From the IMG/VR virus record IMGVR_UViG_3300007214_000006: DNA of 64,000 nucleotides; one strand, written 5' to 3'. How positions within the stretch are numbered: position 1 is the first letter of the stretch; each line of letters begins with the position of its first letter. Under the pieces are notes generated by a model. It saw only the letters and a list, made by a program, of their open reading frames with translations. It was not told where the DNA came from and did no database searches. Both the position numbers and the translations under genes were made by a program. Positions 1-64,000 of the stretch are shown here, in pieces. This DNA comes from a virus (taxonomy: Duplodnaviria; Caudoviricetes).

Positions 1-34
1 AAATTATACAGACTTAGATTCTTTATATTTAGAT

Positions 35-3000
35 ATGGAAAATGACGGTTGCGGAATAAATGATTGTTGTCCTCATAGGAGTGTTAATTGTTGTGAAAGA
101 AAACCATCCAGCAGAGTTACTTATTATGAATTAACACATTCAGAAGCAGAAATTTTAAAAAATGATCCAAGAATAGAATCGATAGAATTAGGTATCCAAG
201 AGCAAAAAGATATCAAAATTGTTTTGTCAAATAATCAAACAGAATGTCCAGATGGATTATATCCATCAAATTGGTATTGCTGCCCAAGTGGTGGCGCCGC
301 ATCAGAACTTCAATATTGCGGAATTACCGGACTGAATTATATTCCTCCACCATCATCTTATATTCAGTCTAATGCTGTATGTTCCAAAGAATCAAAGTAT
401 ACATCTAGTTCTCATCGAAGTAGTAAAAATTGGGGATTAGCATATTGTTCTTATACTGGCATTTTACCAAATTGGAGCGATATTGGATATGTGGAAAATA
501 TTCCAAGTGGGAAAGTTACTAATCCAGTCGGATATACTTGGGGTAGCGAAGTAGAAATTCCATTTTATATACCATTACAAACCGGAATAAGCCCAGATCT
601 AGTATTTGATATCAATTTTAATTCTAATGCTCTGGGACAGAATGTTGACATAGTAATAATAGATGGTCCTGTTTATACTGGTCATCCAGAATTTGCAGTA
701 AATTCGGATGGTACTGGAGGATCTAGATTTATACCGTACAATTGGTTTCAGCACGATCCAGAAGTAAGGGGATATTACAATCCTTCACTCTATATATATA
801 AAATCGGTGCCAACGAACAAGGCATAGATCACGGCACCCACGTGGCGAGTACAGCTGCTGGAAACACACAAGGTTGGGCCAAAAAAGCTAATATATACAA
901 TATTAATATATTTGATGGTCAAATTAGTCCTTATCTTTGTTTTGATTATGTAAAAGCCTTTCATAGAAGTAAACAAGGTAGTAGGCCAACAATAGTCAAC
1001 TGTTCTTGGAAATTTTTTGGAGAAGTTGCCAATGCTATTGGGGCAATACACACTTATCCTAGCGGAGAACCTCTTCCTTCCGGATACGTCTGCCACTATC
1101 CAAAATGCGACTTCCCACCTCCAGCACCATATTACGGTGAAATAAAAAGTATAGTTTATCAAAACATCGAACATAGTGGAAGATTCATATTTGACCATAT
1201 ACAAAATAAATGCGAACCACCAAAATGGGATAATGGAGATCCTGTATTTCCATCTGGTTATTGTTGTGATATGCATCCGAATCTCTGGACACCAGAAGTA
1301 GACACAAACTGCTTATTTAAGGATACCCCATATTGCGTGTGCTTAAAGACACCGTCCCCGATAGTATTCGAAAATGAATTAAGAATTAGATCACTATATT
1401 ATGATCCTAATAGTCATAGCAGAGATGATATTCTTGGATCGGATTTTACCAATGGGACTATAAGTTTTAATGATGTTGGATTTAATTTTAGGAGAATGTA
1501 CGTCGCCTGCTCAGACAAACCTATTGATCCTACAGATATATGGTTTGACGGCCCAGCGTATGCTCAGTATGCATTTTATGATGATGTCGTATTAGATCAA
1601 ATTAATGCTGACATCAACGATCTTGTTGATGAGGGAGTAACAGTAATTTGTGCTGCCGCCAATGACAATAGATATTTAGCAGCATCTGGGGATATCAATT
1701 ATAATAATAAAATTATCCGATATGATGGTAAAGAACATTACTATATGAGAGGGGGCACACCATTAACGCCTAAAACGATTGTTGTTGGAGCATTATCAAA
1801 TGAAAATTTTTCGTCATCAATAGATCCAATTCGTAAACCATCTATTGCTAATTTTTCTAATAAAGGACCTGGAGTAGATATATGGGCACCAGGAACAGAC
1901 ATACTAGGTGCTGTATCTAGTAACAGTAGAAATGCTTTTAATGATAGTAGAGATCTAACCGGAAATTCTTTTCTCAACTATTTAAGCGGAACAAGCATGG
2001 CTTCTCCTCAAGTAGCTGGGGTTTTAGCGTGCTTATCATCTATCAGGTCGATAGATTCATCAAACGCAAAAGAAGTACTAACTTCGTATGCTAAATCAAA
2101 TAGTATTTATCATGGCTACGAAACATACACACCAGCACCAACGGGATATGGTCCATATTTTAGTCTGATATTAAATCCATTAAATAGTGGATTGGTCTTA
2201 CAAAATCCGTACGCTACTGCGACAATAAAAAAAGATGCCTCAGTGTATTTTGATGTTTCAACAGGTATTATGGAGCTTGATCCTGGTGATCACATTCTAC
2301 GATCATTTAGTATTACATATGCAGATATTGTAAGTAATGTTACTTATAATACACCTGGCCCATTTATTTGCAATTATGGATGTGAAACTGGCTTTCCACA
2401 ACCACACCCAGCTGTATCGACAGCAACAGAAAAAAGATTATTTCCTGCTGGAGCATGGATGGTGTCACAAGAATGGAAATCAAGAATAGCAGGTGTCGTA
2501 GGATTCTCTCCAACTCTTGCTACATCAGGAAATAATAGCGCATCTACTAATGGTTGGATCGACAAGCGATGGAATTTTGGTGTTGTAATACCTCCAAATT
2601 CTCTTAGCGTTAGCGAAGCTCAAACAAGATTTGTAAGCCATAGCATACAAGCTTCAGTTGATTTACCGGATTTTGGATATGGAGCACCAGGAAAAGGAGT
2701 ATTTTCCTATAGTACTCCTGATGGACTAGTATTATACGGTCGAGTTTTTGTATATGATTCTTCCATCCCCACGCCCACCCCAACACAAACACAAACTCCT
2801 ACTCCAACGCCTACCCGAAATACGCCGACACCAACGCCTACTAAGCCATTGAAAATTACTATAATAAAATCTAGTGGCGATCCTATTACTATATCTTGTG
2901 GCCCCGACACATACATCTTGGATGCTGCCGAACAGAATAATATTTCTCTGCCTTATGTTTGTAGAGCGGGAACTTGTGGCACTTGTATTTCTACTTTAGC

Positions 3001-3448
3001 TAGTGGAATAATAGATCAAAGCGATCAAAGTTATTTGGATTCTGACCAAGTATCAGAAGGATGTATTTTGAGTTGTGTTTCTGTGCCTTTGAGTGATACA
3101 ATTATATATGTTCCAGGTTCATGTTCTATACATGCTCCTACCGCCACTCCGACTCCTACCCAGACTCCAACAAAAAGTGTTACTCCCACTAAAACTCCAA
3201 CACCAACTCCTACTATTACACCAAGCCAAACTCGTCGGTTAAGAGCGTCTTTTACTGATGTAATTCAAGAAGTTAGATTACCTAACCAAATAGATAATAC
3301 AAAAACAAAAAATGGTTCTGTTGTTGTTTCATGTTCTAGAACGGGCAAATATTTTACACTAGATACTGCCGTTAACAAGACAAATGTGGATGATGTTGCT
3401 AATCTTTATAAAGATAGATTTGACGATCCTGATTACTATGGATACTAA
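35..3448 (+). CDS. S8 subtilisin-like serine protease fused to a plant-type [2Fe-2S] ferredoxin domain; probably 5'-truncated by the window edge
   Basis: Catalytic triad motifs IVIIDG (Asp), HGTHVAS (His), GTSMASPQVAG (Ser); oxyanion-region AAANDN; NFSNKGPGVDIWAPG. Ferredoxin CRAGTCGTC...GCILSCVSVP at 2852-3112. The frame is open from base 2 (NYTDLDSLYLD-MEND), so the true start is likely upstream of the window. Confidence 0.9.
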   Translation: MENDGCGINDCCPHRSVNCCERKPSSRVTYYELTHSEAEILKNDPRIESIELGIQEQKDIKIVLSNNQTECPDGLYPSNWYCCPSGGAASELQYCGITGLNYIPPPSSYIQSNAVCSKESKYTSSSHRSSKNWGLAYCSYTGILPNWSDIGYVENIPSGKVTNPVGYTWGSEVEIPFYIPLQTGISPDLVFDINFNSNALGQNVDIVIIDGPVYTGHPEFAVNSDGTGGSRFIPYNWFQHDPEVRGYYNPSLYIYKIGANEQGIDHGTHVASTAAGNTQGWAKKANIYNINIFDGQISPYLCFDYVKAFHRSKQGSRPTIVNCSWKFFGEVANAIGAIHTYPSGEPLPSGYVCHYPKCDFPPPAPYYGEIKSIVYQNIEHSGRFIFDHIQNKCEPPKWDNGDPVFPSGYCCDMHPNLWTPEVDTNCLFKDTPYCVCLKTPSPIVFENELRIRSLYYDPNSHSRDDILGSDFTNGTISFNDVGFNFRRMYVACSDKPIDPTDIWFDGPAYAQYAFYDDVVLDQINADINDLVDEGVTVICAAANDNRYLAASGDINYNNKIIRYDGKEHYYMRGGTPLTPKTIVVGALSNENFSSSIDPIRKPSIANFSNKGPGVDIWAPGTDILGAVSSNSRNAFNDSRDLTGNSFLNYLSGTSMASPQVAGVLACLSSIRSIDSSNAKEVLTSYAKSNSIYHGYETYTPAPTGYGPYFSLILNPLNSGLVLQNPYATATIKKDASVYFDVSTGIMELDPGDHILRSFSITYADIVSNVTYNTPGPFICNYGCETGFPQPHPAVSTATEKRLFPAGAWMVSQEWKSRIAGVVGFSPTLATSGNNSASTNGWIDKRWNFGVVIPPNSLSVSEAQTRFVSHSIQASVDLPDFGYGAPGKGVFSYSTPDGLVLYGRVFVYDSSIPTPTPTQTQTPTPTPTRNTPTPTPTKPLKITIIKSSGDPITISCGPDTYILDAAEQNNISLPYVCRAGTCGTCISTLASGIIDQSDQSYLDSDQVSEGCILSCVSVPLSDTIIYVPGSCSIHAPTATPTPTQTPTKSVTPTKTPTPTPTITPSQTRRLRASFTDVIQEVRLPNQIDNTKTKNGSVVVSCSRTGKYFTLDTAVNKTNVDDVANLYKDRFDDPDYYGY
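2768..2842 (+). repeat. Pro/Thr (PT) linker repeat N-terminal to the ferredoxin domain
   Basis: PTPTPTQTQTPTPTPTRNTPTPTPT. Confidence 0.9.
3137..3232 (+). repeat. Pro/Thr (PT) linker repeat C-terminal to the ferredoxin domain
   Basis: PTATPTPTQTPTKSVTPTKTPTPTPTITPSQT. Confidence 0.9.
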
Positions 3449-3462
3449 TTTGTTATATATAA

Positions 3463-3474
3463 TGGTGTATAATA
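3463..3474 (+). promoter_or_regulatory. TGGTGTATAATA motif, candidate phage-specific promoter
   Basis: Intergenic; exact 12-mer repeated at 6731; upstream of SD AAGGAG and ATG 3499. Confidence 0.55.
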
Positions 3475-3498
3475 ATATTATCAATAAAGGAGCATATT

Positions 3499-3738
3499 AT
3501 GGCTTTAGATATAAAAAAAAGCAAAGTTGATAATTTAATTAAAAACGGTTCTATTATTGTTAGCGTGTTAGTAACTGGACCAACATCTAAAAACCTATTG
3601 AATACATATGTTAGCAATGCTCCTAAGATAGAGGATATTGAAAATAAATATGATAATTTATTAGATGAAATCAATTATTATGGCGGTGGCGGCGGTGGCG
3701 GCGGTGGTAATATTAACGGCAATGTATTAGGAGTCTAA
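3499..3738 (+). CDS. Small hypothetical protein, paralog of the subtilase C-terminal module, with poly-Gly tail
   Basis: SD AAAGGAG; KNGSIIVS...IEDIENKYDNLLDEINYYG aligns with subtilase tail KNGSVVVS...VDDVANLYKDRFDDPDYYG; Gly9 at 3682-3708. Confidence 0.75.
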   Translation: MALDIKKSKVDNLIKNGSIIVSVLVTGPTSKNLLNTYVSNAPKIEDIENKYDNLLDEINYYGGGGGGGGGNINGNVLGV

Positions 3739-3744
3739 TTACCA

Positions 3745-5403
3745 ATGCCAATTATAAGAATTAACGAATTACCAGAAAATACTAATATTAGTGGTAATGA
3801 TTTATTGGTAACTATGGATGATCCTAATGGCGCTGCTATCACAAAAAAAATTACTGTAAATTCATTATTGTCTCTTGGTTCTGGCGCCCAAGGACCACAA
3901 GGAAATCAAGGCTTTCAGGGTGCTCAAGGCAACCAAGGAAACACTGGAGCACAAGGTCCGCAGGGTACTCAAGGACTTACTGGACCACAAGGTTCAAGCG
4001 GAGCCCAGGGAAATCAGGGTTTTCAGGGAAATCAAGGTTACCAAGGTAGTCCAGACGGTAATCAAGGGCCAGACGGTAATCAAGGTCCTGACGGTAATCA
4101 AGGTCCCGACGGTAATCAAGGACCAGACGGTAATCAAGGTCCTCAAGGAGATCAAGGTTATCAGGGTTATCAAGGTGATCAGGGTAATCAAGGCGATCAG
4201 GGCTACCAAGGTTTTCAAGGTCCGCAAGGAGACGAAGGACCACAAGGTAGTCAATCTTTTAATTATATGGGAACTTATAACAATGGCATAACATATAATG
4301 AAGGAGATGCTGTCACATATGATGGTTCTTTATATGTAATGACTAATTTTATTGGTGCTGCTGGTTATATTCCCCCATCTTATCCAGCAAATTGGGAATT
4401 AGTTTTGAGTAAAGGAGATCAAGGTGATCAGGGTAATCAAGGATATCAAGGCGATCAGGGCAACCAAGGATATCAAGGTGACCAGGGTAATCAAGGCTAT
4501 CAAGGCGATCAAGGTAATCAAGGCTATCAAGGCGACCAAGGTTATCAAGGAGAAGCAGGGTTTTCTGGCAACCAAGGACCACAAGGAGATCAAGGGTACC
4601 AAGGGTATCAAGGTGATCAGGGTTATCAAGGGGATCAGGGTTATCTAGGAACTCAAGGCGATCAGGGCAACCAAGGATATCAAGGCGATCAAGGCTACCA
4701 AGGCTATCAGGGCGATCAAGGCTATCAGGGCGATCAAGGCTATCAAGGTTACCAAGGAGATCAAGGTGTTCAAGGAGATATTGGGCCTCAAGGTATTGAT
4801 CCTGGCCCTCAAGGAGACCAAGGTAATCAAGGCTATCAAGGCGACCAGGGCAACCAAGGCGACAATGGTAATCAGGGCGATCAAGGATACCAAGGATATC
4901 AAGGAGATCAAGGATACCAAGGTTACCAAGGCGACCAGGGTTATCAAGGATATCAAGGCGACCAAGGATATCAAGGCGACCAAGGTGTTCAAGGAGATAT
5001 TGGACCTCAAGGTATTGATCCTGGTCCTCAAGGCGATCAAGGTTATCAAGGATATCAAGGCGACCAAGGTTATCAAGGCGATCAAGGGTATCAAGGTGAC
5101 CAGGGCTACCAAGGCTATCAAGGCGACCAAGGATATCAAGGGCATCAAGGCGACCAAGGTTATCAAGGCGATCAAGGCTACCAAGGTTACCAAGGCGATC
5201 AGGGCTACCAAGGCGACCAAGGTTATCAAGGATATCAAGGCTACCAAGGTTATCAAGGCGATCAGGGCTACCAAGGTGATCAAGGGCCTGATGGATTACC
5301 GGGCACATCCTTAGATATTAATACCTTGCCGACTAGTGATCCACTTGTTGCTGGACAAGTTTGGAGAGATGGAACAACACTTAAGGTTAGTTTAGGACCT
5401 TGA
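3745..5403 (+). CDS. Collagen-like fibre protein (Gly-X-Gln repeats) with an internal CBM5/12-like module
   Basis: Over 100 G-X-Y triplets, Y almost always Gln; N-term MPIIRINELP typical of phage virion appendage proteins; GTYNNGITYNEGDAVTYDGSLY...W at about 4258-4407. Confidence 0.9.
   Translation: MPIIRINELPENTNISGNDLLVTMDDPNGAAITKKITVNSLLSLGSGAQGPQGNQGFQGAQGNQGNTGAQGPQGTQGLTGPQGSSGAQGNQGFQGNQGYQGSPDGNQGPDGNQGPDGNQGPDGNQGPDGNQGPQGDQGYQGYQGDQGNQGDQGYQGFQGPQGDEGPQGSQSFNYMGTYNNGITYNEGDAVTYDGSLYVMTNFIGAAGYIPPSYPANWELVLSKGDQGDQGNQGYQGDQGNQGYQGDQGNQGYQGDQGNQGYQGDQGYQGEAGFSGNQGPQGDQGYQGYQGDQGYQGDQGYLGTQGDQGNQGYQGDQGYQGYQGDQGYQGDQGYQGYQGDQGVQGDIGPQGIDPGPQGDQGNQGYQGDQGNQGDNGNQGDQGYQGYQGDQGYQGYQGDQGYQGYQGDQGYQGDQGVQGDIGPQGIDPGPQGDQGYQGYQGDQGYQGDQGYQGDQGYQGYQGDQGYQGHQGDQGYQGDQGYQGYQGDQGYQGDQGYQGYQGYQGYQGDQGYQGDQGPDGLPGTSLDINTLPTSDPLVAGQVWRDGTTLKVSLGP
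4051..4140 (+). repeat. 5 x 18-nt tandem repeat encoding (PDGNQG)5
   Basis: ccagacggtaatcaaggN repeated five times with synonymous variation. Confidence 0.9.
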
Positions 5404-5476
5404 TAGGAGATACATTTATTTTACTATAATTAGTAAGTATAATTGTTGATCTAATCCTATTAAAAAATATAAATGC

Positions 5477-6721
5477 ATGAAATTTTCTATTATAACCCCA
5501 ACACATAAAAATATTAATTATATTTTTGATTTATATAATTCTTTAAAAAACCAGACCTATTCTAATTGGGAATGGATAATATGGATTAACGGGACCGCAA
5601 CACATGATTTTTTATCTATATTAAATAAAGACGATAAAATAAAAATTTATACAGATTATTCTAATAATACCAATGTTGGATACCACAAAAATAAAGCTTT
5701 TAATTTAGGGTCTGGAGATGTATTAGTAGAAGTTGATCATGACGATATCTTATTGCCACAGTGCTTACAAAAATTATATGATATATATTCAAAAAATAAT
5801 GACATTGGTTTTGTATATTCTGATAACGCCAAACTTTCCGATAGCTTCAGACCATATAGCGAATCACACGGCTGGAAACATTCAAAAATTACATTCGAAA
5901 ATAAGACTCTATGGGTTCCGCAATCCTTTGAAGCATCAAGCCATTCTATATCATTGATTTGGTATGGGCCGGATCATGTCAGATCATGGAGAAAAGATAT
6001 ATACCATAAAGTAGGTGGTCATAATATAAATTTAAATATATTAGATGATCAAGAACTGGTAATAAAAACATATTTACAAACAAAATTTTTCCACATACAA
6101 GAACCACTATATGTTTATAGAATACATGGACAAAATACTTGGCTTGAAAGGAATAAGCAAATACAATCAGGAACCATAGAGCTTCGCAATAAATGGATCA
6201 AATCTTTGGCAGAAAGAGATGCTTACTTACAAAATTTGCAGATGATAGATATAGGTGGAGGAATAGATGGAAAACCAGGATATATAACTATCGATCAAGA
6301 GGGCGGAGATATTAATTGTGATCTTAACGAAGGTATTCCTATGCCAGATAATTCTTGCTATGTAATTAATGCTAGTCATATAATAGAACATTTAAAAGAT
6401 CCATTCAAAACTATGAAAGAAATACATAGGGTTTTAGCTCATGGCGGCTGGTCATTTATAGAAGTTCCATCAACAGATGGCAGGGGAGCTTTTCAAGACC
6501 CAACCCACGTTTCATTTTGGAACGAAAATAGTTTTTGGTATTACACAAAAAAAGAGCAAGCCAGATATATAAGAAATAATACCATAAAATTCCAAACCCA
6601 TAGATTAGAAACATCATATCCATCAGATTGGTGGAAGAAACACAATATTCCTGTTGTTTATGCGGACCTAATCTGCATCAAAAATAACGATCATCGATTT
6701 CCTGGGTTATTAGAAATATGA
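5477..6721 (+). CDS. GT2 glycosyltransferase fused to a class I SAM-dependent methyltransferase
   Basis: FSIITPTH start, EVDHDD (DxD-like) motif; C-terminal IDIGGG, HIIEHL, EIHRVLAHGG, AFQDPTHVSFW. Confidence 0.85.
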   Translation: MKFSIITPTHKNINYIFDLYNSLKNQTYSNWEWIIWINGTATHDFLSILNKDDKIKIYTDYSNNTNVGYHKNKAFNLGSGDVLVEVDHDDILLPQCLQKLYDIYSKNNDIGFVYSDNAKLSDSFRPYSESHGWKHSKITFENKTLWVPQSFEASSHSISLIWYGPDHVRSWRKDIYHKVGGHNINLNILDDQELVIKTYLQTKFFHIQEPLYVYRIHGQNTWLERNKQIQSGTIELRNKWIKSLAERDAYLQNLQMIDIGGGIDGKPGYITIDQEGGDINCDLNEGIPMPDNSCYVINASHIIEHLKDPFKTMKEIHRVLAHGGWSFIEVPSTDGRGAFQDPTHVSFWNENSFWYYTKKEQARYIRNNTIKFQTHRLETSYPSDWWKKHNIPVVYADLICIKNNDHRFPGLLEI

Positions 6722-6730
6722 TCAATTAGA

Positions 6731-6742
6731 TGGTGTATAATA
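6731..6742 (+). promoter_or_regulatory. TGGTGTATAATA motif, candidate phage-specific promoter
   Basis: Intergenic, identical to 3463-3474. Confidence 0.55.
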
Positions 6743-6789
6743 ATTTTGTGACAAGTCTATAAATTTTATTATGAATATAGGTAATATCT

Positions 6790-7137
6790 ATGATTAAACC
6801 TGGTTACAGAACTAGTGAATTTTGGTTTACCCTTGTAAGTTTTATATTTAGTGGATTTTATTTGGTTGGTATTATCAACGATAATAGTCAAAAAGAGGAT
6901 TTAATTAGAGATGTTAGTCATGGTGTAGAAAGCGTGATATTGATAGGCGGCCAATTAGCTTTATTATGGAAATATATGAATAGCAGAAAAGAAATCAAAA
7001 AAACTTGGTGGGATACTGCCACCAAAGAAGAGAGAACAATGGTTGTAGAAAAAAATATCAAACCAATAATTTCTAAACCTAAAAAAGTTACCAAACCCAA
7101 AATCACAAAAAAATCTAAAAAGCCACCAAATAAATAG
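6790..7137 (+). CDS. Small membrane protein, possible holin
   Basis: KPGYRTSEFW start, one clear and one weak hydrophobic segment, very Lys-rich C-terminus. Confidence 0.45.
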   Translation: MIKPGYRTSEFWFTLVSFIFSGFYLVGIINDNSQKEDLIRDVSHGVESVILIGGQLALLWKYMNSRKEIKKTWWDTATKEERTMVVEKNIKPIISKPKKVTKPKITKKSKKPPNK

Positions 7138-7148
7138 ATCATATTCTA

Positions 7149-7161
7149 CGGTGTATTACTA
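7149..7161 (+). promoter_or_regulatory. GGTGTATTACT variant of the intergenic motif
   Basis: Intergenic, upstream of SD AAGGA and ATG 7202. Confidence 0.4.
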
Positions 7162-7201
7162 ATATAAGACCCCACACCCTGCCAAAATAAAAAAGGACAA
7201 T

Positions 7202-7645
7202 ATGCTAGATATAGATATACAAAATATTGTTAATGAAGAATTAAAAAAGTTAGAGACAGAAACAAAAAATTCTATAAAAGAAATAAAAAATATAGCAATT
7301 AATCAGGCTTGGAAAATTCTGCAGCTTACGATTGCTTCTACGATACAAATCATTGAAAAGTCGGCAGAGGATATGGCCGGAAAGGATAAAAAAACCATAG
7401 CATTAAATGCAATATCTAAATTTTATGATAATGTGTTTATGGTTGTAAATGTTCCTTTTATTCCCAGCATATTAGAAGGGATGCTACATAAATATGTAAA
7501 AATTTTTCTAATGAGTCTTGTTGGCTCAAGTATAGATGCTATGGTTACAACATTTAGGCAAGTTGGTATATTTAAAACTAAGGATCAAATAAAATCTTTA
7601 TCCTTCAAAAAAACGAAACCAAAAACTAAAAGGAAAAACAAATGA
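7202..7645 (+). CDS. Hypothetical protein (weak resemblance to LL-H-type holin GxEKK motif)
   Basis: SD AAGGA; MAGKDKKTIAL; helical, basic tail. Confidence 0.5.
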   Translation: MLDIDIQNIVNEELKKLETETKNSIKEIKNIAINQAWKILQLTIASTIQIIEKSAEDMAGKDKKTIALNAISKFYDNVFMVVNVPFIPSILEGMLHKYVKIFLMSLVGSSIDAMVTTFRQVGIFKTKDQIKSLSFKKTKPKTKRKNK

Positions 7646-7995
7646 ATTACACAGAAACATTTAATGATTTTGCCACGAGAGTTTCTACTTTGGATCTTGC
7701 TTTGTATGCTGGAATAGGATTGGTACTATGGACTCTGTTTAAAGATAAACTAAGTCCTGTGCAAAAATTTTTACTAGATTTTACAAATAATATAAAATCA
7801 AAATCAGATTCTGAAAAAAGCACTACGATTACCACTCCAATCGTAAATAAAGAAGATATATTTTTTGAATTGGTTTCATCATGGAAAAATACAAGAGATC
7901 TTGCTGTTCGAAGTAATTGCGAACAAGCAGTAAAAGTTGCTGATCAAATGTTTCCGTTTTTAAGTCCAAATTCTTGTCAAACAAAATCAGAATAA
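7642..7995 (+). CDS. Hypothetical membrane-anchored protein
   Basis: ATGA overlap with upstream gene; hydrophobic LALYAGIGLVLWTLF. Confidence 0.65.
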   Translation: MNYTETFNDFATRVSTLDLALYAGIGLVLWTLFKDKLSPVQKFLLDFTNNIKSKSDSEKSTTITTPIVNKEDIFFELVSSWKNTRDLAVRSNCEQAVKVADQMFPFLSPNSCQTKSE

Positions 7996-8008
7996 TAAAG
8001 GATAAAAA

Positions 8009-8491
8009 ATGAATAATAAAGCATTATTAACTATAGCAGGATTACTTATAGCTATTGGATTAATTAAACCTGATTTTTCTAATTTAACGCCAATTAAGAA
8101 ACCAAGCAACAACATCGTATTGTTAGATGTTCCAGCAGACGCAGCTATTAAGAAAGAATGTGATGATGTCACAAAAATTTTAAAATCGGGGTCGCCAAAT
8201 GATGCTGTTAGATTAAGAGATTTGTTTCTTGATATTTCTAAATTAATAGAATTAGATGGAGAAGATCTGGTAATTAAAACTACGGAAGAAATTCGTCAAG
8301 CTAATAGTTTAGCCGGGCCTATGCTAAAGCTAGATATCAAGGGTAAATATCCTAATCTTGCTAATGAGTCCAAAGAAGTAATAGTGGCCGTTATAGGCGA
8401 TGATAGTGTGCCATTAACTGTAGAATTGAGGAAACAAGCTGTTAATGCTTTTAAATATTTGGCATGGGCGTGTAATGAAGGAGCAAAATAA
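8009..8491 (+). CDS. Hypothetical protein with N-terminal signal/membrane anchor
   Basis: SD AAGGA; ALLTIAGLLIAIGLI. Confidence 0.7.
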   Translation: MNNKALLTIAGLLIAIGLIKPDFSNLTPIKKPSNNIVLLDVPADAAIKKECDDVTKILKSGSPNDAVRLRDLFLDISKLIELDGEDLVIKTTEEIRQANSLAGPMLKLDIKGKYPNLANESKEVIVAVIGDDSVPLTVELRKQAVNAFKYLAWACNEGAK

Positions 8492-9420
8492 TGTCAAGAT
8501 TATCCCCTCAAGATCTGTATAACAATTATCGTAAAGGATTTAGTGGATGTTTGTGGGAACAGCATATATTTGATCATCTAATAGAGGTTAGTAAATATCC
8601 TATGTTTGGAGATGCTATTGGTAGTAGATTTAAAAATAGTGGAAAAGGCAAATTATCTACCCCGTACAAAAGTGTATTGAAGTTTGATAAAAAATCTTAT
8701 GATGAAAGACAAACAACAGGAGATTGTGTTAGCCATGCAACGCGAAATGCTTGTGATGTTAGTAGAGCTGTAGAGATAGATATAGAAGGACAAAAAGAAG
8801 CTTGGATAGCAAGAGGAGCCACAGAAGCTATCTATGGTGCTCGCGGTCATGGTGGTCAAGGTATGAGTTGCGCACGAGCAGCAGAATTTGTTAGTAAAAA
8901 TGGCGGTATTTTATTAAGGAAAAACTACAAAGGAGTAGCGGACTTTAGCAAATATAACGGTAATCTGGGAGCAGGATGGGGCGCAAGAGGCTTGCCCGAT
9001 GTTGTTATAGATGCTGCTAATGATCATCAAATCCAAACCGTGAGTTTGGTGAGAACAGTAGAAGAAGCACGAGACGCATTAGCTAATGGATATGGATTAT
9101 CTGTGTGTTCTAATTATGGATTTAGTAATAAAAGAGATAAAAAAGGCATTAGTAATACGAGTGGGCATTGGGCCCATGCTATGGCATGGATAGCGTGTGA
9201 TGATACGGGAAGCGAGCCCTTGTTTCTGGTACAAAATAGCTGGGGTAAATGGAATGATGGTGGTCATCCAGAATGGGGTCCTATTCCGGACGGATCATTT
9301 TTAATACGAGCAGAAGTTGCGGCCGGTATGCTAGGAGCTAATGCTAGCTATGCTTTTAGCAACTTTGACGGATTTCCTGTGCAAAAATTACCAGACTATG
9401 GTTTTGGGGAGTACCTATAA
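8491..9420 (+). CDS. Papain-family (C1) cysteine peptidase
   Basis: Q-TTGD-C-VSHA (oxyanion Gln and catalytic Cys), GHWA-H-AM (His), FLVQ-N-SWG (Asn); TAATG coupling. Confidence 0.85.
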   Translation: MSRLSPQDLYNNYRKGFSGCLWEQHIFDHLIEVSKYPMFGDAIGSRFKNSGKGKLSTPYKSVLKFDKKSYDERQTTGDCVSHATRNACDVSRAVEIDIEGQKEAWIARGATEAIYGARGHGGQGMSCARAAEFVSKNGGILLRKNYKGVADFSKYNGNLGAGWGARGLPDVVIDAANDHQIQTVSLVRTVEEARDALANGYGLSVCSNYGFSNKRDKKGISNTSGHWAHAMAWIACDDTGSEPLFLVQNSWGKWNDGGHPEWGPIPDGSFLIRAEVAAGMLGANASYAFSNFDGFPVQKLPDYGFGEYL

Positions 9421-10433
9421 TGGCATTAGTAAGAATTTATGCTGTTTGTGGTGGAACTAACGCCGCTAATGGTTTTTATACAAACGATGGCACTGATCAA
9501 TATATTAATGAAAAAAATAGCTCTTATAAAATTCATTATGCGGACGGTTATTGGTATATAAGCTATATTGATTCTCCGTTATATAGATTAGCAGCTGCCT
9601 CATCTTCTGTTGATCCAACAAGTGATACTGCTTGGACAATAATGAATGGTTCTAGTCCAACGGTAAAAACATTCAATGGAGATAGTTATTCTTCTGGTGT
9701 AACAGATTCAAATAATAATTATGTATTTGGTACAGTAGTAATTAGTGGTGCTAGTATTAGTGCTGCAAATGGGAATTATTTATTCAATAATAGTTCTGAA
9801 TGGACTCACACGAATGGACTGTATGAGATAGCGGTTTTCTCATGCAGTGACCTAGCCATATACAGAATCTCTGACAATACTCCTTTATATCGTTGCACTA
9901 GTAACCTTGTTGGTTTTCATCCGGTCACTATCTATGACAATAGCTCATCTTGGGAAACTGTGGTTGGTAACGGTGGTGGTACCGCACCTACTTCTTCATC
10001 TTATGACTCAACAACTATTTGCTCTACTGGTGGTAGTGAAAATGCCGGTAATAATTATACTCATAGCAGATTAGTAGACACAATAACAATCACAGGGGCT
10101 GCTGGATCATATACCGGCGCTAATGGCACATATTATGCTTCTAGAAATTGGGCTTCTGGAACATCAGAAGCTAATGGAGATTTACCAATATTCGTACACG
10201 CGAACGGTAATTATATTATATATTACAATACTATTGGTGAATGGTGGCAAATTTCGGAGAGTCTTATAAGTGGAGCATTATATGTGAATGGCGAATACCT
10301 CTCAAGTATTCCTGTTGGAAGCTGGACAAATGAAGATGCTCCGTCTGGCAATGTAACTAGCACAACATCTACAACCAGACGATTTTTTGTTCGCAAAAGT
10401 GGCAATAACTTTTATTTAAGACACACATCATGA
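9420..10433 (+). CDS. Ser/Thr/Gly/Asn-rich protein with three tandem ~90-aa modules
   Basis: Three ANG-x-Y anchored repeats (AANGFY, AANGNY, GANGTY), each followed by Y-x-I, LY, P and W. Confidence 0.75.
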   Translation: MALVRIYAVCGGTNAANGFYTNDGTDQYINEKNSSYKIHYADGYWYISYIDSPLYRLAAASSSVDPTSDTAWTIMNGSSPTVKTFNGDSYSSGVTDSNNNYVFGTVVISGASISAANGNYLFNNSSEWTHTNGLYEIAVFSCSDLAIYRISDNTPLYRCTSNLVGFHPVTIYDNSSSWETVVGNGGGTAPTSSSYDSTTICSTGGSENAGNNYTHSRLVDTITITGAAGSYTGANGTYYASRNWASGTSEANGDLPIFVHANGNYIIYYNTIGEWWQISESLISGALYVNGEYLSSIPVGSWTNEDAPSGNVTSTTSTTRRFFVRKSGNNFYLRHTS

Positions 10434-10588
10434 ACTTACTAGATAAAATAGCATTAAATAGACTTATTAGCATAGTTACTAATTTTATATTAGGTTTGAT
10501 TAAGATTTTTGCTCCAAAAGCAATAAACGATATAAAAGTACCAAAACCAAAACGTAAAATATTTCCATGGAGAACACAAGATGAATAA
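10430..10588 (+). CDS. 52-aa hypothetical membrane peptide (below the ORF-track cutoff)
   Basis: ATGA overlap with the upstream stop; MNLLDKIALNRLISIVTNFILGLIKIFAPK...KIFPWRTQDE; fills the gap exactly to ATG 10581. Confidence 0.7.
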   Translation: MNLLDKIALNRLISIVTNFILGLIKIFAPKAINDIKVPKPKRKIFPWRTQDE

Positions 10589-10913
10589 CTTTCTGTCTTT
10601 TCTTTTAATCGGATCCATATTAACGTTTGGTTCGATAAAATACAACGGATCCACAACAGGTGCTGTTGTATTAGCAGGAGCCATAATCAAAACACAATCG
10701 GTAGTTGTGGATAAAAAATACAAAAGAAAAGATTGTCCAGTTTGTAAAGGTAAAGGATATTATATAAGTGGCGATGGTATTAGCAAAGTAGATTGCGGAT
10801 ATTGTGAACCAGAAAAAAAAGATGGAGCGCCCGCATATGATGATGCTGTTACCCATCCTCCTGTGGTCATAAAACAAAATTGTCCTGATGGATCTTGTAA
10901 ATCTAAAAAATAA
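10581..10913 (+). CDS. Secreted/membrane small protein with a DnaJ-type Zn-finger motif
   Basis: N-terminal hydrophobic segment; CPVCKGKG...CGYC; C-terminal CPDGSC. Confidence 0.7.
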   Translation: MNNFLSFLLIGSILTFGSIKYNGSTTGAVVLAGAIIKTQSVVVDKKYKRKDCPVCKGKGYYISGDGISKVDCGYCEPEKKDGAPAYDDAVTHPPVVIKQNCPDGSCKSKK

Positions 10914-10923
10914 GGGTTTAATT

Positions 10924-11319
10924 ATGAGTAATGATAATCCAGAACTAAAAAATGTAGCTCACAAAGTTTTACAACAAAGTAACATACCTGACGATCAAAA
11001 ATTTGGTAGCATTATTGCTATATTAATGATGATAAGCATAGTACTAACCGTTATACGAGTTCTACAAGAATGCAACAAGGCTAAAACTGTTGGCATGACC
11101 AGCAAAGATAAAACACCAATTTATGCCGAAAATATAAGAACATACAGTAAAAAGCGCGGTTGGTTTACTCGTATGAGAATCAAGCGTATTGTACGAAAAC
11201 AAATGAGCGCCGAAGATTACAATAAATATGGTATAAAGTTAACAGAAAGTTTGTTAGACGTAGGAGAAAACCTCACGGATGATGAAGTTTACACACTAGT
11301 GGAGGCCGCAAATGTTTAG
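10924..11319 (+). CDS. Hypothetical membrane protein
   Basis: One TM (IIAILMMISIVLTVI); start moved to ATG 10924 after the upstream stop. Confidence 0.7.
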   Translation: MSNDNPELKNVAHKVLQQSNIPDDQKFGSIIAILMMISIVLTVIRVLQECNKAKTVGMTSKDKTPIYAENIRTYSKKRGWFTRMRIKRIVRKQMSAEDYNKYGIKLTESLLDVGENLTDDEVYTLVEAANV

Positions 11320-11563
11320 TTTATTAATATGGTGCGTTTATGGTTTATTTACTGGCAGTATCGCTAAAGCTATTGTACCAGGAGAAGAAAATTTTGGTTT
11401 TGTGAAAACAGTAGCATTAGGAATAGCTGGCTCATACATGGGCGGGGCAATATTATACTTATTAGGAGAGTATGATAGCTTGAGTCCAGCTGGAATATTC
11501 ATGGGTGTTGCCGGAGGAATTGTTACCCTTGTCCTATACAATAAGCTCAACATCAAAACATGA
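11312..11563 (+). CDS. GlsB/YeaQ/YmgE family (transglycosylase-associated) membrane protein
   Basis: Three TM helices; G-x-IAK-x-IVPG...TVALGIAGSYMGG...GIFMGVAGGIVTL pattern. Confidence 0.8.
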   Translation: MFSLLIWCVYGLFTGSIAKAIVPGEENFGFVKTVALGIAGSYMGGAILYLLGEYDSLSPAGIFMGVAGGIVTLVLYNKLNIKT

Positions 11564-12509
11564 TAAGGTAGCCGTAATACTATGGTTATACCATATTGAT
11601 TTATGGAAAGAATTTTATCAATTATTAAAACCAATTAATAATGATATAGTTTTATATCTAGGATTACCAACAGAAGCTAGCTGGTTTTATGATTCTATAA
11701 AACAAGATATAGCCGATTTTAATCACAATATACATTACAATCCAAATTACGGATGCGATGTGGCCCCATTTTTAAATCAACTGCACTATATATCTGAACC
11801 CACATTTATAAAACTACACTCTAAAAAATCCTCCTGGGGCGTTAAACGCAATATTCCGTGGAGGTCTGTTTTGTTGCACGACCTGATCGGATCTAAAGAA
11901 ATATTTGATAAGAATAGAATTATCATTAATAACGATGATGCAGGGGCCGTCTGTAATAAATTATTATTGCTAAAAGACAGAGAACTTACCAATACTAAAA
12001 TTATCAAAAAAATTTGTAAACTTATCAATATTAAATATTCTCATGTTGCTAAGTCTGAATTTTCTGCTGGTAATATGTTTTGGTCTAAAACCGATATTTA
12101 TAAAAAATATTTTAAAAAAGAAATTTGCGAAAAGCTCTTAAATAGTCTACAGAAAGAAAAAGGTAAAATTACAGACGAGTACTACGGAACATATTCTCAT
12201 TCTTTAGAGAGAGTATTCGGCTATATTATCAAACAAGAAGAGAAAAAATTTCTTTATCCGAATCATAAGGCAATAAAGATTTTAAATAAACAAGCAGAAA
12301 ACGGTTATTATAATCTTGTAATCACCTATGATAAATGTTGTTATCTAGAAGAAGATTTAAATGCCTTCGGCCATATTATTAAACTTTCTAAAAAAAATAT
12401 GTTGATACAATGGCTACATATGCCTACTATAATTTACCAAAACTACAGAATCTTAGACAATAATACAATCATAAAAGACGATAATGCAAAAACAAATATT
12501 ATTTCTTAA
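11505..12509 (+). CDS. Rhamnan synthesis protein F (RgpF)-like protein; start uncertain (possibly TTG 11529)
   Basis: LY-H-IDLW, NYGCDVAPF, KLHSKKS, FSAGNMFW, HSLERVFG motifs. Confidence 0.75.
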   Translation: MLPEELLPLSYTISSTSKHDKVAVILWLYHIDLWKEFYQLLKPINNDIVLYLGLPTEASWFYDSIKQDIADFNHNIHYNPNYGCDVAPFLNQLHYISEPTFIKLHSKKSSWGVKRNIPWRSVLLHDLIGSKEIFDKNRIIINNDDAGAVCNKLLLLKDRELTNTKIIKKICKLINIKYSHVAKSEFSAGNMFWSKTDIYKKYFKKEICEKLLNSLQKEKGKITDEYYGTYSHSLERVFGYIIKQEEKKFLYPNHKAIKILNKQAENGYYNLVITYDKCCYLEEDLNAFGHIIKLSKKNMLIQWLHMPTIIYQNYRILDNNTIIKDDNAKTNIIS

Positions 12510-13938
12510 AAAAGCGTCTGAGAACCCATTGTTGAAAAAAATCATGGAGGACCACCATTATTTGATTCCTCCTGATTTTGATTATAGAGCGTATTTGTTT
12601 TTCTCTAAGGATTTGGATTATCCGGGAATAACAGAAAATATGTTAAAAATACATTATATAATTTTCGGTAAAAAAGAAAACAGACTTTATAAATTTCACG
12701 ACAATATTTTAACAACGCAAACAATATTAAGTAAGTACAAAGATTTTGATCCTAGGATCTATAGGATATTAAATCCTGATTTAACTTGTTTTGACGATAA
12801 TCAAACTATAATACATTTTATAAATCATGGTATTAATGAAAAAAGAAAATATAGTTGTGATTTTACATATACAAATATCATAAAAAAAACAAATAAAACA
12901 AATAAACAATTAAAAAAAACAGATATAGTATTAATTAACCATGACACCTCATTAACCGGGGCTCCAAAAGCATTACAAAATATATATAATCATATAAATC
13001 GTAAACATAAAACGTTATATGTGGACGTTGTACCAAATAAAAATATACATATTAATAATATAGCATATCATAGTAATAATTATTCTAATATATATAGTAT
13101 AATAAAAAAAACAAAACCATCAATAATTGTTTCAAATTCTTTAAATTCATATTTACAAAATATAAATAAATTTAATATTGATACAATAAATAAAACTATA
13201 TTTTATTTCCATGAAACATACGATGGATTTAAGCATTTTACGCTAGAAAAAAATAATAAATTGCTAAAAATGGCAAATATTTGGGTGGTATCAGAAAAAA
13301 TCAGAGAAGAATTTAAAAATCATGGGTTTAAAAAATTATCAGTTATTCCGCCATTTATGCCAATTAGTGATCAAAAAAAGATAGATAAACTAAAATTAGA
13401 ACGAATTAATAAAATAAAAAATATATGTAATTCTAGATTTATAAATAAGAAAAAACCCATAGTCGGTATGTGCGGCACTATGGATATAAGAAAAAATTTT
13501 TCTATGTTTTGCGAAATTGCTAACTTATTGCCTCATATAGAATTTTTGTGGATAGGAGGAAATCTGTCTCATGTGGAAGATAAATACAAAAAAATTAAAA
13601 ATTTATTTATTATAGAAAATACAATTAATCCATATAAATATTTTCAAATATTAGATTATTTTTTTCTAACCAGTAAATCTGATCCTTGTCCATTTGTTGT
13701 TTTAGAGAATTTGTATATGAATAAAAAAATTATTGTTTTACATGACAATATACACTATGAGCATAATCCCGATTTGCTTGAAAATTATACTAATTTATAT
13801 AATCATAAAAATGATGCAAAAATTATTGCATCTAAGTTAAAAAAAATGAAACTAAATAAAAAACGCAATATTACAAATAAAAATATAGACTATATAAAAA
13901 ATTATTTTTCTATTCCAAATTTAAGCTTGACCCCTTGA
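12484..13938 (+). CDS. GT-B (GT4-like) glycosyltransferase with two N-terminal FD-x3-Y...H..G..E-x-R repeats
   Basis: INHDTSLTGAP, FYFHET, VGMCGT...RKNF, FLWIGG, LTSKSDPCPFVVLE. Confidence 0.75.
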   Translation: MQKQILFLKKASENPLLKKIMEDHHYLIPPDFDYRAYLFFSKDLDYPGITENMLKIHYIIFGKKENRLYKFHDNILTTQTILSKYKDFDPRIYRILNPDLTCFDDNQTIIHFINHGINEKRKYSCDFTYTNIIKKTNKTNKQLKKTDIVLINHDTSLTGAPKALQNIYNHINRKHKTLYVDVVPNKNIHINNIAYHSNNYSNIYSIIKKTKPSIIVSNSLNSYLQNINKFNIDTINKTIFYFHETYDGFKHFTLEKNNKLLKMANIWVVSEKIREEFKNHGFKKLSVIPPFMPISDQKKIDKLKLERINKIKNICNSRFINKKKPIVGMCGTMDIRKNFSMFCEIANLLPHIEFLWIGGNLSHVEDKYKKIKNLFIIENTINPYKYFQILDYFFLTSKSDPCPFVVLENLYMNKKIIVLHDNIHYEHNPDLLENYTNLYNHKNDAKIIASKLKKMKLNKKRNITNKNIDYIKNYFSIPNLSLTP

Positions 13939-13962
13939 CTTTTTAAATATTGGCTTTATCAT
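13935..13962 (+). promoter_or_regulatory. sigma70-type promoter TTGACT-N16-TATCAT
   Basis: -35 at 13935-13940, -10 at 13957-13962; ATG only 6 nt downstream. Confidence 0.6.
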
Positions 13963-13968
13963 GGTTGT

Positions 13969-14436
13969 ATGAGACCATCGTGGACAAATTATTTTTTAGG
14001 ATTAGCCAAAGTTGTATCTCAACGCAGTCACGATATTCACACCCAGCACGGATGCATAATAACAGACACTTATAATAGAATATTGGGTGTTGGATATAAT
14101 GGCTATCCCAGAGGAATGAAAGATCACGATCTTCCTAAAAATAGACCAGATAAATACCATTGGATGATACACGCAGAAAAAAATGCATTATCAAATTGTA
14201 TCGTTAGGCCACAAAATGGGATCGCTTATGTTACTGGTCAATGTTGTAATGATTGTGCGATATCTTTGTGGCAAGAAGGTGTGGAAAAAATAATTATGAT
14301 AGATGATCATGGAACTCATCTATTTGATTTGGAGGCTCAAAAAAGATTTGATATGTTTGTAGAAATGAGTGGAATAAAAATTTACAAAGTAAAACCAGAT
14401 CTTTCTTGGATTAAAAATCTTTGTGGTGTATTATGA
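13969..14436 (+). CDS. dCMP deaminase
   Basis: ILGVGYNG, HAEKNA (HxE), CCNDC (CxxC) zinc ligands. Confidence 0.92.
   Translation: MRPSWTNYFLGLAKVVSQRSHDIHTQHGCIITDTYNRILGVGYNGYPRGMKDHDLPKNRPDKYHWMIHAEKNALSNCIVRPQNGIAYVTGQCCNDCAISLWQEGVEKIIMIDDHGTHLFDLEAQKRFDMFVEMSGIKIYKVKPDLSWIKNLCGVL
14424..14435 (+). promoter_or_regulatory. TGGTGTATTATG variant of the recurrent motif
   Basis: Overlaps the last codons of the deaminase, upstream of nrdB. Confidence 0.35.
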
Positions 14437-14491
14437 TATCACCTAAATTTTAACGCACTCTGCGACAACAATATGATAAAGGAATGAATGT

Positions 14492-15466
14492 ATGATATTT
14501 GACGAACAAATTACCAGAAAACCAGATAATTATCCTTGGACTCAAGATTTCATTGAGGCTATGCATAACGGGTTCTGGACTCACAGAGAATTTAACTTTC
14601 AGAGCGATATACAAGATTTTTTGGTTAATCTAACAGATCAGGAAAAACAAATAATTATCAGAGCACTATCAACAATTGGTCAACTAGAAATATCTGTTAA
14701 AAAATTCTGGGCCAAACTTGGAGATAATCTACCTCATCCTTCGATCAATGATATGGGGTATGTTATGGCCAATGTGGAAGTAATACATGGTGATGCTTAC
14801 GAAAGACTTTTAGAAGTATTGGGTATCGACGATAGTTTCGATGAAATTCTTAAATTAGATATCATAAAAGGACGTGTAAATTATCTTAGAAAACATTTAC
14901 ATAAATTTCATGAAAATAACAAAAAGCAATTTATATATTCTTTAATTCTTTTTACCTTATTTGTTGAAAATATAGCTTTATTTTCTCAGTTTTATACCAT
15001 TAGTTGGTTTGGTAGATACAAAAATCTACTAAAAGATACCAATAAACAAGTAGAATATACATCCAGAGAAGAAAATTTACATGCAATGATCGGGATAAAA
15101 ATAATCAATACAATAAGAGAAGAATATCCAGACCTATTTGACGATGAGCTTAAAAACAAAATAACATTTGAAGCATCAGAAGCAATAAAATATGAATGTC
15201 AAATTATAGAATGGATAGTAAATGGGTATGATCATAAAAAATTAAACTCTCCTCTTCTCAAAGAATTTATAAAAAATAGAATGAATGAATCATTAGTGAA
15301 AATAGGTTTTGATCCTATTTTTGATGTTGACGAAACTATGGTATCAAAAACCTCTTGGTTTGATGAACAAGTACTAGGAAATAATATGACGGACTTTTTT
15401 CACAGTAGGCCGGTCGAATACGCTAAATGTACACAAAGTTTTACAGAAGAGGATCTATTCAATTAG
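14492..15466 (+). CDS. nrdB: Ribonucleotide reductase class Ia beta subunit
   Basis: Di-iron ligands EVIH and EENLH, radical Tyr in HGDAY, TLFVE...LFSQF, DFF. Confidence 0.95.
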   Translation: MIFDEQITRKPDNYPWTQDFIEAMHNGFWTHREFNFQSDIQDFLVNLTDQEKQIIIRALSTIGQLEISVKKFWAKLGDNLPHPSINDMGYVMANVEVIHGDAYERLLEVLGIDDSFDEILKLDIIKGRVNYLRKHLHKFHENNKKQFIYSLILFTLFVENIALFSQFYTISWFGRYKNLLKDTNKQVEYTSREENLHAMIGIKIINTIREEYPDLFDDELKNKITFEASEAIKYECQIIEWIVNGYDHKKLNSPLLKEFIKNRMNESLVKIGFDPIFDVDETMVSKTSWFDEQVLGNNMTDFFHSRPVEYAKCTQSFTEEDLFN

Positions 15467-15481
15467 GATTGATAAGGAAAT

Positions 15482-17131
15482 ATGAATAAAAAATATTACT
15501 GGCTAAATTCTCATAGTAGAATTTTTCTTGAAAGAGGATATCTAAAAGAGGGAATAACTCCGGAAGAAAGAATAAGACAAATCGCAGAAAACGCAGAAAA
15601 TATTTTGCATATAGCCGGATTTGCAGATAAATTTGAAGATTATATGAGTAGGGGATTTTATTCATTAGCTACTCCAGTATGGACTAATTACGGAAACGAT
15701 AGAGGTTTGCCAGTATCTTGTTTTAATTCTTATATACCGGACACAATGGACGGTATATTGGATAAGGTTGCCGAAGTTGGGATGATGAGCAAACTAGGAG
15801 GAGGAACTTCTGGATTTTTTGGAGATCTAAGATCCAGAGGATCAAAAATAAGTGTAGGTGGAGAGTCTAGTGGCCCTGTACATTTTATGGAACTTTTTGA
15901 TAAAGTTGCCGAGGTCGTATCCCAAGGGTCTGCTAGAAGAGGATCATTCGCAGCATATTTACCGGTCGAACATCCCGACATCAATGAATTTTTGCAAATA
16001 CGATCAGAAGGACATAACATACAAAATATGAGCATAGGAGTAACTGTCACAGATGATTGGATGAGGCAGATGATCGACGGGGATAAAGATAAAAGAAAGA
16101 TATGGGCAAAAATTGTACAAAAAAGATTTGAGACAGGATATCCTTATATTGTATTTGTAGATAATATAAATAACCATGCCCCACAACCCTACATAGATCA
16201 AAAACTAAAAATTAAAAATAGCAATCTCTGTTCAGAGATAGCTTTGTTTTCTGACGAACAAAATTCATTTGTTTGTGTTTTGTCATCATTGAATTTATTA
16301 CATTGGGACGAAATAAAAGAAACAGACGCAATAGAAACATTGATTTATTTTCTCGATTCCGTAAACGAAGAATTTATTAGAAAAACAAAAAATATTAGAT
16401 TCATGGAGTCCGCCAGAAATTTTGCTATCAACCAACGAGCGCTCGGAATGGGCGTATTAGGCTGGCATTCTCTGCTACAGTCAAAGTCTATAGCTTTTGA
16501 GTCAATGGCCGCAAAAATTCTTAATATCGATATTTGGAAAACTATAAGATCTAAGGCTGATAATGCTAGTTGCGAATTAGCAAAACTTTTGGGAGAACCT
16601 CCTTTATTAAAAGGTTACAATAGAAGAAATATAACAACTCTAGCTATAGCTCCTACGACTTCTAGTTCTTTTATTTTGGGGCAAGTTAGTCCGTCTATCG
16701 AACCATTAAATTCGAATTACTTTGTGAAAAAATTAGCCAAAGGTAATTTTACATATAAAAATCCATACTTAAAGAGATTACTTAAAGATAAAGATCAAGA
16801 TAAAGAAAACGTTTGGAAAGATATTCTCATAAGAGGAGGGTCTGTACAGCATTTAGATTTTTTGTCTCAAGAAGAAAAAGATGTTTTTAAAACATTCGGT
16901 GAAATTTCTCAAAAAGAAATAGTTATACAGAATATACAAAGACAAAAATATGTGGATCAAGCTATATCTCTTAATCTTATGATTCCGCCAAACTGCCAAG
17001 CAAAAGAAGTCAGTGAATTATTAATATATGGATGGCAAAATGGAATAAAAACATTCTATTATCAAAGATCGTCCAATCCTGCTCAAGAATTAGCTAGAAG
17101 CATTTTAACTTGTTCATCATGTGAGGCTTAA
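15482..17131 (+). CDS. nrdA: Ribonucleotide reductase class I alpha subunit (short, no ATP cone)
   Basis: PVSCF, GGGTSG, RRGSFAAY, SNLCSE, AIAPTTSSS, TFYY, C-terminal CSSC. Confidence 0.95.
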   Translation: MNKKYYWLNSHSRIFLERGYLKEGITPEERIRQIAENAENILHIAGFADKFEDYMSRGFYSLATPVWTNYGNDRGLPVSCFNSYIPDTMDGILDKVAEVGMMSKLGGGTSGFFGDLRSRGSKISVGGESSGPVHFMELFDKVAEVVSQGSARRGSFAAYLPVEHPDINEFLQIRSEGHNIQNMSIGVTVTDDWMRQMIDGDKDKRKIWAKIVQKRFETGYPYIVFVDNINNHAPQPYIDQKLKIKNSNLCSEIALFSDEQNSFVCVLSSLNLLHWDEIKETDAIETLIYFLDSVNEEFIRKTKNIRFMESARNFAINQRALGMGVLGWHSLLQSKSIAFESMAAKILNIDIWKTIRSKADNASCELAKLLGEPPLLKGYNRRNITTLAIAPTTSSSFILGQVSPSIEPLNSNYFVKKLAKGNFTYKNPYLKRLLKDKDQDKENVWKDILIRGGSVQHLDFLSQEEKDVFKTFGEISQKEIVIQNIQRQKYVDQAISLNLMIPPNCQAKEVSELLIYGWQNGIKTFYYQRSSNPAQELARSILTCSSCEA

Positions 17132-17135
17132 AATA

Positions 17136-17561
17136 ATGATTAAAGTAAAAAAAATGGTTGATAATGCCAAACTTCCTACCAGATCAAACTATAACGATGC
17201 TGGGGCAGATCTCTATTCTACCGAAACTGTTGTTATTCCTCCATTAAGTAGAGCCTTGGTAAGTACTGGGATTACAATAGAATTACCAGAAAACATATAT
17301 GGTAGAATAGCTCCTAGATCCGGACTCGCATTAAAACATGGTTTGGACGTATTAGCCGGTGTCGTGGACGAAGGATACAGAGGTGTGATAGGCGTTGTGA
17401 TTTACAATACGGATAAAAATAAAGAATATATTATTAATGTCGGTGATAAAATTGCTCAACTAATTTTAGAAACATATCACAAACAAGATTTTATCTGGTC
17501 CGATAATTTATCGGAATCTGACAGGTCTAACAAAGGATTTGGTTCAACCGGAACCAACTAA
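17136..17561 (+). CDS. dut: Trimeric dUTPase
   Basis: AGADL, IAPRSGLA, GVVDEGYRG, GDKIAQL, RSNKGFGSTG. Confidence 0.95.
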   Translation: MIKVKKMVDNAKLPTRSNYNDAGADLYSTETVVIPPLSRALVSTGITIELPENIYGRIAPRSGLALKHGLDVLAGVVDEGYRGVIGVVIYNTDKNKEYIINVGDKIAQLILETYHKQDFIWSDNLSESDRSNKGFGSTGTN

Positions 17562-17573
17562 TATTTTATAGTA

Positions 17574-17585
17574 AGGTGTAATATA
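17574..17585 (+). promoter_or_regulatory. AGGTGTAATATA variant of the recurrent motif
   Basis: Intergenic, upstream of phoH. Confidence 0.4.
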
Positions 17586-17627
17586 TAGTATATAATTGCT
17601 TACATCTTTCTATAAAAGAGGCTCACA

Positions 17628-18356
17628 TTGAAAAAAAATAATAAAACTGGTAAAAATAAACAAAAAATTATTGATGCAACAAATTCTATTCAGCCAAACA
17701 TATCAACATATAGGAATAAATTAAAACCAAGAACAGAAAATCAAAAAAATTATATTAGATCAGTCTTAGATAATACTATCACGTTTTGTCAAGGATTAGC
17801 TGGTAGTGGCAAAACACATATAGCTATAGGTATGGCTATAGAATTTTTACTAGAAAATAAAATCAATAAGATTATTATAACTAGGCCGGTACTGGAAGCT
17901 GGAGAAAAAATAGGATATTTACCAGGATCAGCAGAAGAAAAATTACATCCATATCTTTTACCAATTATAGATGAAATTCATTATTTTATAAATCCAGCAC
18001 AATATGCTGCTTTTAAACTAAATAATAAAATAGAGGTTGTACCACTTGGACTTATGCGGGGTAGAAATTTTCATAACGCTTTTATTGTTGCTGATGAATG
18101 TCAAAATGCGTCTTACGAACAATTAAAAATGTTATTAACAAGAACTGGCCAACAAAGTAAAATGGTACTTACCGGAGATATAGGACAATCTGACCTCAGT
18201 AGGCATTTGCAGGGTGGTTTTATTACGATGATAGAAGCTCTTAATGGTGTTAATGGAATAGGATATTGTAAATTAGAGTCATCTGATATTGTTAGAAATC
18301 CTATAATATCAGATATTTTACTAAGACTAGATGATTATGAAAGAAATAAATCATAA
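17628..18356 (+). CDS. phoH: PhoH-family ATPase
   Basis: TTG start after AGAGG; GLAGSGKT, TRPVLEAGEKIGYLPG, MRGRNF, ADECQN, GDIGQSD. Confidence 0.95.
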   Translation: MKKNNKTGKNKQKIIDATNSIQPNISTYRNKLKPRTENQKNYIRSVLDNTITFCQGLAGSGKTHIAIGMAIEFLLENKINKIIITRPVLEAGEKIGYLPGSAEEKLHPYLLPIIDEIHYFINPAQYAAFKLNNKIEVVPLGLMRGRNFHNAFIVADECQNASYEQLKMLLTRTGQQSKMVLTGDIGQSDLSRHLQGGFITMIEALNGVNGIGYCKLESSDIVRNPIISDILLRLDDYERNKS

Positions 18357-18939
18357 GCAATGTTTATTATTAAATGCTGATTATACTCCGATACGGATTA
18401 TATCATGGAAAAAGGCTATTGTATGGTCTATGAAATACGAACCGAACCATAAATATGGTATCGAGATTATATCTTATTATCAAGATGAAGTTATACGTGG
18501 CGCGTGTGGTAAAAACTATTTGGTTCCTGCTGTTGCTAGAACCAGGCATTTCTTCAATCTATATAATAAAAATATTAATTTTTCACGAAAAAATTTATTT
18601 ATCAGAGATGATTATACCTGTCAATATTGTGGTAAACAATTTCCTGTATCTCAATTAACATATGATCATATTATTCCAAAAAGCAGATTTGATATTCACA
18701 CCAAACATAAATGCACAAATTGGATTAATATCGTAACATGCTGTTGGCAATGTAATCATAAAAAAGGAAATAAAACACCAAAAGAAGCAAATATGAAATT
18801 GCTTAATCAGCCTATAATTCCAAAATATTGTGCCGTATACTTGCCCTGGTACCGAGATCTATTTACTATAAATAACAGTTTTCCTGAATGGAATCCATTT
18901 ATAAAGGGTTTGATTAATAATGAAAATAAATGTATCTGA
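18331..18939 (+). CDS. HNH endonuclease (McrA-like)
   Basis: LLLNADY, RKNLFIRDDYTCQYC, TYDHIIP, WINIVTCCWQCNHKKG. Confidence 0.9.
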   Translation: MIMKEINHKQCLLLNADYTPIRIISWKKAIVWSMKYEPNHKYGIEIISYYQDEVIRGACGKNYLVPAVARTRHFFNLYNKNINFSRKNLFIRDDYTCQYCGKQFPVSQLTYDHIIPKSRFDIHTKHKCTNWINIVTCCWQCNHKKGNKTPKEANMKLLNQPIIPKYCAVYLPWYRDLFTINNSFPEWNPFIKGLINNENKCI

Positions 18940-19333
18940 TTATAAAATTTCAAATAGAGATACCACAGAAGATAAGTTTTATACTATCAAAGGGATAGAG
19001 TCTTTTATAGACGAAAATGGTGACCCAAGAACAAATAATGACTCCGATAATATTTATGCAAAAGCGATAAAGAGCTATGCGTCTAAAGATATACAAAATA
19101 AAACTTTGCATTATAGGTATTATATACTAACAGACTCCAATGGAAATCCACATAATCCTATAGAACAAACTTCTTTATCTTCTATTACAAAAAAAAATGA
19201 ATTATATATGAATAAAGTTTGCAAGACAATTCATATCTTCACAGAAGTGCCGAAAAATATTTTTGATTATTATATTTCTTTCTTAAAAACAAAAAGTAAA
19301 AAATTTTTAATTGCAGTACAGAGAGAATTATAA
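18920..19333 (+). CDS. Hypothetical protein, paralog of 20011-20400
   Basis: FIDENGDPR...FTEVPKNIFDYYISFLKT...QREL. Confidence 0.75.
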   Translation: MKINVSDYKISNRDTTEDKFYTIKGIESFIDENGDPRTNNDSDNIYAKAIKSYASKDIQNKTLHYRYYILTDSNGNPHNPIEQTSLSSITKKNELYMNKVCKTIHIFTEVPKNIFDYYISFLKTKSKKFLIAVQREL

Positions 19334-19678
19334 ATGCCCACTTACACATATTTTTGTAATAAGTGTTCATGTAAATTTGAACTATTTTTTTCTATAGCAG
19401 AGTACGATCCTAATCCTAAATGTGTGGGATGCAAATCTGGTCTAACAGAACGCTCATATAAGGATGATATGCAAAATATGATGGGGTGCGTTAAAAAATC
19501 TGATTCTGAACTAAAGACTGTTGGTGATTTGGCAAATAGGAACAGAGATAGAATGCCAGATGATCAGAAAAAAGAATTATATAACAAACACAATTCTTAC
19601 AAAGAAGAAGCAGCAGATAAACCTCTACCAAAAGGTATGACTAGACTTAAAAAACAGAATAAAATCAAATGGACATAA
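19334..19678 (+). CDS. FmdB-family zinc-ribbon protein
   Basis: MPTYTYFCNKC...PKCVGC. Confidence 0.8.
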   Translation: MPTYTYFCNKCSCKFELFFSIAEYDPNPKCVGCKSGLTERSYKDDMQNMMGCVKKSDSELKTVGDLANRNRDRMPDDQKKELYNKHNSYKEEAADKPLPKGMTRLKKQNKIKWT

Positions 19679-19681
19679 TAT

Positions 19682-20014
19682 ATGATAAATGAAGAAGATT
19701 TTCAGGAAAAATTAAAAGAACTAGAAAACTTGAGTGTCGAAGAATTAAAAGAAATCTTGGACATGAAAAACGATTATGAATTTGAAGACAAAAAAAAACT
19801 TATACAATGTTCCCATGAGATAGTATTTTCTATTAATGCTTCTGTATTAATGGAAAATGAAAAGGGAGAATTAACTGGCACCAGAGAAATATGCACAAAA
19901 AATTACCATATACCAGTACCAATCGATAAAGATTATGAAATATTCATGAAAACATTTTTTGATTATATAGAAAATTGTTTGAAACATGGCATTAAGGAAG
20001 GAATAAAAGAATGA
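19682..20014 (+). CDS. Hypothetical acidic protein
   Basis: Operon-packed ORF, no motif recognised. Confidence 0.65.
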   Translation: MINEEDFQEKLKELENLSVEELKEILDMKNDYEFEDKKKLIQCSHEIVFSINASVLMENEKGELTGTREICTKNYHIPVPIDKDYEIFMKTFFDYIENCLKHGIKEGIKE

Positions 20015-20400
20015 AAGAGGATTTTATTTTTTCTCAACAATCAAAAAACATAAAAACATCAAATGAAGATAGTTTTTTTTGTCGCTTAAAACATAAAGAT
20101 TTTATAGACAAGGACAATAATCCAAGACTGAATAATGAAGAAGATATAAAAATATTAGCTAAAATTAAATACAAATCAAATGGTATTCCAAAATATTTGA
20201 TTAGAATAGACGAAACCAAAAAATTATTTAATCCAACATTAGATTTACCAGAAGTAAGGAGTATCAAAGCCTTACATTCTATCGGTGGTTCTGGTTTATC
20301 TTTTAAAGAGGTAAATAAGAAAGCCTTTGATCACTATTTAATGTTTCTTAAAACAGATAACCCTTCATGGATTTTAAATGCAGAAAGAGAGGATTTGTAG
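20011..20400 (+). CDS. Hypothetical protein, paralog of 18920-19333
   Basis: FIDKDNNPR...FKEVNKKAFDHYLMFLKT...EREDL. Confidence 0.75.
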   Translation: MKEDFIFSQQSKNIKTSNEDSFFCRLKHKDFIDKDNNPRLNNEEDIKILAKIKYKSNGIPKYLIRIDETKKLFNPTLDLPEVRSIKALHSIGGSGLSFKEVNKKAFDHYLMFLKTDNPSWILNAEREDL

Positions 20401-20739
20401 ATGTCAAAATTAAATAAAACACAAATATATGCAATTAGATGGTTGGCTAGTCAAGCCACTTCTCCAGAAATTATAGCGTCAGAATTAGAAATAAACATAG
20501 AGCAAGTCAATAAAACTATGGAAAAATATGGATCTTCTACAACTAATGAAGACAATGTTCAAGTTAAAAAAAGCTCTACAAAAATATCAAATATGATAAC
20601 AGAAACTTCTGGCAAAAAAACCAATAGTGTTGCTATAATGACTAAAGAAGCATCAGAAAGACATGATGCTATGAGAAACAAAACTCAAACCAAGCATAAT
20701 AATGAAAAAACTATCTTTAGACCAAAAAATAATGGATAA
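20401..20739 (+). CDS. Hypothetical protein with a possible N-terminal helix-turn-helix
   Basis: SPEIIASELEINIEQVNK. Confidence 0.6.
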   Translation: MSKLNKTQIYAIRWLASQATSPEIIASELEINIEQVNKTMEKYGSSTTNEDNVQVKKSSTKISNMITETSGKKTNSVAIMTKEASERHDAMRNKTQTKHNNEKTIFRPKNNG

Positions 20740-21142
20740 ATATATATCTAAATACTCGAACGGAAAACCAGTTTCTGCAGCACAGTATATTACGGAATTA
20801 ATCTGTGAAAATAAAGCTAAAAAAGATAAATTAGATTTACATTATAGATTTTGGACAAGCAAATCATGGTCTCTTTTTTATAGAAATCAAATAGCTTCAG
20901 CAAATAAGCTTGTAGAAAAATATGATGCCAAAGCTATAATAGCAGCATTAAAACATAAAGATGCAGCAAAAATATATTCGTTGCGAGCGCCTCACCTTCC
21001 TGCTATAATAGAAAAAATGCAGCAAGAGATAGGGTCCCAAAACACTGTATTAAGTCAAAAATTTGATAGATCGGATAAAACATCTATCAGACCTCAGCAA
21101 AAAACGAAAAATATAATTTCAAAATTAGAGGAACTAGAATGA
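20732..21142 (+). CDS. Hypothetical protein
   Basis: Operon-packed; start moved to ATG 20732; YISKYSNGKPVSAAQYITELIC. Confidence 0.7.
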   Translation: MDKYISKYSNGKPVSAAQYITELICENKAKKDKLDLHYRFWTSKSWSLFYRNQIASANKLVEKYDAKAIIAALKHKDAAKIYSLRAPHLPAIIEKMQQEIGSQNTVLSQKFDRSDKTSIRPQQKTKNIISKLEELE

Positions 21143-22152
21143 CCTTAAAAGAGGATGTAATTAAAAATTTTGGTGATGAGATTATCTTAAGTGGCAATGC
21201 TTTGGTTGACAAAAAAGTTCTTACGATACCAGTAGGACCGTCTTTAGATATAGCTCTAAATGGAGGTATCCCAGAAGGAAGTTTTGTTGTATTAACAGGA
21301 CAACCCAAATGCGGCAAGACAACAACTTCTCTAGATTTTGCAGCCACCGCTCAAAAATTAGATTACGCCTATGGACCATTTAAAGAAGGCAGACAAGTGT
21401 ACTACCTTAACATCGAAGGTAGACTAAAGAAAAGAGATTTAGAAGGCATTCCTAATCTTGATCTATCAAGATTTCATATTATTGGTAGTCAACAAGGAAA
21501 AATATTACATGCCGAAGAATATTTGCAAATAGCAGAAAGAATTATAAACGAGATACCTGGATGTATTCTGATAATAGACTCATACTCTGCATTATGCACA
21601 GAAGCAGAAATAACTAGCGATATGGATAAAATGCAAAGAGCAGACGGAGCAAAACTATTAGCAAAATTTTGTCGTAAAGTAGCAAATGTAATACCTGTAA
21701 ATAAAAATATTGTTATAGGCATTACGCATTTAATGGGTAATCCAACTGGATATGGAGCTGAATTTAAAGAAAAAAGTGGACAAGCTATCGCGTATCAGAC
21801 AGACATAAAATTACGAGCAAAAACATTTAAGCCGTGGATTGTTGGTACCGATAATACTCAAATAGGTCAAGAAATAGAATGGCAAGTCGTTTGTTCTGCG
21901 CTAGGTCCGCCAGGAGCAACAACAACAAGCTATATAAGATATGGGCAGGGTATAGATAAACATACTGAATTAATTAATTTAGCTTCGGATGTCGGAATAA
22001 TACATAAAGGCGGAGCGTGGTATACTATTACCAATCTAGAAGATAAACCTAAATTTCAAGGAACAGAAAAAGTTAGGGTTTTTCTTTTAGAAAATACAGA
22101 AGCGTATGCAAAAATAGAAAAAGATGTTAAGGATGTTTTGGGAATAAAATGA
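21139..22152 (+). CDS. recA: RecA/UvsX-like recombinase
   Basis: SLDIALNGGIPEG, Walker A GQPKCGKTT, Walker B IIDSYSAL, KGGAWY. Confidence 0.85.
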   Translation: MTLKEDVIKNFGDEIILSGNALVDKKVLTIPVGPSLDIALNGGIPEGSFVVLTGQPKCGKTTTSLDFAATAQKLDYAYGPFKEGRQVYYLNIEGRLKKRDLEGIPNLDLSRFHIIGSQQGKILHAEEYLQIAERIINEIPGCILIIDSYSALCTEAEITSDMDKMQRADGAKLLAKFCRKVANVIPVNKNIVIGITHLMGNPTGYGAEFKEKSGQAIAYQTDIKLRAKTFKPWIVGTDNTQIGQEIEWQVVCSALGPPGATTTSYIRYGQGIDKHTELINLASDVGIIHKGGAWYTITNLEDKPKFQGTEKVRVFLLENTEAYAKIEKDVKDVLGIK

Positions 22153-22556
22153 AAATTGTAGATTTGGATGGAAATATCCACCATTGGCACTTGACAGGAC
22201 ATATAGCAAAAGGTAGACTGGTCAATAAGTCTTCTCTGCATTTGGCAGCAAGAAAATTAATAGCATCAATGTTTCCAACGTTTCAGATTCTGGAAGAGGT
22301 TTCCATACCTCTTAGAAAATCTGAAGTATTATATCTAGATTTTTATTTACCATTACCCAAATTATGTATAGAAGTTCATGGCGAACAGCATTTTAAATTT
22401 GTTCCCTTTTATCATAATAATATTCTGAGTTTTTTAAAGTCTCAAAAAAGAGATACAGAAAAAACAGAATGGTGCGAAAAAAATAATATCAAACAAATCA
22501 TATTTGCTTATAACGAAACAGAATCACAATGGAAAGAAAAACTTCAATATGAGTAA
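22149..22556 (+). CDS. DUF559/Vsr-like PD-(D/E)XK endonuclease
   Basis: LYLDFYLP...IEVHGEQHF...RDTEKTEWC. Confidence 0.8.
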   Translation: MKIVDLDGNIHHWHLTGHIAKGRLVNKSSLHLAARKLIASMFPTFQILEEVSIPLRKSEVLYLDFYLPLPKLCIEVHGEQHFKFVPFYHNNILSFLKSQKRDTEKTEWCEKNNIKQIIFAYNETESQWKEKLQYE

Positions 22557-23040
22557 AACAACACAAGAAGAACTACAGCATTGGGATAAAATTCTAGACG
22601 ATTATGAAAAAACACTATCATTACCGGAATACAGCGCTGGATGTTCAGTTCCAGAAATAGAAATAAATAACTATCTTAGCATGTCGAGAGATCAAATAGA
22701 AAAATTAAACCCAGAAGATTGTGCGCAGATATCTTATAGATTGTCTCAGTTCGGATTTTATTTACAAAGAAGCTTAAATAGAGAAATAGCAAGATTTAAT
22801 TGGTCAGAAGAAAGTATCAAAGAGACTATTGCAGACGAAATAAATAATTATAAAGGATATGGGTATTTAGAAAAATCTTTGCAGGCTATTAAACACAATG
22901 ACAGAGCATCAAATCTATTTAAAATAAAGAAATATGCTCAACAAAGAATGGACAGACTAAGTTATTTGGCCAATAATCTAAAAAATTTATCTGATATACT
23001 CCTCTCTATTCAAAGAACCAAGGTGAAGCATGCCTCTTGA
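22549..23040 (+). CDS. Hypothetical helical protein (possible recombination mediator by position)
   Basis: Start ATG 22549; coiled/helical; lies between RecA-like gene and helicase. Confidence 0.65.
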   Translation: MSKTTQEELQHWDKILDDYEKTLSLPEYSAGCSVPEIEINNYLSMSRDQIEKLNPEDCAQISYRLSQFGFYLQRSLNREIARFNWSEESIKETIADEINNYKGYGYLEKSLQAIKHNDRASNLFKIKKYAQQRMDRLSYLANNLKNLSDILLSIQRTKVKHAS

Positions 23041-23410
23041 TAACGATGATATCAAACAATTAATAGCAATATTACAAAAGGGCTTATCGGACGAAACCGA
23101 TAGCATAGCTGAGTCACCTAAAAAGACTAAACAAACATTTACGAAAACTAAAAACTATACAAAATCAAACAAAAAAGATAACAAGTCTAATAATAAATTT
23201 GATACAATGATGGAAAAAAATCTTCACAAAGAAGATCTTGAGGTAGATAAATTATTATCAAAGTATCCACCAACAGCAAGATCTAGAGAATTCTCACCCG
23301 TATCTGTAAAATGTAGAGTTTGTGGCAGAGAAGAGGAAATTAATCCGGCATTGATGAATGATGCTCCAAATAGATATAAATGTAATAGATGCTCAAAGGA
23401 GCCTGGGTAA
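23030..23410 (+). CDS. Hypothetical protein with a C-terminal Zn finger
   Basis: CRVCG...YKCNRC. Confidence 0.7.
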   Translation: MPLDNDDIKQLIAILQKGLSDETDSIAESPKKTKQTFTKTKNYTKSNKKDNKSNNKFDTMMEKNLHKEDLEVDKLLSKYPPTARSREFSPVSVKCRVCGREEEINPALMNDAPNRYKCNRCSKEPG

Positions 23411-24867
23411 TGGTATTGTGTGATCCGTCAGCAGAAAGAGCGGTCCTCAGTTGTATTATGCAATACGGGGAAAAAGCATATTTCGAAATTAATGATATAA
23501 TAAATGAATCTTGTTTTACTATAGATAGTAATCAACTTATTTATAGTTGTATCAAGCATATATTTGCTAATAACCAGGTCAGTTCCCTAGATATTGCGTC
23601 GATATATTCGGCGGCACAGGACATTGGTGTGGCTCATATTCTAAATAAAAAAGAAGAAGCTCAACATCTTAAAGCTGTTTTAGATTTTCCCGCCAATCTT
23701 GAGAACGTAAATCAATTTGCTATAAAAATAAAAAAACTAGAAATAGCAAGATCTTTACACAAAGAATTAGAGAATGCTCAAGATAAATTATTAGACGTTA
23801 CCGGATCTGAATCTATAGCATCGATATTGTCAATTGCAGAAGATACACTTCTTGACTTTGGTTCACATCTATCAAACGATAACGAACCAAAAGCTATCGG
23901 AGATGGCATAGACGATTACATAGAATATTTAAAAACTAATCCTGTTGATCAGATAGGAATATCAACGGGCTTCCCGATATACGATCACGCAATAGGCGGA
24001 GGTTTCAGAAAAGGTACTGTTAATGTTATTGCCGCAAGACCAAAAGTAGGCAAAACATTATTAGCAGATAATATAGGATTTTTTATAGCTAATAAATTAA
24101 ATATTCCTGTTTTGAATATGGACACAGAAATGAGCACAAACGATCATATTCACAGAATATTAGCAATGATGACAGAAACAGAAATTAATAGTATCGAAAC
24201 AGGAAAATTTGCAACAACTCCAGCAACAGAAAAAAAGATCAATGACGCAAAAGAATCATTAAAGAATACCAAGCTATACTATAAATCAATAGCAGGAAAA
24301 CCATTCGACGAGCAATTAAGTATCATGAGAAGATGGTTATGTAAAGATGTTGGATTAAATACTGATGGAACAGCTAAGGATTGTGTGATAATATATGACT
24401 ATTTAAAACTTATGGATAGTGCTGGCATAAGCCAAGATTTAAAAGAGTATCAAATACTAGGCTTTATGATGACATCTTTACACAATTTTGCAGTTAAATA
24501 TCAGATACCAATTTTAAGTTTCATTCAATTAAATAGAGACGGCATAACAAAAGAAAGCACCGATACCGCATCTGGTTCAGATAGAATTATATGGCTATGT
24601 AGTAATTTTTCTATTTTTAAGAGAAAGTCAGACGAAGAGATTGCAGAAGATTCTGGAAAAAGCGGTAATAGAAAATTAGTTCCATTAATATCTAGACATG
24701 GAGGATGTTTAGATGATAATGATTATATAAATTTTAATCTTAAAGGATGGTGCGCAAAAATTACCGAAGGCCAGACAAAATTAGAAATATCAAATGGCAT
24801 CAAAAATACAAAAGATGGATTTATAGTAAATGAAGACAATGACGAAGAAGAAATCAGTTTCATATAA
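23410..24867 (+). CDS. dnaB: Replicative DnaB-like helicase
   Basis: AERAVL, ISTGFPIYD, Walker A AARPKVGKT, YDYLKLM, FIQLNR; TAATG coupling. Confidence 0.92.
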   Translation: MVLCDPSAERAVLSCIMQYGEKAYFEINDIINESCFTIDSNQLIYSCIKHIFANNQVSSLDIASIYSAAQDIGVAHILNKKEEAQHLKAVLDFPANLENVNQFAIKIKKLEIARSLHKELENAQDKLLDVTGSESIASILSIAEDTLLDFGSHLSNDNEPKAIGDGIDDYIEYLKTNPVDQIGISTGFPIYDHAIGGGFRKGTVNVIAARPKVGKTLLADNIGFFIANKLNIPVLNMDTEMSTNDHIHRILAMMTETEINSIETGKFATTPATEKKINDAKESLKNTKLYYKSIAGKPFDEQLSIMRRWLCKDVGLNTDGTAKDCVIIYDYLKLMDSAGISQDLKEYQILGFMMTSLHNFAVKYQIPILSFIQLNRDGITKESTDTASGSDRIIWLCSNFSIFKRKSDEEIAEDSGKSGNRKLVPLISRHGGCLDDNDYINFNLKGWCAKITEGQTKLEISNGIKNTKDGFIVNEDNDEEEISFI

Positions 24868-25990
24868 TCAACATAAATTAAAACTATTGTCGGACAAATT
24901 GTGCGATAATATAGAATCTTTATTAGATTATTTCGGAATAGAATACAAAAGATTATCAAAAATGATAACAATGAGCTGTCCTATACACGGGGGAGATAAT
25001 ACATCTGCACTTAATCTTTATCCAGAAGGCGATACCTACAGAGGTAATTGGAAATGCAGAACTCATCATTGCGAAGAAATATTCAAATCTTCTATTATTG
25101 GATTTATTAGAGGTGTTCTATCCCACAATAATCATAATTGGCTAAAAAATGGAGATACTGTATCATCTTTTGACGATGCTTTAATTTTTGCTCAAGATTT
25201 TATAAAGCAAAATTTATCGGATCTAAAAATTGATAAAAAAATTATAGAAAAAACAAGTTTTGTCAATACCGTCAACTATATAAATACTAAACATAATAAT
25301 AATCAATCTCGCGTTACTAAACAACATATAAGAAAATCATTGGCGATACCATCTTCTTATTTTTTATCTCGTGGATTCTCGGAACAAATATTAAATAAAT
25401 ATGACGTAGGAGACTGCTTGACATTAAATAAAGAAATGTCCAATAGGGCAGTTGTTCCTGTTTATGACTCAGAATATAGATATATGGTAGGATGCACAGG
25501 AAGAAGTATCCACGAAAAATGTCAAATATGCTCATATTTCCATGAACCAGGGCATCCGTGTCCCAAAGACGATTACGCTTGGTTGATGTCCAAATGGAAA
25601 CACAATAAAGATTTTAAAACACAAGAATATTTATATAATTATTGGTTTGCAAAAGATTTTATAAAAAAAACAACGTGCGCTATTATAGTTGAAAGTCCCG
25701 GTAATGTATGGAGATTAGAAGAAACAGGGATACATAATTCTGTAGCAATATTTGGTTGTTCATTATCCGATAAACAAAAAATGTTATTAGATATTTCTGG
25801 AGCATTAAGTTTGGTTCTTATTATGGACAATGATGATGCTGGCAGTAAAGCTGCTGATGCAATAGAGAAAAAATGTAAAAAAACATATAATATTCATCAT
25901 GTTAAAATTAGTAAAGAAGATATTGCATCAATGAATACAGAAGAAATAAAAAAAGAAATATTACCACAAATAGAAAGATTGTGTCTATGA
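24830..25990 (+). CDS. dnaG: DNA primase (Zn finger + TOPRIM)
   Basis: CPIHGGDN...WKCRTHHC; IIVESPGNV; LIMDNDDAG. Confidence 0.85.
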   Translation: MKTMTKKKSVSYNQHKLKLLSDKLCDNIESLLDYFGIEYKRLSKMITMSCPIHGGDNTSALNLYPEGDTYRGNWKCRTHHCEEIFKSSIIGFIRGVLSHNNHNWLKNGDTVSSFDDALIFAQDFIKQNLSDLKIDKKIIEKTSFVNTVNYINTKHNNNQSRVTKQHIRKSLAIPSSYFLSRGFSEQILNKYDVGDCLTLNKEMSNRAVVPVYDSEYRYMVGCTGRSIHEKCQICSYFHEPGHPCPKDDYAWLMSKWKHNKDFKTQEYLYNYWFAKDFIKKTTCAIIVESPGNVWRLEETGIHNSVAIFGCSLSDKQKMLLDISGALSLVLIMDNDDAGSKAADAIEKKCKKTYNIHHVKISKEDIASMNTEEIKKEILPQIERLCL

Positions 25991-26589
25991 CCAAAATAAT
26001 AGCATTTGCTGGACGCAAGCAGTCTGGTAAGACAACATCTGCTGAATTTGTTTTAAATTTATTTAATAGTTTAGTCGCAAATAATCTGAATGATGGTATA
26101 GCTAAAATATATAATTTTGCAGATCCTCTTAAGACTTTATGTATAGACGTACTAGGTTTAGAATACAGACAATGCTATGGATCAGATACTGATAAAAATG
26201 AATTAGTTGACTGTTATTGGGATGGACATCAATTATCAGCAAGAGATGTTATGCAAATTGTGGGTACTGATATTTTTAGGAAAATGAAACAAAACGTATG
26301 GTCTGACGCTACCATTAGAAAAATCTTGAAAGAAAAACCAGATATTGCCATTATAGCAGATTGTAGATTTCCAAACGAAGTAGATGTTATAAAGTCTGTG
26401 AATGGTATCATTATCAAGCTGAATAGAAATCCATATAATTCATGTCATTCTAGTGAAATAGCATTGGATCATAATCAATACGATCAATCTATATTTGATT
26501 TAATCATAGAAAATCAAGATATGAATATAACAGAACAAAATAAAATTATCTATGATTTCATAAAATCAAGGAGCATACTACCATTATAA
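25987..26589 (+). CDS. Deoxynucleoside monophosphate kinase (T4 gp1-like)
   Basis: IIAFAGRKQSGKTT, FADPLK, RDVMQIVGTD, IIADCRFPNE. Confidence 0.88.
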   Translation: MTKIIAFAGRKQSGKTTSAEFVLNLFNSLVANNLNDGIAKIYNFADPLKTLCIDVLGLEYRQCYGSDTDKNELVDCYWDGHQLSARDVMQIVGTDIFRKMKQNVWSDATIRKILKEKPDIAIIADCRFPNEVDVIKSVNGIIIKLNRNPYNSCHSSEIALDHNQYDQSIFDLIIENQDMNITEQNKIIYDFIKSRSILPL

Positions 26590-27632
26590 TAACATATTTT
26601 AGATCGTCTAGCTTTAATGCTCATTCTATGTGCGAGCAGCAATATTTTATAGAATATGTTTTGGGTTGGAGAGGACCGTCTGGACAAAAGGCGGACAAAG
26701 GAACAATAGTACACAAAGTGCTAGAAGTATTAGCCGTTATTAAAAAAGCTAAACAAGATAATTTAACATTTATATGCGATGATATCATTGGTAATATTGA
26801 TATAAATAACTATAATCTTGATAATTTAATAGATATAATATACAACCATTACTCACTATCAGCAAAACATCATAAATGGTATCCAAAAGACAAAAAAGAC
26901 TGTGCAGAATGGGTTTATAAGGCTATTAATTTTAATGATGGTATGTTCGATCCCAGAAATAGAAATATTTTGGAACCAGAGCAGCATTTTGATTTTACTA
27001 TAAATAAATCTTGGTCACAATATTCTTATAAAACACCAGATGGAGTTATTTCAGGTAATCTGGCCCTAAAAGGAACTATAGACTTAATAACGTTAGTTAA
27101 TGAAAAAACTATAGAAATTATCGATTGGAAAACAGGAAAAAGATTAGATTGGGCTACTGGCCAAGAAAAAACTCAAGAAAAACTAGAAAATGATCCTCAA
27201 TTAAGAATATATCATTATGCTATCAGTCATTTGTATCCTCAGATCGAACATATAATTTTTTCTATATATTTTATAAATGATGGCGGACCATTCTCTATAT
27301 GTTTTGATAAAAATGATCTTCAAAAAACAGAAGATATGCTAAGACAAAAATTTGATATAATAAAGTCTGCAAAAAGGCCAAAATTGCACAAAAGCTGGAT
27401 GTGTAATAAACTATGTCATTTTGGCAAAACAAATTTTTCTGATTCAAGCATATTGCCTATATTAGAATACAGAGATGGGCAAATATGCAAACAGGGCGAA
27501 TTTATGACTAAATGTGAACAAATCAAACATGATTTAGAGTTGCATGGTATGGATTTTGTTGTACAATCATATAAGCATCCAAATCATTCATTTGGAAAAT
27601 ATAAAGCACCAGGAAGTATAGAAGGAGAATAA
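26583..27632 (+). CDS. PD-(D/E)XK (RecB/Cas4-like) exonuclease, probable AUU start
   Basis: RSSSF..HSMC..QY, KGTIVHKVLE, GTIDLI, IIDWKTG, QLRIY, CNKLC; SD AAGGAG 26568-26573 is 9 nt before in-frame ATT 26583; ORF track uses ATG 26628. Confidence 0.82.
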   Translation: MIITYFRSSSFNAHSMCEQQYFIEYVLGWRGPSGQKADKGTIVHKVLEVLAVIKKAKQDNLTFICDDIIGNIDINNYNLDNLIDIIYNHYSLSAKHHKWYPKDKKDCAEWVYKAINFNDGMFDPRNRNILEPEQHFDFTINKSWSQYSYKTPDGVISGNLALKGTIDLITLVNEKTIEIIDWKTGKRLDWATGQEKTQEKLENDPQLRIYHYAISHLYPQIEHIIFSIYFINDGGPFSICFDKNDLQKTEDMLRQKFDIIKSAKRPKLHKSWMCNKLCHFGKTNFSDSSILPILEYRDGQICKQGEFMTKCEQIKHDLELHGMDFVVQSYKHPNHSFGKYKAPGSIEGE

Positions 27633-27635
27633 GTA

Positions 27636-29513
27636 ATGGGCGTGATTAAGGAATATGTTCCTTTACACGTCCATTCCTAAGTGACTCATTATTCACTTTT
27701 GGATGGACTAAGTAAACCAGAACAAATAGCTAAACGATGTCAAAAAATAGGAGCAAGCACGTGTGCAATAACGGATCACGGGACCATATCCGGATCCGTT
27801 CAGTTTTATGCTTCTATGAAAAAATACGGAATTAAACCAATCCTAGGATGCGAATTATATATCAGTCATAATGATTGTATGATAAAAAGTCCAGATAATT
27901 CAAAATTAAGTCATTTCATAATTTTAGCTAAAAACTATGAGGGTTGGAAATCTTTAATAAAAATAGTATCTAAAACAAATACTCCTGATGTATTTTATCA
28001 TAAGCCAAGAATAGATATAGATACTTTGTTACCATACCTGGATGGCAATATTATTGGTTTTGCTGGTCATCTCGGTTCTGTTATAGCTAACGCCATAAAA
28101 GACCAGGATTCGAACTATACAATCAATTTGATTCAAAAATTAAAAGATGGTTTTGGTGAGAATAATTTTTTTCTTGAGTCTCAACTAATAGATCAAGAAC
28201 AAAATATTGATCAAATTAATTTAACAAAAGAAGTTAGAAGACTGGCACAGATCACAAAAACAAAAGTCATAGCTACTCCAGATGCTCATTATTGCGAATC
28301 TGATGATGCTGTTGATCAAAGAATTTTATTATGCAATAATTTAAAAACAACATTAACAGAGATAAATAGAAAGCTTATTGCAGATGAAGAGGCTCCTATG
28401 TCATGTTTTTTTAAATCTGATAAGTATCATATTCCAAATTTTGACGAAATGAATAATATACATTCTACAGAAGAGCTGTATAATACGATAGAATTAGCAA
28501 ATATGTGCGAAGATTATGATATTACAAATAAGCCAATGCTGCCTTTATTTAAATGTCCTAATTCTGATACTCCAGATGCATATCTTAGGCAATTATGTCG
28601 TAATGGATGGAAAGAAAAAATAGCCAATAATATACCTTCAAATATACAGGAAGAATATGTTGATAGAATCAAATACGAATTATCTGTTTTACAGGGCGCT
28701 GGGTTGTCCAGCTATTTTTTAATAGTGCAGGACATAGTGAACTATGTATCTTCTAATGGGTGGCTTCCTGGTCCCGGAAGAGGTAGCGCTGCTGGTTGTC
28801 TTGTGTCTTATCTAATAGGAATAACAAGTATAGATCCGATAAAAAATAATTTAATTTTTGAAAGATTCTATAATGCAGGAAGGAATACGAGCGACAGAGT
28901 TTCTATGCCAGATATAGATGTTGATGTTCCGATCAACAAACGAGAAGCTGTAGTAGAATATATAAAAAATAAATATGGCCATGATAAAGTGTCTCAAATG
29001 ATTACTTTTAATACGATGAAAGGTCGTGGCGCTCTTAAAGAAGTCCTTAGAGTTTATGGAAATATATCTTTTGACGAAATGAATAAAATTACAAAATACA
29101 TACCAGATGAAGCAAAAATAGCGGATGAATTACAAGAAATGAAAGAAGAAACAGGAGAGGCGTCCATTATTAGATGGGCTTTAGAAAATAATGTTGACAA
29201 ACTCAAGGAATGGTGTTATTTATTAGATGACGGTACGCTCGCCGGACCGCTTGCTAAAAGATTCGAACAAGCAATTAGACTAGAAGGAACCAAATCTAAT
29301 CAGTCAAAGCATGCTGCTGGAGTCGTTATATCTCAAGAAAAATTATCGGAGATTTGCCCAATGGTTTATGATAGTAAAAATAAACAGCTAATAGCAGGAA
29401 TGGAAATGCAAGATCTAGAATCTTTAGGTGTAATCAAATTTGATATCCTAGGCATAGCCATGTTAGATAAAATTATGAATATTTCACAAATATTAGCTAA
29501 AGAAGGAGTTTAA
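27636..29513 (+). CDS. dnaE: DNA polymerase III alpha, N-terminal half (PHP + palm/thumb), with an in-frame TAA at 27678-27680
   Basis: YVPLHVHS*VTHYSLLDG, ITDHG, ILGCE, TPDAHY, YFLIVQD, GPGRGSAAG, PDIDVD, KHAAGVVI, KFDILG. Confidence 0.9.
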
Positions 29514-29514
29514 A

Positions 29515-29694
29515 ATGAATAAAGTTTTTTCAGAATTAGCTATCGGAGATAGATTTGAACTAAATGGAAATAGTTATATTAAAATTCAAGAAGTAAGAGT
29601 TAGTTGTTGCAGATCAATAAATGCTCAGGACGCAAATAATCCGTCGAGCAAAACGTTTGTGCAAGCAACAACCACGGTGACAGTTAATGCCTAA
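29515..29694 (+). CDS. 59-aa hypothetical protein between the dnaE halves (below the ORF-track cutoff)
   Basis: SD AAGGAG (29502-29507); MNKVFSELAIGDRFELNGNSYIK...VRVSCCRSINA; overlaps the next ATG. Confidence 0.7.
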   Translation: MNKVFSELAIGDRFELNGNSYIKIQEVRVSCCRSINAQDANNPSSKTFVQATTTVTVNA

Positions 29695-30388
29695 TTTTCA
29701 AAAAATATGTGTGTTTGATATGGAAACTGACGGGGTTAACCCTGATCAGTGTAGTCCTGTGCAGATTGCTGCTGTTATTGTAGATCCAATAAAACTAGAA
29801 ATAGTTAAAGATTCCGAATTTAATATTAATTTAAAGCCAGAATTATTAGAAAATAATATAAGTTACAAATATGAAGATAGTGATGTTCTTGACTTTCATT
29901 CAAAAGTACGAGGTTGCTCCAAGTCTTCTATATTAGAATCTTGGGGCAAATACCAATCACAAGAGGCTGGTTGGAAAATGTTCGTTTCGTATCTTGAAAT
30001 GTATCATACAAAGTCTAACGGAACTAAAAAATCCTGCTTTTCTGCACCAATAGCTGCTGGCTTTAATATAAATAAATTTGATTTACGAATTATAGAGAGG
30101 CTTAGTGTAAAATATAATTCTCTAAATAAAGAAGGCAGATCCTCGTTGTTTTATCCCAGAGATGTAATTGATGTAATGAATCTTTTATTTTATTGGTTTG
30201 AATATAATAATGAACTTAAAAACTATACACTAGATAATCTAAGAGATTATTTGGGTATAGATAAAACTAATGCTCATGATGCATTAAAAGATGTGAAGGA
30301 CACAGCCAATATCATGATAAGGTTTTTAAAATTGCATAGAAACCTGTCTAATAAAGTTAAATTTAAAGGATCTTTTGTAAATGCCTAA
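29687..30388 (+). CDS. DEDDh 3'-5' exonuclease (DnaQ/epsilon-like)
   Basis: Exo I VFDMETDG, Exo II AGFNINKFD, Exo III HDALKD. Confidence 0.9.
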   Translation: MPNFQKICVFDMETDGVNPDQCSPVQIAAVIVDPIKLEIVKDSEFNINLKPELLENNISYKYEDSDVLDFHSKVRGCSKSSILESWGKYQSQEAGWKMFVSYLEMYHTKSNGTKKSCFSAPIAAGFNINKFDLRIIERLSVKYNSLNKEGRSSLFYPRDVIDVMNLLFYWFEYNNELKNYTLDNLRDYLGIDKTNAHDALKDVKDTANIMIRFLKLHRNLSNKVKFKGSFVNA

Positions 30389-31997
30389 ATGGTCTTTTGA
30401 TTGCGGATGTTGTTTTGATATCATTGAGAATAATGGAGAGAAACATAAGTTATTATTTTCTCCAAAAATTGAATCTATAAATTTATGTTGCGCTAAAACA
30501 TGGGAATTGATTTCTTCTGGAAACACTAAAGGATGTTTCCAGTTAGAATCTAGATTAGGCCAAATGATGGCTAAAAAATTAAAACCAGAAAATATAGAAC
30601 AATTATCTGGACTAATCAGTATACTTAGGCCGGGATGCCTAGAAGCAATAAGAGATGGGAAAAGCGTAACAAACCATTATATAGATAAAAAAAATGGTCT
30701 GGAATCTATTAATTATTTCCATGAGGCTCTGGAGACCTCATTAAGTACCACCTACGGGGAAATGATATACCAAGAACAGGCTATGTCTATCGCAAAAGAT
30801 TTGGCTGGATTCGATTTACAAGAAGCAGATTCTTTAAGAAAAGCTATCGGAAAAAAGAAACCAGAAGAAATGGCAAAAGTTAAACAAAAATTTTTAGATG
30901 GCACAAAAAAACTTAATATAGTCAATCAAAAAGAAGCAGAAGAAATCTTTGGATGGATAGAAAAAAGTCAAAGATATTCATTCAATAAATCTCACGGTAT
31001 TTCATATGCTATGAACGCATATTTATCGGCGTATGCTAAAGCCCATTTTCCGGAAGCCTTTTTTGTTTCTTATTTAAAATTTGCTAAGGACAAAATAGAC
31101 CCACAACAAGAAATCAAAGAATTAATTAAAAATGCCACGGAAATGGATATAAATATCTGTCTGCCAGATTTAAGACTACAAAACTCTAATTTCGGAATCT
31201 TTAATAATAAAATTTATTTTGGTTTAACAGACATAAAGGGTGTTGGGGACTCAGTGTTTGCTAAATTATCGGATATATGTAAAAATATTGATCTATATAA
31301 AATATCATGGACTGAACTGCTTATCAAAATTTTATTAAATATAAATTCCACAGCGGCTAAAGCTTTGATTTCTAGCGGAGCAATTGATTATCTTAATAAA
31401 AATCGTACAGAAATGTTGTTTGATCTAGAAATAATAAGCTCTCTTACTAAAAAAGAATTAGAATACATTGCGCCTATACTATCGAACACCATTACCTTAA
31501 AAGATATTATGAGTTATCTTATTAATTACTCAAAAGTGAATACAAAAAGAAAACAAGCAATACAAAGCTTATTGCAAACTATTAAAAATCCGCCGTATTC
31601 CTTAATAGATAAAATAGAATGGTTAGCAGATACGGAGTCATCTTTATTGGGTACGGCGATCTCTTGCTCAAAATTAGACACATATGACATAGAAATGACA
31701 AACACAGATTGCAAAACATTTAAAACTACAAATAGTATTTCTAATATTATAATGGCTGGAGAAATTACTAATATTAATATTATAAAAACAAAAAAAGGAA
31801 AATTATCCGGTCAAGAAATGTCTTTTGTCTCAATAGAAGATCAAACTGGTTCTCTAGATTCTGTGATATTTTTTCCAGAAATCTATGCAAAATATAAACA
31901 CCATTTATTCGAAAATAATATTTTAATATTTGTGGGAAATAAGAGCAAAACAAAGGATGGTTTGATTGTGGATAAGTGTTTTGTGCCTAGGTCTTGA
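30381..31997 (+). CDS. dnaE: DNA polymerase III alpha, C-terminal half (fingers, HhH, OB fold)
   Basis: TKGCFQLES, ILRPG, MIYQEQAM, ADSLRKAIGKKK, YSFNKSH, FGLTDIKGVG, OB fold AGEI...KTKKG..MSFVSIEDQTG. Confidence 0.92.
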   Translation: MPKWSFDCGCCFDIIENNGEKHKLLFSPKIESINLCCAKTWELISSGNTKGCFQLESRLGQMMAKKLKPENIEQLSGLISILRPGCLEAIRDGKSVTNHYIDKKNGLESINYFHEALETSLSTTYGEMIYQEQAMSIAKDLAGFDLQEADSLRKAIGKKKPEEMAKVKQKFLDGTKKLNIVNQKEAEEIFGWIEKSQRYSFNKSHGISYAMNAYLSAYAKAHFPEAFFVSYLKFAKDKIDPQQEIKELIKNATEMDINICLPDLRLQNSNFGIFNNKIYFGLTDIKGVGDSVFAKLSDICKNIDLYKISWTELLIKILLNINSTAAKALISSGAIDYLNKNRTEMLFDLEIISSLTKKELEYIAPILSNTITLKDIMSYLINYSKVNTKRKQAIQSLLQTIKNPPYSLIDKIEWLADTESSLLGTAISCSKLDTYDIEMTNTDCKTFKTTNSISNIIMAGEITNINIIKTKKGKLSGQEMSFVSIEDQTGSLDSVIFFPEIYAKYKHHLFENNILIFVGNKSKTKDGLIVDKCFVPRS

Positions 31998-32021
31998 CAT
32001 CCTGTCCGCACAGGCTATAAT
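31994..32021 (+). promoter_or_regulatory. Consensus sigma70 promoter TTGACA-N16-TATAAT upstream of ssb
   Basis: Perfect -35 (31994-31999) and -10 (32016-32021); spacer contains inverted repeat CCTGT-ccgc-ACAGG. Confidence 0.85.
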
Positions 32022-32067
32022 ATAACTGTTAGTCAATCGTTTGTTACTTTTTTTTGAGGAGATAATT

Positions 32068-32433
32068 ATGAATATAACTTTGTTAAAGGGTAATCTTGCT
32101 AGGGATCCAGAACTACGAACAGTATCAACTGGAGGAAAACAAACCTCTGTTGTTAATTTTACTGTTGCCACTTCTAGAGAATATACAAAAGCCAACGGAG
32201 AAAAGGATAAGATTACTTCTTTTATCAATTGCGAAGCATGGGATAGTGGTGCTGATGTTATTGCCTCTTCTTTTAAGAAAGGTGATTTGGTTCTAATAGA
32301 AGGTTCTTTGAGGAATGATTCTTGGGAAAAGGATGGTGTCAAGCACAGCACATTAAAGGTTAGAGTAAATAATTTTTCCAAGATTACAAAGCTTTCTAAG
32401 AACAATAAATCAGAAGAGGCTGTGGCATTCTGA
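32068..32433 (+). CDS. ssb: Single-stranded DNA-binding protein
   Basis: SD GAGGAG; GNLARDPELR, VVNFTVA, FINCEAW, KGDLVLIEGSLRNDSWEKDG; acidic tail EEAVAF. Confidence 0.95.
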   Translation: MNITLLKGNLARDPELRTVSTGGKQTSVVNFTVATSREYTKANGEKDKITSFINCEAWDSGADVIASSFKKGDLVLIEGSLRNDSWEKDGVKHSTLKVRVNNFSKITKLSKNNKSEEAVAF

Positions 32434-32477
32434 TGGAAAGATTATCTTATCTAAGATAGCTTTATTAAAAAATAATC

Positions 32478-32504
32478 AGGGGTTGAAAAACCCCTTTTTA
32501 TTTT
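32478..32504 (+). terminator. Rho-independent terminator after ssb
   Basis: Stem AGGGGTT / AACCCCT, GAAA tetraloop, TTTTATTTT tail. Confidence 0.85.
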
Positions 32505-32521
32505 ATATCAATAAATAATAT

Positions 32522-34183
32522 ATGAACCAGAAACTAAAAATATTAATGTGTTCTGAGGCTAGTTTTATAAATTCTGGCTTTGGTAATTACACTAGAGAGC
32601 TGCTAACAAGACTTCATAAAACCAATAAATATGATATAGCAGAGTTTGCTTCGTATGGAATGGTGAATGATCCAAGAGATAAAGATATACATTGGAAATA
32701 CTATGCAAATGCTGTAAAAGAAAACGATCCAAGAATGCAGGATTACTCTTCCAGATCAGATAATCAATTTGGAAGATGGCGTTTTGATAAGGTTCTGTTA
32801 GATTTCAGACCGAATGTTGTTATAGACATAAGGGACTATTGGATGAACTATTATCAGGCACAGTCATCACTGAGGCCATATTTTAACTGGGTTTTAATGC
32901 CAACGGTAGACTCTGCTCCGCAACAAGAACCGTGGATAGATACATTTTTACATGCAGATGCAATATTTACATACTCTGATTGGGGAGCAAAGGTTTTAGC
33001 AGATCAAAGTAATGGTAAAATAAATTATATAGCAACAGCCTCACCAGGAGTAAATCTTTCTGAATTCAAACCCAAACCAGACAGAGAGAAGATAAAACAA
33101 AAATACGGTCTTCCTTCTGATAGTTTTATCATTGGGTCTGTTATGAGAAACCAGAAAAGAAAACTTATACCAGAACTATTTTCTGCATTCAGACAACTGT
33201 TGGATGAACTAGAAAATGACGGGAATCCATTAGCAGATAAAACGTATTTATATTTACATACAAGCTATCCTGATGCTGGTTGGGATATACCGGAATTGTT
33301 AAGACAAAATAGATTATTAAATAAAGTTTATTTCTCATATCACTGCTCTAGGTGTCAAAATACTGAATCTCAGGTGTACACCCACCCTGTAAAAATTTGT
33401 AAAAATTGTATGGAATTATCTAGTAGATTTAGTTCCGTTACTAATGGTGTCTCCAATGAGACTTTGTCTGACATATATAATATGTTTGATATTTATGTTC
33501 AATATGCTATATGCGAGGGATTCGGAATGCCACAGGTTGAGGCTGGAGCATGCGGCGTACCAATAGCCACAGTTAATTATAGCGCAATGGAAGATGTTGT
33601 ACATAAACTAAATGCACACCCAATAAAAATTAAATCATATTTTAAGGAATTAGAAACAAAGGCGATAAGAGTTTATCCAGACAATAATGATCTGAATAAA
33701 TTTATTCTAAAGTTTATGAGATTGTCTAAAAATAGACAAGAGGAAAAAAGAAAAGAAACTAGGCTATTAACAGAAAAATATTATAATTGGGACAATATTG
33801 CTAAGATATGGGAAAATTTCTTGGATTCAGAATCATTGTTTAAAGCAAAAAGAAATTGGTCAGATCCTCCAAAATATTTGTCTTCTATTAAAGAGAATAA
33901 TATATCTAGGGCAAATCATTTTATGTCTACATATACAATATGTGCGAATAATATGGAGGACCCTGATTTTTTTGGTACATCTATATGTTTAGATATGCTA
34001 AGAGATGGAGATTATGGTTTTTCACAAAACGGTATGAGTATTGTTGGAACAGATATCAATCAAACTCAAAAACATCTTCAAATTATTATAGATAATCATA
34101 ATCAGGCAGAGTACGCCAGAAGTAATAATATGAAATTTGATGAAGACTTTATAGAATATTCACAAATCAAGAGTAATACATAA
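32522..34183 (+). CDS. GT4-family glycosyltransferase with a Cys-rich insertion
   Basis: SGFGNY, PTVDSAPQ, VMRNQKRK, EGFGMPQVEAGACGVP, YNWDNIA; CSRC...CKNC insertion. Confidence 0.88.
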   Translation: MNQKLKILMCSEASFINSGFGNYTRELLTRLHKTNKYDIAEFASYGMVNDPRDKDIHWKYYANAVKENDPRMQDYSSRSDNQFGRWRFDKVLLDFRPNVVIDIRDYWMNYYQAQSSLRPYFNWVLMPTVDSAPQQEPWIDTFLHADAIFTYSDWGAKVLADQSNGKINYIATASPGVNLSEFKPKPDREKIKQKYGLPSDSFIIGSVMRNQKRKLIPELFSAFRQLLDELENDGNPLADKTYLYLHTSYPDAGWDIPELLRQNRLLNKVYFSYHCSRCQNTESQVYTHPVKICKNCMELSSRFSSVTNGVSNETLSDIYNMFDIYVQYAICEGFGMPQVEAGACGVPIATVNYSAMEDVVHKLNAHPIKIKSYFKELETKAIRVYPDNNDLNKFILKFMRLSKNRQEEKRKETRLLTEKYYNWDNIAKIWENFLDSESLFKAKRNWSDPPKYLSSIKENNISRANHFMSTYTICANNMEDPDFFGTSICLDMLRDGDYGFSQNGMSIVGTDINQTQKHLQIIIDNHNQAEYARSNNMKFDEDFIEYSQIKSNT

Positions 34184-34185
34184 AA

Positions 34186-35190
34186 ATGAATATCTTATAT
34201 ATAGGACCATACAGAAATGAATTAGCTGTTGGGCATGCTTCTAGAAATATTATAAATACATTATCCGAGATAAGTAATCTAACAATAAGACCTATATATA
34301 TATCAAATAACAATTTTCCTATGTCCTTAAAACTGGACACTCTGGAACAAAAGGACACAAATAATGATTATGATATTATTATACAACATTGTTCTCCTTA
34401 TTTATTAAGTTCGCTATATGATAAAAATATCAAAGCTAAAAATATTGCTATTCCTATTATAAATAAAACAATCAATAAAAAACAATATGAAATTTTACTA
34501 TCTGATTTTGATAAAATATTAGCAGATGATGCGACTGTTGAATTGATATTAAGGTCTAATTATAGTTTAAATAATGTAGAGCTATTTAGATATAATATAA
34601 TAGACGATAAAAATAAAATACAAAAAATTAATTTAGATATCCATAATCAAAACAAAAAATTCTATTTTATAGGATCATTTTTTAGCAATAAACAGATTAT
34701 AAAAACTATTATCAAAAGCTTTTATTTTACTTTTGGTAATTCTACAGATATGTCTTTGATATTATTTATACTAGAAAATACCGAGGAATCAAAAGCAGAA
34801 TTAAATAAAATAATTGAAAATGTAAAAAAAGAACTAAATATAGTTGGAACAAATTATTGTCATAAAATTATTGTGAAAATATTGTCAGAAAATGACTTAT
34901 TGTCTGCTCATAATTCTTGTGATATATTTATTTCTTTATGTGACTCAGGCATAGAATCTAGTTTTAATAAAACAATAGCATCAACATACGGGAATTATAT
35001 TATAGACGAATCAAATACAAATATGTTCTACGATACCGATCCTGGGTATTTGGATACTTATTATTTTGGAGAAGTGAGATTAACAACGAATATTATCAGC
35101 TTATCTCAATCTATGGTAAATTCCCTTAATTCAACAACAAAAGCCAACACAAATACTGCTCAAACAATAGATAAAATCATATGTCAATAA
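34186..35190 (+). CDS. Divergent GT-B glycosyltransferase-like protein
   Basis: MNILYIGPY, YDIIIQH, KKFYFIG, AHNSCDIFISL. Confidence 0.6.
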   Translation: MNILYIGPYRNELAVGHASRNIINTLSEISNLTIRPIYISNNNFPMSLKLDTLEQKDTNNDYDIIIQHCSPYLLSSLYDKNIKAKNIAIPIINKTINKKQYEILLSDFDKILADDATVELILRSNYSLNNVELFRYNIIDDKNKIQKINLDIHNQNKKFYFIGSFFSNKQIIKTIIKSFYFTFGNSTDMSLILFILENTEESKAELNKIIENVKKELNIVGTNYCHKIIVKILSENDLLSAHNSCDIFISLCDSGIESSFNKTIASTYGNYIIDESNTNMFYDTDPGYLDTYYFGEVRLTTNIISLSQSMVNSLNSTTKANTNTAQTIDKIICQ

Positions 35191-36038
35191 ATTACCAAGT
35201 ACACAATATATTACATAGTATTTATTCGAACCAAAGAAATAATCTTAATATTTTTTATACATACAATTTCAGTCTTTTCGATAAAATAATTATAGATATC
35301 CCAGGCATCAATTTTTTGCATAATGGAGTATTTTTGAACTGTCCATTATCTTATGCTTTATGTGTGATTAACGACCCCATAGATTTTGCTCAAAATATAA
35401 ATGCATATAATAATCTATATGCCAATAAAATCATATTTTTCCATGAGGAACCAAATGCTTCCTTAAAAAAAGAAGATTTGTTCCTTTTAAAAAACTCTTT
35501 ATCAAGATTCGAATTGTTCTCTTTTAATAAAAACTATGCTTCTTGGTGCAATCCGAATATAAGATCATTAACATATGGAATAAAACCATACACAAAACAA
35601 ATAAATAAAGATAAGGACATAATTCTGCTGTATTCTAATAGCCATAAACAGACAAAGCTAATATACGATAATCTAAAACAAATATATCCAAATACCAAAT
35701 TGCTAGAAATTAATGCTACACAATCCTATGATGATATTATCGAAATCATATCAGAATACAAAATATGTATAGATTTAACATCATATTACAACATATTGTG
35801 CGCTGTGTCTGTCGGTTGCTATGGTATAACAGGACAAAGGGGGTACAAAGACGAATATATAAATCAAATTAAGGATTATCAAGAACTAATTGATATCATA
35901 AAAAAAATACTATCCCAATTTGAATCAAATACCGACAGTATGCAAAAATATATTGCGGATAATTACTCGTATGAATTTTTTATAGAAAATATCAAACACA
36001 TAGTCACAAATTATTCCAAAAAGGCTGTTATATTATGA
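35181..36038 (+). CDS. Divergent glycosyltransferase-like protein
   Basis: TYGIKP, YKICIDL, CAVSVGC, YSYEFF near the C-terminus resembling the GT-B C-terminal lobe. Confidence 0.45.
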   Translation: MSINYQVHNILHSIYSNQRNNLNIFYTYNFSLFDKIIIDIPGINFLHNGVFLNCPLSYALCVINDPIDFAQNINAYNNLYANKIIFFHEEPNASLKKEDLFLLKNSLSRFELFSFNKNYASWCNPNIRSLTYGIKPYTKQINKDKDIILLYSNSHKQTKLIYDNLKQIYPNTKLLEINATQSYDDIIEIISEYKICIDLTSYYNILCAVSVGCYGITGQRGYKDEYINQIKDYQELIDIIKKILSQFESNTDSMQKYIADNYSYEFFIENIKHIVTNYSKKAVIL

Positions 36039-36460
36039 GCAAAAATATTAATATCGTATTACAGAATACCAATTCTACTTTAGCTGGCTTTGAAAATGTT
36101 TTGATCGATCAGATATCTTCTGTATATAGTTTTTCTTGCGATATAATAAATTGTTCTTTTGCTAGCTTTTTTGATCACTCAAAATTTTGGATAATAATTG
36201 ATATTTTGATAGACAAATTAAAGCCCGGTGGTCAACTTATTATAAACTTATATGATTCACAAAGAATCGCTGCTCTATATGCTAATAATCAAATAAAAAA
36301 TTCGGATTATCTAGCATTAATAAAAAATATAAACAATTGTATATCATTATCTGATATTATTGATTTTATTTCTAACAAAAAAGATATTTCTTTAATAGAC
36401 ACAAAGAAAGATCAATTAATTACCAATATTTCTATAATAAAGAATTTAAATAATGGCTAA
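36035..36460 (+). CDS. Truncated/divergent methyltransferase-like protein
   Basis: GFENV, DKLKPGGQLIIN (class I MTase C-terminal motif); no GxGxG. Confidence 0.45.
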   Translation: MSKNINIVLQNTNSTLAGFENVLIDQISSVYSFSCDIINCSFASFFDHSKFWIIIDILIDKLKPGGQLIINLYDSQRIAALYANNQIKNSDYLALIKNINNCISLSDIIDFISNKKDISLIDTKKDQLITNISIIKNLNNG

Positions 36461-37199
36461 TACTCATTGCAAAGGATGTATTTTTGCTGTGTTAGATCAA
36501 ATAATAGAAAATTCTTGCGAATTCGATATTCCAAAATATATTAAAGATATAAAAGAAATTTCAATCAAAGATAAGTATCTATATATCAGCAATTATAGAT
36601 GTAAGTATGCATTTTCTGAGAATATACTAACCGAAAACCAAATGGATAAAGATTCTATAAAATATACTCTGATAGAAAAATCACACATACAATATTATTT
36701 GGTTGTAGATGCTCGTAATCTATCCTCCACAGAAGATTTTATAAAGCTAGCAAAAGATATAAATAATTTAGATATATCTCCAAAATTAGTATCTATCTTA
36801 ATTACTATCAACGATACTAATAATAGAGAAATCTATAAACAAATATATGAAGCTATCGACAGTAAAATTAAATGGAAATTACATGCTTTTTTGAATAGTC
36901 TTAATTTTAACGAAGCCGGACATATTGCTGCTGAAACTAATATTCAAACAAGTGAATCATCATTAATTTATTTTTGGGATTATTCGTTATCTAATCAAAC
37001 GTCAACCAATAAGAGATTAAATCATGTATTTTTTGTTAGAAATATTCAGCAAAACAATGCCTATGGATTTGAATCCTCTGGGTTTGATGGTTTGTGCATA
37101 CCCATAAGTTTGTATAAGTCTGTAACAACTTTAGTAAACAAAAATATTATCGAAGGTCTGTCTTACGCTGGGATTTCTCTATCAAAATATGACGAATAA
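36453..37199 (+). CDS. Hypothetical protein in the sugar-enzyme cluster
   Basis: N-terminal CKGC-IFA...C...C; no family recognised. Confidence 0.6.
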   Translation: MANTHCKGCIFAVLDQIIENSCEFDIPKYIKDIKEISIKDKYLYISNYRCKYAFSENILTENQMDKDSIKYTLIEKSHIQYYLVVDARNLSSTEDFIKLAKDINNLDISPKLVSILITINDTNNREIYKQIYEAIDSKIKWKLHAFLNSLNFNEAGHIAAETNIQTSESSLIYFWDYSLSNQTSTNKRLNHVFFVRNIQQNNAYGFESSGFDGLCIPISLYKSVTTLVNKNIIEGLSYAGISLSKYDE

Positions 37200-37905
37200 A
37201 AATAAACAAACATTATCTGCTATTATTTTAGCATCGGAAATTACTAAAGGAATGAAATCTGTAGGATCAAAAGCGCTATTGCCGATATATGGATCTGTAA
37301 CCTTGATAGACTATCAAATACAGTCATTAAAAAGATTTTATAATCCAATTCAGATACATATATGTACTGGTTTTGATCATGAAAAAATTGTGAAAAAAAC
37401 ACAAAAGTACAAAGATATAAAATATATTTACAACAAAGATTATGCTATACACAATCAAGTGGATTCTTTATTGTTATGCTTAAATAAATATAATTTAAAC
37501 CATGCTTTAGTTATTAATAATGGTGTTATTATGTCTCAAAAAATTATTATAGATTACAATAACACAGAAATTTTTACTATTAATTCTTCAAAAAAAATAG
37601 AATTCGGTATAGGATGCAATATACAAGATGAGCACACAAACTATTTATTCTATGACTTACCAAATAAATGGATAGAGTGCGCATTTATCAATACCAGTGT
37701 TATAAAATTTCTACTAGAATATTCTAAAATAAAAGATTTATCTAAATTATTTTTATTTGAAGCATTAAATCTTGTATCAGAAAATATACATAGCCTTAAA
37801 ACACAACAAATAGATAAAACCTCAGCAATAAAAATTAATACCATAAAAGACTTATCAAGAGCGAAAAAATACTATGAAAAATATATTTGTTCAAAACAAT
37901 TATAA
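37189..37905 (+). CDS. Divergent NTP-transferase (MobA/LicC/GlmU-like fold)
   Basis: AIILAS..KGMKS.GSKALL.I..TLIDYQI, ICTGF, YNKDY..HNQVDSL, INTIKDL; lacks the canonical G-x-G-x-R. Confidence 0.65.
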   Translation: MTNKNKQTLSAIILASEITKGMKSVGSKALLPIYGSVTLIDYQIQSLKRFYNPIQIHICTGFDHEKIVKKTQKYKDIKYIYNKDYAIHNQVDSLLLCLNKYNLNHALVINNGVIMSQKIIIDYNNTEIFTINSSKKIEFGIGCNIQDEHTNYLFYDLPNKWIECAFINTSVIKFLLEYSKIKDLSKLFLFEALNLVSENIHSLKTQQIDKTSAIKINTIKDLSRAKKYYEKYICSKQL

Positions 37906-38581
37906 TAAATTTATTAATAATTTACAAAACATAACTATTCCAAATTTTAATTTTTATTTTAATAAAGTTGAAAATAATTTACATAAATTATTTTTTACAT
38001 TAAATTTAACAGATTATATATTTTGCTCTTCTGGCATTAATGATGAGGTCATCTCTTTCATAAAAGATAATGAAGAAAAAAATATTAATATATATATTTA
38101 TCACGATATATATAATGAATATTTGACAAAAATCATACCTAAAGCTAAACATATTATAGATGAAGAGCATTATACAGATTTTGGCGTCAAATTAAGCAAT
38201 AATATTATTAATACAGATTTATATTATAATGATAAAAATATAGTAAAAAAGAATCAAATTATAGTATTTTTAGAAAAACAAACAGCCATACCAGAAGCAA
38301 TCAAAGAAAAATTATATCCTGATGGTATGAACGTATTAATGTTCAATAGCTCTTCCATCCAGAACGATCAAAATATTGGGTTTTTACTAGAGTCTGATAG
38401 GGCTGATATTCTCAGAAAATCTCTATATTTTGCATGTGATGCGGACTATTATGGCATAGAAGCAAAATTATGTGGATGCGAAATATTAAATATTCATAAT
38501 CTTGATGATAATATAAGCAATAAATATGATACAACAAATTATATAGAATATAGAGAATATGTAAGGGATACATTATCATGA
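37874..38581 (+). CDS. Divergent glycosyltransferase-like protein
   Basis: NIINTDLYYND, EAKLCGC (cf. EA..cG of GT-B). Confidence 0.45.
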   Translation: MKNIFVQNNYNKFINNLQNITIPNFNFYFNKVENNLHKLFFTLNLTDYIFCSSGINDEVISFIKDNEEKNINIYIYHDIYNEYLTKIIPKAKHIIDEEHYTDFGVKLSNNIINTDLYYNDKNIVKKNQIIVFLEKQTAIPEAIKEKLYPDGMNVLMFNSSSIQNDQNIGFLLESDRADILRKSLYFACDADYYGIEAKLCGCEILNIHNLDDNISNKYDTTNYIEYREYVRDTLS

Positions 38582-39039
38582 AAAGAAATAATGATCTTGG
38601 GTTTTTAATGCCCATACTCGACAATAATCAGTCATGCAACCTAGCGTGTAATACAATCTCAAAACTAATTTTAACAAGACCCAAAAAACAAATATGTATA
38701 TTTAATAGTTATTCTGAAAAAATACAAACCTATAATATACCAATATTACATATTAATCAAGCTAAATTTTTTAGAGGGGATATGGTAGTATTTGATTTAT
38801 ATTGTTTAGAATTATGCGGCTCTTTTTCTTTGTTAGAAAATGTATACTATTATGCTCAAAATATTCCTTGGTCTAATAATCAATCTTTGTATAGACAATG
38901 GAAAAAATTATTTGATAAAAATAATGTCAAAATTATTGCTGCTAACAAATATATTAATGACATGTATAATATAGCATGGTCCAATTCTATAGGAATTTCG
39001 GAGACATTTGATTATGAAACAATCAATAATTTACTCTAA
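38578..39039 (+). CDS. Hypothetical protein resembling a GT-B N-terminal lobe
   Basis: Operon-packed; YYYAQNIPW, KIIAANKY. Confidence 0.5.
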   Translation: MKRNNDLGFLMPILDNNQSCNLACNTISKLILTRPKKQICIFNSYSEKIQTYNIPILHINQAKFFRGDMVVFDLYCLELCGSFSLLENVYYYAQNIPWSNNQSLYRQWKKLFDKNNVKIIAANKYINDMYNIAWSNSIGISETFDYETINNLL

Positions 39040-39817
39040 TTTAAATGATCAAGAAAAATATAAAATATTACAAGATCTATATATTAACAAAAAAATGAGT
39101 TTTGCAGATATTGCTCGACAATATAATACTTATGCAAACAAAGTTAGAAGAGATGCGATATCTCTAAAAATTAAGATTAGAGATAAATCGGAAGCGCAAA
39201 AAAACGCTTTAAATACTGGCAAGCACAAACATCCGACAAAAGGTACGATTAGGTCTGAAGATACTAAGAATAAAATAGGTAAAGGGGTAATGATTTCATG
39301 GGATAATTTATCAGAATCAGAGATGCAAGAAAGAAAAAATAAAGCCAAACAAAATTGGGAAAATCTTAGCAAAGATGAAAAGCAACATATGCTTAAGCTT
39401 GCTAATAATGCTGTTAGAGAAACAAGTAAAGTAGGATCAAAACTTGAAAAATACATATTGTCTAATCTAATAAAAAATGGATATAAAGTAGATTTTCATA
39501 AGGAACAAACACTATCAAATACAAAGTTGCAGATTGATCTATTTATTTCTAGTATAAATACAGCTATAGAAATAGACGGGCCTTCTCATTTCGAGCCTGT
39601 TTGGGGAGATGAGGCACTAAAAAGAAATATATCTTACGATAACAAAAAAGAAGGATTAATTATTGGTAAGGGTTGGAATCTGATCAGAATAAAACAAACA
39701 AAGGATTTTTCTAAAACCAGGGCTGATTTGATTTGTTTAAAGTTAGCAAATATATTAGCCAAAATTAAATCAGGAAACACATCGGGATCAAAAACTTTTA
39801 ATATAGAGGACAAGTAA
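39014..39817 (+). CDS. HTH + NUMOD3-like + DUF559/Vsr-type endonuclease (free-standing homing endonuclease-like)
   Basis: MSFADIARQY (HTH), HPTKGTIRSEDTKNKIG (NUMOD3-like), QIDLF...AIEIDGPSHF. Confidence 0.75.
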   Translation: MKQSIIYSNLNDQEKYKILQDLYINKKMSFADIARQYNTYANKVRRDAISLKIKIRDKSEAQKNALNTGKHKHPTKGTIRSEDTKNKIGKGVMISWDNLSESEMQERKNKAKQNWENLSKDEKQHMLKLANNAVRETSKVGSKLEKYILSNLIKNGYKVDFHKEQTLSNTKLQIDLFISSINTAIEIDGPSHFEPVWGDEALKRNISYDNKKEGLIIGKGWNLIRIKQTKDFSKTRADLICLKLANILAKIKSGNTSGSKTFNIEDK

Positions 39818-39820
39818 ATC

Positions 39821-40543
39821 ATGAGCAAAATTAAAAAAGAGACCGCAGAAGTCAAGCCAGATACCCAGGAATCGATCAAAATACCTACATGTAATGATCT
39901 GGAGTGGACCGACTACGTTCTGGGGCTTTTATCCGATGATGAAAAAATAAAGGGCAATCCAACAACAGATGGTCTAAGAAGAATTTTTGAAATAGCATTA
40001 AAATGTACAGTTATACATTCTGATACAACAGTCATCCAATCTCCTTCTCCAGATAACGAAAAAAGAGCCACAGTAACTCATAATTTGACATATGTAATGA
40101 ATGATAAGTCTATAGATGAGGGATTATTAGTTAGATCAACAACAGGAGCTGCGGATGTTTATTGGGGAAATTGCGACAAGATATATAGAAATCATCCTGT
40201 TGCTGTAGCAGAAACCAGGGCGGAAGGCAGGGCTTTAAGAAGAGCCTTAAAATTAAGAAAAGTAGTAGCAGCAGAAGAATTAACAGAAGATACAGAAGAT
40301 CATCCAGATGCTAATTCTGTTAATAAAATTACTAATAATCAAATTAATTTTATTGACGTGATTGCTCAACGTCTTAATATAAATGTAAGCAAACTATTGA
40401 AGCAACAATCTTTGGATAATAAAAATATCTATGATCTTGCTCATCAGGATGCTGTTGACATAATCAGATTATTGTCAAAATATCAACAAACCGTAAGTGA
40501 TATTGCAGAAGATATCATAGGCTATAATAATGAATGGAAATAA
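39821..40543 (+). CDS. Candidate Rad52/Sak-like single-strand annealing protein
   Basis: GAADV...HPVAVAETRAEGRALRRALKL...AAEEL. Confidence 0.5.
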   Translation: MSKIKKETAEVKPDTQESIKIPTCNDLEWTDYVLGLLSDDEKIKGNPTTDGLRRIFEIALKCTVIHSDTTVIQSPSPDNEKRATVTHNLTYVMNDKSIDEGLLVRSTTGAADVYWGNCDKIYRNHPVAVAETRAEGRALRRALKLRKVVAAEELTEDTEDHPDANSVNKITNNQINFIDVIAQRLNINVSKLLKQQSLDNKNIYDLAHQDAVDIIRLLSKYQQTVSDIAEDIIGYNNEWK

Positions 40544-40545
40544 TT

Positions 40546-40866
40546 ATGAAAGTATTTTATAAGGCTAGCGAAAAATTAACCTTTGAACTAGAATCAGAAG
40601 GACAAAAAGAAATATTTAAAGATCTGGCTTTGATACAAGAAATATTCAGTGAGGAAAAATGCGGATTATGCGGAAGCACAAATCTAAAATTTGTAGTAAG
40701 AAATGTAGAAGGTAACGATTACTATGAAATAAGATGCGCTGATTGCGGGGCTGTTTTAGCGTTCGGTCAACATAAAAAAGGCGGCACATTATTTCCTAAA
40801 AGAAAAGATGATGATGGTAACTGGCTCCCTAATAAAGGTTGGCACAAATATCAGAAAAAAGACTGA
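40546..40866 (+). CDS. Zn-ribbon hypothetical protein
   Basis: CGLCGS...YYEIRCADCGA...FGQHKKGG. Confidence 0.7.
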   Translation: MKVFYKASEKLTFELESEGQKEIFKDLALIQEIFSEEKCGLCGSTNLKFVVRNVEGNDYYEIRCADCGAVLAFGQHKKGGTLFPKRKDDDGNWLPNKGWHKYQKKD

Positions 40867-40867
40867 A

Positions 40868-41203
40868 TCACCATTTGTCGATAGGACAATTCTGATCCTT
40901 GTTTGCCAATTTATTCATATAATTTCTATCTCTAGTAATAGCACATCCACATTTTGTGCAAGTATTATTTGTTAGAAATTCGCAAGATAAGCATATCTTA
41001 TATCTTTGCTCTATTAATTCAACGGAGCTTTCTGGTATTAGGGAATGTATGGCTGCTGGAACATGTTCTTTATCTTTTAATAGTGGACTTTTGCAAGGAA
41101 ACATGGGCGGTTCGTTAGAGTCATAAAAAATTACTTTATTTCCGCATTTAGAGCATTCATAATAGTCGTTAACTTTAACAAAATTACAAAATATATCTGA
41201 CAT
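40868..41203 (-). CDS. Cys-rich small protein
   Basis: Start moved to ATG 41203, just after the stop of the upstream giant gene; CSKC, and C-terminal CLSC...CTKCGC...K...CPIDKW. Confidence 0.75.
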   Translation of the reverse strand: MSDIFCNFVKVNDYYECSKCGNKVIFYDSNEPPMFPCKSPLLKDKEHVPAAIHSLIPESSVELIEQRYKICLSCEFLTNNTCTKCGCAITRDRNYMNKLANKDQNCPIDKW

Positions 41204-41207
41204 ACTA

Positions 41208-44200
41208 TTAACTAAAATCATACGGTATCCAATATGTTTCGTCTTTAGATTTGACCATCTCTCTTCCTCTGTGCTCGACCCCATCCACACTTCCAAAATA
41301 AGTTCTAAATAACATTTCGTTAAGCCACTGGTAATAAACATTTGGCGGTGCTACATAAGAGCCGGTTTTAGAATCAATACATTTCCAAACTCTAAAAGAT
41401 GAATCAGACGGGCCACCAGGAGCTGGGAGGATACTTTTTGTTAATTCCCCAAAATTATTTGGCTCGTAAAGATCAAATTCAAGATCTTTATTCCTTAATA
41501 ATCTTGGTATTCTTTTAAACTCAACATAGAGTTCGTTTGTATTATCTAAATTAAAAATATTATATACTTTATTTTTTAAATCTCCATCTGGCTCTATATC
41601 AGGATTTTCTGGACCAATAGGCGTGATATATTCATAAATTCCTATAACTTCCTGAGCCCTTTCTTTACCATCAAGACTTAGAAAAAATTTTCTTTCTATT
41701 ATATAATTAGGATTATTTTCTTCTGGCCATTTTACTTTTGTATATTTAGATTTTATAGCTTCTATACCTTCATCTGATAATTTATATTCAAATCCATAGA
41801 GTCCTCTGTTATTATTAAAACTTTCATTTACACCTATATCTTCTGGAATATCATTTACTGATGGCTGAATACATATTGTTTTAGCATTTAAAGTTACAAT
41901 ATCATTGTAGCCTAAACATTTAAATTTTACAGTCTTTAATACTTTTGGGCTTCTATCTTTATCGATAGCACAACCCTGTTCTGGATCTATATTTATCCAA
42001 TATAAATTTTTGTTTTCTTTTTCTTTAATAGTCAGGGACTGGTCATTATTTTGCGTTATCTGAATATTAATATGAGGTATACTAGCAATGTTATCTATAG
42101 GATTTTCTAGTTTATTTAAATAATATTCTATATTATTTTTTTCATCGTATAATTGCCTTAATACTATCATAGCTTCTTCTTTTTCTGAATACATTTGTTT
42201 ATTTCCTTCAGAAGAAGAAAATGGAAAAATGCCATATGTTTTTGATAATTTTTTACTTTCTGTGATTTTAGCCTCTATGAGATCTTCTAGAACCAACAAT
42301 CTATCTTTTAATTTAGGTAAATCTCCAGGATTTTCTAATTTATATATTTTAATTGGAGTTAAATTTTTATCAAATATAATTGTTCCTGTCAAAAAACCAC
42401 CATCTTGTCTACTCAGGTCGATATCAATTTCTGTAATTTCATTATTAAGAATCTGCTTTTCGTACACATTAAAATGAATATCTTTAAATATTTTGTTATA
42501 TATTTTACCATATTCTTTATTGATATTATTATCTATATATATGTGTTTATGTTTATTTATAGAATTATTAATATTATTTGTTTTATATATAAATGCATGA
42601 CTTTTAATAGTGCCATCAATTTTTGTATTGGAGTTATCAAGTATAATGGAGCAGGTATTTCTATCTAATGAAGAATTTTTTCTATAATGAATTCTATCTA
42701 TAAATGGAATAATCTTGCTTTGTATATCTGGTTCGGACAAAGTAAATCTTGTGGTAACATTCGAACCATACCCATAATTACCAACTCCCCAAGCAGAAAT
42801 ATTTTGATCTTCTGACATATTCGTATTTATTGCTTGACTATTGCCGAAAGACCAAATATTTAAAGGTATAATATTTTTATTATCAATAGTAGTATACTCA
42901 TCATCCATAACTATAATTCTATTACTATTTTTTTCTGACAACGAGATAATGCTCCCAGATTCTGCAGAAGATTCAAGAATTAAAATAGTTTTATAGGATT
43001 CTGAATCAAATATATATCCAATATTTAATATATTATTCTCTAGAATATTGTGTTGCAGCAAAAAGATTTGGCTCTCTAAATAGGTCAAAACAAAATCTTT
43101 TTTGTTCTCAGTTTTGTAATCGGCTAGTCTTTTTTTAAATGTTTCCAACGATTCAGTATCTATATCTTCTGGTTTTTTAGGAGTAAATTCTACTATTTTT
43201 TTATTGTTTTCGAAAAAATAATATGCCCTTAAACCTTCTATAACTACCAGCCTTTTTTCGTCTATTAATGTATCAAAATTATCTGTATTTTTAGTCAAAT
43301 CAAAAATATTATTATATTTTACATAATTATCGGTATATAACATATCCTTAAAGCTATTAATGGGTTTACCAGGAATACCCCCTAGTCCCATTAAACTTTT
43401 TACAAATATATAAACCTGTTTTCTATCTTTATTTCCGCTTATATGACAGATATCATCATCATATAACTTAGTGTCTAAAGGATCAATCTCCCCATCTTCT
43501 GTTAAAGTCTTTATATAGTTTTTATAAAAAATATCTATAAAATTATCGTCTTGTACAAGATTACTTTTGAATAAAGATAAATTTCTTAGGTATCCATCAT
43601 AACATAGTTTATAAAATTTATATTTTGGTTTATTCATAACTACTGAATTATTATATTTAAATATAGAAGCTTCTAACTTATAAAACATTTCATTATCTTT
43701 TGATATGCTCAATAAAACTTTGTCAGAAGATCCAACAGGATATTTCTGATAATTCGGAACATACCAATCTTGATTAAATGTATCTCTTTGTCTCTGAGTT
43801 CTCATAGAGTTTAAAGTATCGACAAGAACCCTTGTCTGTTCGTTCATTGCTGAATCAAATCCACCAAAACCAGCCGCAGCCCCTATCAGGGTTATTGGAA
43901 AAATAAATAATAAAGGCATAATAACCAAAGGATTAGGTTGGGAATATTTAGGAATATTAATATTTTCTTTAGAATATCTACATAATCTACCATCTATAGT
44001 GTAAGCATTAGGAGCATTAATCACAGAAGGAGGTAATAAATGTAATTTATCAGTCAAATCAGCAATAAAATTGTATCCAGGAATAGATGGGTTTTCATTT
44101 TCATATTTAATATTGCCTAACATATCTCCAGGAATAAATCCATGATTATTCTCTGTTCTATGTAAAATAAGTTCCCAATTACAAAGACTATTTTGAACAA

Positions 44201-47200
44201 GGTTTGATCTATTTCTTTGTATACACGAATCAAACCCCGTCATTTGTTGCGTGGCTATAACTCTATCATATGGCTCAAAAATATCGGATTCATCGGTTAC
44301 AGCTATACACAAAGTAAATGTAGTATCAGAAGAATTGGGCGCTTGATTGGATTCTTTGCTTTGAGAAAATAATGGCATGCCTATAACTTTGCTAAATTTA
44401 TGACTATTATTGCATAATTTATTTTCTATCATAATTTTTTTGTACTTAGCAACCTCTATATCGGAATATCCAGCAGCACTAAGTGTTGCAGATAAGTCTA
44501 TTGTGTTATTTATTTTATTAGAAACATTATTGTCTATATATAGGGTGGATTCAGTATAATTATTATTGGATGCGTTTTTATATATGTCTAGAAGATCAGA
44601 AAATTTAATATTAACATTATATTCATAATCTTCTATGTGTTCTTGATTTAATAAATAAATTCTATAAACAGGATCTCTCGGGGTTTTGGGATCATCTTTA
44701 AATGGTGAGATACTACTTTCTCCTTTTAATGAAATATTATCATTCATATACCACAACGAATATAAAAACTTTTTAATTTCGTCAGGGTGGGTTGCTGGTG
44801 CGCCGACACCTTTTATCTCCCCGTATCGGTCTGGCAAAGAAGAAAATTCTGCATATTTTTGATAATATGAGTCTTTAAACCAAGGATCTTTTGGTTTGCT
44901 TGGATTACCATCTTCAGACGGTGGAGGATTCAGTCTTTCTGATACATTTGCACATGGATATATTTCTAACCAGATTACTAAATTTTTCGGATTAACATAA
45001 TTAAGAAAATTTAATTTCACTTCTATATTGCCTATGCTTGATCCACCGTGCCTATTCCACCTTAATCTCCTCTTTCCTTTAGATTTTCTATCTTTAAATG
45101 GTATCAATGAGCCAGGTCGAGAAAAAGTATAACTAGTATAGTAATTATTTTCTGCTATATTATCTGTACAATAATTATCTGATGATACCGGATTATCATC
45201 TTCTATAGCCAGGTTTTGATCGAATTCATCATTATAATTTAATGTTTTTAATGATACATTTCCTCCTATACTTCTATATCCATAATTTGTAATATAATCT
45301 CCTACCTCGGCTCTTTCGTATGCCTCAAGATCTTCATCGTTTTTGATATTATTTGGATCATATGCTATTTTATCTACTTTTAATAATATTGAGCTTTTGT
45401 ATATTCTTGTTTGACCATCTAAAAAATCGTTATCTAATGTGTGAAATCCTGGTCCTTTAAATACTTGTACGTCTCTATTATATGGATCAAAATTAACAAC
45501 AGAAGATAGGTTATTAAATTGTTTAGAATTTGTCCAACCATGATAGGGGTGGAAACATCCTTTTCTGAATAGTATCGGAGATCCGAAAGAAAGATCTGTA
45601 TCATGACATAAATGAGTTACCGTTCCATCATCTCTTTTATTGCCATTTAAAAGTTCTTCTTTTGTATCTATATTTTTAAGATAGGATCCTGGTCGTGGAT
45701 GATATGGAATATTAATATTTAATGATTTTATAATATCTGCAGAAAACCCTCCATATGCGCCAACATTTAAATGATTTGTTGATAATTCAGTTGGAGCTTT
45801 TACAGAAACAGTCTCGTCGTTATCCGAAGGGTCTATAAAATCAAATCCAGAAAGATTCGAACCACCATCCAATATAAACCCGGCTTGATCCACAATCCCC
45901 TCATATAAAGAAGGACACCCTAATCCTTTCTCTGTAGGATCTGATAAATGAGTTAGAGTAATTCTATCTAAAATAATAATAGTATTATTACAATCATATG
46001 TTATAGAAAAAGGACACTGCAAATTTTGTATAATTTTATTACCTTTTTTATCCATAACCATAGGTATAGCAAATTTATGATAATTATTACCTAAAGGTAT
46101 AACTGCTGGGGGTAAACTATTTCCAGGGCCTGGTGGTTCATCAGGATTAGCTAAACCTTGAGGAACTTTTACAGAACAGTCTGTGTATGATGGCCAAAAT
46201 ACTCCTTGTTTTCCTATATAGCATTCTCGAATATTAGGAATCATTATAGATAAATTTCTTCGAGCTTCTATATATTGTACTGAAGCTGGTCGCAATCTGG
46301 TGAATCTGGTATAGGATGTAGTAATAATAGTATTTTCTTCTTCTGTTTGTTCCCTATCTTCTCCTTCTATGTTTGTTTTTTTTGTTTCTATTATTCCATT
46401 AACATGTATGGTAACAGTATCATATATTGTAGCAAAAGATGTTCTAACACGGACTTCTAAAACATATTTCCCTGGAGCCTTAATGAAAATCTTTGGCCCC
46501 GCTGATGTGGCTGTTTCGTATCTGAGAGTTGGTTGTTTGGGATCTCCAAATCTTATGCAATCAGTTCCGGAAACTCTTCTCCATAATATATCTGGAGCTT
46601 CAGCTCCTATTATACTAGTTTCATATTTTTGATTATATTCTATTGCGTCTGGTAGTTGATATTCGATTTCTTTTATAGAAGATGCATCTTGTCTTCCAAA
46701 GTCTATTTCTATGTCAGGACCAGCTGTAATAGGTATTCTAATATTTTTTATTTTAGTTTTTTCTATATCCCATAATGGTATAATATTTTTTTCGGCAGGA
46801 TTTTGTGAGTTTTCTAAAATTATTTTTGTAGCGGTATTATCAAAATTTGTTTTTATATTGAAAAATCCCGCACTAATAGAAACATTATTATAAATTGTCT
46901 GATTAAATAAATTTTTATCACATTTACTAGTTATTTCTTGATTAATCTTGATGTGTGGCCCATTAGGTAATCCTTCTCTATATTTTAATTCAGAAATATT
47001 TTCTAATTTAAGTTTTGATCCATACTTATGTATAATCTTATAAAATAAATCACTACGTGTAGAAACAAAACCATTAGAGTATGTAGATTGATGATTTGTT
47101 TTTAAGTTTACATTAGTATTTAAATCAGAAAAATATTTTGTTATTATATTTAGTGCTTGCTTTACAATTGTTATTTCATTTTCAACCGACCTAGGTACAG

Positions 47201-48314
47201 AGTTTATAAATTCGAAAATAAAATCTTGAATCTGTTGGTCTCTCAAAATAGATACGGTTGTTCTATCAATTAAAGGATGAGTAGCAAGTAAATGGCAAAT
47301 TTTTTTAAATAATTTAGATTGCAAAGAAGTTAAATTGGGTAAGGGTACCATCGCTCCCTTCATTCTTTGAATTCTTCTTTTATTGAGATTGGCAGATAAC
47401 GCATGATATACTTCTCTATATATATTAGATAGAGATGGAGATATGAATGATGAAGAACAGGATTTATTTTCATAAGCTTCTACTCTTATTTCTGGAGATC
47501 TAAAATAACTATATGTATCTCCGTAAGGTATCCATAAAGATACATTTGAGCTTGAATCTATAATAGGATCTTCATTGTCTAAATTGATAGTAAATAATAT
47601 GTCTTGTTTTGTTGTATTTTCATTAGAGGCCAAAAGATTATTTATGGTAAAATATCTAAGATTTGTTGATGGTAAAAAATCTTGATTTTTCTTTGACAAC
47701 GGAGCTTGATCTGGCAGCAATATTCTATCTTTATCTACTTTGATTAAATTTGTTGTATCGTTTAATTGGATAATATAATTTTCATTAATTTTAATTTTAT
47801 AATATTGATTATCTTTATTTGGTAATAATCTGATAGAACTTCCAATAGGAATTTCATCTATAGTTAATCCAGACGAAGAAGAGCTATTTCTTTTGAACCA
47901 AAACATAAGCCCATACTCTGGATAAAATGGACATAGTTCAGACGTTAGTATCCAGTCTGTTGACATAAATGGAGAATCATTTATTTCCCAACTCTGAAAT
48001 TGTGGCCTAAATATATAAACCGCATCCTCTACTCCTAAGTTTGGAGTAAATGTGGTAGCTCCTCTATATAAACTTATAGTATTAATATAACTGTTTTTAC
48101 TTGTGACGAATACCGGATGCCAAACATCGGTTTCTTGTGTAAAATATATATTTTTCTTTATAAAATTTATAGCATTTGTCATATCCACGTCACTAGAATG
48201 CAAATTAGACATACCATTCCAAGAATATATTATCTTTGATTCTTTGGAATTATATGTATAACTGTATAAATCATCAAAGAAAGACTTATCATAAAAAACA
48301 CAATTCTTAGCCAT
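41208..48314 (-). CDS. 2368-aa giant probable virion/tail protein with PKD-like and P-domain-like segments
   Basis: Uninterrupted ORF; ILWRRVSG...FIKAPGKYVLEVRV (PKD/REJ-like); IGNIEVKLNF..NPKNLVIWL...WELIL (proprotein-convertase P-domain-like). Confidence 0.7.
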   Translation of the reverse strand: MAKNCVFYDKSFFDDLYSYTYNSKESKIIYSWNGMSNLHSSDVDMTNAINFIKKNIYFTQETDVWHPVFVTSKNSYINTISLYRGATTFTPNLGVEDAVYIFRPQFQSWEINDSPFMSTDWILTSELCPFYPEYGLMFWFKRNSSSSSGLTIDEIPIGSSIRLLPNKDNQYYKIKINENYIIQLNDTTNLIKVDKDRILLPDQAPLSKKNQDFLPSTNLRYFTINNLLASNENTTKQDILFTINLDNEDPIIDSSSNVSLWIPYGDTYSYFRSPEIRVEAYENKSCSSSFISPSLSNIYREVYHALSANLNKRRIQRMKGAMVPLPNLTSLQSKLFKKICHLLATHPLIDRTTVSILRDQQIQDFIFEFINSVPRSVENEITIVKQALNIITKYFSDLNTNVNLKTNHQSTYSNGFVSTRSDLFYKIIHKYGSKLKLENISELKYREGLPNGPHIKINQEITSKCDKNLFNQTIYNNVSISAGFFNIKTNFDNTATKIILENSQNPAEKNIIPLWDIEKTKIKNIRIPITAGPDIEIDFGRQDASSIKEIEYQLPDAIEYNQKYETSIIGAEAPDILWRRVSGTDCIRFGDPKQPTLRYETATSAGPKIFIKAPGKYVLEVRVRTSFATIYDTVTIHVNGIIETKKTNIEGEDREQTEEENTIITTSYTRFTRLRPASVQYIEARRNLSIMIPNIRECYIGKQGVFWPSYTDCSVKVPQGLANPDEPPGPGNSLPPAVIPLGNNYHKFAIPMVMDKKGNKIIQNLQCPFSITYDCNNTIIILDRITLTHLSDPTEKGLGCPSLYEGIVDQAGFILDGGSNLSGFDFIDPSDNDETVSVKAPTELSTNHLNVGAYGGFSADIIKSLNINIPYHPRPGSYLKNIDTKEELLNGNKRDDGTVTHLCHDTDLSFGSPILFRKGCFHPYHGWTNSKQFNNLSSVVNFDPYNRDVQVFKGPGFHTLDNDFLDGQTRIYKSSILLKVDKIAYDPNNIKNDEDLEAYERAEVGDYITNYGYRSIGGNVSLKTLNYNDEFDQNLAIEDDNPVSSDNYCTDNIAENNYYTSYTFSRPGSLIPFKDRKSKGKRRLRWNRHGGSSIGNIEVKLNFLNYVNPKNLVIWLEIYPCANVSERLNPPPSEDGNPSKPKDPWFKDSYYQKYAEFSSLPDRYGEIKGVGAPATHPDEIKKFLYSLWYMNDNISLKGESSISPFKDDPKTPRDPVYRIYLLNQEHIEDYEYNVNIKFSDLLDIYKNASNNNYTESTLYIDNNVSNKINNTIDLSATLSAAGYSDIEVAKYKKIMIENKLCNNSHKFSKVIGMPLFSQSKESNQAPNSSDTTFTLCIAVTDESDIFEPYDRVIATQQMTGFDSCIQRNRSNLVQNSLCNWELILHRTENNHGFIPGDMLGNIKYENENPSIPGYNFIADLTDKLHLLPPSVINAPNAYTIDGRLCRYSKENINIPKYSQPNPLVIMPLLFIFPITLIGAAAGFGGFDSAMNEQTRVLVDTLNSMRTQRQRDTFNQDWYVPNYQKYPVGSSDKVLLSISKDNEMFYKLEASIFKYNNSVVMNKPKYKFYKLCYDGYLRNLSLFKSNLVQDDNFIDIFYKNYIKTLTEDGEIDPLDTKLYDDDICHISGNKDRKQVYIFVKSLMGLGGIPGKPINSFKDMLYTDNYVKYNNIFDLTKNTDNFDTLIDEKRLVVIEGLRAYYFFENNKKIVEFTPKKPEDIDTESLETFKKRLADYKTENKKDFVLTYLESQIFLLQHNILENNILNIGYIFDSESYKTILILESSAESGSIISLSEKNSNRIIVMDDEYTTIDNKNIIPLNIWSFGNSQAINTNMSEDQNISAWGVGNYGYGSNVTTRFTLSEPDIQSKIIPFIDRIHYRKNSSLDRNTCSIILDNSNTKIDGTIKSHAFIYKTNNINNSINKHKHIYIDNNINKEYGKIYNKIFKDIHFNVYEKQILNNEITEIDIDLSRQDGGFLTGTIIFDKNLTPIKIYKLENPGDLPKLKDRLLVLEDLIEAKITESKKLSKTYGIFPFSSSEGNKQMYSEKEEAMIVLRQLYDEKNNIEYYLNKLENPIDNIASIPHINIQITQNNDQSLTIKEKENKNLYWINIDPEQGCAIDKDRSPKVLKTVKFKCLGYNDIVTLNAKTICIQPSVNDIPEDIGVNESFNNNRGLYGFEYKLSDEGIEAIKSKYTKVKWPEENNPNYIIERKFFLSLDGKERAQEVIGIYEYITPIGPENPDIEPDGDLKNKVYNIFNLDNTNELYVEFKRIPRLLRNKDLEFDLYEPNNFGELTKSILPAPGGPSDSSFRVWKCIDSKTGSYVAPPNVYYQWLNEMLFRTYFGSVDGVEHRGREMVKSKDETYWIPYDFS

Positions 48315-51300
48315 TAATTATTTCCTATTAAAATCCACTTACCGTTTTCGAATAAAAACATCCCTCTTTTTTGTATTCCTGCATTTATATTAAAATTAAA
48401 TCTGGTATTGTCAAAAATAATTGGGATCCTCGGTGCATTTTCTGGTTTTTTGAAACCTTGAATATATGTCAAAGATATTATAGCATTATTACCAGCAGTA
48501 ATATTACCAAAAACAATAAAAGATTGCTTAGAAATAGGCTCATAAAAACCAGAAGAAGTATCATATCTACATAATAGTTTTGCTCCTCTTGGCGCAGTAT
48601 AGCCACATCTGTCTTTCACATAAACTAATTTTCTAATTCCATAATCCATAGGCATAATAGAATATTCAACATCATCAATAAATGCTCTTGTAGGATAAGA
48701 TTCAGAACTACCGTTGGGCAATATCATATCTTCTTCTAGTGTTATATAAACCATTTTATATGGGCATTTATTTTTAGTGTTACTTTTACTTACAAAATTA
48801 TTTAACAAAGATATGTCGTTACCGCTAGCCACAATATATGGAGGTAATATTTCTCCTTCGCATCCTCCGCCGCTAGCTGACCAAACTCTTCTGTCGTTAT
48901 CCCATCTTACATCTATAGGCCCAACAGGCCAAAGATCAGGGCGCTCTGCCCAGTTTAAATGAAAATATTTACTTTTTGTTTTTACCCATTCATTGCCATC
49001 CTTTTTATATCCTTTACCTATAATATCTCCTAATAAATTATTTGATGTTGGTAAAAAAGCACCATCTTTTGTTAAATCATTGGTTCCAGAGGCTGTTAAT
49101 ATAAATCTTTTTGGTCTTCCATAATTATCTATTTCTAATGGTTCATCAGCCGCATTTGGCACAGGATACCCTTCCGTATCATAACCCCAACCATGCATCA
49201 TCAAAGGTCCTCTTAATCCAAAAAATCTTTGATTTAATAAAATGTTTTCATTAGTATTATATTTATATGTTAAATCTATATCATAAAAATCTTTATTTAC
49301 TGTTTTGCTTAAATCTGTAACTTTCATTAGTTCATTGCTCTCTAGTCCAACTTGATATTCCGAAGATGGTACTCTACTTACGCAAAATTGTCCTGTTTGT
49401 GGATCATATAAGCTTTGTAGATTTTTAGTTATATCAAGACTCTCAAAATCTATAGGAGCATATTCTGATCTTCCTATCACAGCTATACTATGTCTTGATC
49501 TTTCGCCGCTTGTGGGTGGTTGTGCATTAGGGTTCTTAAATTCGCCAAAAGGAACTACTATAGGATTTAAAGATAGAATATTTATTTCTCCAGGAGCATC
49601 TGTATCTGTGGATTCTCCAGATGGATATACTATCTTTGAGCCACAACATAATGGACAAGGATAATCTATTTCATTTTCAAAATCATCTGTATCTTTACTA
49701 GCAATAGACGCTTTATAAAAACCTAATCCTCCGCACTTTGGACAGATAACATTTTTCTTTTTTAGATCATTCGTTATACATCTTGAAGAAAGCGAATATG
49801 TACTTCCAAATACTGTAGGATAAAATGATATCGGAGAAAAAAATCCATCCATACTCATTACTGATTTAGAATCATATTCTTTTGACAACTCAGATAATAT
49901 TTCATTTGGCATATACAATGCCGTTTTAGTATGATGCCTCTCTAATTTTGAACCAGAAGCTCCAGGGTCTTGAGAAACTATGTGACTTTTAGGAATATAA
50001 TGCATAGCTCTGCCGATAAATACCTCGGACGGGCTTCTGCCATAAATTTTGGATTCGAAAGCTGATAAAGACGTATTAGATCTAGTACTCGAAGCATTAG
50101 AGGTTAGTTTATTTATTTGGTTAATAATTTTCTGTTCAAATTTTGTTTGCATATCCGCCATTTTTTTAAGCAATGATATCCTAGAAGTAGAAAATTGTTT
50201 GATTCTATCGGCATTTTCTTTGCTATATATGCCCAATTTTTGAGAGTATGTTCTAAAATTATAATTTGTAGACACGCCATTTACTGAACCATTAGTAGAA
50301 ATACTACTAAGAATTAAGCCTGTATAGTTATCTATATAATTTTTAGGCAAAACTGCACAAGCAAAGCCATATACATTTTGTGTAAAAAATGTATGAATGT
50401 CGTTGTCTGTTAAACCGATTGTCAAGCCGCCAGCTAAACCACATATTGGCGGACCATAGATAGAAATTTGTCCATTTTCTAAAACAGACTGATATGACGT
50501 TTCTGCTGTTATTGTATTGATAACCAATAAATCCAATGCTGACGCTCCTCCTGTTTGCCACGGAACAAACTCTTCTTTTCTTTCGACTTTCACATCAGAT
50601 ATTAATTGTTCTAAAGAATTTTGCGTATTTAATATACCAGGAAAGATAACAGATTGATTATTTAAGCTAGGATAATTTGTCCATGGTCCATAACAAAATA
50701 AATTGGATTTTAATGGAATTCCAGCGAATAGAGGTTGCGCCATTTTGGGACTGATGCTTTCGTGTTTGGAAGATTGGTCAGATGAATCTCCTTCAGATAC
50801 TAAAAATCCATTATCTAAAATAGGAATACAATATGACATCAAAATCTTTTTTAGCCCAGGAGTTAATAAATTCTTTTTCTCCAAAACAGCTAAATCTTCT
50901 ATAGCAACATTAGCTATAACAGTAAGATTAGGATCTTTAGTATAAGAATAACTACTATTAAATAATTCTATACCAGGAGAATCAATAATAACCCTCGGCC
51001 CAATCAAATTATTCGGATCCCAAAAGCATATATCATCACATGTTGTGGTTATATATAATTTTTGTGATGGTGCATAAAATATTGATCTTTTTATTTTTTC
51101 GTTATTACCAGAATCCTGTTTCTTTCCTTCATCATCAGAATCTTGTTCTTTATTCTCTTCTGCTGGCTTTTCTACCACCGATGAAGTTGCGGACCTCCCA
51201 AAAGCATCCTGACGCACATCGTTTGTATTAATCAATAAATAATCTTGACCAATAGAGGAGAGATTAATAGATGGAACTATTTTTTTTTCACAGTTAATTG

Positions 51301-54268
51301 ATGAGCCTATTCTGTTTGCCCAAGCTTGGTCGTATTGTCTCCTTTCTTTTTTATTTTGTATAACAACAGATGTATCATCTTTCTTAATAAGATTACTATT
51401 ATTTCTCATTTTCAGTTGTTTTAGTTTAAAATCATCACTTTTTTCACACCAAACACGAGATGCGTCATCATAATTAAAAGAAGCATTATATCCCAGAATT
51501 GGTTTAATTAATCCTTTATCGTCTATTAGTCTATAATATGCCGGTCCTCCAACAATAATTGAATCATCTATTTCATTTCCAAGTTCTTCCCACGCCCCGT
51601 CTACTAATTCTTTATCAAAAAATATTTTTCCGCTTCCTTGATATACTAATATATTTCCGCTAGAAGCTGGTATCTGTATATCTGCATATACTTTATCTCT
51701 ATATGCTTTTAAACCAGGAATTCTAACCAAATATTTTTTCCCATAATATTTATCTCCTATGTTTTTTATGAAATCTACCAAAATACGTAAATCGCTAATA
51801 AATTCATAACTAAGAGTATATCCAAAATTAATATTAGTCTTTCTTTTTTCTGAATTAGGGGTATTTGTTTTTTGTTTGGCATCTCCTGAATAATTTATAC
51901 CTTCGTCGTTTACGCCAGTAAAGCCAGTTCCAACAGCTTGAGAATTTGATGCAAATCCGGGGGTTGGCAATACAGTTAATTTACCTAATTTTTTATATAA
52001 ATTAACTAACATCACAAATAAATCTGGTTTTTCTGTTTTATATTTGGCTAAACAATATGCTAAATACGAGTCGAACCCTGCAATCGCGGCTCTAATTTCT
52101 GTTTCAGTAATTTTAAAAGCAAAATCATTGATTTTTTGAGGGTTGTTTCTTATTGGCTTAATTGTTTTTTTATTATCGTCTTGCGTTTGCTCATCACTTT
52201 CTGGCAATTGATTATCCTCTACAGGATCCTCTTCCTCTTTGGATTCATTTTCGCTAAGACCCTGTTGCGGAACTGGCATATTATTAGGCAGAGCGGGGTC
52301 TACGGCATATAAACTAGCCATAGAACCTAAAGATAATATAGGCAATTCTCTAGTAGACATAGTAACGGCGAGCTGTCCTGTCCATCTATCCAAAAATACT
52401 GGGCGAATATATCTAAAAATATTATTGGTTGTCGCGGCTAGTTCTATTTGTTCGTTATGCTTATAACCAAAAAAAGGACTGATAGCATGATTTATTAATG
52501 GCACATATCTTGTATTAGGGGAATTACTAGTCTGGTTATCAGTTGGATTTTCTCCAGACGTTGGTGGGGATTCTTGGTTATCTGAATTTTCTCCAGTGAT
52601 TATTTTTTTAGGAGCATATGGCACACCATTTCCAAAAGCAAAAGCAGAGTGATAATTGCCAACCCATGGGACATTTTTCCCTCCAATATTAGCATCAGAA
52701 AAAACAATATCTGATTTATTAAAATTATCACCAGTAAAAGTTTGTCTAATAATTTCATTTCCATCATAAAGTTCCGATAGAGATGCTGACCCAAGAAGCA
52801 TTTTATTTAAAACTGTATTTTTAGTAGATAAAAAATTTGGAACTTTTATTGCGGAATGTTTTCCTGTGAATCTATCAAAATTTACAAATTGATCAATAAT
52901 AGGATTATATATATAATTTGTTTGAGAGTATGCAAGAGTATAAGATTTGGCCTGATATAACCGTTGTTGATTACCTCCTATATACATAACTTTTGGAGAG
53001 CATTGATTTTGTTCTTTTCCAAAAGTTGTATAGGTTGTTGATAGACCAGTATTCTCTAAATTTGTAACAAAAGAAGAAACAGCATTTGGAGTTACAGAAA
53101 TAGTTCTGTTGATAGTTTTTACTTTGATAACATTGAGACCATTTTTGCGTAAAATCACAGTATAAAAATCTCTACCGGTTTTTTCACAAGCCACCCTAAT
53201 AAGATCTGCTATGCTCAATGAAGAATCAGGAGCACTAATTCTTATATCCAATGGTGGCCTTGGTATTTCAGAAAGATCCAAAGTAAATAATGATCTAAGA
53301 TTACCATCTGTGGATAATTCTGGAGATATAATTCCAAACCCACCATCTGCAAAATTAGCGACCACAGGAACAGTAGTATTTGTAAGTGCTGTTGGGGCTA
53401 TAATTCTACCAAAAGGAGAGAATGCTTGTTTAACTCCTAAAGAATTAATATTTACTACCGAAGTTAATGTAGACAGAGCATCTAAAACATATGCCAATGG
53501 CATACCTTCGTCATTTTTAGATGATGCTCCAAATCCATAAGATTCTAAAAAACCATAAACATTAAAAACGTTAGGGATATTACCATCTTTTAAAGAACCT
53601 ATGTAATTTATTCTATTATCAATAAAATTAATAGGTCCTCCAAAAGATCCAGCATATTTAGCGAATATAGCTCCAGCATAATGATCTATAATGACCTTAG
53701 AATTTTGTAAAATATCATCAGCAGAAGAAATTGTTACAGTGTAAGACACTGTGTTTTGTCTATTACTTCTTTCCCATGATTTGATAACACCTCCGAAACT
53801 AAAATATCCATACCTAAAGTAAACCGGGCATCCTATTATATTATAGCTGTATAAATTATTTGGATCATAGACACCATTTGCATTAATATGAGTTGCATGA
53901 CCCAAAAATCCAGGATCGCTTGTTGTCCAATACTTAGAAATTAAATTGTCATTTCTTATAGCATGATAGACTTTGCCTGGAACAATTTTATCTTTACTTT
54001 TTGCTGAATTATATGGTTGACCAGTCTCATCAATATAACAACTATCGTCTATACAATTATAATAATGATTATCTGGATAGGATAAAGCATTGCTATTAAA
54101 AACATTGATTGAGCACGGGGATATGTCGTTGATTAATTCTACAGTAAGGGATGACGACGATCCTCCCCAACCTAAATTATTATTAAAAGATACTATGCTT
54201 GATCCTAAGAAAAGCTGTTGAGCTATTACGCTTGATCCTTTAATATTTCTTAAACATGAATTAGGCAT
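48314..54268 (-). CDS. 1984-aa giant probable tail/baseplate protein
   Basis: Uninterrupted ORF; N-terminal FLGSSIVSFNNNLGWGGSSSSLTVEL...FSFGGVIKSW resembles tail-hub beta folds; CPKCGGLG...CPLC; C-terminal FFGLRGPLMMHGWGYD...PIDVRWD. Confidence 0.7.
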   Translation of the reverse strand: MPNSCLRNIKGSSVIAQQLFLGSSIVSFNNNLGWGGSSSSLTVELINDISPCSINVFNSNALSYPDNHYYNCIDDSCYIDETGQPYNSAKSKDKIVPGKVYHAIRNDNLISKYWTTSDPGFLGHATHINANGVYDPNNLYSYNIIGCPVYFRYGYFSFGGVIKSWERSNRQNTVSYTVTISSADDILQNSKVIIDHYAGAIFAKYAGSFGGPINFIDNRINYIGSLKDGNIPNVFNVYGFLESYGFGASSKNDEGMPLAYVLDALSTLTSVVNINSLGVKQAFSPFGRIIAPTALTNTTVPVVANFADGGFGIISPELSTDGNLRSLFTLDLSEIPRPPLDIRISAPDSSLSIADLIRVACEKTGRDFYTVILRKNGLNVIKVKTINRTISVTPNAVSSFVTNLENTGLSTTYTTFGKEQNQCSPKVMYIGGNQQRLYQAKSYTLAYSQTNYIYNPIIDQFVNFDRFTGKHSAIKVPNFLSTKNTVLNKMLLGSASLSELYDGNEIIRQTFTGDNFNKSDIVFSDANIGGKNVPWVGNYHSAFAFGNGVPYAPKKIITGENSDNQESPPTSGENPTDNQTSNSPNTRYVPLINHAISPFFGYKHNEQIELAATTNNIFRYIRPVFLDRWTGQLAVTMSTRELPILSLGSMASLYAVDPALPNNMPVPQQGLSENESKEEEDPVEDNQLPESDEQTQDDNKKTIKPIRNNPQKINDFAFKITETEIRAAIAGFDSYLAYCLAKYKTEKPDLFVMLVNLYKKLGKLTVLPTPGFASNSQAVGTGFTGVNDEGINYSGDAKQKTNTPNSEKRKTNINFGYTLSYEFISDLRILVDFIKNIGDKYYGKKYLVRIPGLKAYRDKVYADIQIPASSGNILVYQGSGKIFFDKELVDGAWEELGNEIDDSIIVGGPAYYRLIDDKGLIKPILGYNASFNYDDASRVWCEKSDDFKLKQLKMRNNSNLIKKDDTSVVIQNKKERRQYDQAWANRIGSSINCEKKIVPSINLSSIGQDYLLINTNDVRQDAFGRSATSSVVEKPAEENKEQDSDDEGKKQDSGNNEKIKRSIFYAPSQKLYITTTCDDICFWDPNNLIGPRVIIDSPGIELFNSSYSYTKDPNLTVIANVAIEDLAVLEKKNLLTPGLKKILMSYCIPILDNGFLVSEGDSSDQSSKHESISPKMAQPLFAGIPLKSNLFCYGPWTNYPSLNNQSVIFPGILNTQNSLEQLISDVKVERKEEFVPWQTGGASALDLLVINTITAETSYQSVLENGQISIYGPPICGLAGGLTIGLTDNDIHTFFTQNVYGFACAVLPKNYIDNYTGLILSSISTNGSVNGVSTNYNFRTYSQKLGIYSKENADRIKQFSTSRISLLKKMADMQTKFEQKIINQINKLTSNASSTRSNTSLSAFESKIYGRSPSEVFIGRAMHYIPKSHIVSQDPGASGSKLERHHTKTALYMPNEILSELSKEYDSKSVMSMDGFFSPISFYPTVFGSTYSLSSRCITNDLKKKNVICPKCGGLGFYKASIASKDTDDFENEIDYPCPLCCGSKIVYPSGESTDTDAPGEINILSLNPIVVPFGEFKNPNAQPPTSGERSRHSIAVIGRSEYAPIDFESLDITKNLQSLYDPQTGQFCVSRVPSSEYQVGLESNELMKVTDLSKTVNKDFYDIDLTYKYNTNENILLNQRFFGLRGPLMMHGWGYDTEGYPVPNAADEPLEIDNYGRPKRFILTASGTNDLTKDGAFLPTSNNLLGDIIGKGYKKDGNEWVKTKSKYFHLNWAERPDLWPVGPIDVRWDNDRRVWSASGGGCEGEILPPYIVASGNDISLLNNFVSKSNTKNKCPYKMVYITLEEDMILPNGSSESYPTRAFIDDVEYSIMPMDYGIRKLVYVKDRCGYTAPRGAKLLCRYDTSSGFYEPISKQSFIVFGNITAGNNAIISLTYIQGFKKPENAPRIPIIFDNTRFNFNINAGIQKRGMFLFENGKWILIGNN

Positions 54269-54271
54269 TAT

Positions 54272-56161
54272 TTAATGATCCATATAGTGTCTATTTAATG
54301 AACAATGTTCAAAAATCCAACTAACTGATCTAGAATATCTACCCTGAGACGGAGACCATGTTTCAGAGTCTGATTGTACAAACACAACTCCATATCTCTG
54401 AGAAATAGAGTTTTCAAATAAAGCATTTGTTCTATCTCCAAATGGCCTATGTCCTTCAATAATAAGATCTATATTTTGCCATAAAGGATTATTTCTATAT
54501 AATGGACAAGATGGATCTGTTTGTATAGATTCTCTTGGAGAAGAGGGCGGTACTATAACAACCTCAACACTAACACTTTTTCTACCTGTTGTTTTTCCGT
54601 TTGATGTTATAATAGGTCCTAATTGGCGCCCAATAACCTGAGTTTCTGTGGTATTATCAACAGGTGAATCTATAGTTACGCTTACATTTTCGCTAAGAAC
54701 ACCATTCCATACTGAAGCTAACATATTTCTTTTATTATTAAACTCATAGCTATAATTAATAGTTCCTCGATGTGGATCATGACTTTCTGATGTCGATACA
54801 GGAACAATATTTAACGTATTTTCTGTCGCAAAATTTGGATGAGTATTTTGAGGAATCGGATTAATATCATTATAGTCATTTGTGCGATCATAACTATTTA
54901 TGGCTAATGATGCACGTCTATATAAAAGAGGTTTTACTTTTTGTATCCATCCATCGCGAGCGCTATCATATTTATTTGACTTAGGACTAATATTATTTTG
55001 CAACGTAGTGTCAGAAGTAGTTTGTCCAACATATTCTGAAAATTTTAAATTAATTGGATTATTGATACCAGTACCTGTTGGCATTATTCCTGATGTTCCG
55101 TCCATAATAGTTGTAGGAGTTTCTACCAAACCCTGTAAGGATCCAGCAATCCTTACTGTTGTAACATATTCTTGAGAGGTTGATCTTTCTATATTAAATG
55201 TTTCTATATACCCAATTTTTTCAGGCATTGCTAGCCAAGAATCATTTACTTCATATGTTCCATTGTAGATATCTATATTTGTACTTCTAGCATGATTATA
55301 TAAATGAGTGCCAGAAGAATTAGCAAAATAAGGAGATCCACCAGAAGCATCTATACCACCAAACGGTTTTTTTAATTGTTTTTCTACCCAAGATTTGGCA
55401 TAAAGATAAGATTTATTATTTTGGCTAATAGCAGAATCAACCGTTAAACATCCAGTAGCACTAATTATTGGAATACCTTTAGCAGATAATCTCCTGGTGA
55501 TTCTAAATTGTGGAATAGAAGTAATATTTGTAGAAGAAGATCCCATGAGCCCGGCGCCGTTAAGAGCATCTATAACACCAGCATTTGGAGAAAAGGCTCC
55601 GTATCCTGGTGGGCTTTCTGGTTTTGTAGATACTCTATAATTCTGGTTAATATATGATATATCCTCTTGAGGTTCTATACTCCAACTCTCTGATCTATCA
55701 GTAACACTGTCTGATCCGCTAACAGCGGTTAAAAATTCTAATCCGATACTGTAATCTGCTGTTTGAGTCCAATTGTTTTCTGTTTTATTAATACTTAAAT
55801 TTGTAACTCTTACCCCATTCATACTATACATTGTATCGTTATTGCATTTAATTTCAAATAATCCATTAGAACAACTAAATAATTCTTCTAATTTTTTGAT
55901 AGATCCAATGATACCACTTATGCCAGTAGAGCCATTTGTATCTATTGCTCCTTTATTTGTGCTGACTATTTTTCCTGTTAGATCTATCTGGTTAGATACG
56001 CTTTCAACAATATTATTGCTATTAGCATTGAATGTTTTTGATATATCCACAAACGGCTCTGGTCCAACTATAGATCCGATATTAATTCCTCTATAAAAGA
56101 CTTTAATTCCGCTTGACGGCAAAGACTGAGTATTAAACAACAATAAATCTTGATTAAACAT
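54272..56161 (-). CDS. Probable virion structural protein
   Basis: SD GAGG; beta-rich, Ser/Thr/Asn-rich; lies in the structural operon. Confidence 0.65.
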   Translation of the reverse strand: MFNQDLLLFNTQSLPSSGIKVFYRGINIGSIVGPEPFVDISKTFNANSNNIVESVSNQIDLTGKIVSTNKGAIDTNGSTGISGIIGSIKKLEELFSCSNGLFEIKCNNDTMYSMNGVRVTNLSINKTENNWTQTADYSIGLEFLTAVSGSDSVTDRSESWSIEPQEDISYINQNYRVSTKPESPPGYGAFSPNAGVIDALNGAGLMGSSSTNITSIPQFRITRRLSAKGIPIISATGCLTVDSAISQNNKSYLYAKSWVEKQLKKPFGGIDASGGSPYFANSSGTHLYNHARSTNIDIYNGTYEVNDSWLAMPEKIGYIETFNIERSTSQEYVTTVRIAGSLQGLVETPTTIMDGTSGIMPTGTGINNPINLKFSEYVGQTTSDTTLQNNISPKSNKYDSARDGWIQKVKPLLYRRASLAINSYDRTNDYNDINPIPQNTHPNFATENTLNIVPVSTSESHDPHRGTINYSYEFNNKRNMLASVWNGVLSENVSVTIDSPVDNTTETQVIGRQLGPIITSNGKTTGRKSVSVEVVIVPPSSPRESIQTDPSCPLYRNNPLWQNIDLIIEGHRPFGDRTNALFENSISQRYGVVFVQSDSETWSPSQGRYSRSVSWIFEHCSLNRHYMDH

Positions 56162-56172
56162 CCTCTATCCCT

Positions 56173-57417
56173 TTATGTTAGATCGACAGGACCCATATAT
56201 ATAGGGGTAATTTTTCCAGTGATTTCTGTTCCTAAATAATCAACTTTCAAAATATCTGCATCATATATTCTATAATTATATTGTAATTGTCCAAGATTAT
56301 TCCCTTGATATTTTAGCATTGCAACACTAGGTATCTCCGATAGGTCTGGTAAATATTCTGTAGTTTTCGCCACTTCAGAAAATTTGACAGGTTGACCACT
56401 CGGTGGCGGATTCATAGCCACAACCAAGTCTTTGAAAGATTCTGAAGTAATAAAAATATCATCTATGATAATATCATAAGATTTATTACCTAAATTTGCA
56501 ATATATTTAGTACTTTCAATATTATTGTAAGCAGTTAAAATAGCTGATCTGATTTGCTCGACTGTAACATTTTTTTCTTTCATAACTAATGGATCAGCTA
56601 TAATTCTAAATCTATTTTTATAGCCTCTATTTGGCAATAGCTGGCTGTTCTTTTTGTTTAAGATTATAGAATTAATATTATTATTATATGGTATAAATTT
56701 AGCTAAAATATAATTTTGATGAACATAAGTCCAATTATTGTCTTTATTTAAAAAGATAAACTCATCTTTAATCGGATTATTAGATATAATTTCACAAGGA
56801 ATACTTGAAGAGTCAGAAACTATAATTTCTTTATATTGTGTTTTTATTATAGCTTCAGAATCAAATCCTTTTATTGTCATTTTAAGTAATACTTTACAAG
56901 AATTAGAAAATTTAGGTACTATTTGTAAAGAAGTGACTGGTATAAATTTATCATTACCAGATATAATGTAGCTTTCTGGTGTGATATCAACAAATGTTCC
57001 TGTCGGCACAATTGATTCCGCATTAAATTCCAAAATATAACTATTTTTAGGCTCTATATTATTTGCTAAATATATTTGACCAAGAGCATCAGTTGATTCT
57101 GCGTCTGGTTGACTCTGAAAATAAGAGATTTCATCATTTTGAACATTTGTCAATATAAAACTACCGACATAAGAGTTATTTAAAATAATTTCAGGATTTA
57201 AAAAATTAGAATTATTCGAAGAAACTATAATCCTAGATCCTGTTGATATAGGATATGCTGGATTTATATTAGCTAAAGATAAAGTTGATGTGCCTTCTGT
57301 TCTTACAGAAGAGACTGTATCAGCGACCTTAATTGGTCTTGGTCTTAATTCATCAAATGTTATGTTTAGTCCGCAAGCAGCAGAAATTATATTGTATTGG
57401 TGTGTTTGTATAAGCAT
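56173..57417 (-). CDS. Hypothetical structural-region protein
   Basis: Operon-packed long ORF; no motif recognised. Confidence 0.65.
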   Translation of the reverse strand: MLIQTHQYNIISAACGLNITFDELRPRPIKVADTVSSVRTEGTSTLSLANINPAYPISTGSRIIVSSNNSNFLNPEIILNNSYVGSFILTNVQNDEISYFQSQPDAESTDALGQIYLANNIEPKNSYILEFNAESIVPTGTFVDITPESYIISGNDKFIPVTSLQIVPKFSNSCKVLLKMTIKGFDSEAIIKTQYKEIIVSDSSSIPCEIISNNPIKDEFIFLNKDNNWTYVHQNYILAKFIPYNNNINSIILNKKNSQLLPNRGYKNRFRIIADPLVMKEKNVTVEQIRSAILTAYNNIESTKYIANLGNKSYDIIIDDIFITSESFKDLVVAMNPPPSGQPVKFSEVAKTTEYLPDLSEIPSVAMLKYQGNNLGQLQYNYRIYDADILKVDYLGTEITGKITPIYMGPVDLT

Positions 57418-57424
57418 AAATAAT

Positions 57425-57946
57425 CTAGCAGTTTCCGCAGGATATTGTGATTGTTCGACTTGTAAGTTCTATTAACTCAGAAGATGAATTGTAGTTTAAT
57501 ATTTTAAACTTTAATATGGTTAAGTTTTTAGCTCCTGAAATACTCAATGTAACTGGTATAACCGCCTCTTTTAAAGGGATAACGTTATTTGTTGAAGTAT
57601 CTGTATAATCATATTCTGTATATATGGGCGTATTAATAGTATAAGTAACATCATTACCACTTAGATCCTCAAGTTCAAAAATATAATTACCATCTATAGT
57701 TAAATCTATAACTTTGACATTTAATATATCCCCATTGCAACAAAAATTATTTATTGCATCAAAAGTAATACCAGGTATTTTACTAAAACATACTTGTTTA
57801 CCTACGAATTCCACAATGGATCCGTTAACTAATTTTGTATATAATTTTCCAGTTACCGCATTTATTGCTATTTCTCCAACAATAAGCTGATCTGAATGTG
57901 GTGGATTAGTTGTTTTTTGATCATTCTTTAGTCTTAAGACGCCCAT
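57425..57946 (-). CDS. Small protein with a tail-fibre/Mtd N-terminal-like module
   Basis: SD AAGGAG; LRLKN...PPHSDQLIVGEIAINAVTGKLYTK. Confidence 0.7.
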   Translation of the reverse strand: MGVLRLKNDQKTTNPPHSDQLIVGEIAINAVTGKLYTKLVNGSIVEFVGKQVCFSKIPGITFDAINNFCCNGDILNVKVIDLTIDGNYIFELEDLSGNDVTYTINTPIYTEYDYTDTSTNNVIPLKEAVIPVTLSISGAKNLTILKFKILNYNSSSELIELTSRTITISCGNC

Positions 57947-57964
57947 AAATATATATTCTCCTTA

Positions 57965-60900
57965 TTAATAACATACCCCAGTAAACATCATTCCCAATCC
58001 GCTAGGCCCTCCACTAAAATCAAAAGAATCTGATCCAAAAGTTGGTGAAGGGTCGGTCTGTGTTGACCTAGGATCTCCATCTGTTCCGACGCTTCTCAGT
58101 TCTGATGGCTCGCTGCTTCCGTAGCTATTTATAGCTACAATTTTAAAGAAATATGTATTATTTTCTGAAATATTACTAATGAGTAAATTTGTCGCTGTTG
58201 GACTTACAGAACCATTGTATGTAATCCAAGAAAATTGGCCTATTGGTGTGATGCCATCATCGGGCCAATAATAGACAATATATCCATCTCTAGGAGCCAA
58301 ACCATCACTAATAGGAGCAGTCCATGACAATAATGCGTCATACTGATTTCTTACAATAGACAACGATTGCGGCTTACCAGGAACATCGCTAGATGGAGTT
58401 ACCAAAGGAGTAGGATCACTAGGCTGAGATTTGCCTACAACGCTAATTGCTATGACTCTAAATTTATATGATGTCGTCGAAAACAGATTGCCTATATATC
58501 TATAGGTAGCTGGATCCGCAACCAAAGGTAATCCGTCACTGGTTATTTGTTCACTTTCTAATGGAAGCCAGTCCTCTGCTATATCAGAATAATATTCTAT
58601 TAGATAAGCATAAATTGGTTTTCCTCCATCGTTTTCTGGAGCTTGCCATTCTAGAACTATCGCATTGTATTTGGGTGTTGCAACTACATTTGTGGGCTGA
58701 CCGGGAAGCTCTGGATTCGGCGGAGGAATAAGGGAAACTATCTGTCCCAAAGTATTTATCGTTAATGGATAATTAGGCACATATAGTTTTTTGTTTATCG
58801 ATTCTTCATATGGCACAGGAATCGCTCCATCCCAAACAGGATTAAGTACCAATTCATTGGTTATAACACCTTTACTATATGTATAACCATCTACACTTAG
58901 GTCCGCATAATTCGATAGAGGTAAATTACCACTAACCAATACTCCTGTGGAACTAATTTCTAATCCGTATTCTTTTTCTAGCGCTAGATTCTCTTCTGGT
59001 GTAGAAGCGTAAGATATAATACCCTCATAAACCCCACTAAGCGATGTGATAGCGTAAGGATTATTTCTATTTATAGTAATCTTTGGTTTTATGTCTAATT
59101 GTATTCCGGTTGCTCTAACAATCTGTTGATTTTGTACTATATCTGTTTTTCTAAAAATTCCACTCTCCAAAGATCCTAAAACACTATTTGGAATAGAAGC
59201 ATGTACTCTAAAAGCTGGAACCAAACCAGAAGGTACGCCATTTTCATTTGTTCCAAACCATTCTGGTTCGTATCTAGTAAATAATGTTTTTCTGTGGCCA
59301 TAAACAATAAAATCAATATCTTCAGCTATTTTATTAAATGTAGTATAAATATTAGGTCTAATACTAATTGTATTAATTGTGCTTGGCTTGAATCTATATT
59401 CACTATCTGTTGATAAACCATCGCATGTAAATCCTTCAACAGCTTCTGGCTCAATCTTCATTTCAAGATAAGCACCCTTTTGTATAGAAAATGCGTAACC
59501 TATATATCTACCATTGTCAACATCTCCTTCTCCTAAAACCAATTGAGACTGAGAATAAAAACTTTCTGGTATAGGAGGACATACAGTAACTATTAGATCG
59601 GCTTCATCAGTAAAGAAATCTTTAGTTCCATCGCTAGCTCTGGCATCTACTAAACTAATATTAGCAACTTTGACATAAAATACTTCTTTATTTTGATTAT
59701 AAATAGCAATAGTCTCATTGTAAGCAAATTCTTGAGATATATCATTTAAGTCTATTGGCCCTGTGCCTCCTTTGGATTCATCCAAAACAATAAATCTAAA
59801 TCTATCTATGTCTCCTTCTGCTTCTATTCCCATAAACTCAATAGCTCTTCTGGGATATCTGGTCCATGTAACACCAGGGGCACTTAGATAATCCGGCTGT
59901 TTCCATAGTGCTGGACCTGTACCGTTATGTGTTAAAATACTGCCACTAAATCCGGGAACTAAAGGTCCAACAAAAATCCTATCGGTATATAATGCTGGTG
60001 GTAGTTCTGGCTCAGTAGAGCTTTGGCCACCAGATGGTTTATATATACCAACTACATAATTACCAAGAGACTGAGCCTGAGATGGGGCTAATCCAATACC
60101 GAACCAATTCGATGCGGTCAAGTATCCTTGAGATGAATTATGTATAATTGCATTTTCTGCTGTGCCATTTAATACTGGATATAATCCTGAGTTATTAACA
60201 GTTCCTCCCGTGCTATCAATTGACGATACTACCATATATTCTGATTTTAAATAATCAGAAGAAATAACTTTGGTATCATTAACTTTGAATAAAAACCCAC
60301 CGCTTGATCCAGGAAACATACCTCCTGGCACAACATTTCCATCAGAACCTAAATATTCGAGCCCGCCACTGGGACTTATTCTAACCCCACCTTTACTGTC
60401 TAATCCTGAGCCTATAAAAATAGATTGGTAAAATTCTGTTCCAGATGGTGTTATATTAACTAAATTTATTGGATTTATTTTATTAATAAATACAGTATTG
60501 CCTGTTGTGGCAAAAACTATACCGGTATTAGATATGACGGTTCCAAATGTTCCAGTAACTAATGCTGTTGGAGATGATTCTACTACGGTATTGTCTCCCC
60601 CAAGTTTAATATGAAAATAATTCCCGGAACTATTAGCAGACAATACTTGGCTATCTGATGGTCCCAAATTTAAGCTGTCTGCATATAGATTTCCTGAAAT
60701 GCTCAAAGCGGATATTAGTCCGCTACCATATTCAAATGGAGCTAATCTATTTACAGTAATTGCTGTTCCGGAGGATGAAATAGTTTCTGTTGGCATAGGA
60801 ACATAATATGCTGCCTTATGCCATTCATTTAAAGATGGTAGCCAATATTTTGGATCTTTTTTCCTTGTTACCGCAATTGTTCCTGCTGATTCACTAATAT

Positions 60901-63868
60901 AATAAGATCCGTCCTCGGTAGTGGTGGATGAAACTAGATCTCCGGTTGGCGCACCATTATTTAACCAATTAATAAACCTTAGTGAACTTAGATAGTTTAT
61001 ATATACTGCTGGCATATTTAACATGCCATCTTTTGTAGAATAACTGAACGGCGTAGTTGAACCATTTCCGGTTCTTAGTATTCCTCCATGTACGCTATTA
61101 GACATTCTAATATCATAAAGACCATTAGCAGCAGCCCCTGTAGCCACAGCATTTAAGAAAGAAACATATTGTTTATTCGTTATCTCTGTTTCAGAGATTG
61201 TATATGGGTAATTTACTGATCCAAGATTATTTTTACTTATAGGTGTTGGTTCGGCTTTGACAGTAAATCTATTATTAAATGATTCTGTAAATAATGGAGA
61301 CGAATCAGATGGATTGTTGGTATTTTCTACAGAAGTGAACTTGAATTGCATAGACTCATTGATGTTAGCATCCATAAATCCAGCTTTTGAGCATATTCTA
61401 AATCCAACATCATCAAAACCCGACAATCTAGGGGTTGGTATATAACCCCTTAAACTATTGACATCAGATGTTCTCCACGATCCTCCGCATATATACTGAT
61501 TAGTATTGATAGAAGATATTTTTTGATCATCTTCTATCCACTCATAAACATTTCCGTTTTGATCATATGTTCCATAAAAACTTTTTCTACCATTGGTTGA
61601 TACAACGCTAACCATTCCAGTCCAATATACGGATCCTGGAGTATAAGCAGCCTCCTGGAAATTCACTGTATTATTTGATCCACCAACTCCATTACCATTC
61701 ACAGAAATTTTAACAGGAATAGGGTCTATCGACGAGCCATCTGCTGATTCTAATTGAGTAGCATATTTATAATATTTACCTGATGGCTGGGTATTGACTG
61801 TTGCTTTAGCAAATATATTTAACGCTGGTATATCGCTAGTTCCATAAATCAAAAAATCTATATTCTTTTTTGTTGTATTAAAAATTGTTGGAATATTTGG
61901 TCTGGTGCTAAGTTGAATTGCAGTAGCATCAGAAACAACACCAGAAGTATACAATTCATTTTTTAATACTCCGCCTCTTGTGATAGAGAATATACTTAAA
62001 TCTCCAGATAGATTAATACTATCCTGAACAACCAATCCAGTAATTTCATCATTTGTAACAAAAATATCTTCTATTGTGTTGTATAATATACTATTATCAG
62101 AAGTGTTATTTATTGCTATTTGATCTCCAATAACAAATTCTTCTATTGGGGCTGGGGTTATAAGGTCTATTTCTTTAGTAGTTTTACCTATGCAAACTTG
62201 ACCGGATCTACTTGGATATCTAGTCCAGGATAAGTCTTTTCCACCTAGTCGAGGATTACCTGTTTCATATGGCCATAAATCAGAAATATTTAATTGAGAA
62301 ACTACTGTACCGCCATCAGTGGTTGTTAATATTTTTCCTGCGCTCTGATTGCCCAAACCTGGAATTTTGAAGCCTGTTGTTGCAATAATTCTTTGAGAAG
62401 AATCTAAACATAATAATTGATTTGTTTGATTAATATATGGCAATCTTAATGATGTTAAAACGGATACTACACCAGTTGTAACTATATTAGAGGCTCTTAT
62501 CCCGACAGACGAATCATTACCAGTACTTGCTATAGAAATAGAAGAAGACCCTAAAGAAATATTACTGTTGTTAAAACTTATACTATCGCCAGAAGACGAT
62601 ATTTCTAATTTTGCGCCACCATTGGAAATCAATGTTAGATCTGGATCTGTACTAATAGTTGTTTTAGATAGTATTCCATCAGAAACTACAAAATTTATTT
62701 GCCCATCTCCATTTACAACAGATTTAGTATTAGCTTCTATTGATGCATACGAAACTTTATTTCCGCTATTGTTTTTAGCAGAGAAGGAAACCTTGCCAAT
62801 CGTCCTGTTGTCGGCGTTATTTAATGAGTATGGATTTTTATATAAAGCTATGTGGGCGGGAAATTCGCATGAAGATTTATTTTCTAATCTTAGATCTTCA
62901 TTGCATATATTATTTATAATATGAAAAACTGTGGCTGGTTTTATGCCGGATGGCATATTTAATCCAAATCGTCCATCGTGAGTAAAGATCAAATTTCTAG
63001 AAGGATAATTGGGTAAGTTGCCACTGCCATATACTATAAAATTACCTGATTCTTTAGTTTGATTAAATATTGTATCAAAAGATCCAGATGAAGGAATCAC
63101 ATTTTTAGCTAAATTTTCTGTAGAAGAACCAAATAAAATTTTATTATTATTTCCAACATAAGCATTAGCTCCAGCAAAAGAACCCGCATCATTATACTGT
63201 AATGATCTATCATCTCCATGTGGTGTGCTTTGTGCAGAAAACGCTGATTCTGCATCGTAAGATAAAGTGGATGTATTACTATTATTGGTATTCAGTATCA
63301 CCCAATCTTTGCCGGTTGACACAATAGAAGCATAATCATCATTTGATAAAGATAATAAATGGCTGTTCTCATATTTAATAGATAATGATCCCGATCCGAT
63401 AACTTTAAAAAATATTTCTAATCCAATATTATTTTTAGGATTCAATAAGCATGCTTCTATATATCCGGTTGATGTATCAACTATGTAAACTGTCTTTTTG
63501 TTATCAATAGTAAAATTATTATTTTTAACAGAAACATTATTAAATCCTGTATTAAAATTTAATGAATTTACAAACAAATAAAACTGTTTTGTTCCTCTAT
63601 CAGAAAATTGAGTTTGATGATTATTATTTGATGAAGAAACCACCGTTCTATTTGTTATCACTATTGCAGAATCTCTTTTATAAATTTCTCCAGCGCCAAT
63701 TTCCCATTCTATTGTATTTGAATCTATAATATTTCTAGCTAAATATGGTATAGTAGATCCGATATGAGATTCGTTTAGATTGTTATATCCTGGTAATGTA
63801 TTTAATATGACTATATCATTATTATTATTAACAGAAAAAAGACATCCTATATTATCGAATATATGCAT
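57965..63868 (-). CDS. 1967-aa tail-fibre-like protein: fibre modules, circularly permuted FGE-sulfatase domain, two C-terminal FN3 domains
   Basis: EWEIGAG...VVSSSN module; VDTSTG...FKVIG...STGKDWVI; SLQYNDAGSFAG; YDQNGNVYEW/GGSW/GFR then TEITNKQY/LPSLNEWHKAAYY; FN3 PGQP...LEWQAPENDGGKPI.AY.IEY and PGKP...LSWTAP. Confidence 0.85.
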   Translation of the reverse strand: MHIFDNIGCLFSVNNNNDIVILNTLPGYNNLNESHIGSTIPYLARNIIDSNTIEWEIGAGEIYKRDSAIVITNRTVVSSSNNNHQTQFSDRGTKQFYLFVNSLNFNTGFNNVSVKNNNFTIDNKKTVYIVDTSTGYIEACLLNPKNNIGLEIFFKVIGSGSLSIKYENSHLLSLSNDDYASIVSTGKDWVILNTNNSNTSTLSYDAESAFSAQSTPHGDDRSLQYNDAGSFAGANAYVGNNNKILFGSSTENLAKNVIPSSGSFDTIFNQTKESGNFIVYGSGNLPNYPSRNLIFTHDGRFGLNMPSGIKPATVFHIINNICNEDLRLENKSSCEFPAHIALYKNPYSLNNADNRTIGKVSFSAKNNSGNKVSYASIEANTKSVVNGDGQINFVVSDGILSKTTISTDPDLTLISNGGAKLEISSSGDSISFNNSNISLGSSSISIASTGNDSSVGIRASNIVTTGVVSVLTSLRLPYINQTNQLLCLDSSQRIIATTGFKIPGLGNQSAGKILTTTDGGTVVSQLNISDLWPYETGNPRLGGKDLSWTRYPSRSGQVCIGKTTKEIDLITPAPIEEFVIGDQIAINNTSDNSILYNTIEDIFVTNDEITGLVVQDSINLSGDLSIFSITRGGVLKNELYTSGVVSDATAIQLSTRPNIPTIFNTTKKNIDFLIYGTSDIPALNIFAKATVNTQPSGKYYKYATQLESADGSSIDPIPVKISVNGNGVGGSNNTVNFQEAAYTPGSVYWTGMVSVVSTNGRKSFYGTYDQNGNVYEWIEDDQKISSINTNQYICGGSWRTSDVNSLRGYIPTPRLSGFDDVGFRICSKAGFMDANINESMQFKFTSVENTNNPSDSSPLFTESFNNRFTVKAEPTPISKNNLGSVNYPYTISETEITNKQYVSFLNAVATGAAANGLYDIRMSNSVHGGILRTGNGSTTPFSYSTKDGMLNMPAVYINYLSSLRFINWLNNGAPTGDLVSSTTTEDGSYYISESAGTIAVTRKKDPKYWLPSLNEWHKAAYYVPMPTETISSSGTAITVNRLAPFEYGSGLISALSISGNLYADSLNLGPSDSQVLSANSSGNYFHIKLGGDNTVVESSPTALVTGTFGTVISNTGIVFATTGNTVFINKINPINLVNITPSGTEFYQSIFIGSGLDSKGGVRISPSGGLEYLGSDGNVVPGGMFPGSSGGFLFKVNDTKVISSDYLKSEYMVVSSIDSTGGTVNNSGLYPVLNGTAENAIIHNSSQGYLTASNWFGIGLAPSQAQSLGNYVVGIYKPSGGQSSTEPELPPALYTDRIFVGPLVPGFSGSILTHNGTGPALWKQPDYLSAPGVTWTRYPRRAIEFMGIEAEGDIDRFRFIVLDESKGGTGPIDLNDISQEFAYNETIAIYNQNKEVFYVKVANISLVDARASDGTKDFFTDEADLIVTVCPPIPESFYSQSQLVLGEGDVDNGRYIGYAFSIQKGAYLEMKIEPEAVEGFTCDGLSTDSEYRFKPSTINTISIRPNIYTTFNKIAEDIDFIVYGHRKTLFTRYEPEWFGTNENGVPSGLVPAFRVHASIPNSVLGSLESGIFRKTDIVQNQQIVRATGIQLDIKPKITINRNNPYAITSLSGVYEGIISYASTPEENLALEKEYGLEISSTGVLVSGNLPLSNYADLSVDGYTYSKGVITNELVLNPVWDGAIPVPYEESINKKLYVPNYPLTINTLGQIVSLIPPPNPELPGQPTNVVATPKYNAIVLEWQAPENDGGKPIYAYLIEYYSDIAEDWLPLESEQITSDGLPLVADPATYRYIGNLFSTTSYKFRVIAISVVGKSQPSDPTPLVTPSSDVPGKPQSLSIVRNQYDALLSWTAPISDGLAPRDGYIVYYWPDDGITPIGQFSWITYNGSVSPTATNLLISNISENNTYFFKIVAINSYGSSEPSELRSVGTDGDPRSTQTDPSPTFGSDSFDFSGGPSGLGMMFTGVCY

Positions 63869-63880
63869 AGTTTAAAGCTC

Positions 63881-63908
63881 ATTATAAAAGGGTGTTAGGC
63901 TTGATCAA
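63881..63908 (-). promoter_or_regulatory. Possible sigma70-like promoter TTGATC-N16-TATAAT for the 1967-aa gene
   Basis: Minus strand: TATAAT at 63886-63881, TTGATC at 63908-63903; ATG 12 nt downstream. Confidence 0.3.
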
Positions 63909-64000
63909 AAGGATTAATTAGTGGCGCTCCTGCTGTTTGATTTAATGCTGTTAGTTCAGCAAATTTTTCTCTTATAGAATCCATAGCAATATCTTGTAGA
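63895..64000 (-). CDS. 3' end of a gene that begins beyond the window
   Basis: Open frame LQDIAMDSIREKFAELTALNQTAGAPLINPFDQA-TAA. Confidence 0.6.
   Translation of the reverse strand, partial: LQDIAMDSIREKFAELTALNQTAGAPLINPFDQA

What the first reader, a model, noticed from the sequence alone, without database searches (positions are those of the whole stretch)
27621..27710. In-frame 9-nt stop-containing insert in the middle of the DnaE PHP metal-binding motif
Seen: SD GAAGGAG (27621-27627), then ATG 27636, reading M-G-V-I-K-E-Y-V-P-L-H-V-H-S-TAA-V-T-H-Y-S-L-L-D-G in one frame. Known: DnaE begins with LHxH(S/T)xYSLLDG, and the two His are PHP metal ligands. Deleting exactly 9 nt restores the motif. 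Removing TAAGTGACT gives HVHS-HYSLLDG; removing TCCTAAGTG gives HVHT-HYSLLDG, with the 5' exon ending in U and the excised piece ending in G, the group I intron boundary rule. The ORF-track start (GTG 27681) would lose both His ligands. Inference: a micro-intron or intron scar, a programmed ribosomal hop or readthrough, or a regulated switch between PHP-active and PHP-dead polymerase. An assembly collapse of a longer intron is the mundane alternative.
Basis: partly seen in the sequence, partly recalled or inferred. Interest (0 to 1): 0.85.

Follow-up and report, generated by a model that had tools for sequence, protein, structure and literature searches.

The report
Ribosome-hop cassette in phage dnaE
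The 9-nt stop-containing insert in this freshwater phage's DNA polymerase gene is real and belongs to a conserved, homing-endonuclease-linked two-hairpin cassette with 8-12-nt gaps, which most likely makes ribosomes hop over the gap, a very rare way of decoding a gene.

Summary
ATG 27636 opens a 14-codon mini-ORF (…YVPLHVHS) that ends at TAA 27678. The PHP motif resumes 9 nt later (HYSLLDG).

It is not an assembly artefact. The same 9-nt form occurs in contigs from at least 8 metagenomes and in an independent Logan contig.

Among relatives (69-90 % aa identity), 42 distinct 5' ends are uninterrupted (…HVHSHYSLLDG). 39 carry a stop-led gap of 8, 9, 10, 11 or 12 nt at exactly this site. All 39 share two covarying hairpins that the uninterrupted alleles lack:
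- H1 is the whole mini-ORF.
- H2 holds the take-off Ser codon, the stop and the gap, paired to the downstream Ser-Leu codons.

29 of 39 have Ser codons on both sides of the gap, and 20 of 39 have no possible start codon. Seven carry an HNH homing endonuclease gene or its remnant abutting the mini-ORF; no uninterrupted allele does.

Best reading (about 0.6): a mobile endonuclease-plus-bypass cassette analogous to T4 mobA/gene 60, but independent and with a very short gap.

The window's own copy is the ambiguous subclass: its landing triplet is ACT, not Ser, and GTG is in frame, so reinitiation at GTG 27681 remains a live rival. No RNA or protein data exist. The scan had not found this on other DNA.

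The parts
27621..27627 (+). Shine-Dalgarno sequence (GAAGGAG) of the mini-ORF. AAGGAGAATA..ATG is shared with cassettes in which this stretch is the 3' end of the endonuclease gene.
27636..27677 (+). Mini-ORF, 14 codons (MGVIKEYVPLHVHS). It encodes the N-terminal strand and the HxH metal ligands of the PHP domain.
   Evidence: Length is always a multiple of 3 in all 39 elements, and P-L-H-V-H-S is invariant with synonymous variation.
27636..27674 (+). Hairpin H1. Outer stem 27636-27644 pairs with 27666-27674 (the start codon pairs with the second His codon). Inner stem 27648-27653 pairs with 27658-27663. Loop 27654-27657.
   Evidence: 99.1 % of outer-stem cells are paired, with a GC/AU compensatory pair. 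Absent from insert-free alleles.
27675..27677 (+). Take-off codon TCC (Ser14). It is base-paired with GGA 27701-27703 as the lower stem of H2.
   Evidence: TCY in 39 of 39 elements
27678..27680 (+). [quoted passage not shown]
   Evidence: TAA in 21 and TAG in 18 of 39 elements.
27678..27686 (+). Coding gap, 9 nt (TAAGTGACT). Homologous gaps in relatives are 8-12 nt.
27684..27686 (+). Landing-position triplet ACT. It is a Ser TCN codon in 29 of 39 relatives. The second base is C in 39 of 39 although it is unpaired.
   Evidence: ACT aligns with Thr14 of Taq Pol III alpha if read as a codon.
27675..27703 (+). Hairpin H2 (take-off stem-loop). Lower stem 27675-27677 pairs with 27701-27703. Upper stem 27679-27684 pairs with 27693-27698 (the Ser-Leu codons). 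Loop 27685-27692.
   Evidence: 97.9 % of cells are paired and three pairs show changes on both sides.
27681..27683 (+). GTG, in frame with the downstream ORF. It is the ORF-caller's start and the possible reinitiation codon of the rival explanation.
27687..29513 (+). Main body of the DnaE N-half (PHP + palm), resuming at CAT (His). The seven other PHP metal ligands are present.
26628..27632 (+). Upstream PD-(D/E)XK nuclease gene. Its stop lies 3 nt before the mini-ORF ATG. In related loci the HNH endonuclease gene sits between this gene and the mini-ORF.

Best explanation
The insert is the coding gap of a programmed translational bypass (a short ribosomal hop). It is part of a cassette spread by a free-standing HNH homing endonuclease.

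Proposed course of events (inferred, not shown):
1. Ribosomes start at ATG 27636 and translate 14 codons.
2. They stall with peptidyl-tRNA(Ser) on TCC 27675-27677 in the P site and TAA in the A site.
3. The take-off codon and the stop sit on the 5' side of hairpin H2.
4. The 3' arm of hairpin H1 lies just behind the P site, while its 5' arm has already left the ribosome.
5. Refolding of H1 at the mRNA exit, together with H2 at the A site, would detach the tRNA from the codon and pull the mRNA forward by 8-12 nt.
6. The retained tRNA re-pairs at the triplet before the resume codon, which is Ser TCN in most relatives and near-cognate ACT in this window.
7. Decoding resumes at CAT 27687 and gives ...PLHVHS-HYSLLDG..., the sequence of uninterrupted relatives.

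The gap probably exists because it breaks the endonuclease's target in the conserved PHP-motif DNA, as in T4 mobA/gene 60 (inferred).

What is shown: the anatomy, the conservation, the covariation, the frame independence of the gap and the endonuclease linkage. What is inferred: the hop itself and the driving role of H1.
For: (1) Relatives: 42 distinct uninterrupted 5' ends versus 39 distinct elements with a gap of 8 (1), 9 (8), 10 (13), 11 (15) or 12 (2) nt at the same codon boundary.
(2) Sister lineages differ by 1 nt in the gap with intact ORFs: L094 with 11 nt versus L075 with 12 nt. Gaps that differ by a single G also occur: L236 with 9 nt versus L147 with 8 nt.
(3) Mini-ORF lengths are only 39, 42 or 45 nt and the stop is in frame in 39 of 39. 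P-L-H-V-H-S is invariant while the Pro, Leu and His codons vary synonymously.
(4) Take-off and landing codons are both Ser in 29 of 39 (plus L082). The landing triplet's second base is C in 39 of 39 although unpaired.
(5) 20 of 39 have no ATG, GTG or TTG in the downstream frame before the conserved core. L095/L018 and L084/L087 have TGA in that frame inside the gap, which excludes a simple shift at the stop.
(6) Two hairpins are present in all 39. 92.5 % of cells are paired versus 33-56 % when the partners are slid. 41 cells change on both sides versus 12.6 +/- 4.6 in shuffles (0 of 500 reach the observed value). Mean dG is -26.3 versus -3.6 kcal/mol for insert-free alleles.
(7) The other seven PHP metal ligands are invariant in 84 of 84 distinct proteins of all classes.
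(8) An HNH endonuclease gene (4 full-length, 3 remnants) abuts the mini-ORF in 7 of 39 elements and in 0 of 42 insert-free alleles.
(9) Elements are scattered on the DnaE tree, with at least 7 changes forced by well-supported branches. They are 85-96 % identical where flanking dnaE is 55-71 % identical.
(10) The architecture matches published bypass signals: a stop after the take-off codon, the take-off codon on the 5' side of a stem-loop, a 5' stem-loop proposed to propel the mRNA forward, and linkage to a homing endonuclease. A 10-nt gap precedent exists in phiHau3.
Against: There is no protein, ribosome or RNA evidence; no RNA run holds the sequence. In this window the landing triplet is ACT, not Ser, and GTG 27681 is in frame, so termination-reinitiation could serve here. 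Six elements (the ATG class) carry ATG as the resume codon, so they could use reinitiation. H1 sequesters the start codon, which should hinder initiation. The nascent chain is only 14 residues, whereas T4 gene 60 depends on a longer nascent-peptide signal. In gene 60 homologues the 5' stem-loop is not conserved, so its driving role is itself debated. Two TCC-to-TCA pairs need an unusual wobble.
Confidence: 0.6

Rival explanations
1. Termination-reinitiation (a further split of the gene). Ribosomes finish the 14-residue mini-ORF at TAA and restart at the adjacent GTG 27681 (ATG in some relatives). The polymerase would then begin (M)THYSLLDG without the HxH ligands. The peptide would be discarded or would bind in trans.
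For: In the window TAA is directly followed by an in-frame GTG. All ACT-class elements that resume at a His codon keep GTG in the downstream frame, including the 8-nt one. Six elements have ATG as the resume codon behind an SD-like AGGTGG or AAGTGA. This DnaE is already split into two genes. The elements with a non-Ser landing triplet are those that have such a start codon.
Against: 20 of 39 elements have no canonical start in the downstream frame. Two sequence types also lack the in-frame TTG at Leu. The mini-ORF keeps the PHP residues with synonymous-only change, and the seven other ligands stay invariant even in the GTG and ATG classes. The landing triplet keeps C at position 2 in 39 of 39.
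Confidence: 0.2
2. The gap is removed at the RNA level (a micro-intron, or cut-and-ligate editing guided by H1 and H2), so the mature mRNA is uninterrupted.
For: Frame independence of the gap and the two conserved helices flanking it would also fit a structure-guided RNA processing site.
Against: No known self-splicing or enzymatic system removes 8-12 nt. Nothing in Rfam matches. Excision gives no reason for an in-frame stop right after the Ser codon in 39 of 39 elements, for a mini-ORF kept in triplets, or for duplicated Ser codons. Not tested: no RNA run holds the sequence.
Confidence: 0.07
3. Class-specific recoding that keeps the gap translated: readthrough for 9- and 12-nt gaps, +1 shift for 10-nt gaps, -1 or +2 shift for 8- and 11-nt gaps. 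This would give a 3-4 residue insertion between HxH and HYSLLDG.
For: The window's gap is in frame. Stops are known shift and readthrough sites, and nearby hairpins stimulate both.
Against: It needs three different mechanisms for one conserved element. TGA blocks the shifted frame in L095/L018 and L084/L087. There is no slippery sequence on which tRNA(Ser) could re-pair after a 1-nt shift. The spacing HxH-(S/T)-x-(Y/F)-S-L-(L/M)-D-G is fixed in all 42 uninterrupted relatives and in Taq Pol III. No tRNA gene is found in the window.
Confidence: 0.06
4. A decaying scar: an endonuclease-borne insertion that inactivated the PHP N-terminus. The polymerase works without it, and nothing is recoded.
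For: A separate DnaQ-like exonuclease gene lies between the DnaE halves, so PHP proofreading might be dispensable. The endonuclease gene is lost or decayed in most elements.
Against: The element is far more conserved than the flanking coding DNA. Both helices show compensatory changes. The mini-ORF stays open and in triplets. All other PHP ligands are invariant. Many elements leave the main ORF without a start codon.
Confidence: 0.04
5. Assembly or sequencing artefact, or a collapsed longer intron.
For: None was found.
Against: The same 9-nt form occurs in contigs of at least 8 datasets and in an independent Logan contig. 10- and 11-nt variants occur in the same sample. No relative has a long insert at this site.
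Confidence: 0.01

Closest known systems
Phage T4 gene 60 bypass cassette with the MobA HNH homing endonuclease (Manning & Atkins, bioRxiv 10.1101/2022.08.31.505936; read)
   Same: A stop codon lies directly after the take-off codon. The take-off codon is on the 5' side of a stem-loop. A further stem-loop lies 5' of it. Take-off and landing codons match in most members. A free-standing HNH endonuclease gene lies immediately upstream and is often decayed or lost. The cassette has a patchy, mobile-looking distribution in an essential replication gene. An N-terminal extension has been added to the downstream ORF.
   Different: The gene differs: dnaE PHP motif rather than topoisomerase II. The gap is 8-12 nt rather than 50 nt. 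The landing codon lies in the loop of the take-off hairpin, and the hairpin's 3' arm is coding. Take-off is at codon 14, so no long nascent-peptide signal is possible. The 5' hairpin contains the start codon and is the best conserved feature, whereas in gene 60 homologues it is not conserved. No sequence similarity to that cassette was seen. Whether the endonuclease is related to MobA was not tested.
Streptomyces phage phiHau3 terminase g6/7/8 candidate bypassing (Antonov et al. 2023, PMC10732093)
   Same: It is a phage gene interrupted by short blocks of about 10 nt. mRNA secondary structure surrounds the site and a purine-rich, SD-like element lies nearby. Bypassing was supported there by mass spectrometry of a junction peptide in E. 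coli.
   Different: There the slow codon is the rare UUA and the event is proposed to be regulatory. No homing endonuclease is involved. Only four sites in three genes were reported, against 39 distinct elements here. The signals sit in different positions.
Low-efficiency 'hops' over a stop or hungry codon in E. coli ('forward hops', reference 47 of PMC10732093; summarised)
   Same: One amino acid is specified by about 9 nt: the peptidyl-tRNA leaves its codon at a slow A-site codon and re-pairs a few nucleotides downstream, independent of frame.
   Different: Those hops are unprogrammed or synthetic and inefficient. Here a dedicated, conserved, structured element sits in an essential gene.
Mitochondrial 'byp' elements of Magnusiomyces capitatus (as summarised)
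   Same: They are mobile inserts bypassed during translation, with a non-decodable codon after take-off.
   Different: They are 27-55 nt long, occur in mitochondria as GC-cluster-like elements with many copies per genome, and have no endonuclease partner.

Membership tests
Programmed translational bypassing (general definition) | Two ORF segments that together encode one protein colinear with uninterrupted homologues, separated by a non-coding gap | tested here: met
   mini-ORF ...PLHVHS plus HYSLLDG... equals the relatives' ...PLHVHSHYSLLDG.
Programmed translational bypassing (general definition) | Decoding across the gap is independent of frame (gap length is not constrained to triplets) | tested here: met
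   gaps of 8, 9, 10, 11 and 12 nt. Sister lineages differ by 1 nt. By contrast, mini-ORF lengths are only multiples of 3.
Programmed translational bypassing (general definition) | A slow-to-decode codon (stop or rare codon) in the A site at take-off | tested here: met
   TAA in 21 and TAG in 18 of 39; the window has TAA 27678-27680.
Programmed translational bypassing (general definition) | Matched take-off and landing codons read by one tRNA | tested here: inconclusive
   Ser/Ser in 29 of 39 relatives. The window has TCC versus ACT, matching at 2 of 3 positions. Position 2 is C in 39 of 39.
Programmed translational bypassing (general definition) | A single polypeptide spanning the junction is made | not testable with these tools
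   It needs mass spectrometry or a reporter assay. No RNA or protein data were available.
T4 gene 60 / MobA cassette | Inserted in the topoisomerase II large-subunit gene with a gap of about 50 nt | tested here: not met
   The host gene is dnaE and the gap is 8-12 nt.
T4 gene 60 / MobA cassette | Take-off codon on the 5' side of a conserved take-off stem-loop | tested here: met
   TCY pairs with GGA, and stop plus gap pairs with the Ser-Leu codons; 97.9 % of cells are paired.
T4 gene 60 / MobA cassette | An HNH homing endonuclease gene is part of the same element | tested here: inconclusive
   An HNH-type gene or its remnant abuts 7 of 39 elements and 0 of 42 insert-free alleles. The window itself has none. 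Relatedness to MobA and homing activity were not tested.
T4 gene 60 / MobA cassette | A nascent-peptide signal in the exit tunnel is required for take-off | not testable with these tools
   Only 14 residues have been made at take-off, and they are constrained by PHP function anyway.
   The insert is 8-12 nt. There is no Rfam match in 27400-27900, and no relative has a long insert.
Termination-reinitiation coupling | A usable start codon in the downstream frame at or near the stop | tested here: inconclusive
   Met in the window (TAA then GTG) and in the ATG class. Not met in 20 of 39 elements.
DnaE PHP domain with intact metal site | Nine metal ligands including the N-terminal HxH | tested here: met
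   Seven ligands are in the main ORF and are invariant in 84 of 84 proteins. HxH is encoded only in the mini-ORF.

The most novel reading that the evidence does not exclude
This would be an independent, previously undescribed family of programmed translational bypass elements. The hop is 8-12 nt and occurs at codon 14 of a phage dnaE gene. It would be driven mainly by refolding of a start-codon-containing hairpin behind the ribosome and a take-off hairpin in front, without a long nascent-peptide signal. It would be carried by an HNH homing endonuclease as a mobile cassette that protects its own target site. In the GTG and ATG subclasses, which include this window, the same element may yield two products: a PHP-complete polymerase by hopping and a PHP-truncated one by reinitiation.
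Probability: 0.55. Interest if true: 0.88.

Novelty: new variant of a known kind. Interest (0 to 1): 0.8.

Why it matters
Efficient natural bypassing is known from very few systems: the T4 gene 60 cassette and its homologues, yeast mitochondrial byps, and a candidate in phiHau3.

An independent family with 39 natural variants would be a ready-made mutational series for a debated question: whether mRNA refolding at the ribosome exit drives forward sliding. The variants have gaps of 8-12 nt, two covarying helices, and both cognate and near-cognate landing codons.

It would also show that bypassing can work after only 14 codons. And it would show that free-standing homing endonucleases have more than once used a bypass gap, rather than an intron or intein, to invade a conserved site of an essential gene.

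In practice, gene callers truncate these dnaE genes, or leave them without a start, and so drop two PHP metal ligands. Annotations of this freshwater phage group need a join across the gap.

Tried and rejected
- Near-identical DNA in cultured phages: none. The best phage proteins are about 35 % identical.
- Whole genome of the window: not held.
- tRNA or suppressor tRNA genes in the window: none.
- Rfam families at 27400-27900: none.
- A second copy of the element elsewhere in the window or in 38 loci, using covariance model R1: none. The extra weak hits are the palindromic H1 read on the opposite strand.
- RNA runs: none holds the window's sequence or its commonest variant, so RNA excision could not be tested.
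- Pfam on the endonuclease gave only weak HTH hits. PHROGs and tblastn were needed to name it.
It gave one true hit, L332, an 8-kb contig binned with a Chitinophagia MAG, which is a weak host hint only.
- The inner stem of H1 does not align column by column because its register shifts between variants (69 % paired), although each sequence folds an inner stem.
- His-to-His hopping (CAT to CAY) was considered and rejected, because it would delete two motif residues.
- An SD-like role for the purine-rich gap was considered. The gap bases covary with the Ser-Leu codons, so pairing within H2 explains them better.
- Literature searches found no report of bypassing in dnaE.
Full report
**The observation**

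GAAGGAG lies at 27621-27627. ATG 27636 opens a 14-codon frame, MGVIKEYVPLHVHS, which ends at TAA 27678-27680. The next codons, GTG ACT CAT TAT TCA CTT TTG GAT GG, read V-T-H-Y-S-L-L-D-G. The mechanical ORF list starts the gene at GTG 27681.

Pfam shows that 27681-29513 holds the PHP domain and the Pol III alpha palm domain. A second gene at 30381-31997 holds the fingers, HhH and OB domains. A 59-aa ORF and a DnaQ-like exonuclease gene lie between the two. The window looks like a large freshwater phage: about 30 % G+C, giant ORFs, no close cultured relative, and holders that are reservoir and freshwater metagenomes.

**Not an artefact**

The identical 9-nt form occurs in IMG/VR contigs from at least eight datasets. 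An independent Logan contig from a 2025 reservoir metagenome crosses the site without gaps. The same sample also holds 10- and 11-nt variants from related phages.

**What relatives show**

Eighty related loci (69-90 % aa identity) were fetched first, and pattern scans of the viral and metagenome collections added more. In total there are 42 distinct uninterrupted 5' ends, reading M-K-x-Y-I-P-L-H-V-H-S-H-Y-S-L-L-D-G or close variants. There are also 39 distinct interrupted ones.

In every interrupted allele the break is at the same place, directly after the Ser codon that follows HxH, and it begins with TAA (21) or TAG (18). Counting the stop, the gap is 8 nt in 1 element, 9 nt in 8, 10 nt in 13, 11 nt in 15 and 12 nt in 2 (plus L082).

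Sister lineages on the DnaE tree differ by a single nucleotide in the gap, yet both keep intact downstream frames: L094 has 11 nt and L075 has 12 nt. Gaps that differ by one G also occur: L236 has 9 nt and L147 has 8 nt. By contrast, the mini-ORF is always 39, 42 or 45 nt long up to and including the Ser codon, and the stop is always in frame with it. The residues P-L-H-V-H-S never change, although the Pro, Leu and first His codons vary synonymously. So the stretch before the stop behaves as translated sequence, and the gap behaves as untranslated, frame-indifferent sequence.

**Two hairpins**

Every interrupted allele folds into two adjacent hairpins.

- H1 is the whole mini-ORF. The start codon and the next two codons pair with the H-V-H codons, and an inner stem pairs the N-terminal extension with the Pro-Leu codons.
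- H2 begins with the take-off Ser codon paired to GGA of the Leu-Asp codons. It continues with the stop and gap paired to the downstream Ser-Leu codons.

In the window:

| Feature | Coordinates |
|---|---|
| H1, whole hairpin | 27636-27674 |
| H2, whole hairpin | 27675-27703 |

The window's element has dG -26.1 kcal/mol and z = -5.15 against shuffles.

On a structure-guided alignment of the 39 elements:
- 92.5 % of cells are paired, against 33-56 % when the partners are slid.
- 41 cells change on both sides, against 12.6 +/- 4.6 in shuffles; 0 of 500 shuffles reach the observed value.
- The outer H1 stem is 99.1 % paired and H2 is 97.9 % paired.
- Compensatory pairs include GC/AU in H1 and UA/AU/CG in H2.

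In both hairpins the constrained arm is the conserved PHP coding sequence. The adapting arm is dispensable sequence: the three-residue N-terminal extension in H1 and the gap in H2. Uninterrupted alleles have no such structure over the same codons: mean dG is -3.6 +/- 1.7 against -26.3 +/- 2.4 kcal/mol. The covariance model finds no second copy in the window, and Rfam has nothing like it.

**What the rival mechanisms would need**

The triplet just before the resume codon is a Ser codon (TCT, TCA or TCC) in 29 of 39 elements, so Ser codons flank the gap as matched take-off and landing codons. Its second base is C in 39 of 39, although it is unpaired in the predicted fold of 38. The middle of the gap, by contrast, has 14 different versions.

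Twenty of the 39 elements, including 14 of the 15 eleven-nt elements (L229 resumes at ATG), have no ATG, GTG or TTG in the downstream frame before the conserved core. In L095/L018 and L084/L087 a TGA closes that frame inside the gap, so a one-step frameshift at the stop cannot work.

The seven PHP metal ligands encoded in the main ORF are invariant in all 84 distinct proteins, whatever the class. This argues that the metal site, and therefore the HxH pair encoded only in the mini-ORF, is still in use.

**A mobile cassette**

The interrupted alleles are scattered over the DnaE tree; well-supported branches force at least seven gains or losses. The 71-nt element is 85-96 % identical between phages whose adjoining dnaE DNA is only 55-71 % identical.

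In four distinct elements, a gene of about 240 codons lies between the upstream PD-(D/E)XK nuclease gene and the mini-ORF, and overlaps the mini-ORF's first codons. These are L082/L186, L087/L102, L098 and L106. Three more elements keep only a 34-77-residue C-terminal remnant. None of the 42 uninterrupted alleles has it there. PHROGs and annotated phage genomes identify it as an HNH-type endonuclease with an N-terminal HTH.

The window has lost this gene. Only AAGGAGAATA..ATG, which in the endonuclease-bearing loci is the 3' end of that gene, remains in front of the mini-ORF.

**Mechanism**

The anatomy matches, point for point, the signals described for T4 gene 60:
- a stop right after the take-off codon;
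- the take-off codon on the 5' side of a stem-loop;
- a further stem-loop 5' of it, proposed to propel the mRNA forward as it re-forms at the ribosome exit;
- matched take-off and landing codons;
- an HNH homing endonuclease whose target the gap protects.

The closest precedent in gap length is the pair of 10-nt gaps in the phiHau3 terminase gene, where a junction peptide was seen by mass spectrometry.

I therefore read the family as a programmed short hop. Geometry adds an inference. With Ser14 in the P site, the 3' arm of H1 lies in the exit channel while its 5' arm is already outside. Completing H1 therefore requires the mRNA to slide forward by roughly the length of the gap. None of this has been shown experimentally.

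**The window's own copy**

The window belongs to a subclass in which the landing triplet is ACT and GTG is in frame with the downstream ORF. This subclass has five distinct sequences in the model alignment (the window, L085, L088, L236 and L147). Six other elements have ATG as the resume codon. In these two subclasses termination-reinitiation is possible.

It is notable that almost all elements with a non-Ser landing triplet belong to these two subclasses. Against reinitiation, they keep both hairpins, the PHP residues of the mini-ORF, all other metal ligands, and the C and T of the landing triplet. For the window I would put the odds at roughly 55:30 for hopping with near-cognate landing against reinitiation at GTG 27681. 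Both may occur.

**Comparison and novelty**

Full-text searches found bypassing reported only for gene 60 homologues in topoisomerase genes, for yeast mitochondrial byps and for the phiHau3 candidate. Nothing was found for dnaE.

The element is not a member of the gene 60 family: the gene differs, the gap is 8-12 nt rather than 50 nt, and no sequence similarity to that cassette was seen. It appears to work like gene 60. It also differs in ways that matter:
- take-off occurs at codon 14, which leaves no room for a long nascent-peptide signal;
- the landing codon lies in the take-off loop;
- the 5' hairpin is the best conserved feature here, whereas it is not conserved among gene 60 homologues.

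I class it as a new variant of a known kind, with high interest, subject to experimental proof.

Noticed in passing
window 27681-31997: DnaE is split into two genes without inteins: PHP + palm at 27681-29513 and fingers/HhH/OB at 30381-31997. A 59-aa ORF (29515-29694) and a DnaQ-like 3'-5' exonuclease gene (29687-30388) lie between them.
   Followed up: partly
window 26556-26660: The PD-(D/E)XK nuclease frame is open upstream of ATG 26628 and encodes ...TTIIITYFRSSSFNAHS.
   Followed up: partly
L019, L023, L044/L045, L087/L102, L094 (upstream of dnaE): Paralogues of the same HNH endonuclease family (about 29-47 % identity) occur at other positions in these loci. In L044 the paralogue lies between the dNMP kinase and nuclease genes, about 1.1 kb upstream of the dnaE site; in L019 and L023 it lies 1.2 kb upstream. 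The family therefore seems to have at least one more insertion site in these phages.
   Followed up: no
L082:1510-1582: This endonuclease-bearing element reads H-D-S-L-L-D-G after the gap (CAC GAC TCA) instead of H-Y/F-S. It is the only element with a change in that motif residue.
   Followed up: no
window 27647-27730, run X1: One reservoir metagenome holds the 9-nt form together with 10- and 11-nt variants from related phages, so interrupted alleles of different gap length co-occur in one habitat.
   Followed up: partly
L081, L101, L114, L118, L201 (10-nt class): The Tyr-Val codons in the H1 loop create an out-of-frame ATG that opens the downstream frame 33 nt before the core (M-F-L-Y-T-S-I-L-R-E-S-HYSLLDG in L081, L101 and L114). 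Gene callers may pick it. It is absent from other 10-nt elements, so it looks incidental.
   Followed up: partly
L332 (contig RFVO01000077.1): The only hit in the species-representative genome collection is an 8.1-kb contig binned in a Chitinophagia MAG. It carries the same element sequence as L084. This is a weak host hint or a binning error, and the strong AAGGAG ribosome-binding sites argue against a Bacteroidota host.
   Followed up: no
window 41208-63868, minus strand: Three giant ORFs of 2368, 1984 and 1967 aa, plus several smaller ones, lie on the opposite strand. They were not examined.
   Followed up: no

Follow-up and report, generated by a model that had tools for sequence, protein, structure and literature searches.

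An intein-less split DNA polymerase III alpha gene with a DnaQ-like exonuclease gene between its halves in a metagenomic phage sequence

How can a phage obtain a working replicative polymerase when the gene for its catalytic subunit is broken in two and other genes lie between the pieces? This question is raised by a locus within a 64,000-nt stretch of phage DNA (hereafter the window), in which four plus-strand ORFs follow one another in the order DnaE N-half, orf59, exonuclease and DnaE C-half (Table 1). The phages concerned form a large group of uncultured freshwater jumbo phages with genomes of approximately 180-245 kb. The four coupled cistrons are likely to encode their sole replicative polymerase, which would be reassembled without an intein from a gene split by a relocation of single origin, and whose leader would be joined to the body by a ribosomal hop over a short gap. 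Its parts would be alpha-N (PHP, palm, thumb), a 59-aa beta-barrel protein, a DEDDh exonuclease and alpha-C (fingers, HhH, OB).

Table 1. Features of the split dnaE locus and its surroundings (positions in the window).
Feature	Position	Strand	Remarks
PD-(D/E)XK nuclease gene	26628-27632	+	directly upstream; syntenic in split and unsplit relatives
Shine-Dalgarno GAAGGAG of the dnaE leader	27621-27627	+	own Shine-Dalgarno site in insert-bearing alleles
14-codon leader, M G V I K E Y V P L H V H S	27636-27677	+	first PHP strand with HxH ligands
5' stem-loop	27636-27674	+	ATGGGCGTG (27636-27644) pairs with CACGTCCAT (27666-27674); inner stem AAGGAA/TTCCTT; RNAalifold
Proposed take-off codon TCC	27675-27677	+	last leader codon
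9-nt insert TAAGTGACT	27678-27686	+	begins with in-frame TAA; covered gap-free by an independent contig
Gap hairpin	27679-27698	+	AAGTGA of the insert pairs with TCACTT (downstream Ser-Leu codons); 8-nt loop
N-half mechanical ORF	27681-29513	+	610 aa; begins with GTG 27681
DnaE N-half body (PHP, palm with three catalytic Asp, thumb)	27687-29513	+	aligned to E. coli alpha 14-564
orf59, small beta-barrel protein (SH3/KOW-like)	29515-29694	+	59 aa; invariant Cys-Cys pair
DnaQ-like DEDDh 3'-5' exonuclease	29687-30388	+	233 aa; D11, E13, D132, H197, D202
DnaE C-half (fingers, HhH, OB-like)	30381-31997	+	538 aa
New N-terminal extension of the C-half	30381-30467	+	approx. 29 residues; invariant C8, G9, C10, F12, F26
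SSB gene	32041-32433	+	directly downstream, glycosyltransferase gene next; context

The four cistrons and the break in dnaE

In profile searches, the N-half matched the PHP domain (PF02811, E 5e-34) and the palm of Pol III alpha (PF07733, E 5e-76) and scored above the cut-off of TIGR00594; it contains PDIDVD and KFDILG and ends in ...ISQILAKEGV-stop. The C-half matched the fingers (PF17657, E 4e-44) and HHH_6 (E 8.5e-8), and its OB domain reached 25.2 bits, just under the cut-off of 27. It ends at about position 1052 of the 1146 positions of the NCBIfam alpha profile, the C-terminal part of which has no counterpart. The halves abut in both phrog_405 (51-615 and 612-1055) and PRK05673 (13-576 and 573-1052). 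On E. coli alpha, where the N-half ends at 564, the alignment of the C-half starts at 586, and the break lies in the variable linker from the last palm helix to the first finger helix (approx. 565-585). No family in PHROGs v4 ends or begins at this site.

Within the PHP body, D6, H31, E56, H76, H128, D199 and H201 are invariant, and the HxH pair (HVH) lies outside the main ORF in the separate leader. We take these nine positions to be the metal ligands of the PHP domain. An earlier note, made from the letters of the window, had described an N-half open from 27636, with PHP, three catalytic Asp and an end at ISQILAKEGV. Its domain content and its end hold; the open frame does not, since an in-frame TAA (27678-27680), which was overlooked, follows codon 14. 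Fingers and HhH were correctly assigned to the C-half, as was the OB domain, which is matched weakly. The note was right in placing a complete DnaQ-like DEDDh exonuclease between the halves, with all five residues present and invariant in 40 homologues, and in proposing translational coupling, which is borne out by the junctions: N-half and orf59 are joined as TAA, one base, ATG, and both orf59/exonuclease and exonuclease/C-half overlap by 8 nt (ATGCCTAA), the former overlap being near-universal among the loci compared. These stop/start overlaps and the Shine-Dalgarno sites would provide for a coupled, local synthesis of all partners. The two DnaE ORFs, parted by 867 nt with two other genes, do not form a single polypeptide, and this state is conserved.

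A survey of synteny, as suggested earlier, was conducted in IMG/VR with 235 relatives, and the gene order was read in the best 80 loci. All loci of sufficient length among these 80 have the order N-half, orf59, exonuclease, C-half, with varying relative frames, and it is also kept in far more diverged metagenome contigs, in which the exonuclease is merely 48-65% identical. Contigs from other metagenomes cross every junction gap-free. Across the four genes, dN/dS ranges from 0.035 to 0.083. The split is real, free of an intein and conserved, and the purifying selection is strong.

The exonuclease carries the Exo I (DxE), Exo II (D) and Exo III (Hx4D) motifs on an RNase H-like fold. Its model (pLDDT 88.8) resembles PolC-exo, DinG-exo, RNase T and epsilon, with matches to 2p1j, RNase T, 2gui and 2ido at a probability of 1.00, and the structural neighbours are not specifically epsilon. 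NCBIfam epsilon models scored 17-20 bits against cut-offs of 186-245; by these cut-offs it is a generic DnaQ-like enzyme and not an epsilon orthologue. An alpha-binding or clamp-binding motif was not identified in it. Most likely, it acts as an epsilon-like proofreader of the split polymerase.

For orf59, no match to a known family was found. F14, C31, C32, N36 and V55 are invariant, and the protein is modeled as a five-stranded all-beta barrel (pLDDT 92.6), with EF-P/eIF5A domain I as the nearest folds in a weak match (E approx. 0.03). As a predicted barrel, it is not of the theta/HOT type, i.e., a small helical epsilon binder. orf59 is confined to the split arrangement, and contiguous relatives lack both it and the extension of the C-half. 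Of its distant profile hits, all three that were checked lie beside a DnaE fragment, and in both contigs that are long enough the position is between N-half and exonuclease. orf59 and the Cys-containing extension of alpha-C arose with the split and may have an assembly or bridging role.

The stop-containing gap behind the leader

Most relatives lack the 9-nt insert following the leader, and within the split clade it is found in just a part of the members; relatives without it have, in place of a Shine-Dalgarno site of their own, an ATGA overlap with the gene before dnaE. Approximately 20 insert variants were found, with lengths of 9, 10, 11 and 12 nt and in all three frames. In all of them, a TCY is followed by TAA or TAG as the start of the insert, and TCN forms the end of 18 of the 20 types. 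Hence, the length of the gap is not bound to triplets while both flanks remain coding, as expected for a bypass. The leader is read as protein because its Leu is kept through five synonymous codons in relatives. In addition, synonymous sites are frozen from the leader to eight codons beyond the gap, and only in insert-bearing alleles.

Two RNA helices accompany the gap. The pairs of the 5' stem-loop are 100% paired in 34 sequences, with a GC-to-AU compensatory pair in eight and G.U in nine, and in the gap hairpin the third base of the Ser codon and its partner change together (A:U, U:A, G:C). Over both helices, 96.9% of the cells pair, compared to 33-55% with slid partners; the observed covariation was reached by none of 500 shuffles, and cognate pairs have a mean energy of -6.2 kcal/mol versus -2.6 kcal/mol for swapped ones. 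The hairpin loop contains the proposed landing triplet and the next codon. In the window, this triplet is ACT, before CAT 27687, and matches at two of three positions.

The insert is most likely a translational stop-hop gap, in which a peptidyl-tRNA(Ser) would hop from UCC to the triplet before CAU, aided by the 5' stem-loop and the gap hairpin. A complete alpha-N would need the HxH of the leader joined to the body across the gap. The same holds for the two proofreading centers (PHP and DEDDh) envisaged earlier, and the sequence allows such joining only via recoding across the stop-containing 9 nt.

Alternatively, no hop occurs, the leader is released at the TAA, and translation re-initiates at GTG 27681, producing an alpha-N without the HxH ligands; the PHP domain would then be inactive and the DEDDh enzyme the sole proofreader. 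The allele of the window would suit such a scheme, given that its 9 nt are in frame, a GTG comes right after the TAA and the landing triplet reads ACT where TCN is usual; furthermore, the L066 group has an ATG with a good Shine-Dalgarno site after the gap. However, sister variants of 10 and 11 nt lack a start codon in the body frame, several in all, and one variant has a TGA in this frame one codon before the body. Those variants nevertheless keep the leader, the stop, the hairpins and an intact downstream motif. Re-initiation also fits poorly with a leader which stays protein-coding through synonymous Leu changes and with a body in which the other seven PHP ligand positions are invariant, and a single mechanism serving frames 0, +1 and +2 is more economical than three. 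We therefore consider re-initiation, together with an inactive PHP domain, rather unlikely, though a real alternative for the allele of the window, and retain the hop as the preferred reading.

Origin of the split and proposed reassembly of the halves

Relatives with a contiguous dnaE exist at 43-57% identity and have the synteny PDDEXK-dnaE-SSB-GT in common with the split forms, in which the DnaE halves retain the ancestral order, strand and locus. In these contiguous relatives, an exonuclease homolog (37% identity) is located after the GT gene, approximately 2.7 kb downstream of dnaE. The tree groups the split forms in a single clade (SH-aLRT 95) among the unsplit ones, so the split stems from one relocation event, and no reversion was seen on it. 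Since close relatives have a contiguous dnaE and the exonuclease elsewhere in the module, the arrangement is derived rather than an ancestral design, by a single relocation of the phage's own proofreader gene. The ancestral dnaE would have been contiguous, with the exonuclease encoded separately some 2.7 kb downstream, and in one lineage the exonuclease gene and a new small ORF would have moved into the palm/fingers linker. The earlier note had held that relatives with one contiguous dnaE and a mobile insertion at this site would speak against its reading; contiguous relatives do exist, and the split is still genuine and was derived once.

The fracture could also be a tolerated scar of selfish DNA, left, e.g., by a homing endonuclease that once entered the linker and has since disappeared or been replaced, in which case the placement of exonuclease and orf59 between the halves would have no meaning beyond co-expression. 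Intein-less fractures by homing endonucleases are documented for Aeh1 nrdA, Aeromonas phage 25 gp43 and T4 39/60, as cited in PMC2677866. The dnaE of this phage group attracts mobile elements, namely inteins and the 5' gap module, the distribution of which requires seven to nine changes on the tree, and the break is in a variable linker. On the other hand, none of the 80 loci has an endonuclease gene in or beside it, and what was inserted is the exonuclease gene of the phage itself, present in a single copy and moved from 2.7 kb away. A single origin with no reversion seen, the conservation of orf59 and of the new C-half extension with their invariant residues, and the near-universal 8-nt overlap of orf59 and exonuclease argue against a mere scar as well. 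Both the scar and a placement without meaning thus appear improbable to us, and a relocation of the proofreader gene remains the favored explanation.

Covalent rejoining of the halves by a cryptic split intein or another trans-splicing element, as in cyanobacterial DnaE or the 'fractured genes', could be suspected, since dnaE genes of phage type that contain split inteins, with another gene in between, have been described (PMC2677866) and some contiguous relatives have inteins (PF14890 in P0009, P0019 and P0021; LAGLIDADG_3 in P0020). The earlier note had called the split intein-less and proposed an intein HMM search, and the result agrees with it: profile searches with the 60-aa pieces flanking the break gave no match to intein/HINT families even at E<=10. 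At the break, the profile alignments leave no more than some 10 residues of the N-half and some 28 of the C-half unaccounted for, which is too few for an intein half on either side. Where an N-intein would have to begin, no Cys/Ser is present, and the C junction lacks His-Asn. Neither is a homing endonuclease gene present between the halves; the intervening genes encode the DEDDh exonuclease and the small beta-barrel protein, the latter being free-standing and fused to neither extein. Trans-splicing is accordingly very improbable. As no intein is present, the halves would have to reassemble non-covalently, presumably across the palm/fingers interface.

Four relatives are complete (CheckV completeness 100%; three with terminal repeats). 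Each has one DnaE palm and one copy of the exonuclease, and PolA or PolB was found in none of the four. Because no polymerase other than the split one was found in these genomes, its gene can reasonably be read only as coding for a heteromeric enzyme; the physical co-assembly itself we infer. A misassembly, a frameshift error or a pseudogene in decay, for which one could point to the window being a single metagenome-derived sequence, is practically negligible and already refuted by the same four-gene order in all long-enough loci of the 80 from many samples and in differing frames, by the independent contigs bridging each junction, by dN/dS of 0.04-0.08 and by the lack of another polymerase in the complete relatives.

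Comparison with known systems

One of the closest arrangements is known from environmental phages, whose 'fractured genes' comprise three dnaE loci (Dassa et al. 2009, PMC2677866). There, too, the end of an intervening gene overlaps the start of the downstream half. However, at those loci split-intein parts are attached to the halves and the gene in between encodes a homing endonuclease, whereas here a DEDDh proofreader and a beta-barrel protein are found without an intein, and the break point, in the palm/fingers linker, is different. Intein-less splits by homing endonucleases, i.e., Aeh1 nrdA/mobE, Aeromonas phage 25 gp43 and T4 39/60 with mobA, are reassembled non-covalently to a working enzyme (as cited in PMC2677866 and bioRxiv 10.1101/2022.08.31.505936), as we propose here. 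The T4 split comes with a translational bypass, and our locus combines a split with a probable hop. In contrast to these cases, the inserted genes here are not selfish nucleases, and the arrangement, which arose once, has become fixed throughout a large clade; the hop would take place at the 5' end of the N-half, at a distance of approx. 1.8 kb from the break, and is limited to a part of the split clade.

DnaE in pieces is found elsewhere as well. The minimal Pol III alpha of group 2.2 jumbo phages, likewise split, has no PHP; its pieces are encoded far apart and it occurs together with a family B polymerase (Iyer et al. 2021, PMC7824862), unlike the locus described here. In cultured Bacillus phages such as Jayan and vB_BceM_WH1, the breaks are within the first 410-450 residues or so and thus elsewhere; Jayan has a 76-aa ORF between two pieces and an adjacent exonuclease gene. 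None of the group 2.2 jumbo phages, Jayan and vB_BceM_WH1 has an exonuclease between the halves.

Short bypasses are known from synthetic 'stop-hops' and from the 10-nt inserts of the Streptomyces phage Hau3 terminase (PMC5009743, PMC10732093). In comparison with these and with T4 gene 60, the present gap of 9-12 nt lies in the first PHP motif of dnaE, has no conserved Shine-Dalgarno site, follows a nascent peptide of just 14 residues and has no adjacent nuclease gene, and its hop is a prediction from the nucleotide sequence. Nevertheless, as in these systems, a gap beginning with a hard-to-decode or stop codon would be flanked by matched or near-matched codons, and a 5' stem-loop, a structure in the gap and a frame-free gap length are likewise shared, as is the patchy occurrence among relatives expected for a cassette.

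In cyanobacteria, the replicative alpha subunit is also encoded by two genes. Unlike at this locus, however, the halves are located at separate loci and are trans-spliced covalently. The cyanobacterial split point is the CFNKSH motif of the fingers and thus differs from the one described here. The E. coli Pol III core (alpha, epsilon, theta) and Gram-positive PolC likewise combine a C-family polymerase with a DnaQ-like DEDDh proofreader. PolC carries the exonuclease within its PHP domain and in the same reading frame, whereas at our locus it has a cistron of its own, placed between the palm and fingers parts. Theta/HOT proteins are helical, in contrast to the all-beta barrel modeled for orf59; nevertheless, a small third subunit accompanies epsilon in the E. 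coli core, and the small orf59 stands beside the exonuclease here.

DnaE encoded in two pieces without an intein

The earlier note had described a DnaE (Pol III alpha) encoded as two separate pieces, alpha-N (N-half) and alpha-C (C-half), with a DEDDh exonuclease gene (exo) and a 59-aa ORF (orf59) between them. Pfam matches of the N-half comprise PHP (E 5e-34) and the Pol III alpha palm (E 5e-76), while the C-half matched the fingers (E 4e-44) and HHH_6; the OB domain also assigned to this half was found at sub-threshold level only. exo yielded weak RNase_T-type matches and orf59 no match in the same search. ORF translation confirmed PDIDVD and KFDILG in the N-half as well as its C-terminal end ...ISQILAKEGV, and located TKGCFQLES approx. 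50 residues from the start of the C-half. The N-half start had to be revised: an ATG is present at 27636, where it had been placed, but its frame closes after 14 codons at a TAA (27678-27680) that had been missed.

Features of the split dnaE locus and of related loci (positions refer to the window unless a relative is named)
Feature	Location	Strand	Remark
Stop-containing 9-nt insert with two co-varying hairpins	27621-27713 (insert 27678-27686)		after codon 14 of dnaE
N-half ORF	27681-29513	+	610 aa, GTG start
orf59	29515-29694	+	59 aa
exo	29687-30388	+	233 aa
C-half ORF	30381-31997	+	538 aa
334-aa ORF	34186-35190		fills the exo position of unsplit relatives; no Pfam match
HNH endonuclease gene	18331-18939		HNH_5, E 3e-11
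exo in an unsplit relative	locus L122, 14101-14769		after the first glycosyltransferase following SSB

The junction sequences bear out the coupling reported before. N-half and orf59 are joined by TAA, one base and ATG, with AAGGAG 8 nt upstream, and an 8-nt overlap, ATGCCTAA, occurs at orf59/exo and again at exo/C-half. Both overlaps are formed by nine nucleotides, AATGCCTAA, identical at 29685-29693 and 30379-30387, and consequently orf59 and exo both end in VNA, and exo and the C-half both begin with MP. Among relatives, the orf59/exo overlap of 8 nt is near-universal, whereas the exo/C-half junction ranges from -26 to +24 nt. A target-site duplication as the source of the repeat at both exo borders was rejected, since only the first of these overlaps is conserved.

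On full-length models the halves abut, covering positions 51-615 and 612-1055 of phrog_405 and positions 13-576 and 573-1052 of NCBIfam PRK05673; against E. coli alpha, they align with residues 14-564 and then from 586. Thus, the break falls in the linker that joins the last palm helix to the first finger helix, without any loss. The break had been described as intein-less, and this holds: families of inteins, HINT and LAGLIDADG did not match the halves (E<=0.01), nor the 60-aa junction pieces or orf59 (E<=10), and the junction residues carry no intein-like Cys/Ser or His-Asn signature. The profiles leave approx. 10 residues unaligned at the N-half end and approx. 28 at the C-half start, too few for intein halves. 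In the wider phage group, some unsplit DnaE proteins of 1289-1396 aa (P0009, P0019, P0021) carry Intein_splicing, and another contiguous DnaE (P0020, 1077 aa) a LAGLIDADG_3 domain. Inteins occur elsewhere in dnaE of some contiguous relatives, and the gene is thus often targeted by mobile DNA in this phage group.

Conservation and origin of the split

An IMG/VR scan detected 235 relatives, and the best 80 of the 235 loci (60-90% protein identity, contigs <=244 kb) were inspected. A synteny survey had been proposed in the earlier note; in every sufficiently long locus of these best 80, the same four genes follow in the same order, with relative reading frames and junction spacings that vary. Two further public metagenomes, one sampled from a reservoir (X2) and one from an unlabelled run (X3), supplied contigs that read through the leader gap discussed below and through the junctions N-half/orf59/exo and exo/C-half, in each case without indels. 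dN/dS relative to the closest relatives is 0.035-0.083 for the four genes including orf59. A profile search with orf59 yielded 135 cluster representatives; all three distant matches that were looked up adjoin a DnaE fragment, and in both contigs long enough orf59 lies between a DnaE N-half and exo, in one case with an exo just 48% identical to that of the window. Four complete relatives (180-244 kb, CheckV completeness 100%, terminal repeats in three) have the split gene as their only DnaE palm (4/4) and exactly one exo each, and in none of them was a family A or B polymerase or a beta-clamp N-domain found. Conserved order, independent contigs, low dN/dS and the sole polymerase in complete relatives exclude an assembly artefact or a pseudogene. 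Hence the split first read from the window is genuine: the sole polymerase has undergone a clean, intein-less fission that is conserved, and the four genes are translationally coupled and under strong constraint. A nucleotide search of a phage collection returned a single short match (2% of the query), so that no cultured close relative is known. Scans of the window detected neither an Rfam family nor tRNA genes.

Relatives with one contiguous dnaE and a mobile insertion at this site had been named as evidence that would speak against the split replicase. A search for longer relatives did find contiguous DnaE proteins (1124-1154 aa, 43-57% identity), encoded by one gene, but the DNA inserted in the window is the phage's own exo plus orf59. 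Window and contiguous relatives share the gene order DnaB, primase, dNMP kinase, PD-(D/E)XK, dnaE, SSB and glycosyltransferases. In the contiguous relatives, exo has a homologue (37% identity) that retains all DEDDh residues and is located approx. 2.7 kb downstream, past the first glycosyltransferase, and orf59 is not detectable. In a DnaE tree whose root was set by more distant contiguous sequences (approx. 36-39% identity), the split forms are one clade (SH-aLRT 95) nested among contiguous forms, which indicates that the arrangement arose once. As judged from these sequence comparisons, the phage's own proofreader gene and a new small ORF moved into dnaE in a single event. The break site corresponds to a variable linker in the contiguous proteins (...LLARRG / xEFD...), and the first approx. 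20-28 residues of the C-half are new compared with them, with C8-G9-C10, F12 and F26 invariant.

A stop-containing gap after codon 14

The leader, i.e., the 14 codons from 27636, reads M G V I K E Y V P L H V H S and is followed by TAA, GTG ACT and the canonical HYSLLDG of the downstream body. Most relatives are uninterrupted here (M-K-x-Y-x-P-L-H-V-H-S-H-Y-S-L-L-D-G), and in roughly one locus out of four an insert follows the Ser codon directly. A pattern scan raised the number of distinct insert variants to approx. 20, with lengths of 9, 10, 11 and 12 nt, such that the body is in frame 0, +1 or +2 relative to the leader. All variants have TAA or TAG immediately past TCT/TCC, and 18 of 20 end with TCA/TCT/TCC right before the His codon, while the window type ends with ACT. 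In a freshwater-sediment run (X1), a variant co-occurs that differs by C>T at 27677 and by an insertion of two bases after 27684, which brings the gap to 11 nt; thus, different gap lengths coexist in one sample.

Peptidyl-tRNA(Ser) would hop over the stop-containing gap and thereby rejoin leader and body; such a stop-hop is the simplest single mechanism for the gap, and a probable one. In one 10-nt variant, a TGA in frame with the body stands one codon ahead of it, and several variants have no start codon in this frame, so neither simple frameshifting nor re-initiation can serve all of them. For the window's own ACT/GTG variant, re-initiation instead of a hop is a real alternative. In either case, the leader encodes the HxH pair and the body seven invariant positions, which we take to be the other metal ligands of PHP; a complete PHP site requires that both parts be joined.

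Insert-bearing alleles share a module of approx. 100 nt with its own SD and a longer leader, which opens with nine bases reverse-complementary to the His-Val-His codons, and the insert pairs with Ser-Leu codons downstream. Across 34 distinct sequences, 96.9% of the cells in both helices are standard pairs, versus 33-55% with slid partners. Compensatory changes occur in three pairs, and none of 500 shuffles reached the observed covariation, for an alignment that was fitted to the model; in independently folded variants, the partner of the Ser third base switches between A:U, U:A and G:C. Insert and flank fold with -6.2 kcal/mol when cognate versus -2.6 when swapped. Only in insert-bearing alleles are synonymous sites held fixed, from the leader through the eighth codon beyond the gap, and the leader Leu is kept via five synonymous codons. 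The module is scattered across the N-half tree (at least 7-9 changes) and always linked to the long leader, pointing to a cassette that moves by recombination. No nuclease gene adjoins it at the window locus. The HNH gene 9 kb upstream was rejected as its driver, being a core gene of insert-bearing and insert-less complete genomes alike (4/4).

The closest precedents for hopping comprise synthetic stop-hops, the 10-nt inserts of the phage Hau3 terminase and T4 gene 60, for which a role of pairing in the mRNA exiting the ribosome was proposed (PMC5009743, PMC10732093, bioRxiv 10.1101/2024.12.09.627546, 10.1101/2022.08.31.505936). According to a 2016 review, in-frame stop hopping was not known to occur naturally (PMC5009743), and a literature search for "stop-hop" returned unrelated papers only. 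The gap would add a natural series of many 9-12-nt stop-hop variants.

Exonuclease, orf59 and comparison with known fissions

exo is a DnaQ-like DEDDh exonuclease, complete as the earlier note had it: D11, E13, D132, H197 and D202 are invariant, and identity averages 75% per column. The predicted fold (pLDDT 88.8) resembles a broad range of DnaQ-like enzymes, namely the exonuclease domains of DinG and PolC, RNase T, and epsilon (TM 0.70-0.77 by target). Its scores are far under the NCBIfam epsilon cut-offs, and orthology to epsilon is not demonstrable. Fusions of exo to a longer protein ("Rosetta stone") were not found at E<=1e-10, a null result of little weight. The exo C-terminus (30320-30388) is basic and conserved even in an unsplit relative (...RFLKLHRNLSxKVKFKGSF); this tail might be a docking peptide for polymerase or clamp.

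orf59 has the invariant residues F14, C31, C32, N36 and V55 and is predicted to fold into a five-stranded SH3/KOW-like barrel (pLDDT 92.6) with weak structural neighbours, among them a weak resemblance to EF-P/eIF5A domain I. A link to the hop via this likeness was set aside, as orf59 accompanies the split in every genome, whether the gap is present or not. The theta subunit is helical and, therefore, differs in fold from the orf59 barrel. Invariant cysteines are found at C8, C10 and C37 of the C-half start (30381-30494) and as the C31-C32 pair of orf59 (29605-29610), and together they might form a shared metal site. A four-chain complex prediction (alpha-N 300-608, alpha-C 1-330, exo, with orf59 as partner) scored 0.00, which weighs neither way on binding.

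The DnaE halves would reassemble non-covalently, exo would act as proofreader of the split DnaE, and orf59 and the cysteine-containing C-half extension, both born with the split, may aid assembly. A more far-reaching model, which we regard as speculative and rather unlikely, is that a dedicated assembly module replaces the covalent continuity of the replicase: orf59 and the CxC...C extension of alpha-C would be an intermolecular, possibly metal-mediated clasp tying palm to fingers and seating exo near the primer terminus, the result being a PolC-like integrated proofreader from four polypeptides made in assembly order, and in some members the stop-hop would also determine how much alpha-N carries a complete PHP site.

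The split indicates that a C-family replicative polymerase tolerates a palm/fingers break without an intein. Kept by a very abundant freshwater phage group, it is a natural experiment on Pol III alpha modularity, and an insert composed of the phage's own proofreader and orf59 points to selection for making the subunits of a replicase together, in order and in stoichiometric amounts. In practical terms, alpha-epsilon assembly could be studied here in a minimal system of four parts, and the break is a candidate site for splitting the enzyme in engineering work.

That a phage replication gene is broken in two, with another gene lying in the break, is a known phenomenon. Known cases include fractured genes carrying split inteins, the endonuclease-split genes nrdA, gp43 and 39/60, the split DnaE of Bacillus phages Jayan and WH1, and, in some jumbo phages, a split minimal Pol III. 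In the cultured phage Jayan (L125, PQ299153.1 30698-34989), two CDSs of 410 and 634 aa encode DnaE; they flank a hypothetical ORF of 76 aa and are immediately followed by an exonuclease gene, a looser parallel with another break point. The known phage gene fissions cited here, those of Aeh1 nrdA, Aeromonas phage 25 gp43 and T4 genes 39/60, are attributed to selfish endonucleases, in contrast to the own proofreader and new 59-aa protein found here. The present arrangement is solidly established, and new in it are the break point, the involvement of neither intein nor endonuclease, the insertion of a relocated own proofreader together with a new conserved 59-aa protein, and the size of the clade in which it has become fixed.

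Follow-up and report, generated by a model that had tools for sequence, protein, structure and literature searches.

The giant tail protein P0001, encoded in a 64,000-nt stretch of Caudoviricetes DNA (record IMGVR_UViG_3300007214_000006; this whole stretch is called the window below), carries the motifs of an FGE-sulfatase domain in an unexpected order, those of the C-terminal third preceding those of the N-terminal two thirds. Does the protein hold one complete domain whose halves have been exchanged, or two incomplete domains, and how would such an arrangement have arisen and been put to use? A preliminary description had proposed a true circular permutation of the FGE-sulfatase/C-type-lectin (CLec) domain within a tail-fibre-like protein. 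The joint reading that we favour and consider quite probable is that aa 693–1022 form one complete, permuted domain of the FGE superfamily (SUMF1-like, C-type-lectin-fold) that originated in tandem arrays, serves in binding and is not diversified by a retroelement. The features are collected in Table 1.

Table 1. Features of P0001 and its FGE-like domain, in coordinates of the window
Feature	Residues	Positions	Strand	Basis
Giant tail protein gene (P0001)	1967 aa	57965-63868	-	ORF list and translation
Tailspike-type N-terminal anchor domain	aa 109-197	63278-63544	-	AlphaFold2 model of aa 1-400
Two fibronectin type III domains near the C terminus	aa 1722-1925	58094-58705	-	Pfam fn3, E 1.2e-20, two stretches; boundaries from sequence
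Circularly permuted FGE-sulfatase / C-type-lectin-fold domain, proposed extent	aa 693-1022 (330 residues)	60803-61792	-	Inverted Pfam stretches, re-ordered HMM match, AlphaFold2
First piece, old C-terminal third (YYKYAT, YGTYDQNGNVYEW, GGSW, GFR)	aa 693-832	61373-61792	-	HMM, Pfam, model alignment
Second piece, old N-terminal two thirds (EITNKQY, GGILRTG insert, RFINWLNNG, YWLPSLNEWHKAAYY)	aa 833-1022	60803-61372	-	HMM, Pfam, model alignment
Link, old C-terminal strand (GFRI) to old N-terminal strand (MQFKF)	aa 825-839	61352-61396	-	Sequence
GGSW...GFR segment	aa 795-824	61397-61486	-	Equivalent of the DGR variable region and of the FGE catalytic-cysteine stretch

Order of the FGE-sulfatase halves

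The inverted order of the FGE-sulfatase halves in P0001 is confirmed and lies far beyond chance. As the preliminary description had anticipated, profile searches returned two partial matches in inverted order. The Pfam profile PF03781 matched aa ~754–825 with its positions 166–253 and aa 887–1020 with its positions 35–122, scoring 35.9 bits when the whole protein was searched and 42.9 bits when aa 680–1060 were excised (cut-off 23.3); the C-part alone scored below the cut-off. A canonical HMM of 308 positions, built from 22 canonical units of related proteins, also found two pieces in inverted order (E 1e-20 and 2e-53), the first covering positions 196–301 (59.9 bits) and the second positions 18–187 (167.5 bits). 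Sequence matches to solved structures were obtained for CarF (5aoh) and SUMF2 (1y4j), the order relative to CarF being inverted.

The individual motifs agree with the profiles. On the translation, KYYKYAT (aa 698), SFYGTYDQNGNVYEW (763–777), GGSW (795) and GFRICS (822–827) come before LGSVNYPY (882), ITNKQY (896) and YWLPSLNEWHKAAYY (1008–1022), and they become colinear with PF03781 (EVTn.qY, LPtE.EW, then GNVWEW, GGSW, GFR) only after re-ordering. With aa 833–1022 placed ahead of aa 693–832, the canonical HMM gave a single colinear match over positions 18–298 of 308 at 234.5 bits, and at the seam, where KAAYY meets TQPSGKYYKYAT, the alignment followed the canonical loop but for a gap of 3 residues. 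The flanks contained no FGE-like signal (at most 2 bits with all filters off) and no hidden partner halves. Both halves are present once, in swapped order, and the seam rebuilds the parental sequence, the pattern that defines a permutation by duplication and deletion. The earlier coordinates, 60803–61775, correspond to aa 698–1022; we place the domain at aa 693–1022.

A candidate second FGE piece in the neighbouring 414-aa protein, suggested by a 70% repeat (56252–56301 versus 61182–61231), was rejected: neither translation nor a six-frame HMM scan of the window revealed an FGE domain there, and the repeat is thus attributed to chance.

Predicted fold and pairing of the two pieces

The structural evidence is all prediction and comes from two structure predictors. 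Given aa 735–1045 and 92 sequences, AlphaFold2 produced one compact body with a mean pLDDT of 89.5 and a pTM of 0.89; this model omits 42 residues at the start of the domain (aa 693–734), which were part of a second test where the two pieces were supplied as separate chains. The separate chains scored 0.94, compared with 0.00 for the best of 3 controls. Among solved complexes 58 of 80 reached the mark used, and among mismatched pairs 2 of 110; these numbers hold only roughly, as own alignments were used. Contact agreement in the two-chain runs was at least 94% and partner pLDDT at least 87, the residues on either side of the link fell within the confident interface, and the new chain ends touched, residue 189 of chain 1 (aa 1021) contacting residue 8 of chain 2 (aa 700). 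Because the FGE fold has already been solved, similarity to it may explain the pass, and that similarity is the very point under test.

Comparison with solved structures gave a similar picture. Sequential structure aligners returned FGE-fold proteins only, each half separately and with the ranges swapped as expected: model residues 1–95 (aa 735–829) aligned to residues 348–449 of OvsA (8u42), residues 105–294 (aa 839–1028) to residues 2–164 of CarF (5aoh), and residues 95–292 (aa 829–1026) to residues 53–215 of TvpA (2y3c). Colinear alignment to tandem-domain proteins left an rmsd of 26–27 Å. Foldseek with the domain model found nothing at E ≤ 0.1 in PDB or BFVD, an outcome expected of a permuted chain and not read by us as a new fold. 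The preliminary description had set one compact fold against two separate pieces, and both AlphaFold2 and the two-chain test come down on the side of one: the pieces are predicted to be complete, adjacent and packed as a single domain with an FGE/CLec core. The chain would enter this domain in what is normally the loop after the 'LP..EW.KAAYY' helix, pass through the old C-terminal third (YGTYDQNGNVYEW, GGSW, GFR), cross the 15-residue link to the old N-terminal strand, continue through the old N-terminal two thirds and leave right after KAAYY, beside its point of entry.

With VIA-align, the AlphaFold2 model of the N terminus matched CBA120 TSP4 (7rej; Z 10.3, rmsd 2.3, 91 residues), the Pa223 spike (9ny6; Z 9.8), the KP1 baseplate (9f4a; Z 9.3) and the Solidus tailspike (24qj; Z 12.5), the last with an rmsd of 25.8 over 168 residues, so that parts match without a rigid superposition. 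Foldseek on the same model returned the same tailspike entries and the sister KP1 entry 9f4b. In both searches the best rows were tailspike anchor domains, and Dit (distal tail protein), which a place behind the tape measure gene would lead one to expect at the N terminus, was absent among the matches. The boundaries in Table 1 are the range aligned to 7rfv, and the 7rej alignment extends to model residue 242. P0001 resembles CBA120 TSP4 (7rej, 7rfv) in this attachment domain only, and the rest of its 1967 aa is without known counterpart in PHROGs or in GenBank phage records searched by tblastn: the whole protein had 0 matches among 50,697 such records, and neither the protein nor its parts nor the neighbour genes matched a PHROGs family. 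In a relative with 77% identity, an ORF of at least 2517 aa lies directly upstream of the orthologue; it had no Pfam or PHROG match, and its language-model neighbours include tape-measure clusters at 0.86–0.90, which we treat as a lead only.

Proteins with tailspike-type anchor domains are usually trimers. The presence of such an anchor in P0001 would suit a domain swap between the subunits of a trimeric fibre, in which the C-part of each subunit pairs with its neighbour's N-part, and the two-chain test speaks to the fit of the pieces, with no information on whether they belong to the same chain. This alternative is nevertheless unlikely in our view, as a single chain is predicted with confidence to form one body (pTM 0.89), the old C- and N-terminal strands are joined by only ~15 residues, and isolated permuted units (140 in 124 proteins) also open proteins or lie between Thr/Pro linkers, 31 proteins beginning directly with the C-part.

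Conservation and origin of the permuted unit

P0001 has 92 colinear orthologues of 1.15–2.0 kaa from many metagenomes. All 92, which are 39–82% identical to the query over the domain region, showed the C-part followed by the N-part at the same place when tested, and the same was true of the 11 adjacent pairs (11/11) in four complete related phage genomes of 197–244 kb. The order has thus been found in related phages, where the preliminary description had suggested looking for it, and together with the HMM order and the compact model it bears out the circular permutation proposed there.

In close relatives on phage-like contigs, canonical units form N-C-N-C arrays whose C-to-N junctions are tight (P0003, P0017, P0020–P0025 and others; 31–37% identity to the query region), and arrays starting with N and ending with C account for 91 of the 247 proteins classed. 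Such relatives fit an origin by duplication and deletion: from tandem canonical arrays, a segment starting in one copy and ending in the next would have been retained. The preliminary description took the domain to be derived from a host and permuted for display as a receptor-binding module, which may be so; recombination within tandem arrays could just as well have yielded the permutation as a by-product. When re-ordered units were placed in a tree, 60 of the 61 permuted ones grouped in one cluster, with weak support (SH-aLRT 73), and one fell elsewhere. Some other permuted units have their breakpoint 20–45 residues later within the same loop, and the history may therefore include more than one event. 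Once formed, the unit would have spread as a module among large proteins within a clade of ~200–240 kb uncultured phages.

The arrays in close relatives could also be taken to mean that P0001 holds the relic of a decayed array, that is, two incomplete domains whose partner halves have decayed. We judge this to be very unlikely. With all filters off, the flanks lack any FGE-like signal, and upstream the domain is flanked by a copy of an internal repeat unrelated to it. The FGE unit may have been inserted into a loop of this repeat, of which the upstream side alone is detectable. Moreover, the canonical loop is rebuilt at the seam, the two pieces pack together in the predictions, and the arrangement has been kept in the 92 orthologues despite identities of only 39–82% over the region.

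Binding, diversification and known systems

FGE-type CLec domains are commonly targets of diversity-generating retroelements (DGRs) (PMC5758913, PMC3521204), and the preliminary description had raised a DGR as a lead. The search did not bear it out. RVT_1 had 0 matches in the four complete related genomes, whereas positive control genomes matched; no reverse transcriptase was found among the ORFs of at least 285 aa in the window, and no template repeat of nt 61397–61486 within its 64 kb. Across 15 orthologues, few segments of the protein are conserved as well as this domain. The lack of a reverse transcriptase in the four relatives and the large ORFs of the window, the lack of a template repeat in the window and the high conservation lead us to conclude that the domain is not DGR-diversified. 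A receptor-binding domain diversified as in Mtd or TvpA, with the retroelement outside the window, would draw on the frequency of such targets and on the ~160 kb of genome beyond the DNA examined. We give it hardly any weight, given the results for the relatives and the window, the absence of hypervariability in a conserved domain, and its place in the middle of the protein, not at the C terminus. The upkeep of the permuted domain would then rest on ordinary purifying selection. Conservation of this degree is unusual for a tip that determines host range.

The only cysteines of the domain are C794 and C826, and none occurs in aa 795–824, from GGSW to GFR. The catalytic cysteine pair of human FGE lies between the GGS and GFR motifs, and as the phage domain has no Cys at that position, it is probably a non-enzymatic binding module. 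An active FGE/EgtB/OvoA-type enzyme that modifies a host or phage protein is scarcely credible: homology to the FGE-sulfatase family and the presence of EgtB and OvsA among the structural neighbours speak for it, but the GGSW–GFR segment is without cysteine, Pfam finds no DinB-like iron-binding partner domain, and the closest structural matches, TvpA, CarF and PorK, are non-enzymatic.

As a binding module, the permuted domain may serve in ligand binding (adhesion), projecting sideways from a tailspike- or fibre-like trimer that would be encoded beside the tape measure gene. A more far-reaching idea, which is possible though on balance doubtful, is that the permuted FGE unit is a distinct mobile family and the main host-adhesion module of a widespread clade of freshwater and marine jumbo phages, in each of whose genomes it would have been copied into several giant tail proteins; the permutation would have been fixed because both ends lie at one spot in a surface loop, allowing the unit to plug in sideways with the binding face outward.

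A permuted FGE/CLec domain was not described in the literature searched. The FGE-type C-type-lectin fold is among the main ligand-recognition scaffolds of phages and bacteria and the usual target of DGRs, and a natural, conserved and widespread permuted form means that this scaffold tolerates re-wiring of the chain. Colinear tools underestimate the permuted form, as seen in the empty Foldseek searches of PDB and BFVD and in the Pfam score of the C-part. With tandem-array relatives and a second breakpoint at hand, the unit is a clean natural example in which to study how duplication and deletion give rise to permutations. Domains of this kind were not reported in a survey of 224 cultured jumbo phages (PMC7824862), whereas each genome of the uncultured phages of 197–244 kb has several. 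As a candidate adhesion module, the unit might help to identify the hosts of these phages.

Among cellular proteins, human FGE/SUMF1 and SUMF2 contain the homologous domain in canonical order; residues 173–270 of SUMF2 (pFGE, 1y4j) match P0001 aa 741–831 (42–132 of the aa 700–1060 query), and human FGE is a cysteine-dependent oxidase, whereas the phage domain has no Cys in the corresponding segment. The best solved matches are CarF (5aoh), with a sequence E-value of 2.6e-05 and a structural Z of 5.9 over 136 residues, and PorK of the type IX secretion ring (9mzu, 9ots), both canonical in order and each aligning to one phage piece at a time. By predicted structure, the nearest cellular subtype is formed by secreted FGE-like proteins of Planctomycetota and Verrucomicrobiota, many of them with PEP-CTERM anchors, and the likeness noted in the preliminary description is thereby upheld by structure-based neighbours: the second Atlas row is PF03781 with PEP-CTERM from Planctomycetota, and AFDB matches named PEP-CTERM have 25–34% identity. 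These proteins have the GGI.R.G insert in common with the phage domain; their order is canonical, often with two domains in tandem, and the best query-normalised TM-score against them is at most 0.50, since the alignment can take in just one piece.

TvpA (Treponema denticola variable protein 1, 2y3c; Z 5.4, rmsd 3.7 over 139 residues with VIA-align) runs in the canonical N-to-C order, and a retroelement diversifies its variable region at the C terminus. In the phage domain, by contrast, the order is permuted, the equivalent segment is conserved and no DGR was found in the large ORFs of the window or the four related genomes. Mtd of Bordetella phage BPP-1 is a tail-fibre receptor-binding protein with a CLec fold; its CLec domain is of a different subtype, stands at the C-terminal tip in canonical order and is DGR-diversified. 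Duplication and deletion account for the textbook circular permutations found in nature, those of swaposin relative to saposin and of the permuted DNA methyltransferases. The phage domain follows the same logic in a different fold, with swapped halves, a closed old junction and relatives with tandem repeats that are likely intermediates.

Inverted order of the FGE-sulfatase pieces

The giant tail protein P0001 matches the FGE-sulfatase profile PF03781 above the Pfam cut-off in two stretches of inverted order: residues about 754–825 correspond to profile positions 166–253, and residues 887–1020 to positions 35–122. A sequence match to the solved structure of CarF (5aoh) is likewise inverted, and one to that of SUMF2 (1y4j) covers the first piece. 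From 22 units with N-to-C order in related proteins we built a canonical FGE HMM, 308 positions long. Against this, the native sequence gave two swapped matches, aa 698–832 on positions 196–301 (59.9 bits) and aa 846–1022 on positions 18–187 (167.5 bits); both profiles thus return the two partial matches in inverted order that the preliminary description had predicted. When aa 833–1022 (the N-part, the old N-terminal two thirds) were placed before aa 693–832 (the C-part, the old C-terminal third), a single colinear match to HMM positions 18–298 was obtained with 234.5 bits, and the seam, "KAAYY" followed by "TQPSGKYYKYAT", fits the loop of canonical units but for a gap of 3 residues; nothing is therefore missing from the domain. 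The permutation cut is the loop after the LP..EW.KAAYY helix. An HMM scan with all filters off found no FGE-like signal in either flank, and the domain coordinates first proposed needed only slight correction.

Features of the window, of P0001 and of the domain model (model residue + 734 = P0001 numbering)
Feature	Location	Strand	Basis or remark
P0001 gene, 1967 aa, single ORF	window 57965–63868	-	ORF list and translation
Permuted FGE-sulfatase domain, aa 693–1022	nt 60803–61792	-	HMM match of re-ordered sequence
Tailspike-type N-terminal anchor domain	P0001 residues 109–197		superposed on phage tailspike anchor domains
Two FN3 domains	near P0001 C-terminus		Pfam
Match to CarF 5aoh, residues 2–164	model residues 105–294		order-bound structure alignment, Z 5.9
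Match to TvpA 2y3c, residues 53–215	model residues 95–292		order-bound structure alignment, Z 5.4
Match to OvsA 8u42, residues 348–449	model residues 1–95		order-bound structure alignment, Z 3.9
Five genes downstream of P0001	window 41208–57946	-	173/414/629/1984/2368 aa
DnaE-type polymerase, first gene	window 27681–29513	+	PHP and Pol III alpha NTPase domains
RNase T-like exonuclease	window 29687–30388	+	between DnaE halves
DnaE-type polymerase, second gene	window 30381–31997	+	finger/HHH/OB domains
Subtilase and 2Fe-2S ferredoxin domain	window 35–3448	+	one fusion protein
Collagen-repeat protein	window 3745–5403	+	gene rich in 9-nt periodic repeats; adjoins subtilase-ferredoxin gene

Prediction of a single fold

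For aa 735–1045 and an alignment of 92 orthologues, AlphaFold2 gave a model with mean pLDDT 89.5 and pTM 0.89, the confidence exceeding 83 across model residues 21 to 290. With a pTM that high, the two pieces are confidently positioned relative to each other, and the model agrees with the single permuted fold proposed earlier, predicting one body and not two separate fragments. Order-bound aligners matched one piece at a time and FGE-fold proteins only. All significant matches in AlphaFold DB were likewise FGE-family proteins, with partial matches reaching TM-scores of at most 0.49; colinear alignment to tandem-domain proteins gave an rmsd of 26–27 Å, which places the two pieces in different domains there. 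ESM Atlas agreed with this result. Foldseek searches of PDB and BFVD returned no match, as expected for a permuted chain.

The pieces were also predicted as a complex of two separate chains, aa 833–1022 and aa 693–832, for which separate alignments were supplied. The pair scored 0.94 and the best-scoring control of three 0.00; contacts agreed by at least 94% between runs and the partner pLDDT was at least 87. Of solved complexes, 58 of 80 attain this mark, as do 2 of 110 mismatched pairs; because author-made alignments were used, these counts are only approximate. The pass may itself stem from likeness to the solved FGE fold, the very question asked. In the predicted contacts the GFR strand is paired with the ISETEI and YWLP strands, and aa 1021 lies against aa 700, placing the new chain ends side by side.

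Abundance and origin of the permuted order

A phmmer search with both pieces found a single unit, C-part then N-part and unchanged in position, in 92 of 92 orthologues (1.15–2.0 kaa; 39–82% identical to the query across the domain region). Four complete related genomes hold three to four PF03781 genes each, and a PF03781 scan of them gave 11 of 11 adjacent pairs as C-part then N-part and none in reverse; the order proposed for P0001 thus extends to related phages. Among 1.84 billion representative proteins, a profile search returned 2791 at E ≤ 1e-30. We sorted by piece order the 247 proteins returned by two homology searches: 101 have a single C–N unit, 44 an array beginning with C and finishing with N, and 91 the canonical array beginning with N and finishing with C, while 10 have N and one has C at both start and end. 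Isolated units, defined as having no further half within 150 aa, number 140 C–N (in 124 proteins) versus 27 N–C. The C-part opens 31 proteins directly, and P0056, P0058 and P0063 contain three permuted units each. Two side-by-side genes of 1102 and 1535 aa on the phage-like contig k141_539535 (L025/L027), downstream of ClpP-like protease and glycosyltransferase genes, encode several permuted units each. About 30 proteins besides P0070, P0072 and P0083 are a shorter form of the giant tail protein (1150–1260 aa), colinear as far as the FGE unit and ending 130–230 residues beyond it; the permuted domain is therefore near the distal end in those phages.

P0003, P0017 and P0020–P0025, homologues 31–37% identical to the query region, carry canonical units in tandem arrays whose C-to-N junctions are tight; the array of P0021 is encoded on a phage-like contig of 159 kb with another giant ORF adjoining. 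A segment starting in one array copy and ending in the next would be exactly the permuted unit, which could thus arise by the classical duplication and deletion route from a tandem array. The arrays of P0017 and P0020–P0025 have four units, overlapping C-to-N junctions and a last N-to-C gap of about 268 residues, and their halves can be paired either canonically or in the permuted way. Both P0021 contigs (L023, L024) are phage-like, and the neighbouring ORF has 2621 aa.

Permuted units of P0056, P0058, P0063 and P0097 have a second breakpoint, 20–45 residues later in the same loop; those of P0056 and P0097 begin with "ANY..W.G..GNV" and finish with "KAAYY...YW.YATQ", so the boundary has shifted at least once. 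Proteins of the P0056 type have their first unit beginning at residue 2–17 and their last finishing near the stop. In a tree of 130 units, each restored to canonical order, all but one of the 61 permuted units group together, with weak support (SH-aLRT 73); two state changes are required, and the orthologues are one well-supported clade. One main origin of the permutation followed by spread would be consistent with the tree, short of proof.

Probable role in the tail and comparison with known systems

The AlphaFold2 model of P0001 aa 1–400 is all-beta (pLDDT 79.7). Its predicted anchor domain resembles CBA120 TSP4 (7rej; Z 10.3, rmsd 2.3 over 91 residues), the Pa223 spike (Z 9.8) and the KP1 baseplate (Z 9.3); the match to the Solidus tailspike (Z 12.5) has an rmsd of 25.8 over 168 residues, so that parts match without rigid superposition. 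The five co-oriented genes downstream, which had no significant Pfam or PHROG match, are presumably the remainder of the tail-tip module. In L001, a relative 77% identical, an ORF of at least 2517 aa lies directly upstream, and its language-model neighbours include tape-measure clusters (a lead only). The label "tail-fibre-like" of the preliminary description therefore appears reasonable. P0001 also contains an internal repeat (aa 546–676 versus aa 1333–1524, E 1e-5) and three copies of the motif IDF[LI][IV]YG, near aa 280, 707 and 1490, the second of which immediately precedes the FGE unit. The window (G+C about 30%) is phage-like in content, with ribonucleotide reductase, RecA, DnaB, primase, a DnaE polymerase split over two genes, glycosyltransferases and a collagen-repeat protein. 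The longest contig bearing the P0001 protein is 222 kb, and related IMG/VR records of 197–244 kb are rated complete.

Cysteine occurs only twice in the domain, as C794 and C826, and not in the GGSW...GFR segment, where the catalytic pair of human FGE lies. Pfam found no further catalytic domain in P0001, and TvpA, CarF and PorK, which are closest among the solved structures, are all non-enzymes; a ligand-binding role is therefore most likely. A diversity-generating retroelement, considered at first, found no support: no reverse transcriptase occurs among window ORFs of at least 285 aa, RVT_1 had 0 matches in the four complete related genomes (control genomes matched), and the 64-kb window holds no repeat of the stretch equivalent to a variable region. 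Among 15 orthologues compared, the domain is one of the best-conserved parts of the protein (38–49% identity in the most distant versus 19–40% elsewhere), and conservation is lowest in the 130 residues that follow. This pattern is unlike a fast-evolving host-range tip.

The nearest cellular subtype, in AlphaFold DB and ESM Atlas, consists of FGE-like proteins secreted by Planctomycetota and Verrucomicrobiota, some PEP-CTERM-anchored; the likeness to Planctomycetota proteins named in the preliminary description is thereby matched, although it does not demonstrate transfer from a host. In the literature searched, a permuted FGE or CLec domain is nowhere reported, and a survey covering 224 jumbo phages reports finding no such domains (PMC7824862). 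Circular permutation was known before, as were the fold and the recognition function for which phages employ it. The novelty lies in the permuted form itself, in how abundant it is among a clade of large uncultured phages and in the likely intermediates at hand.
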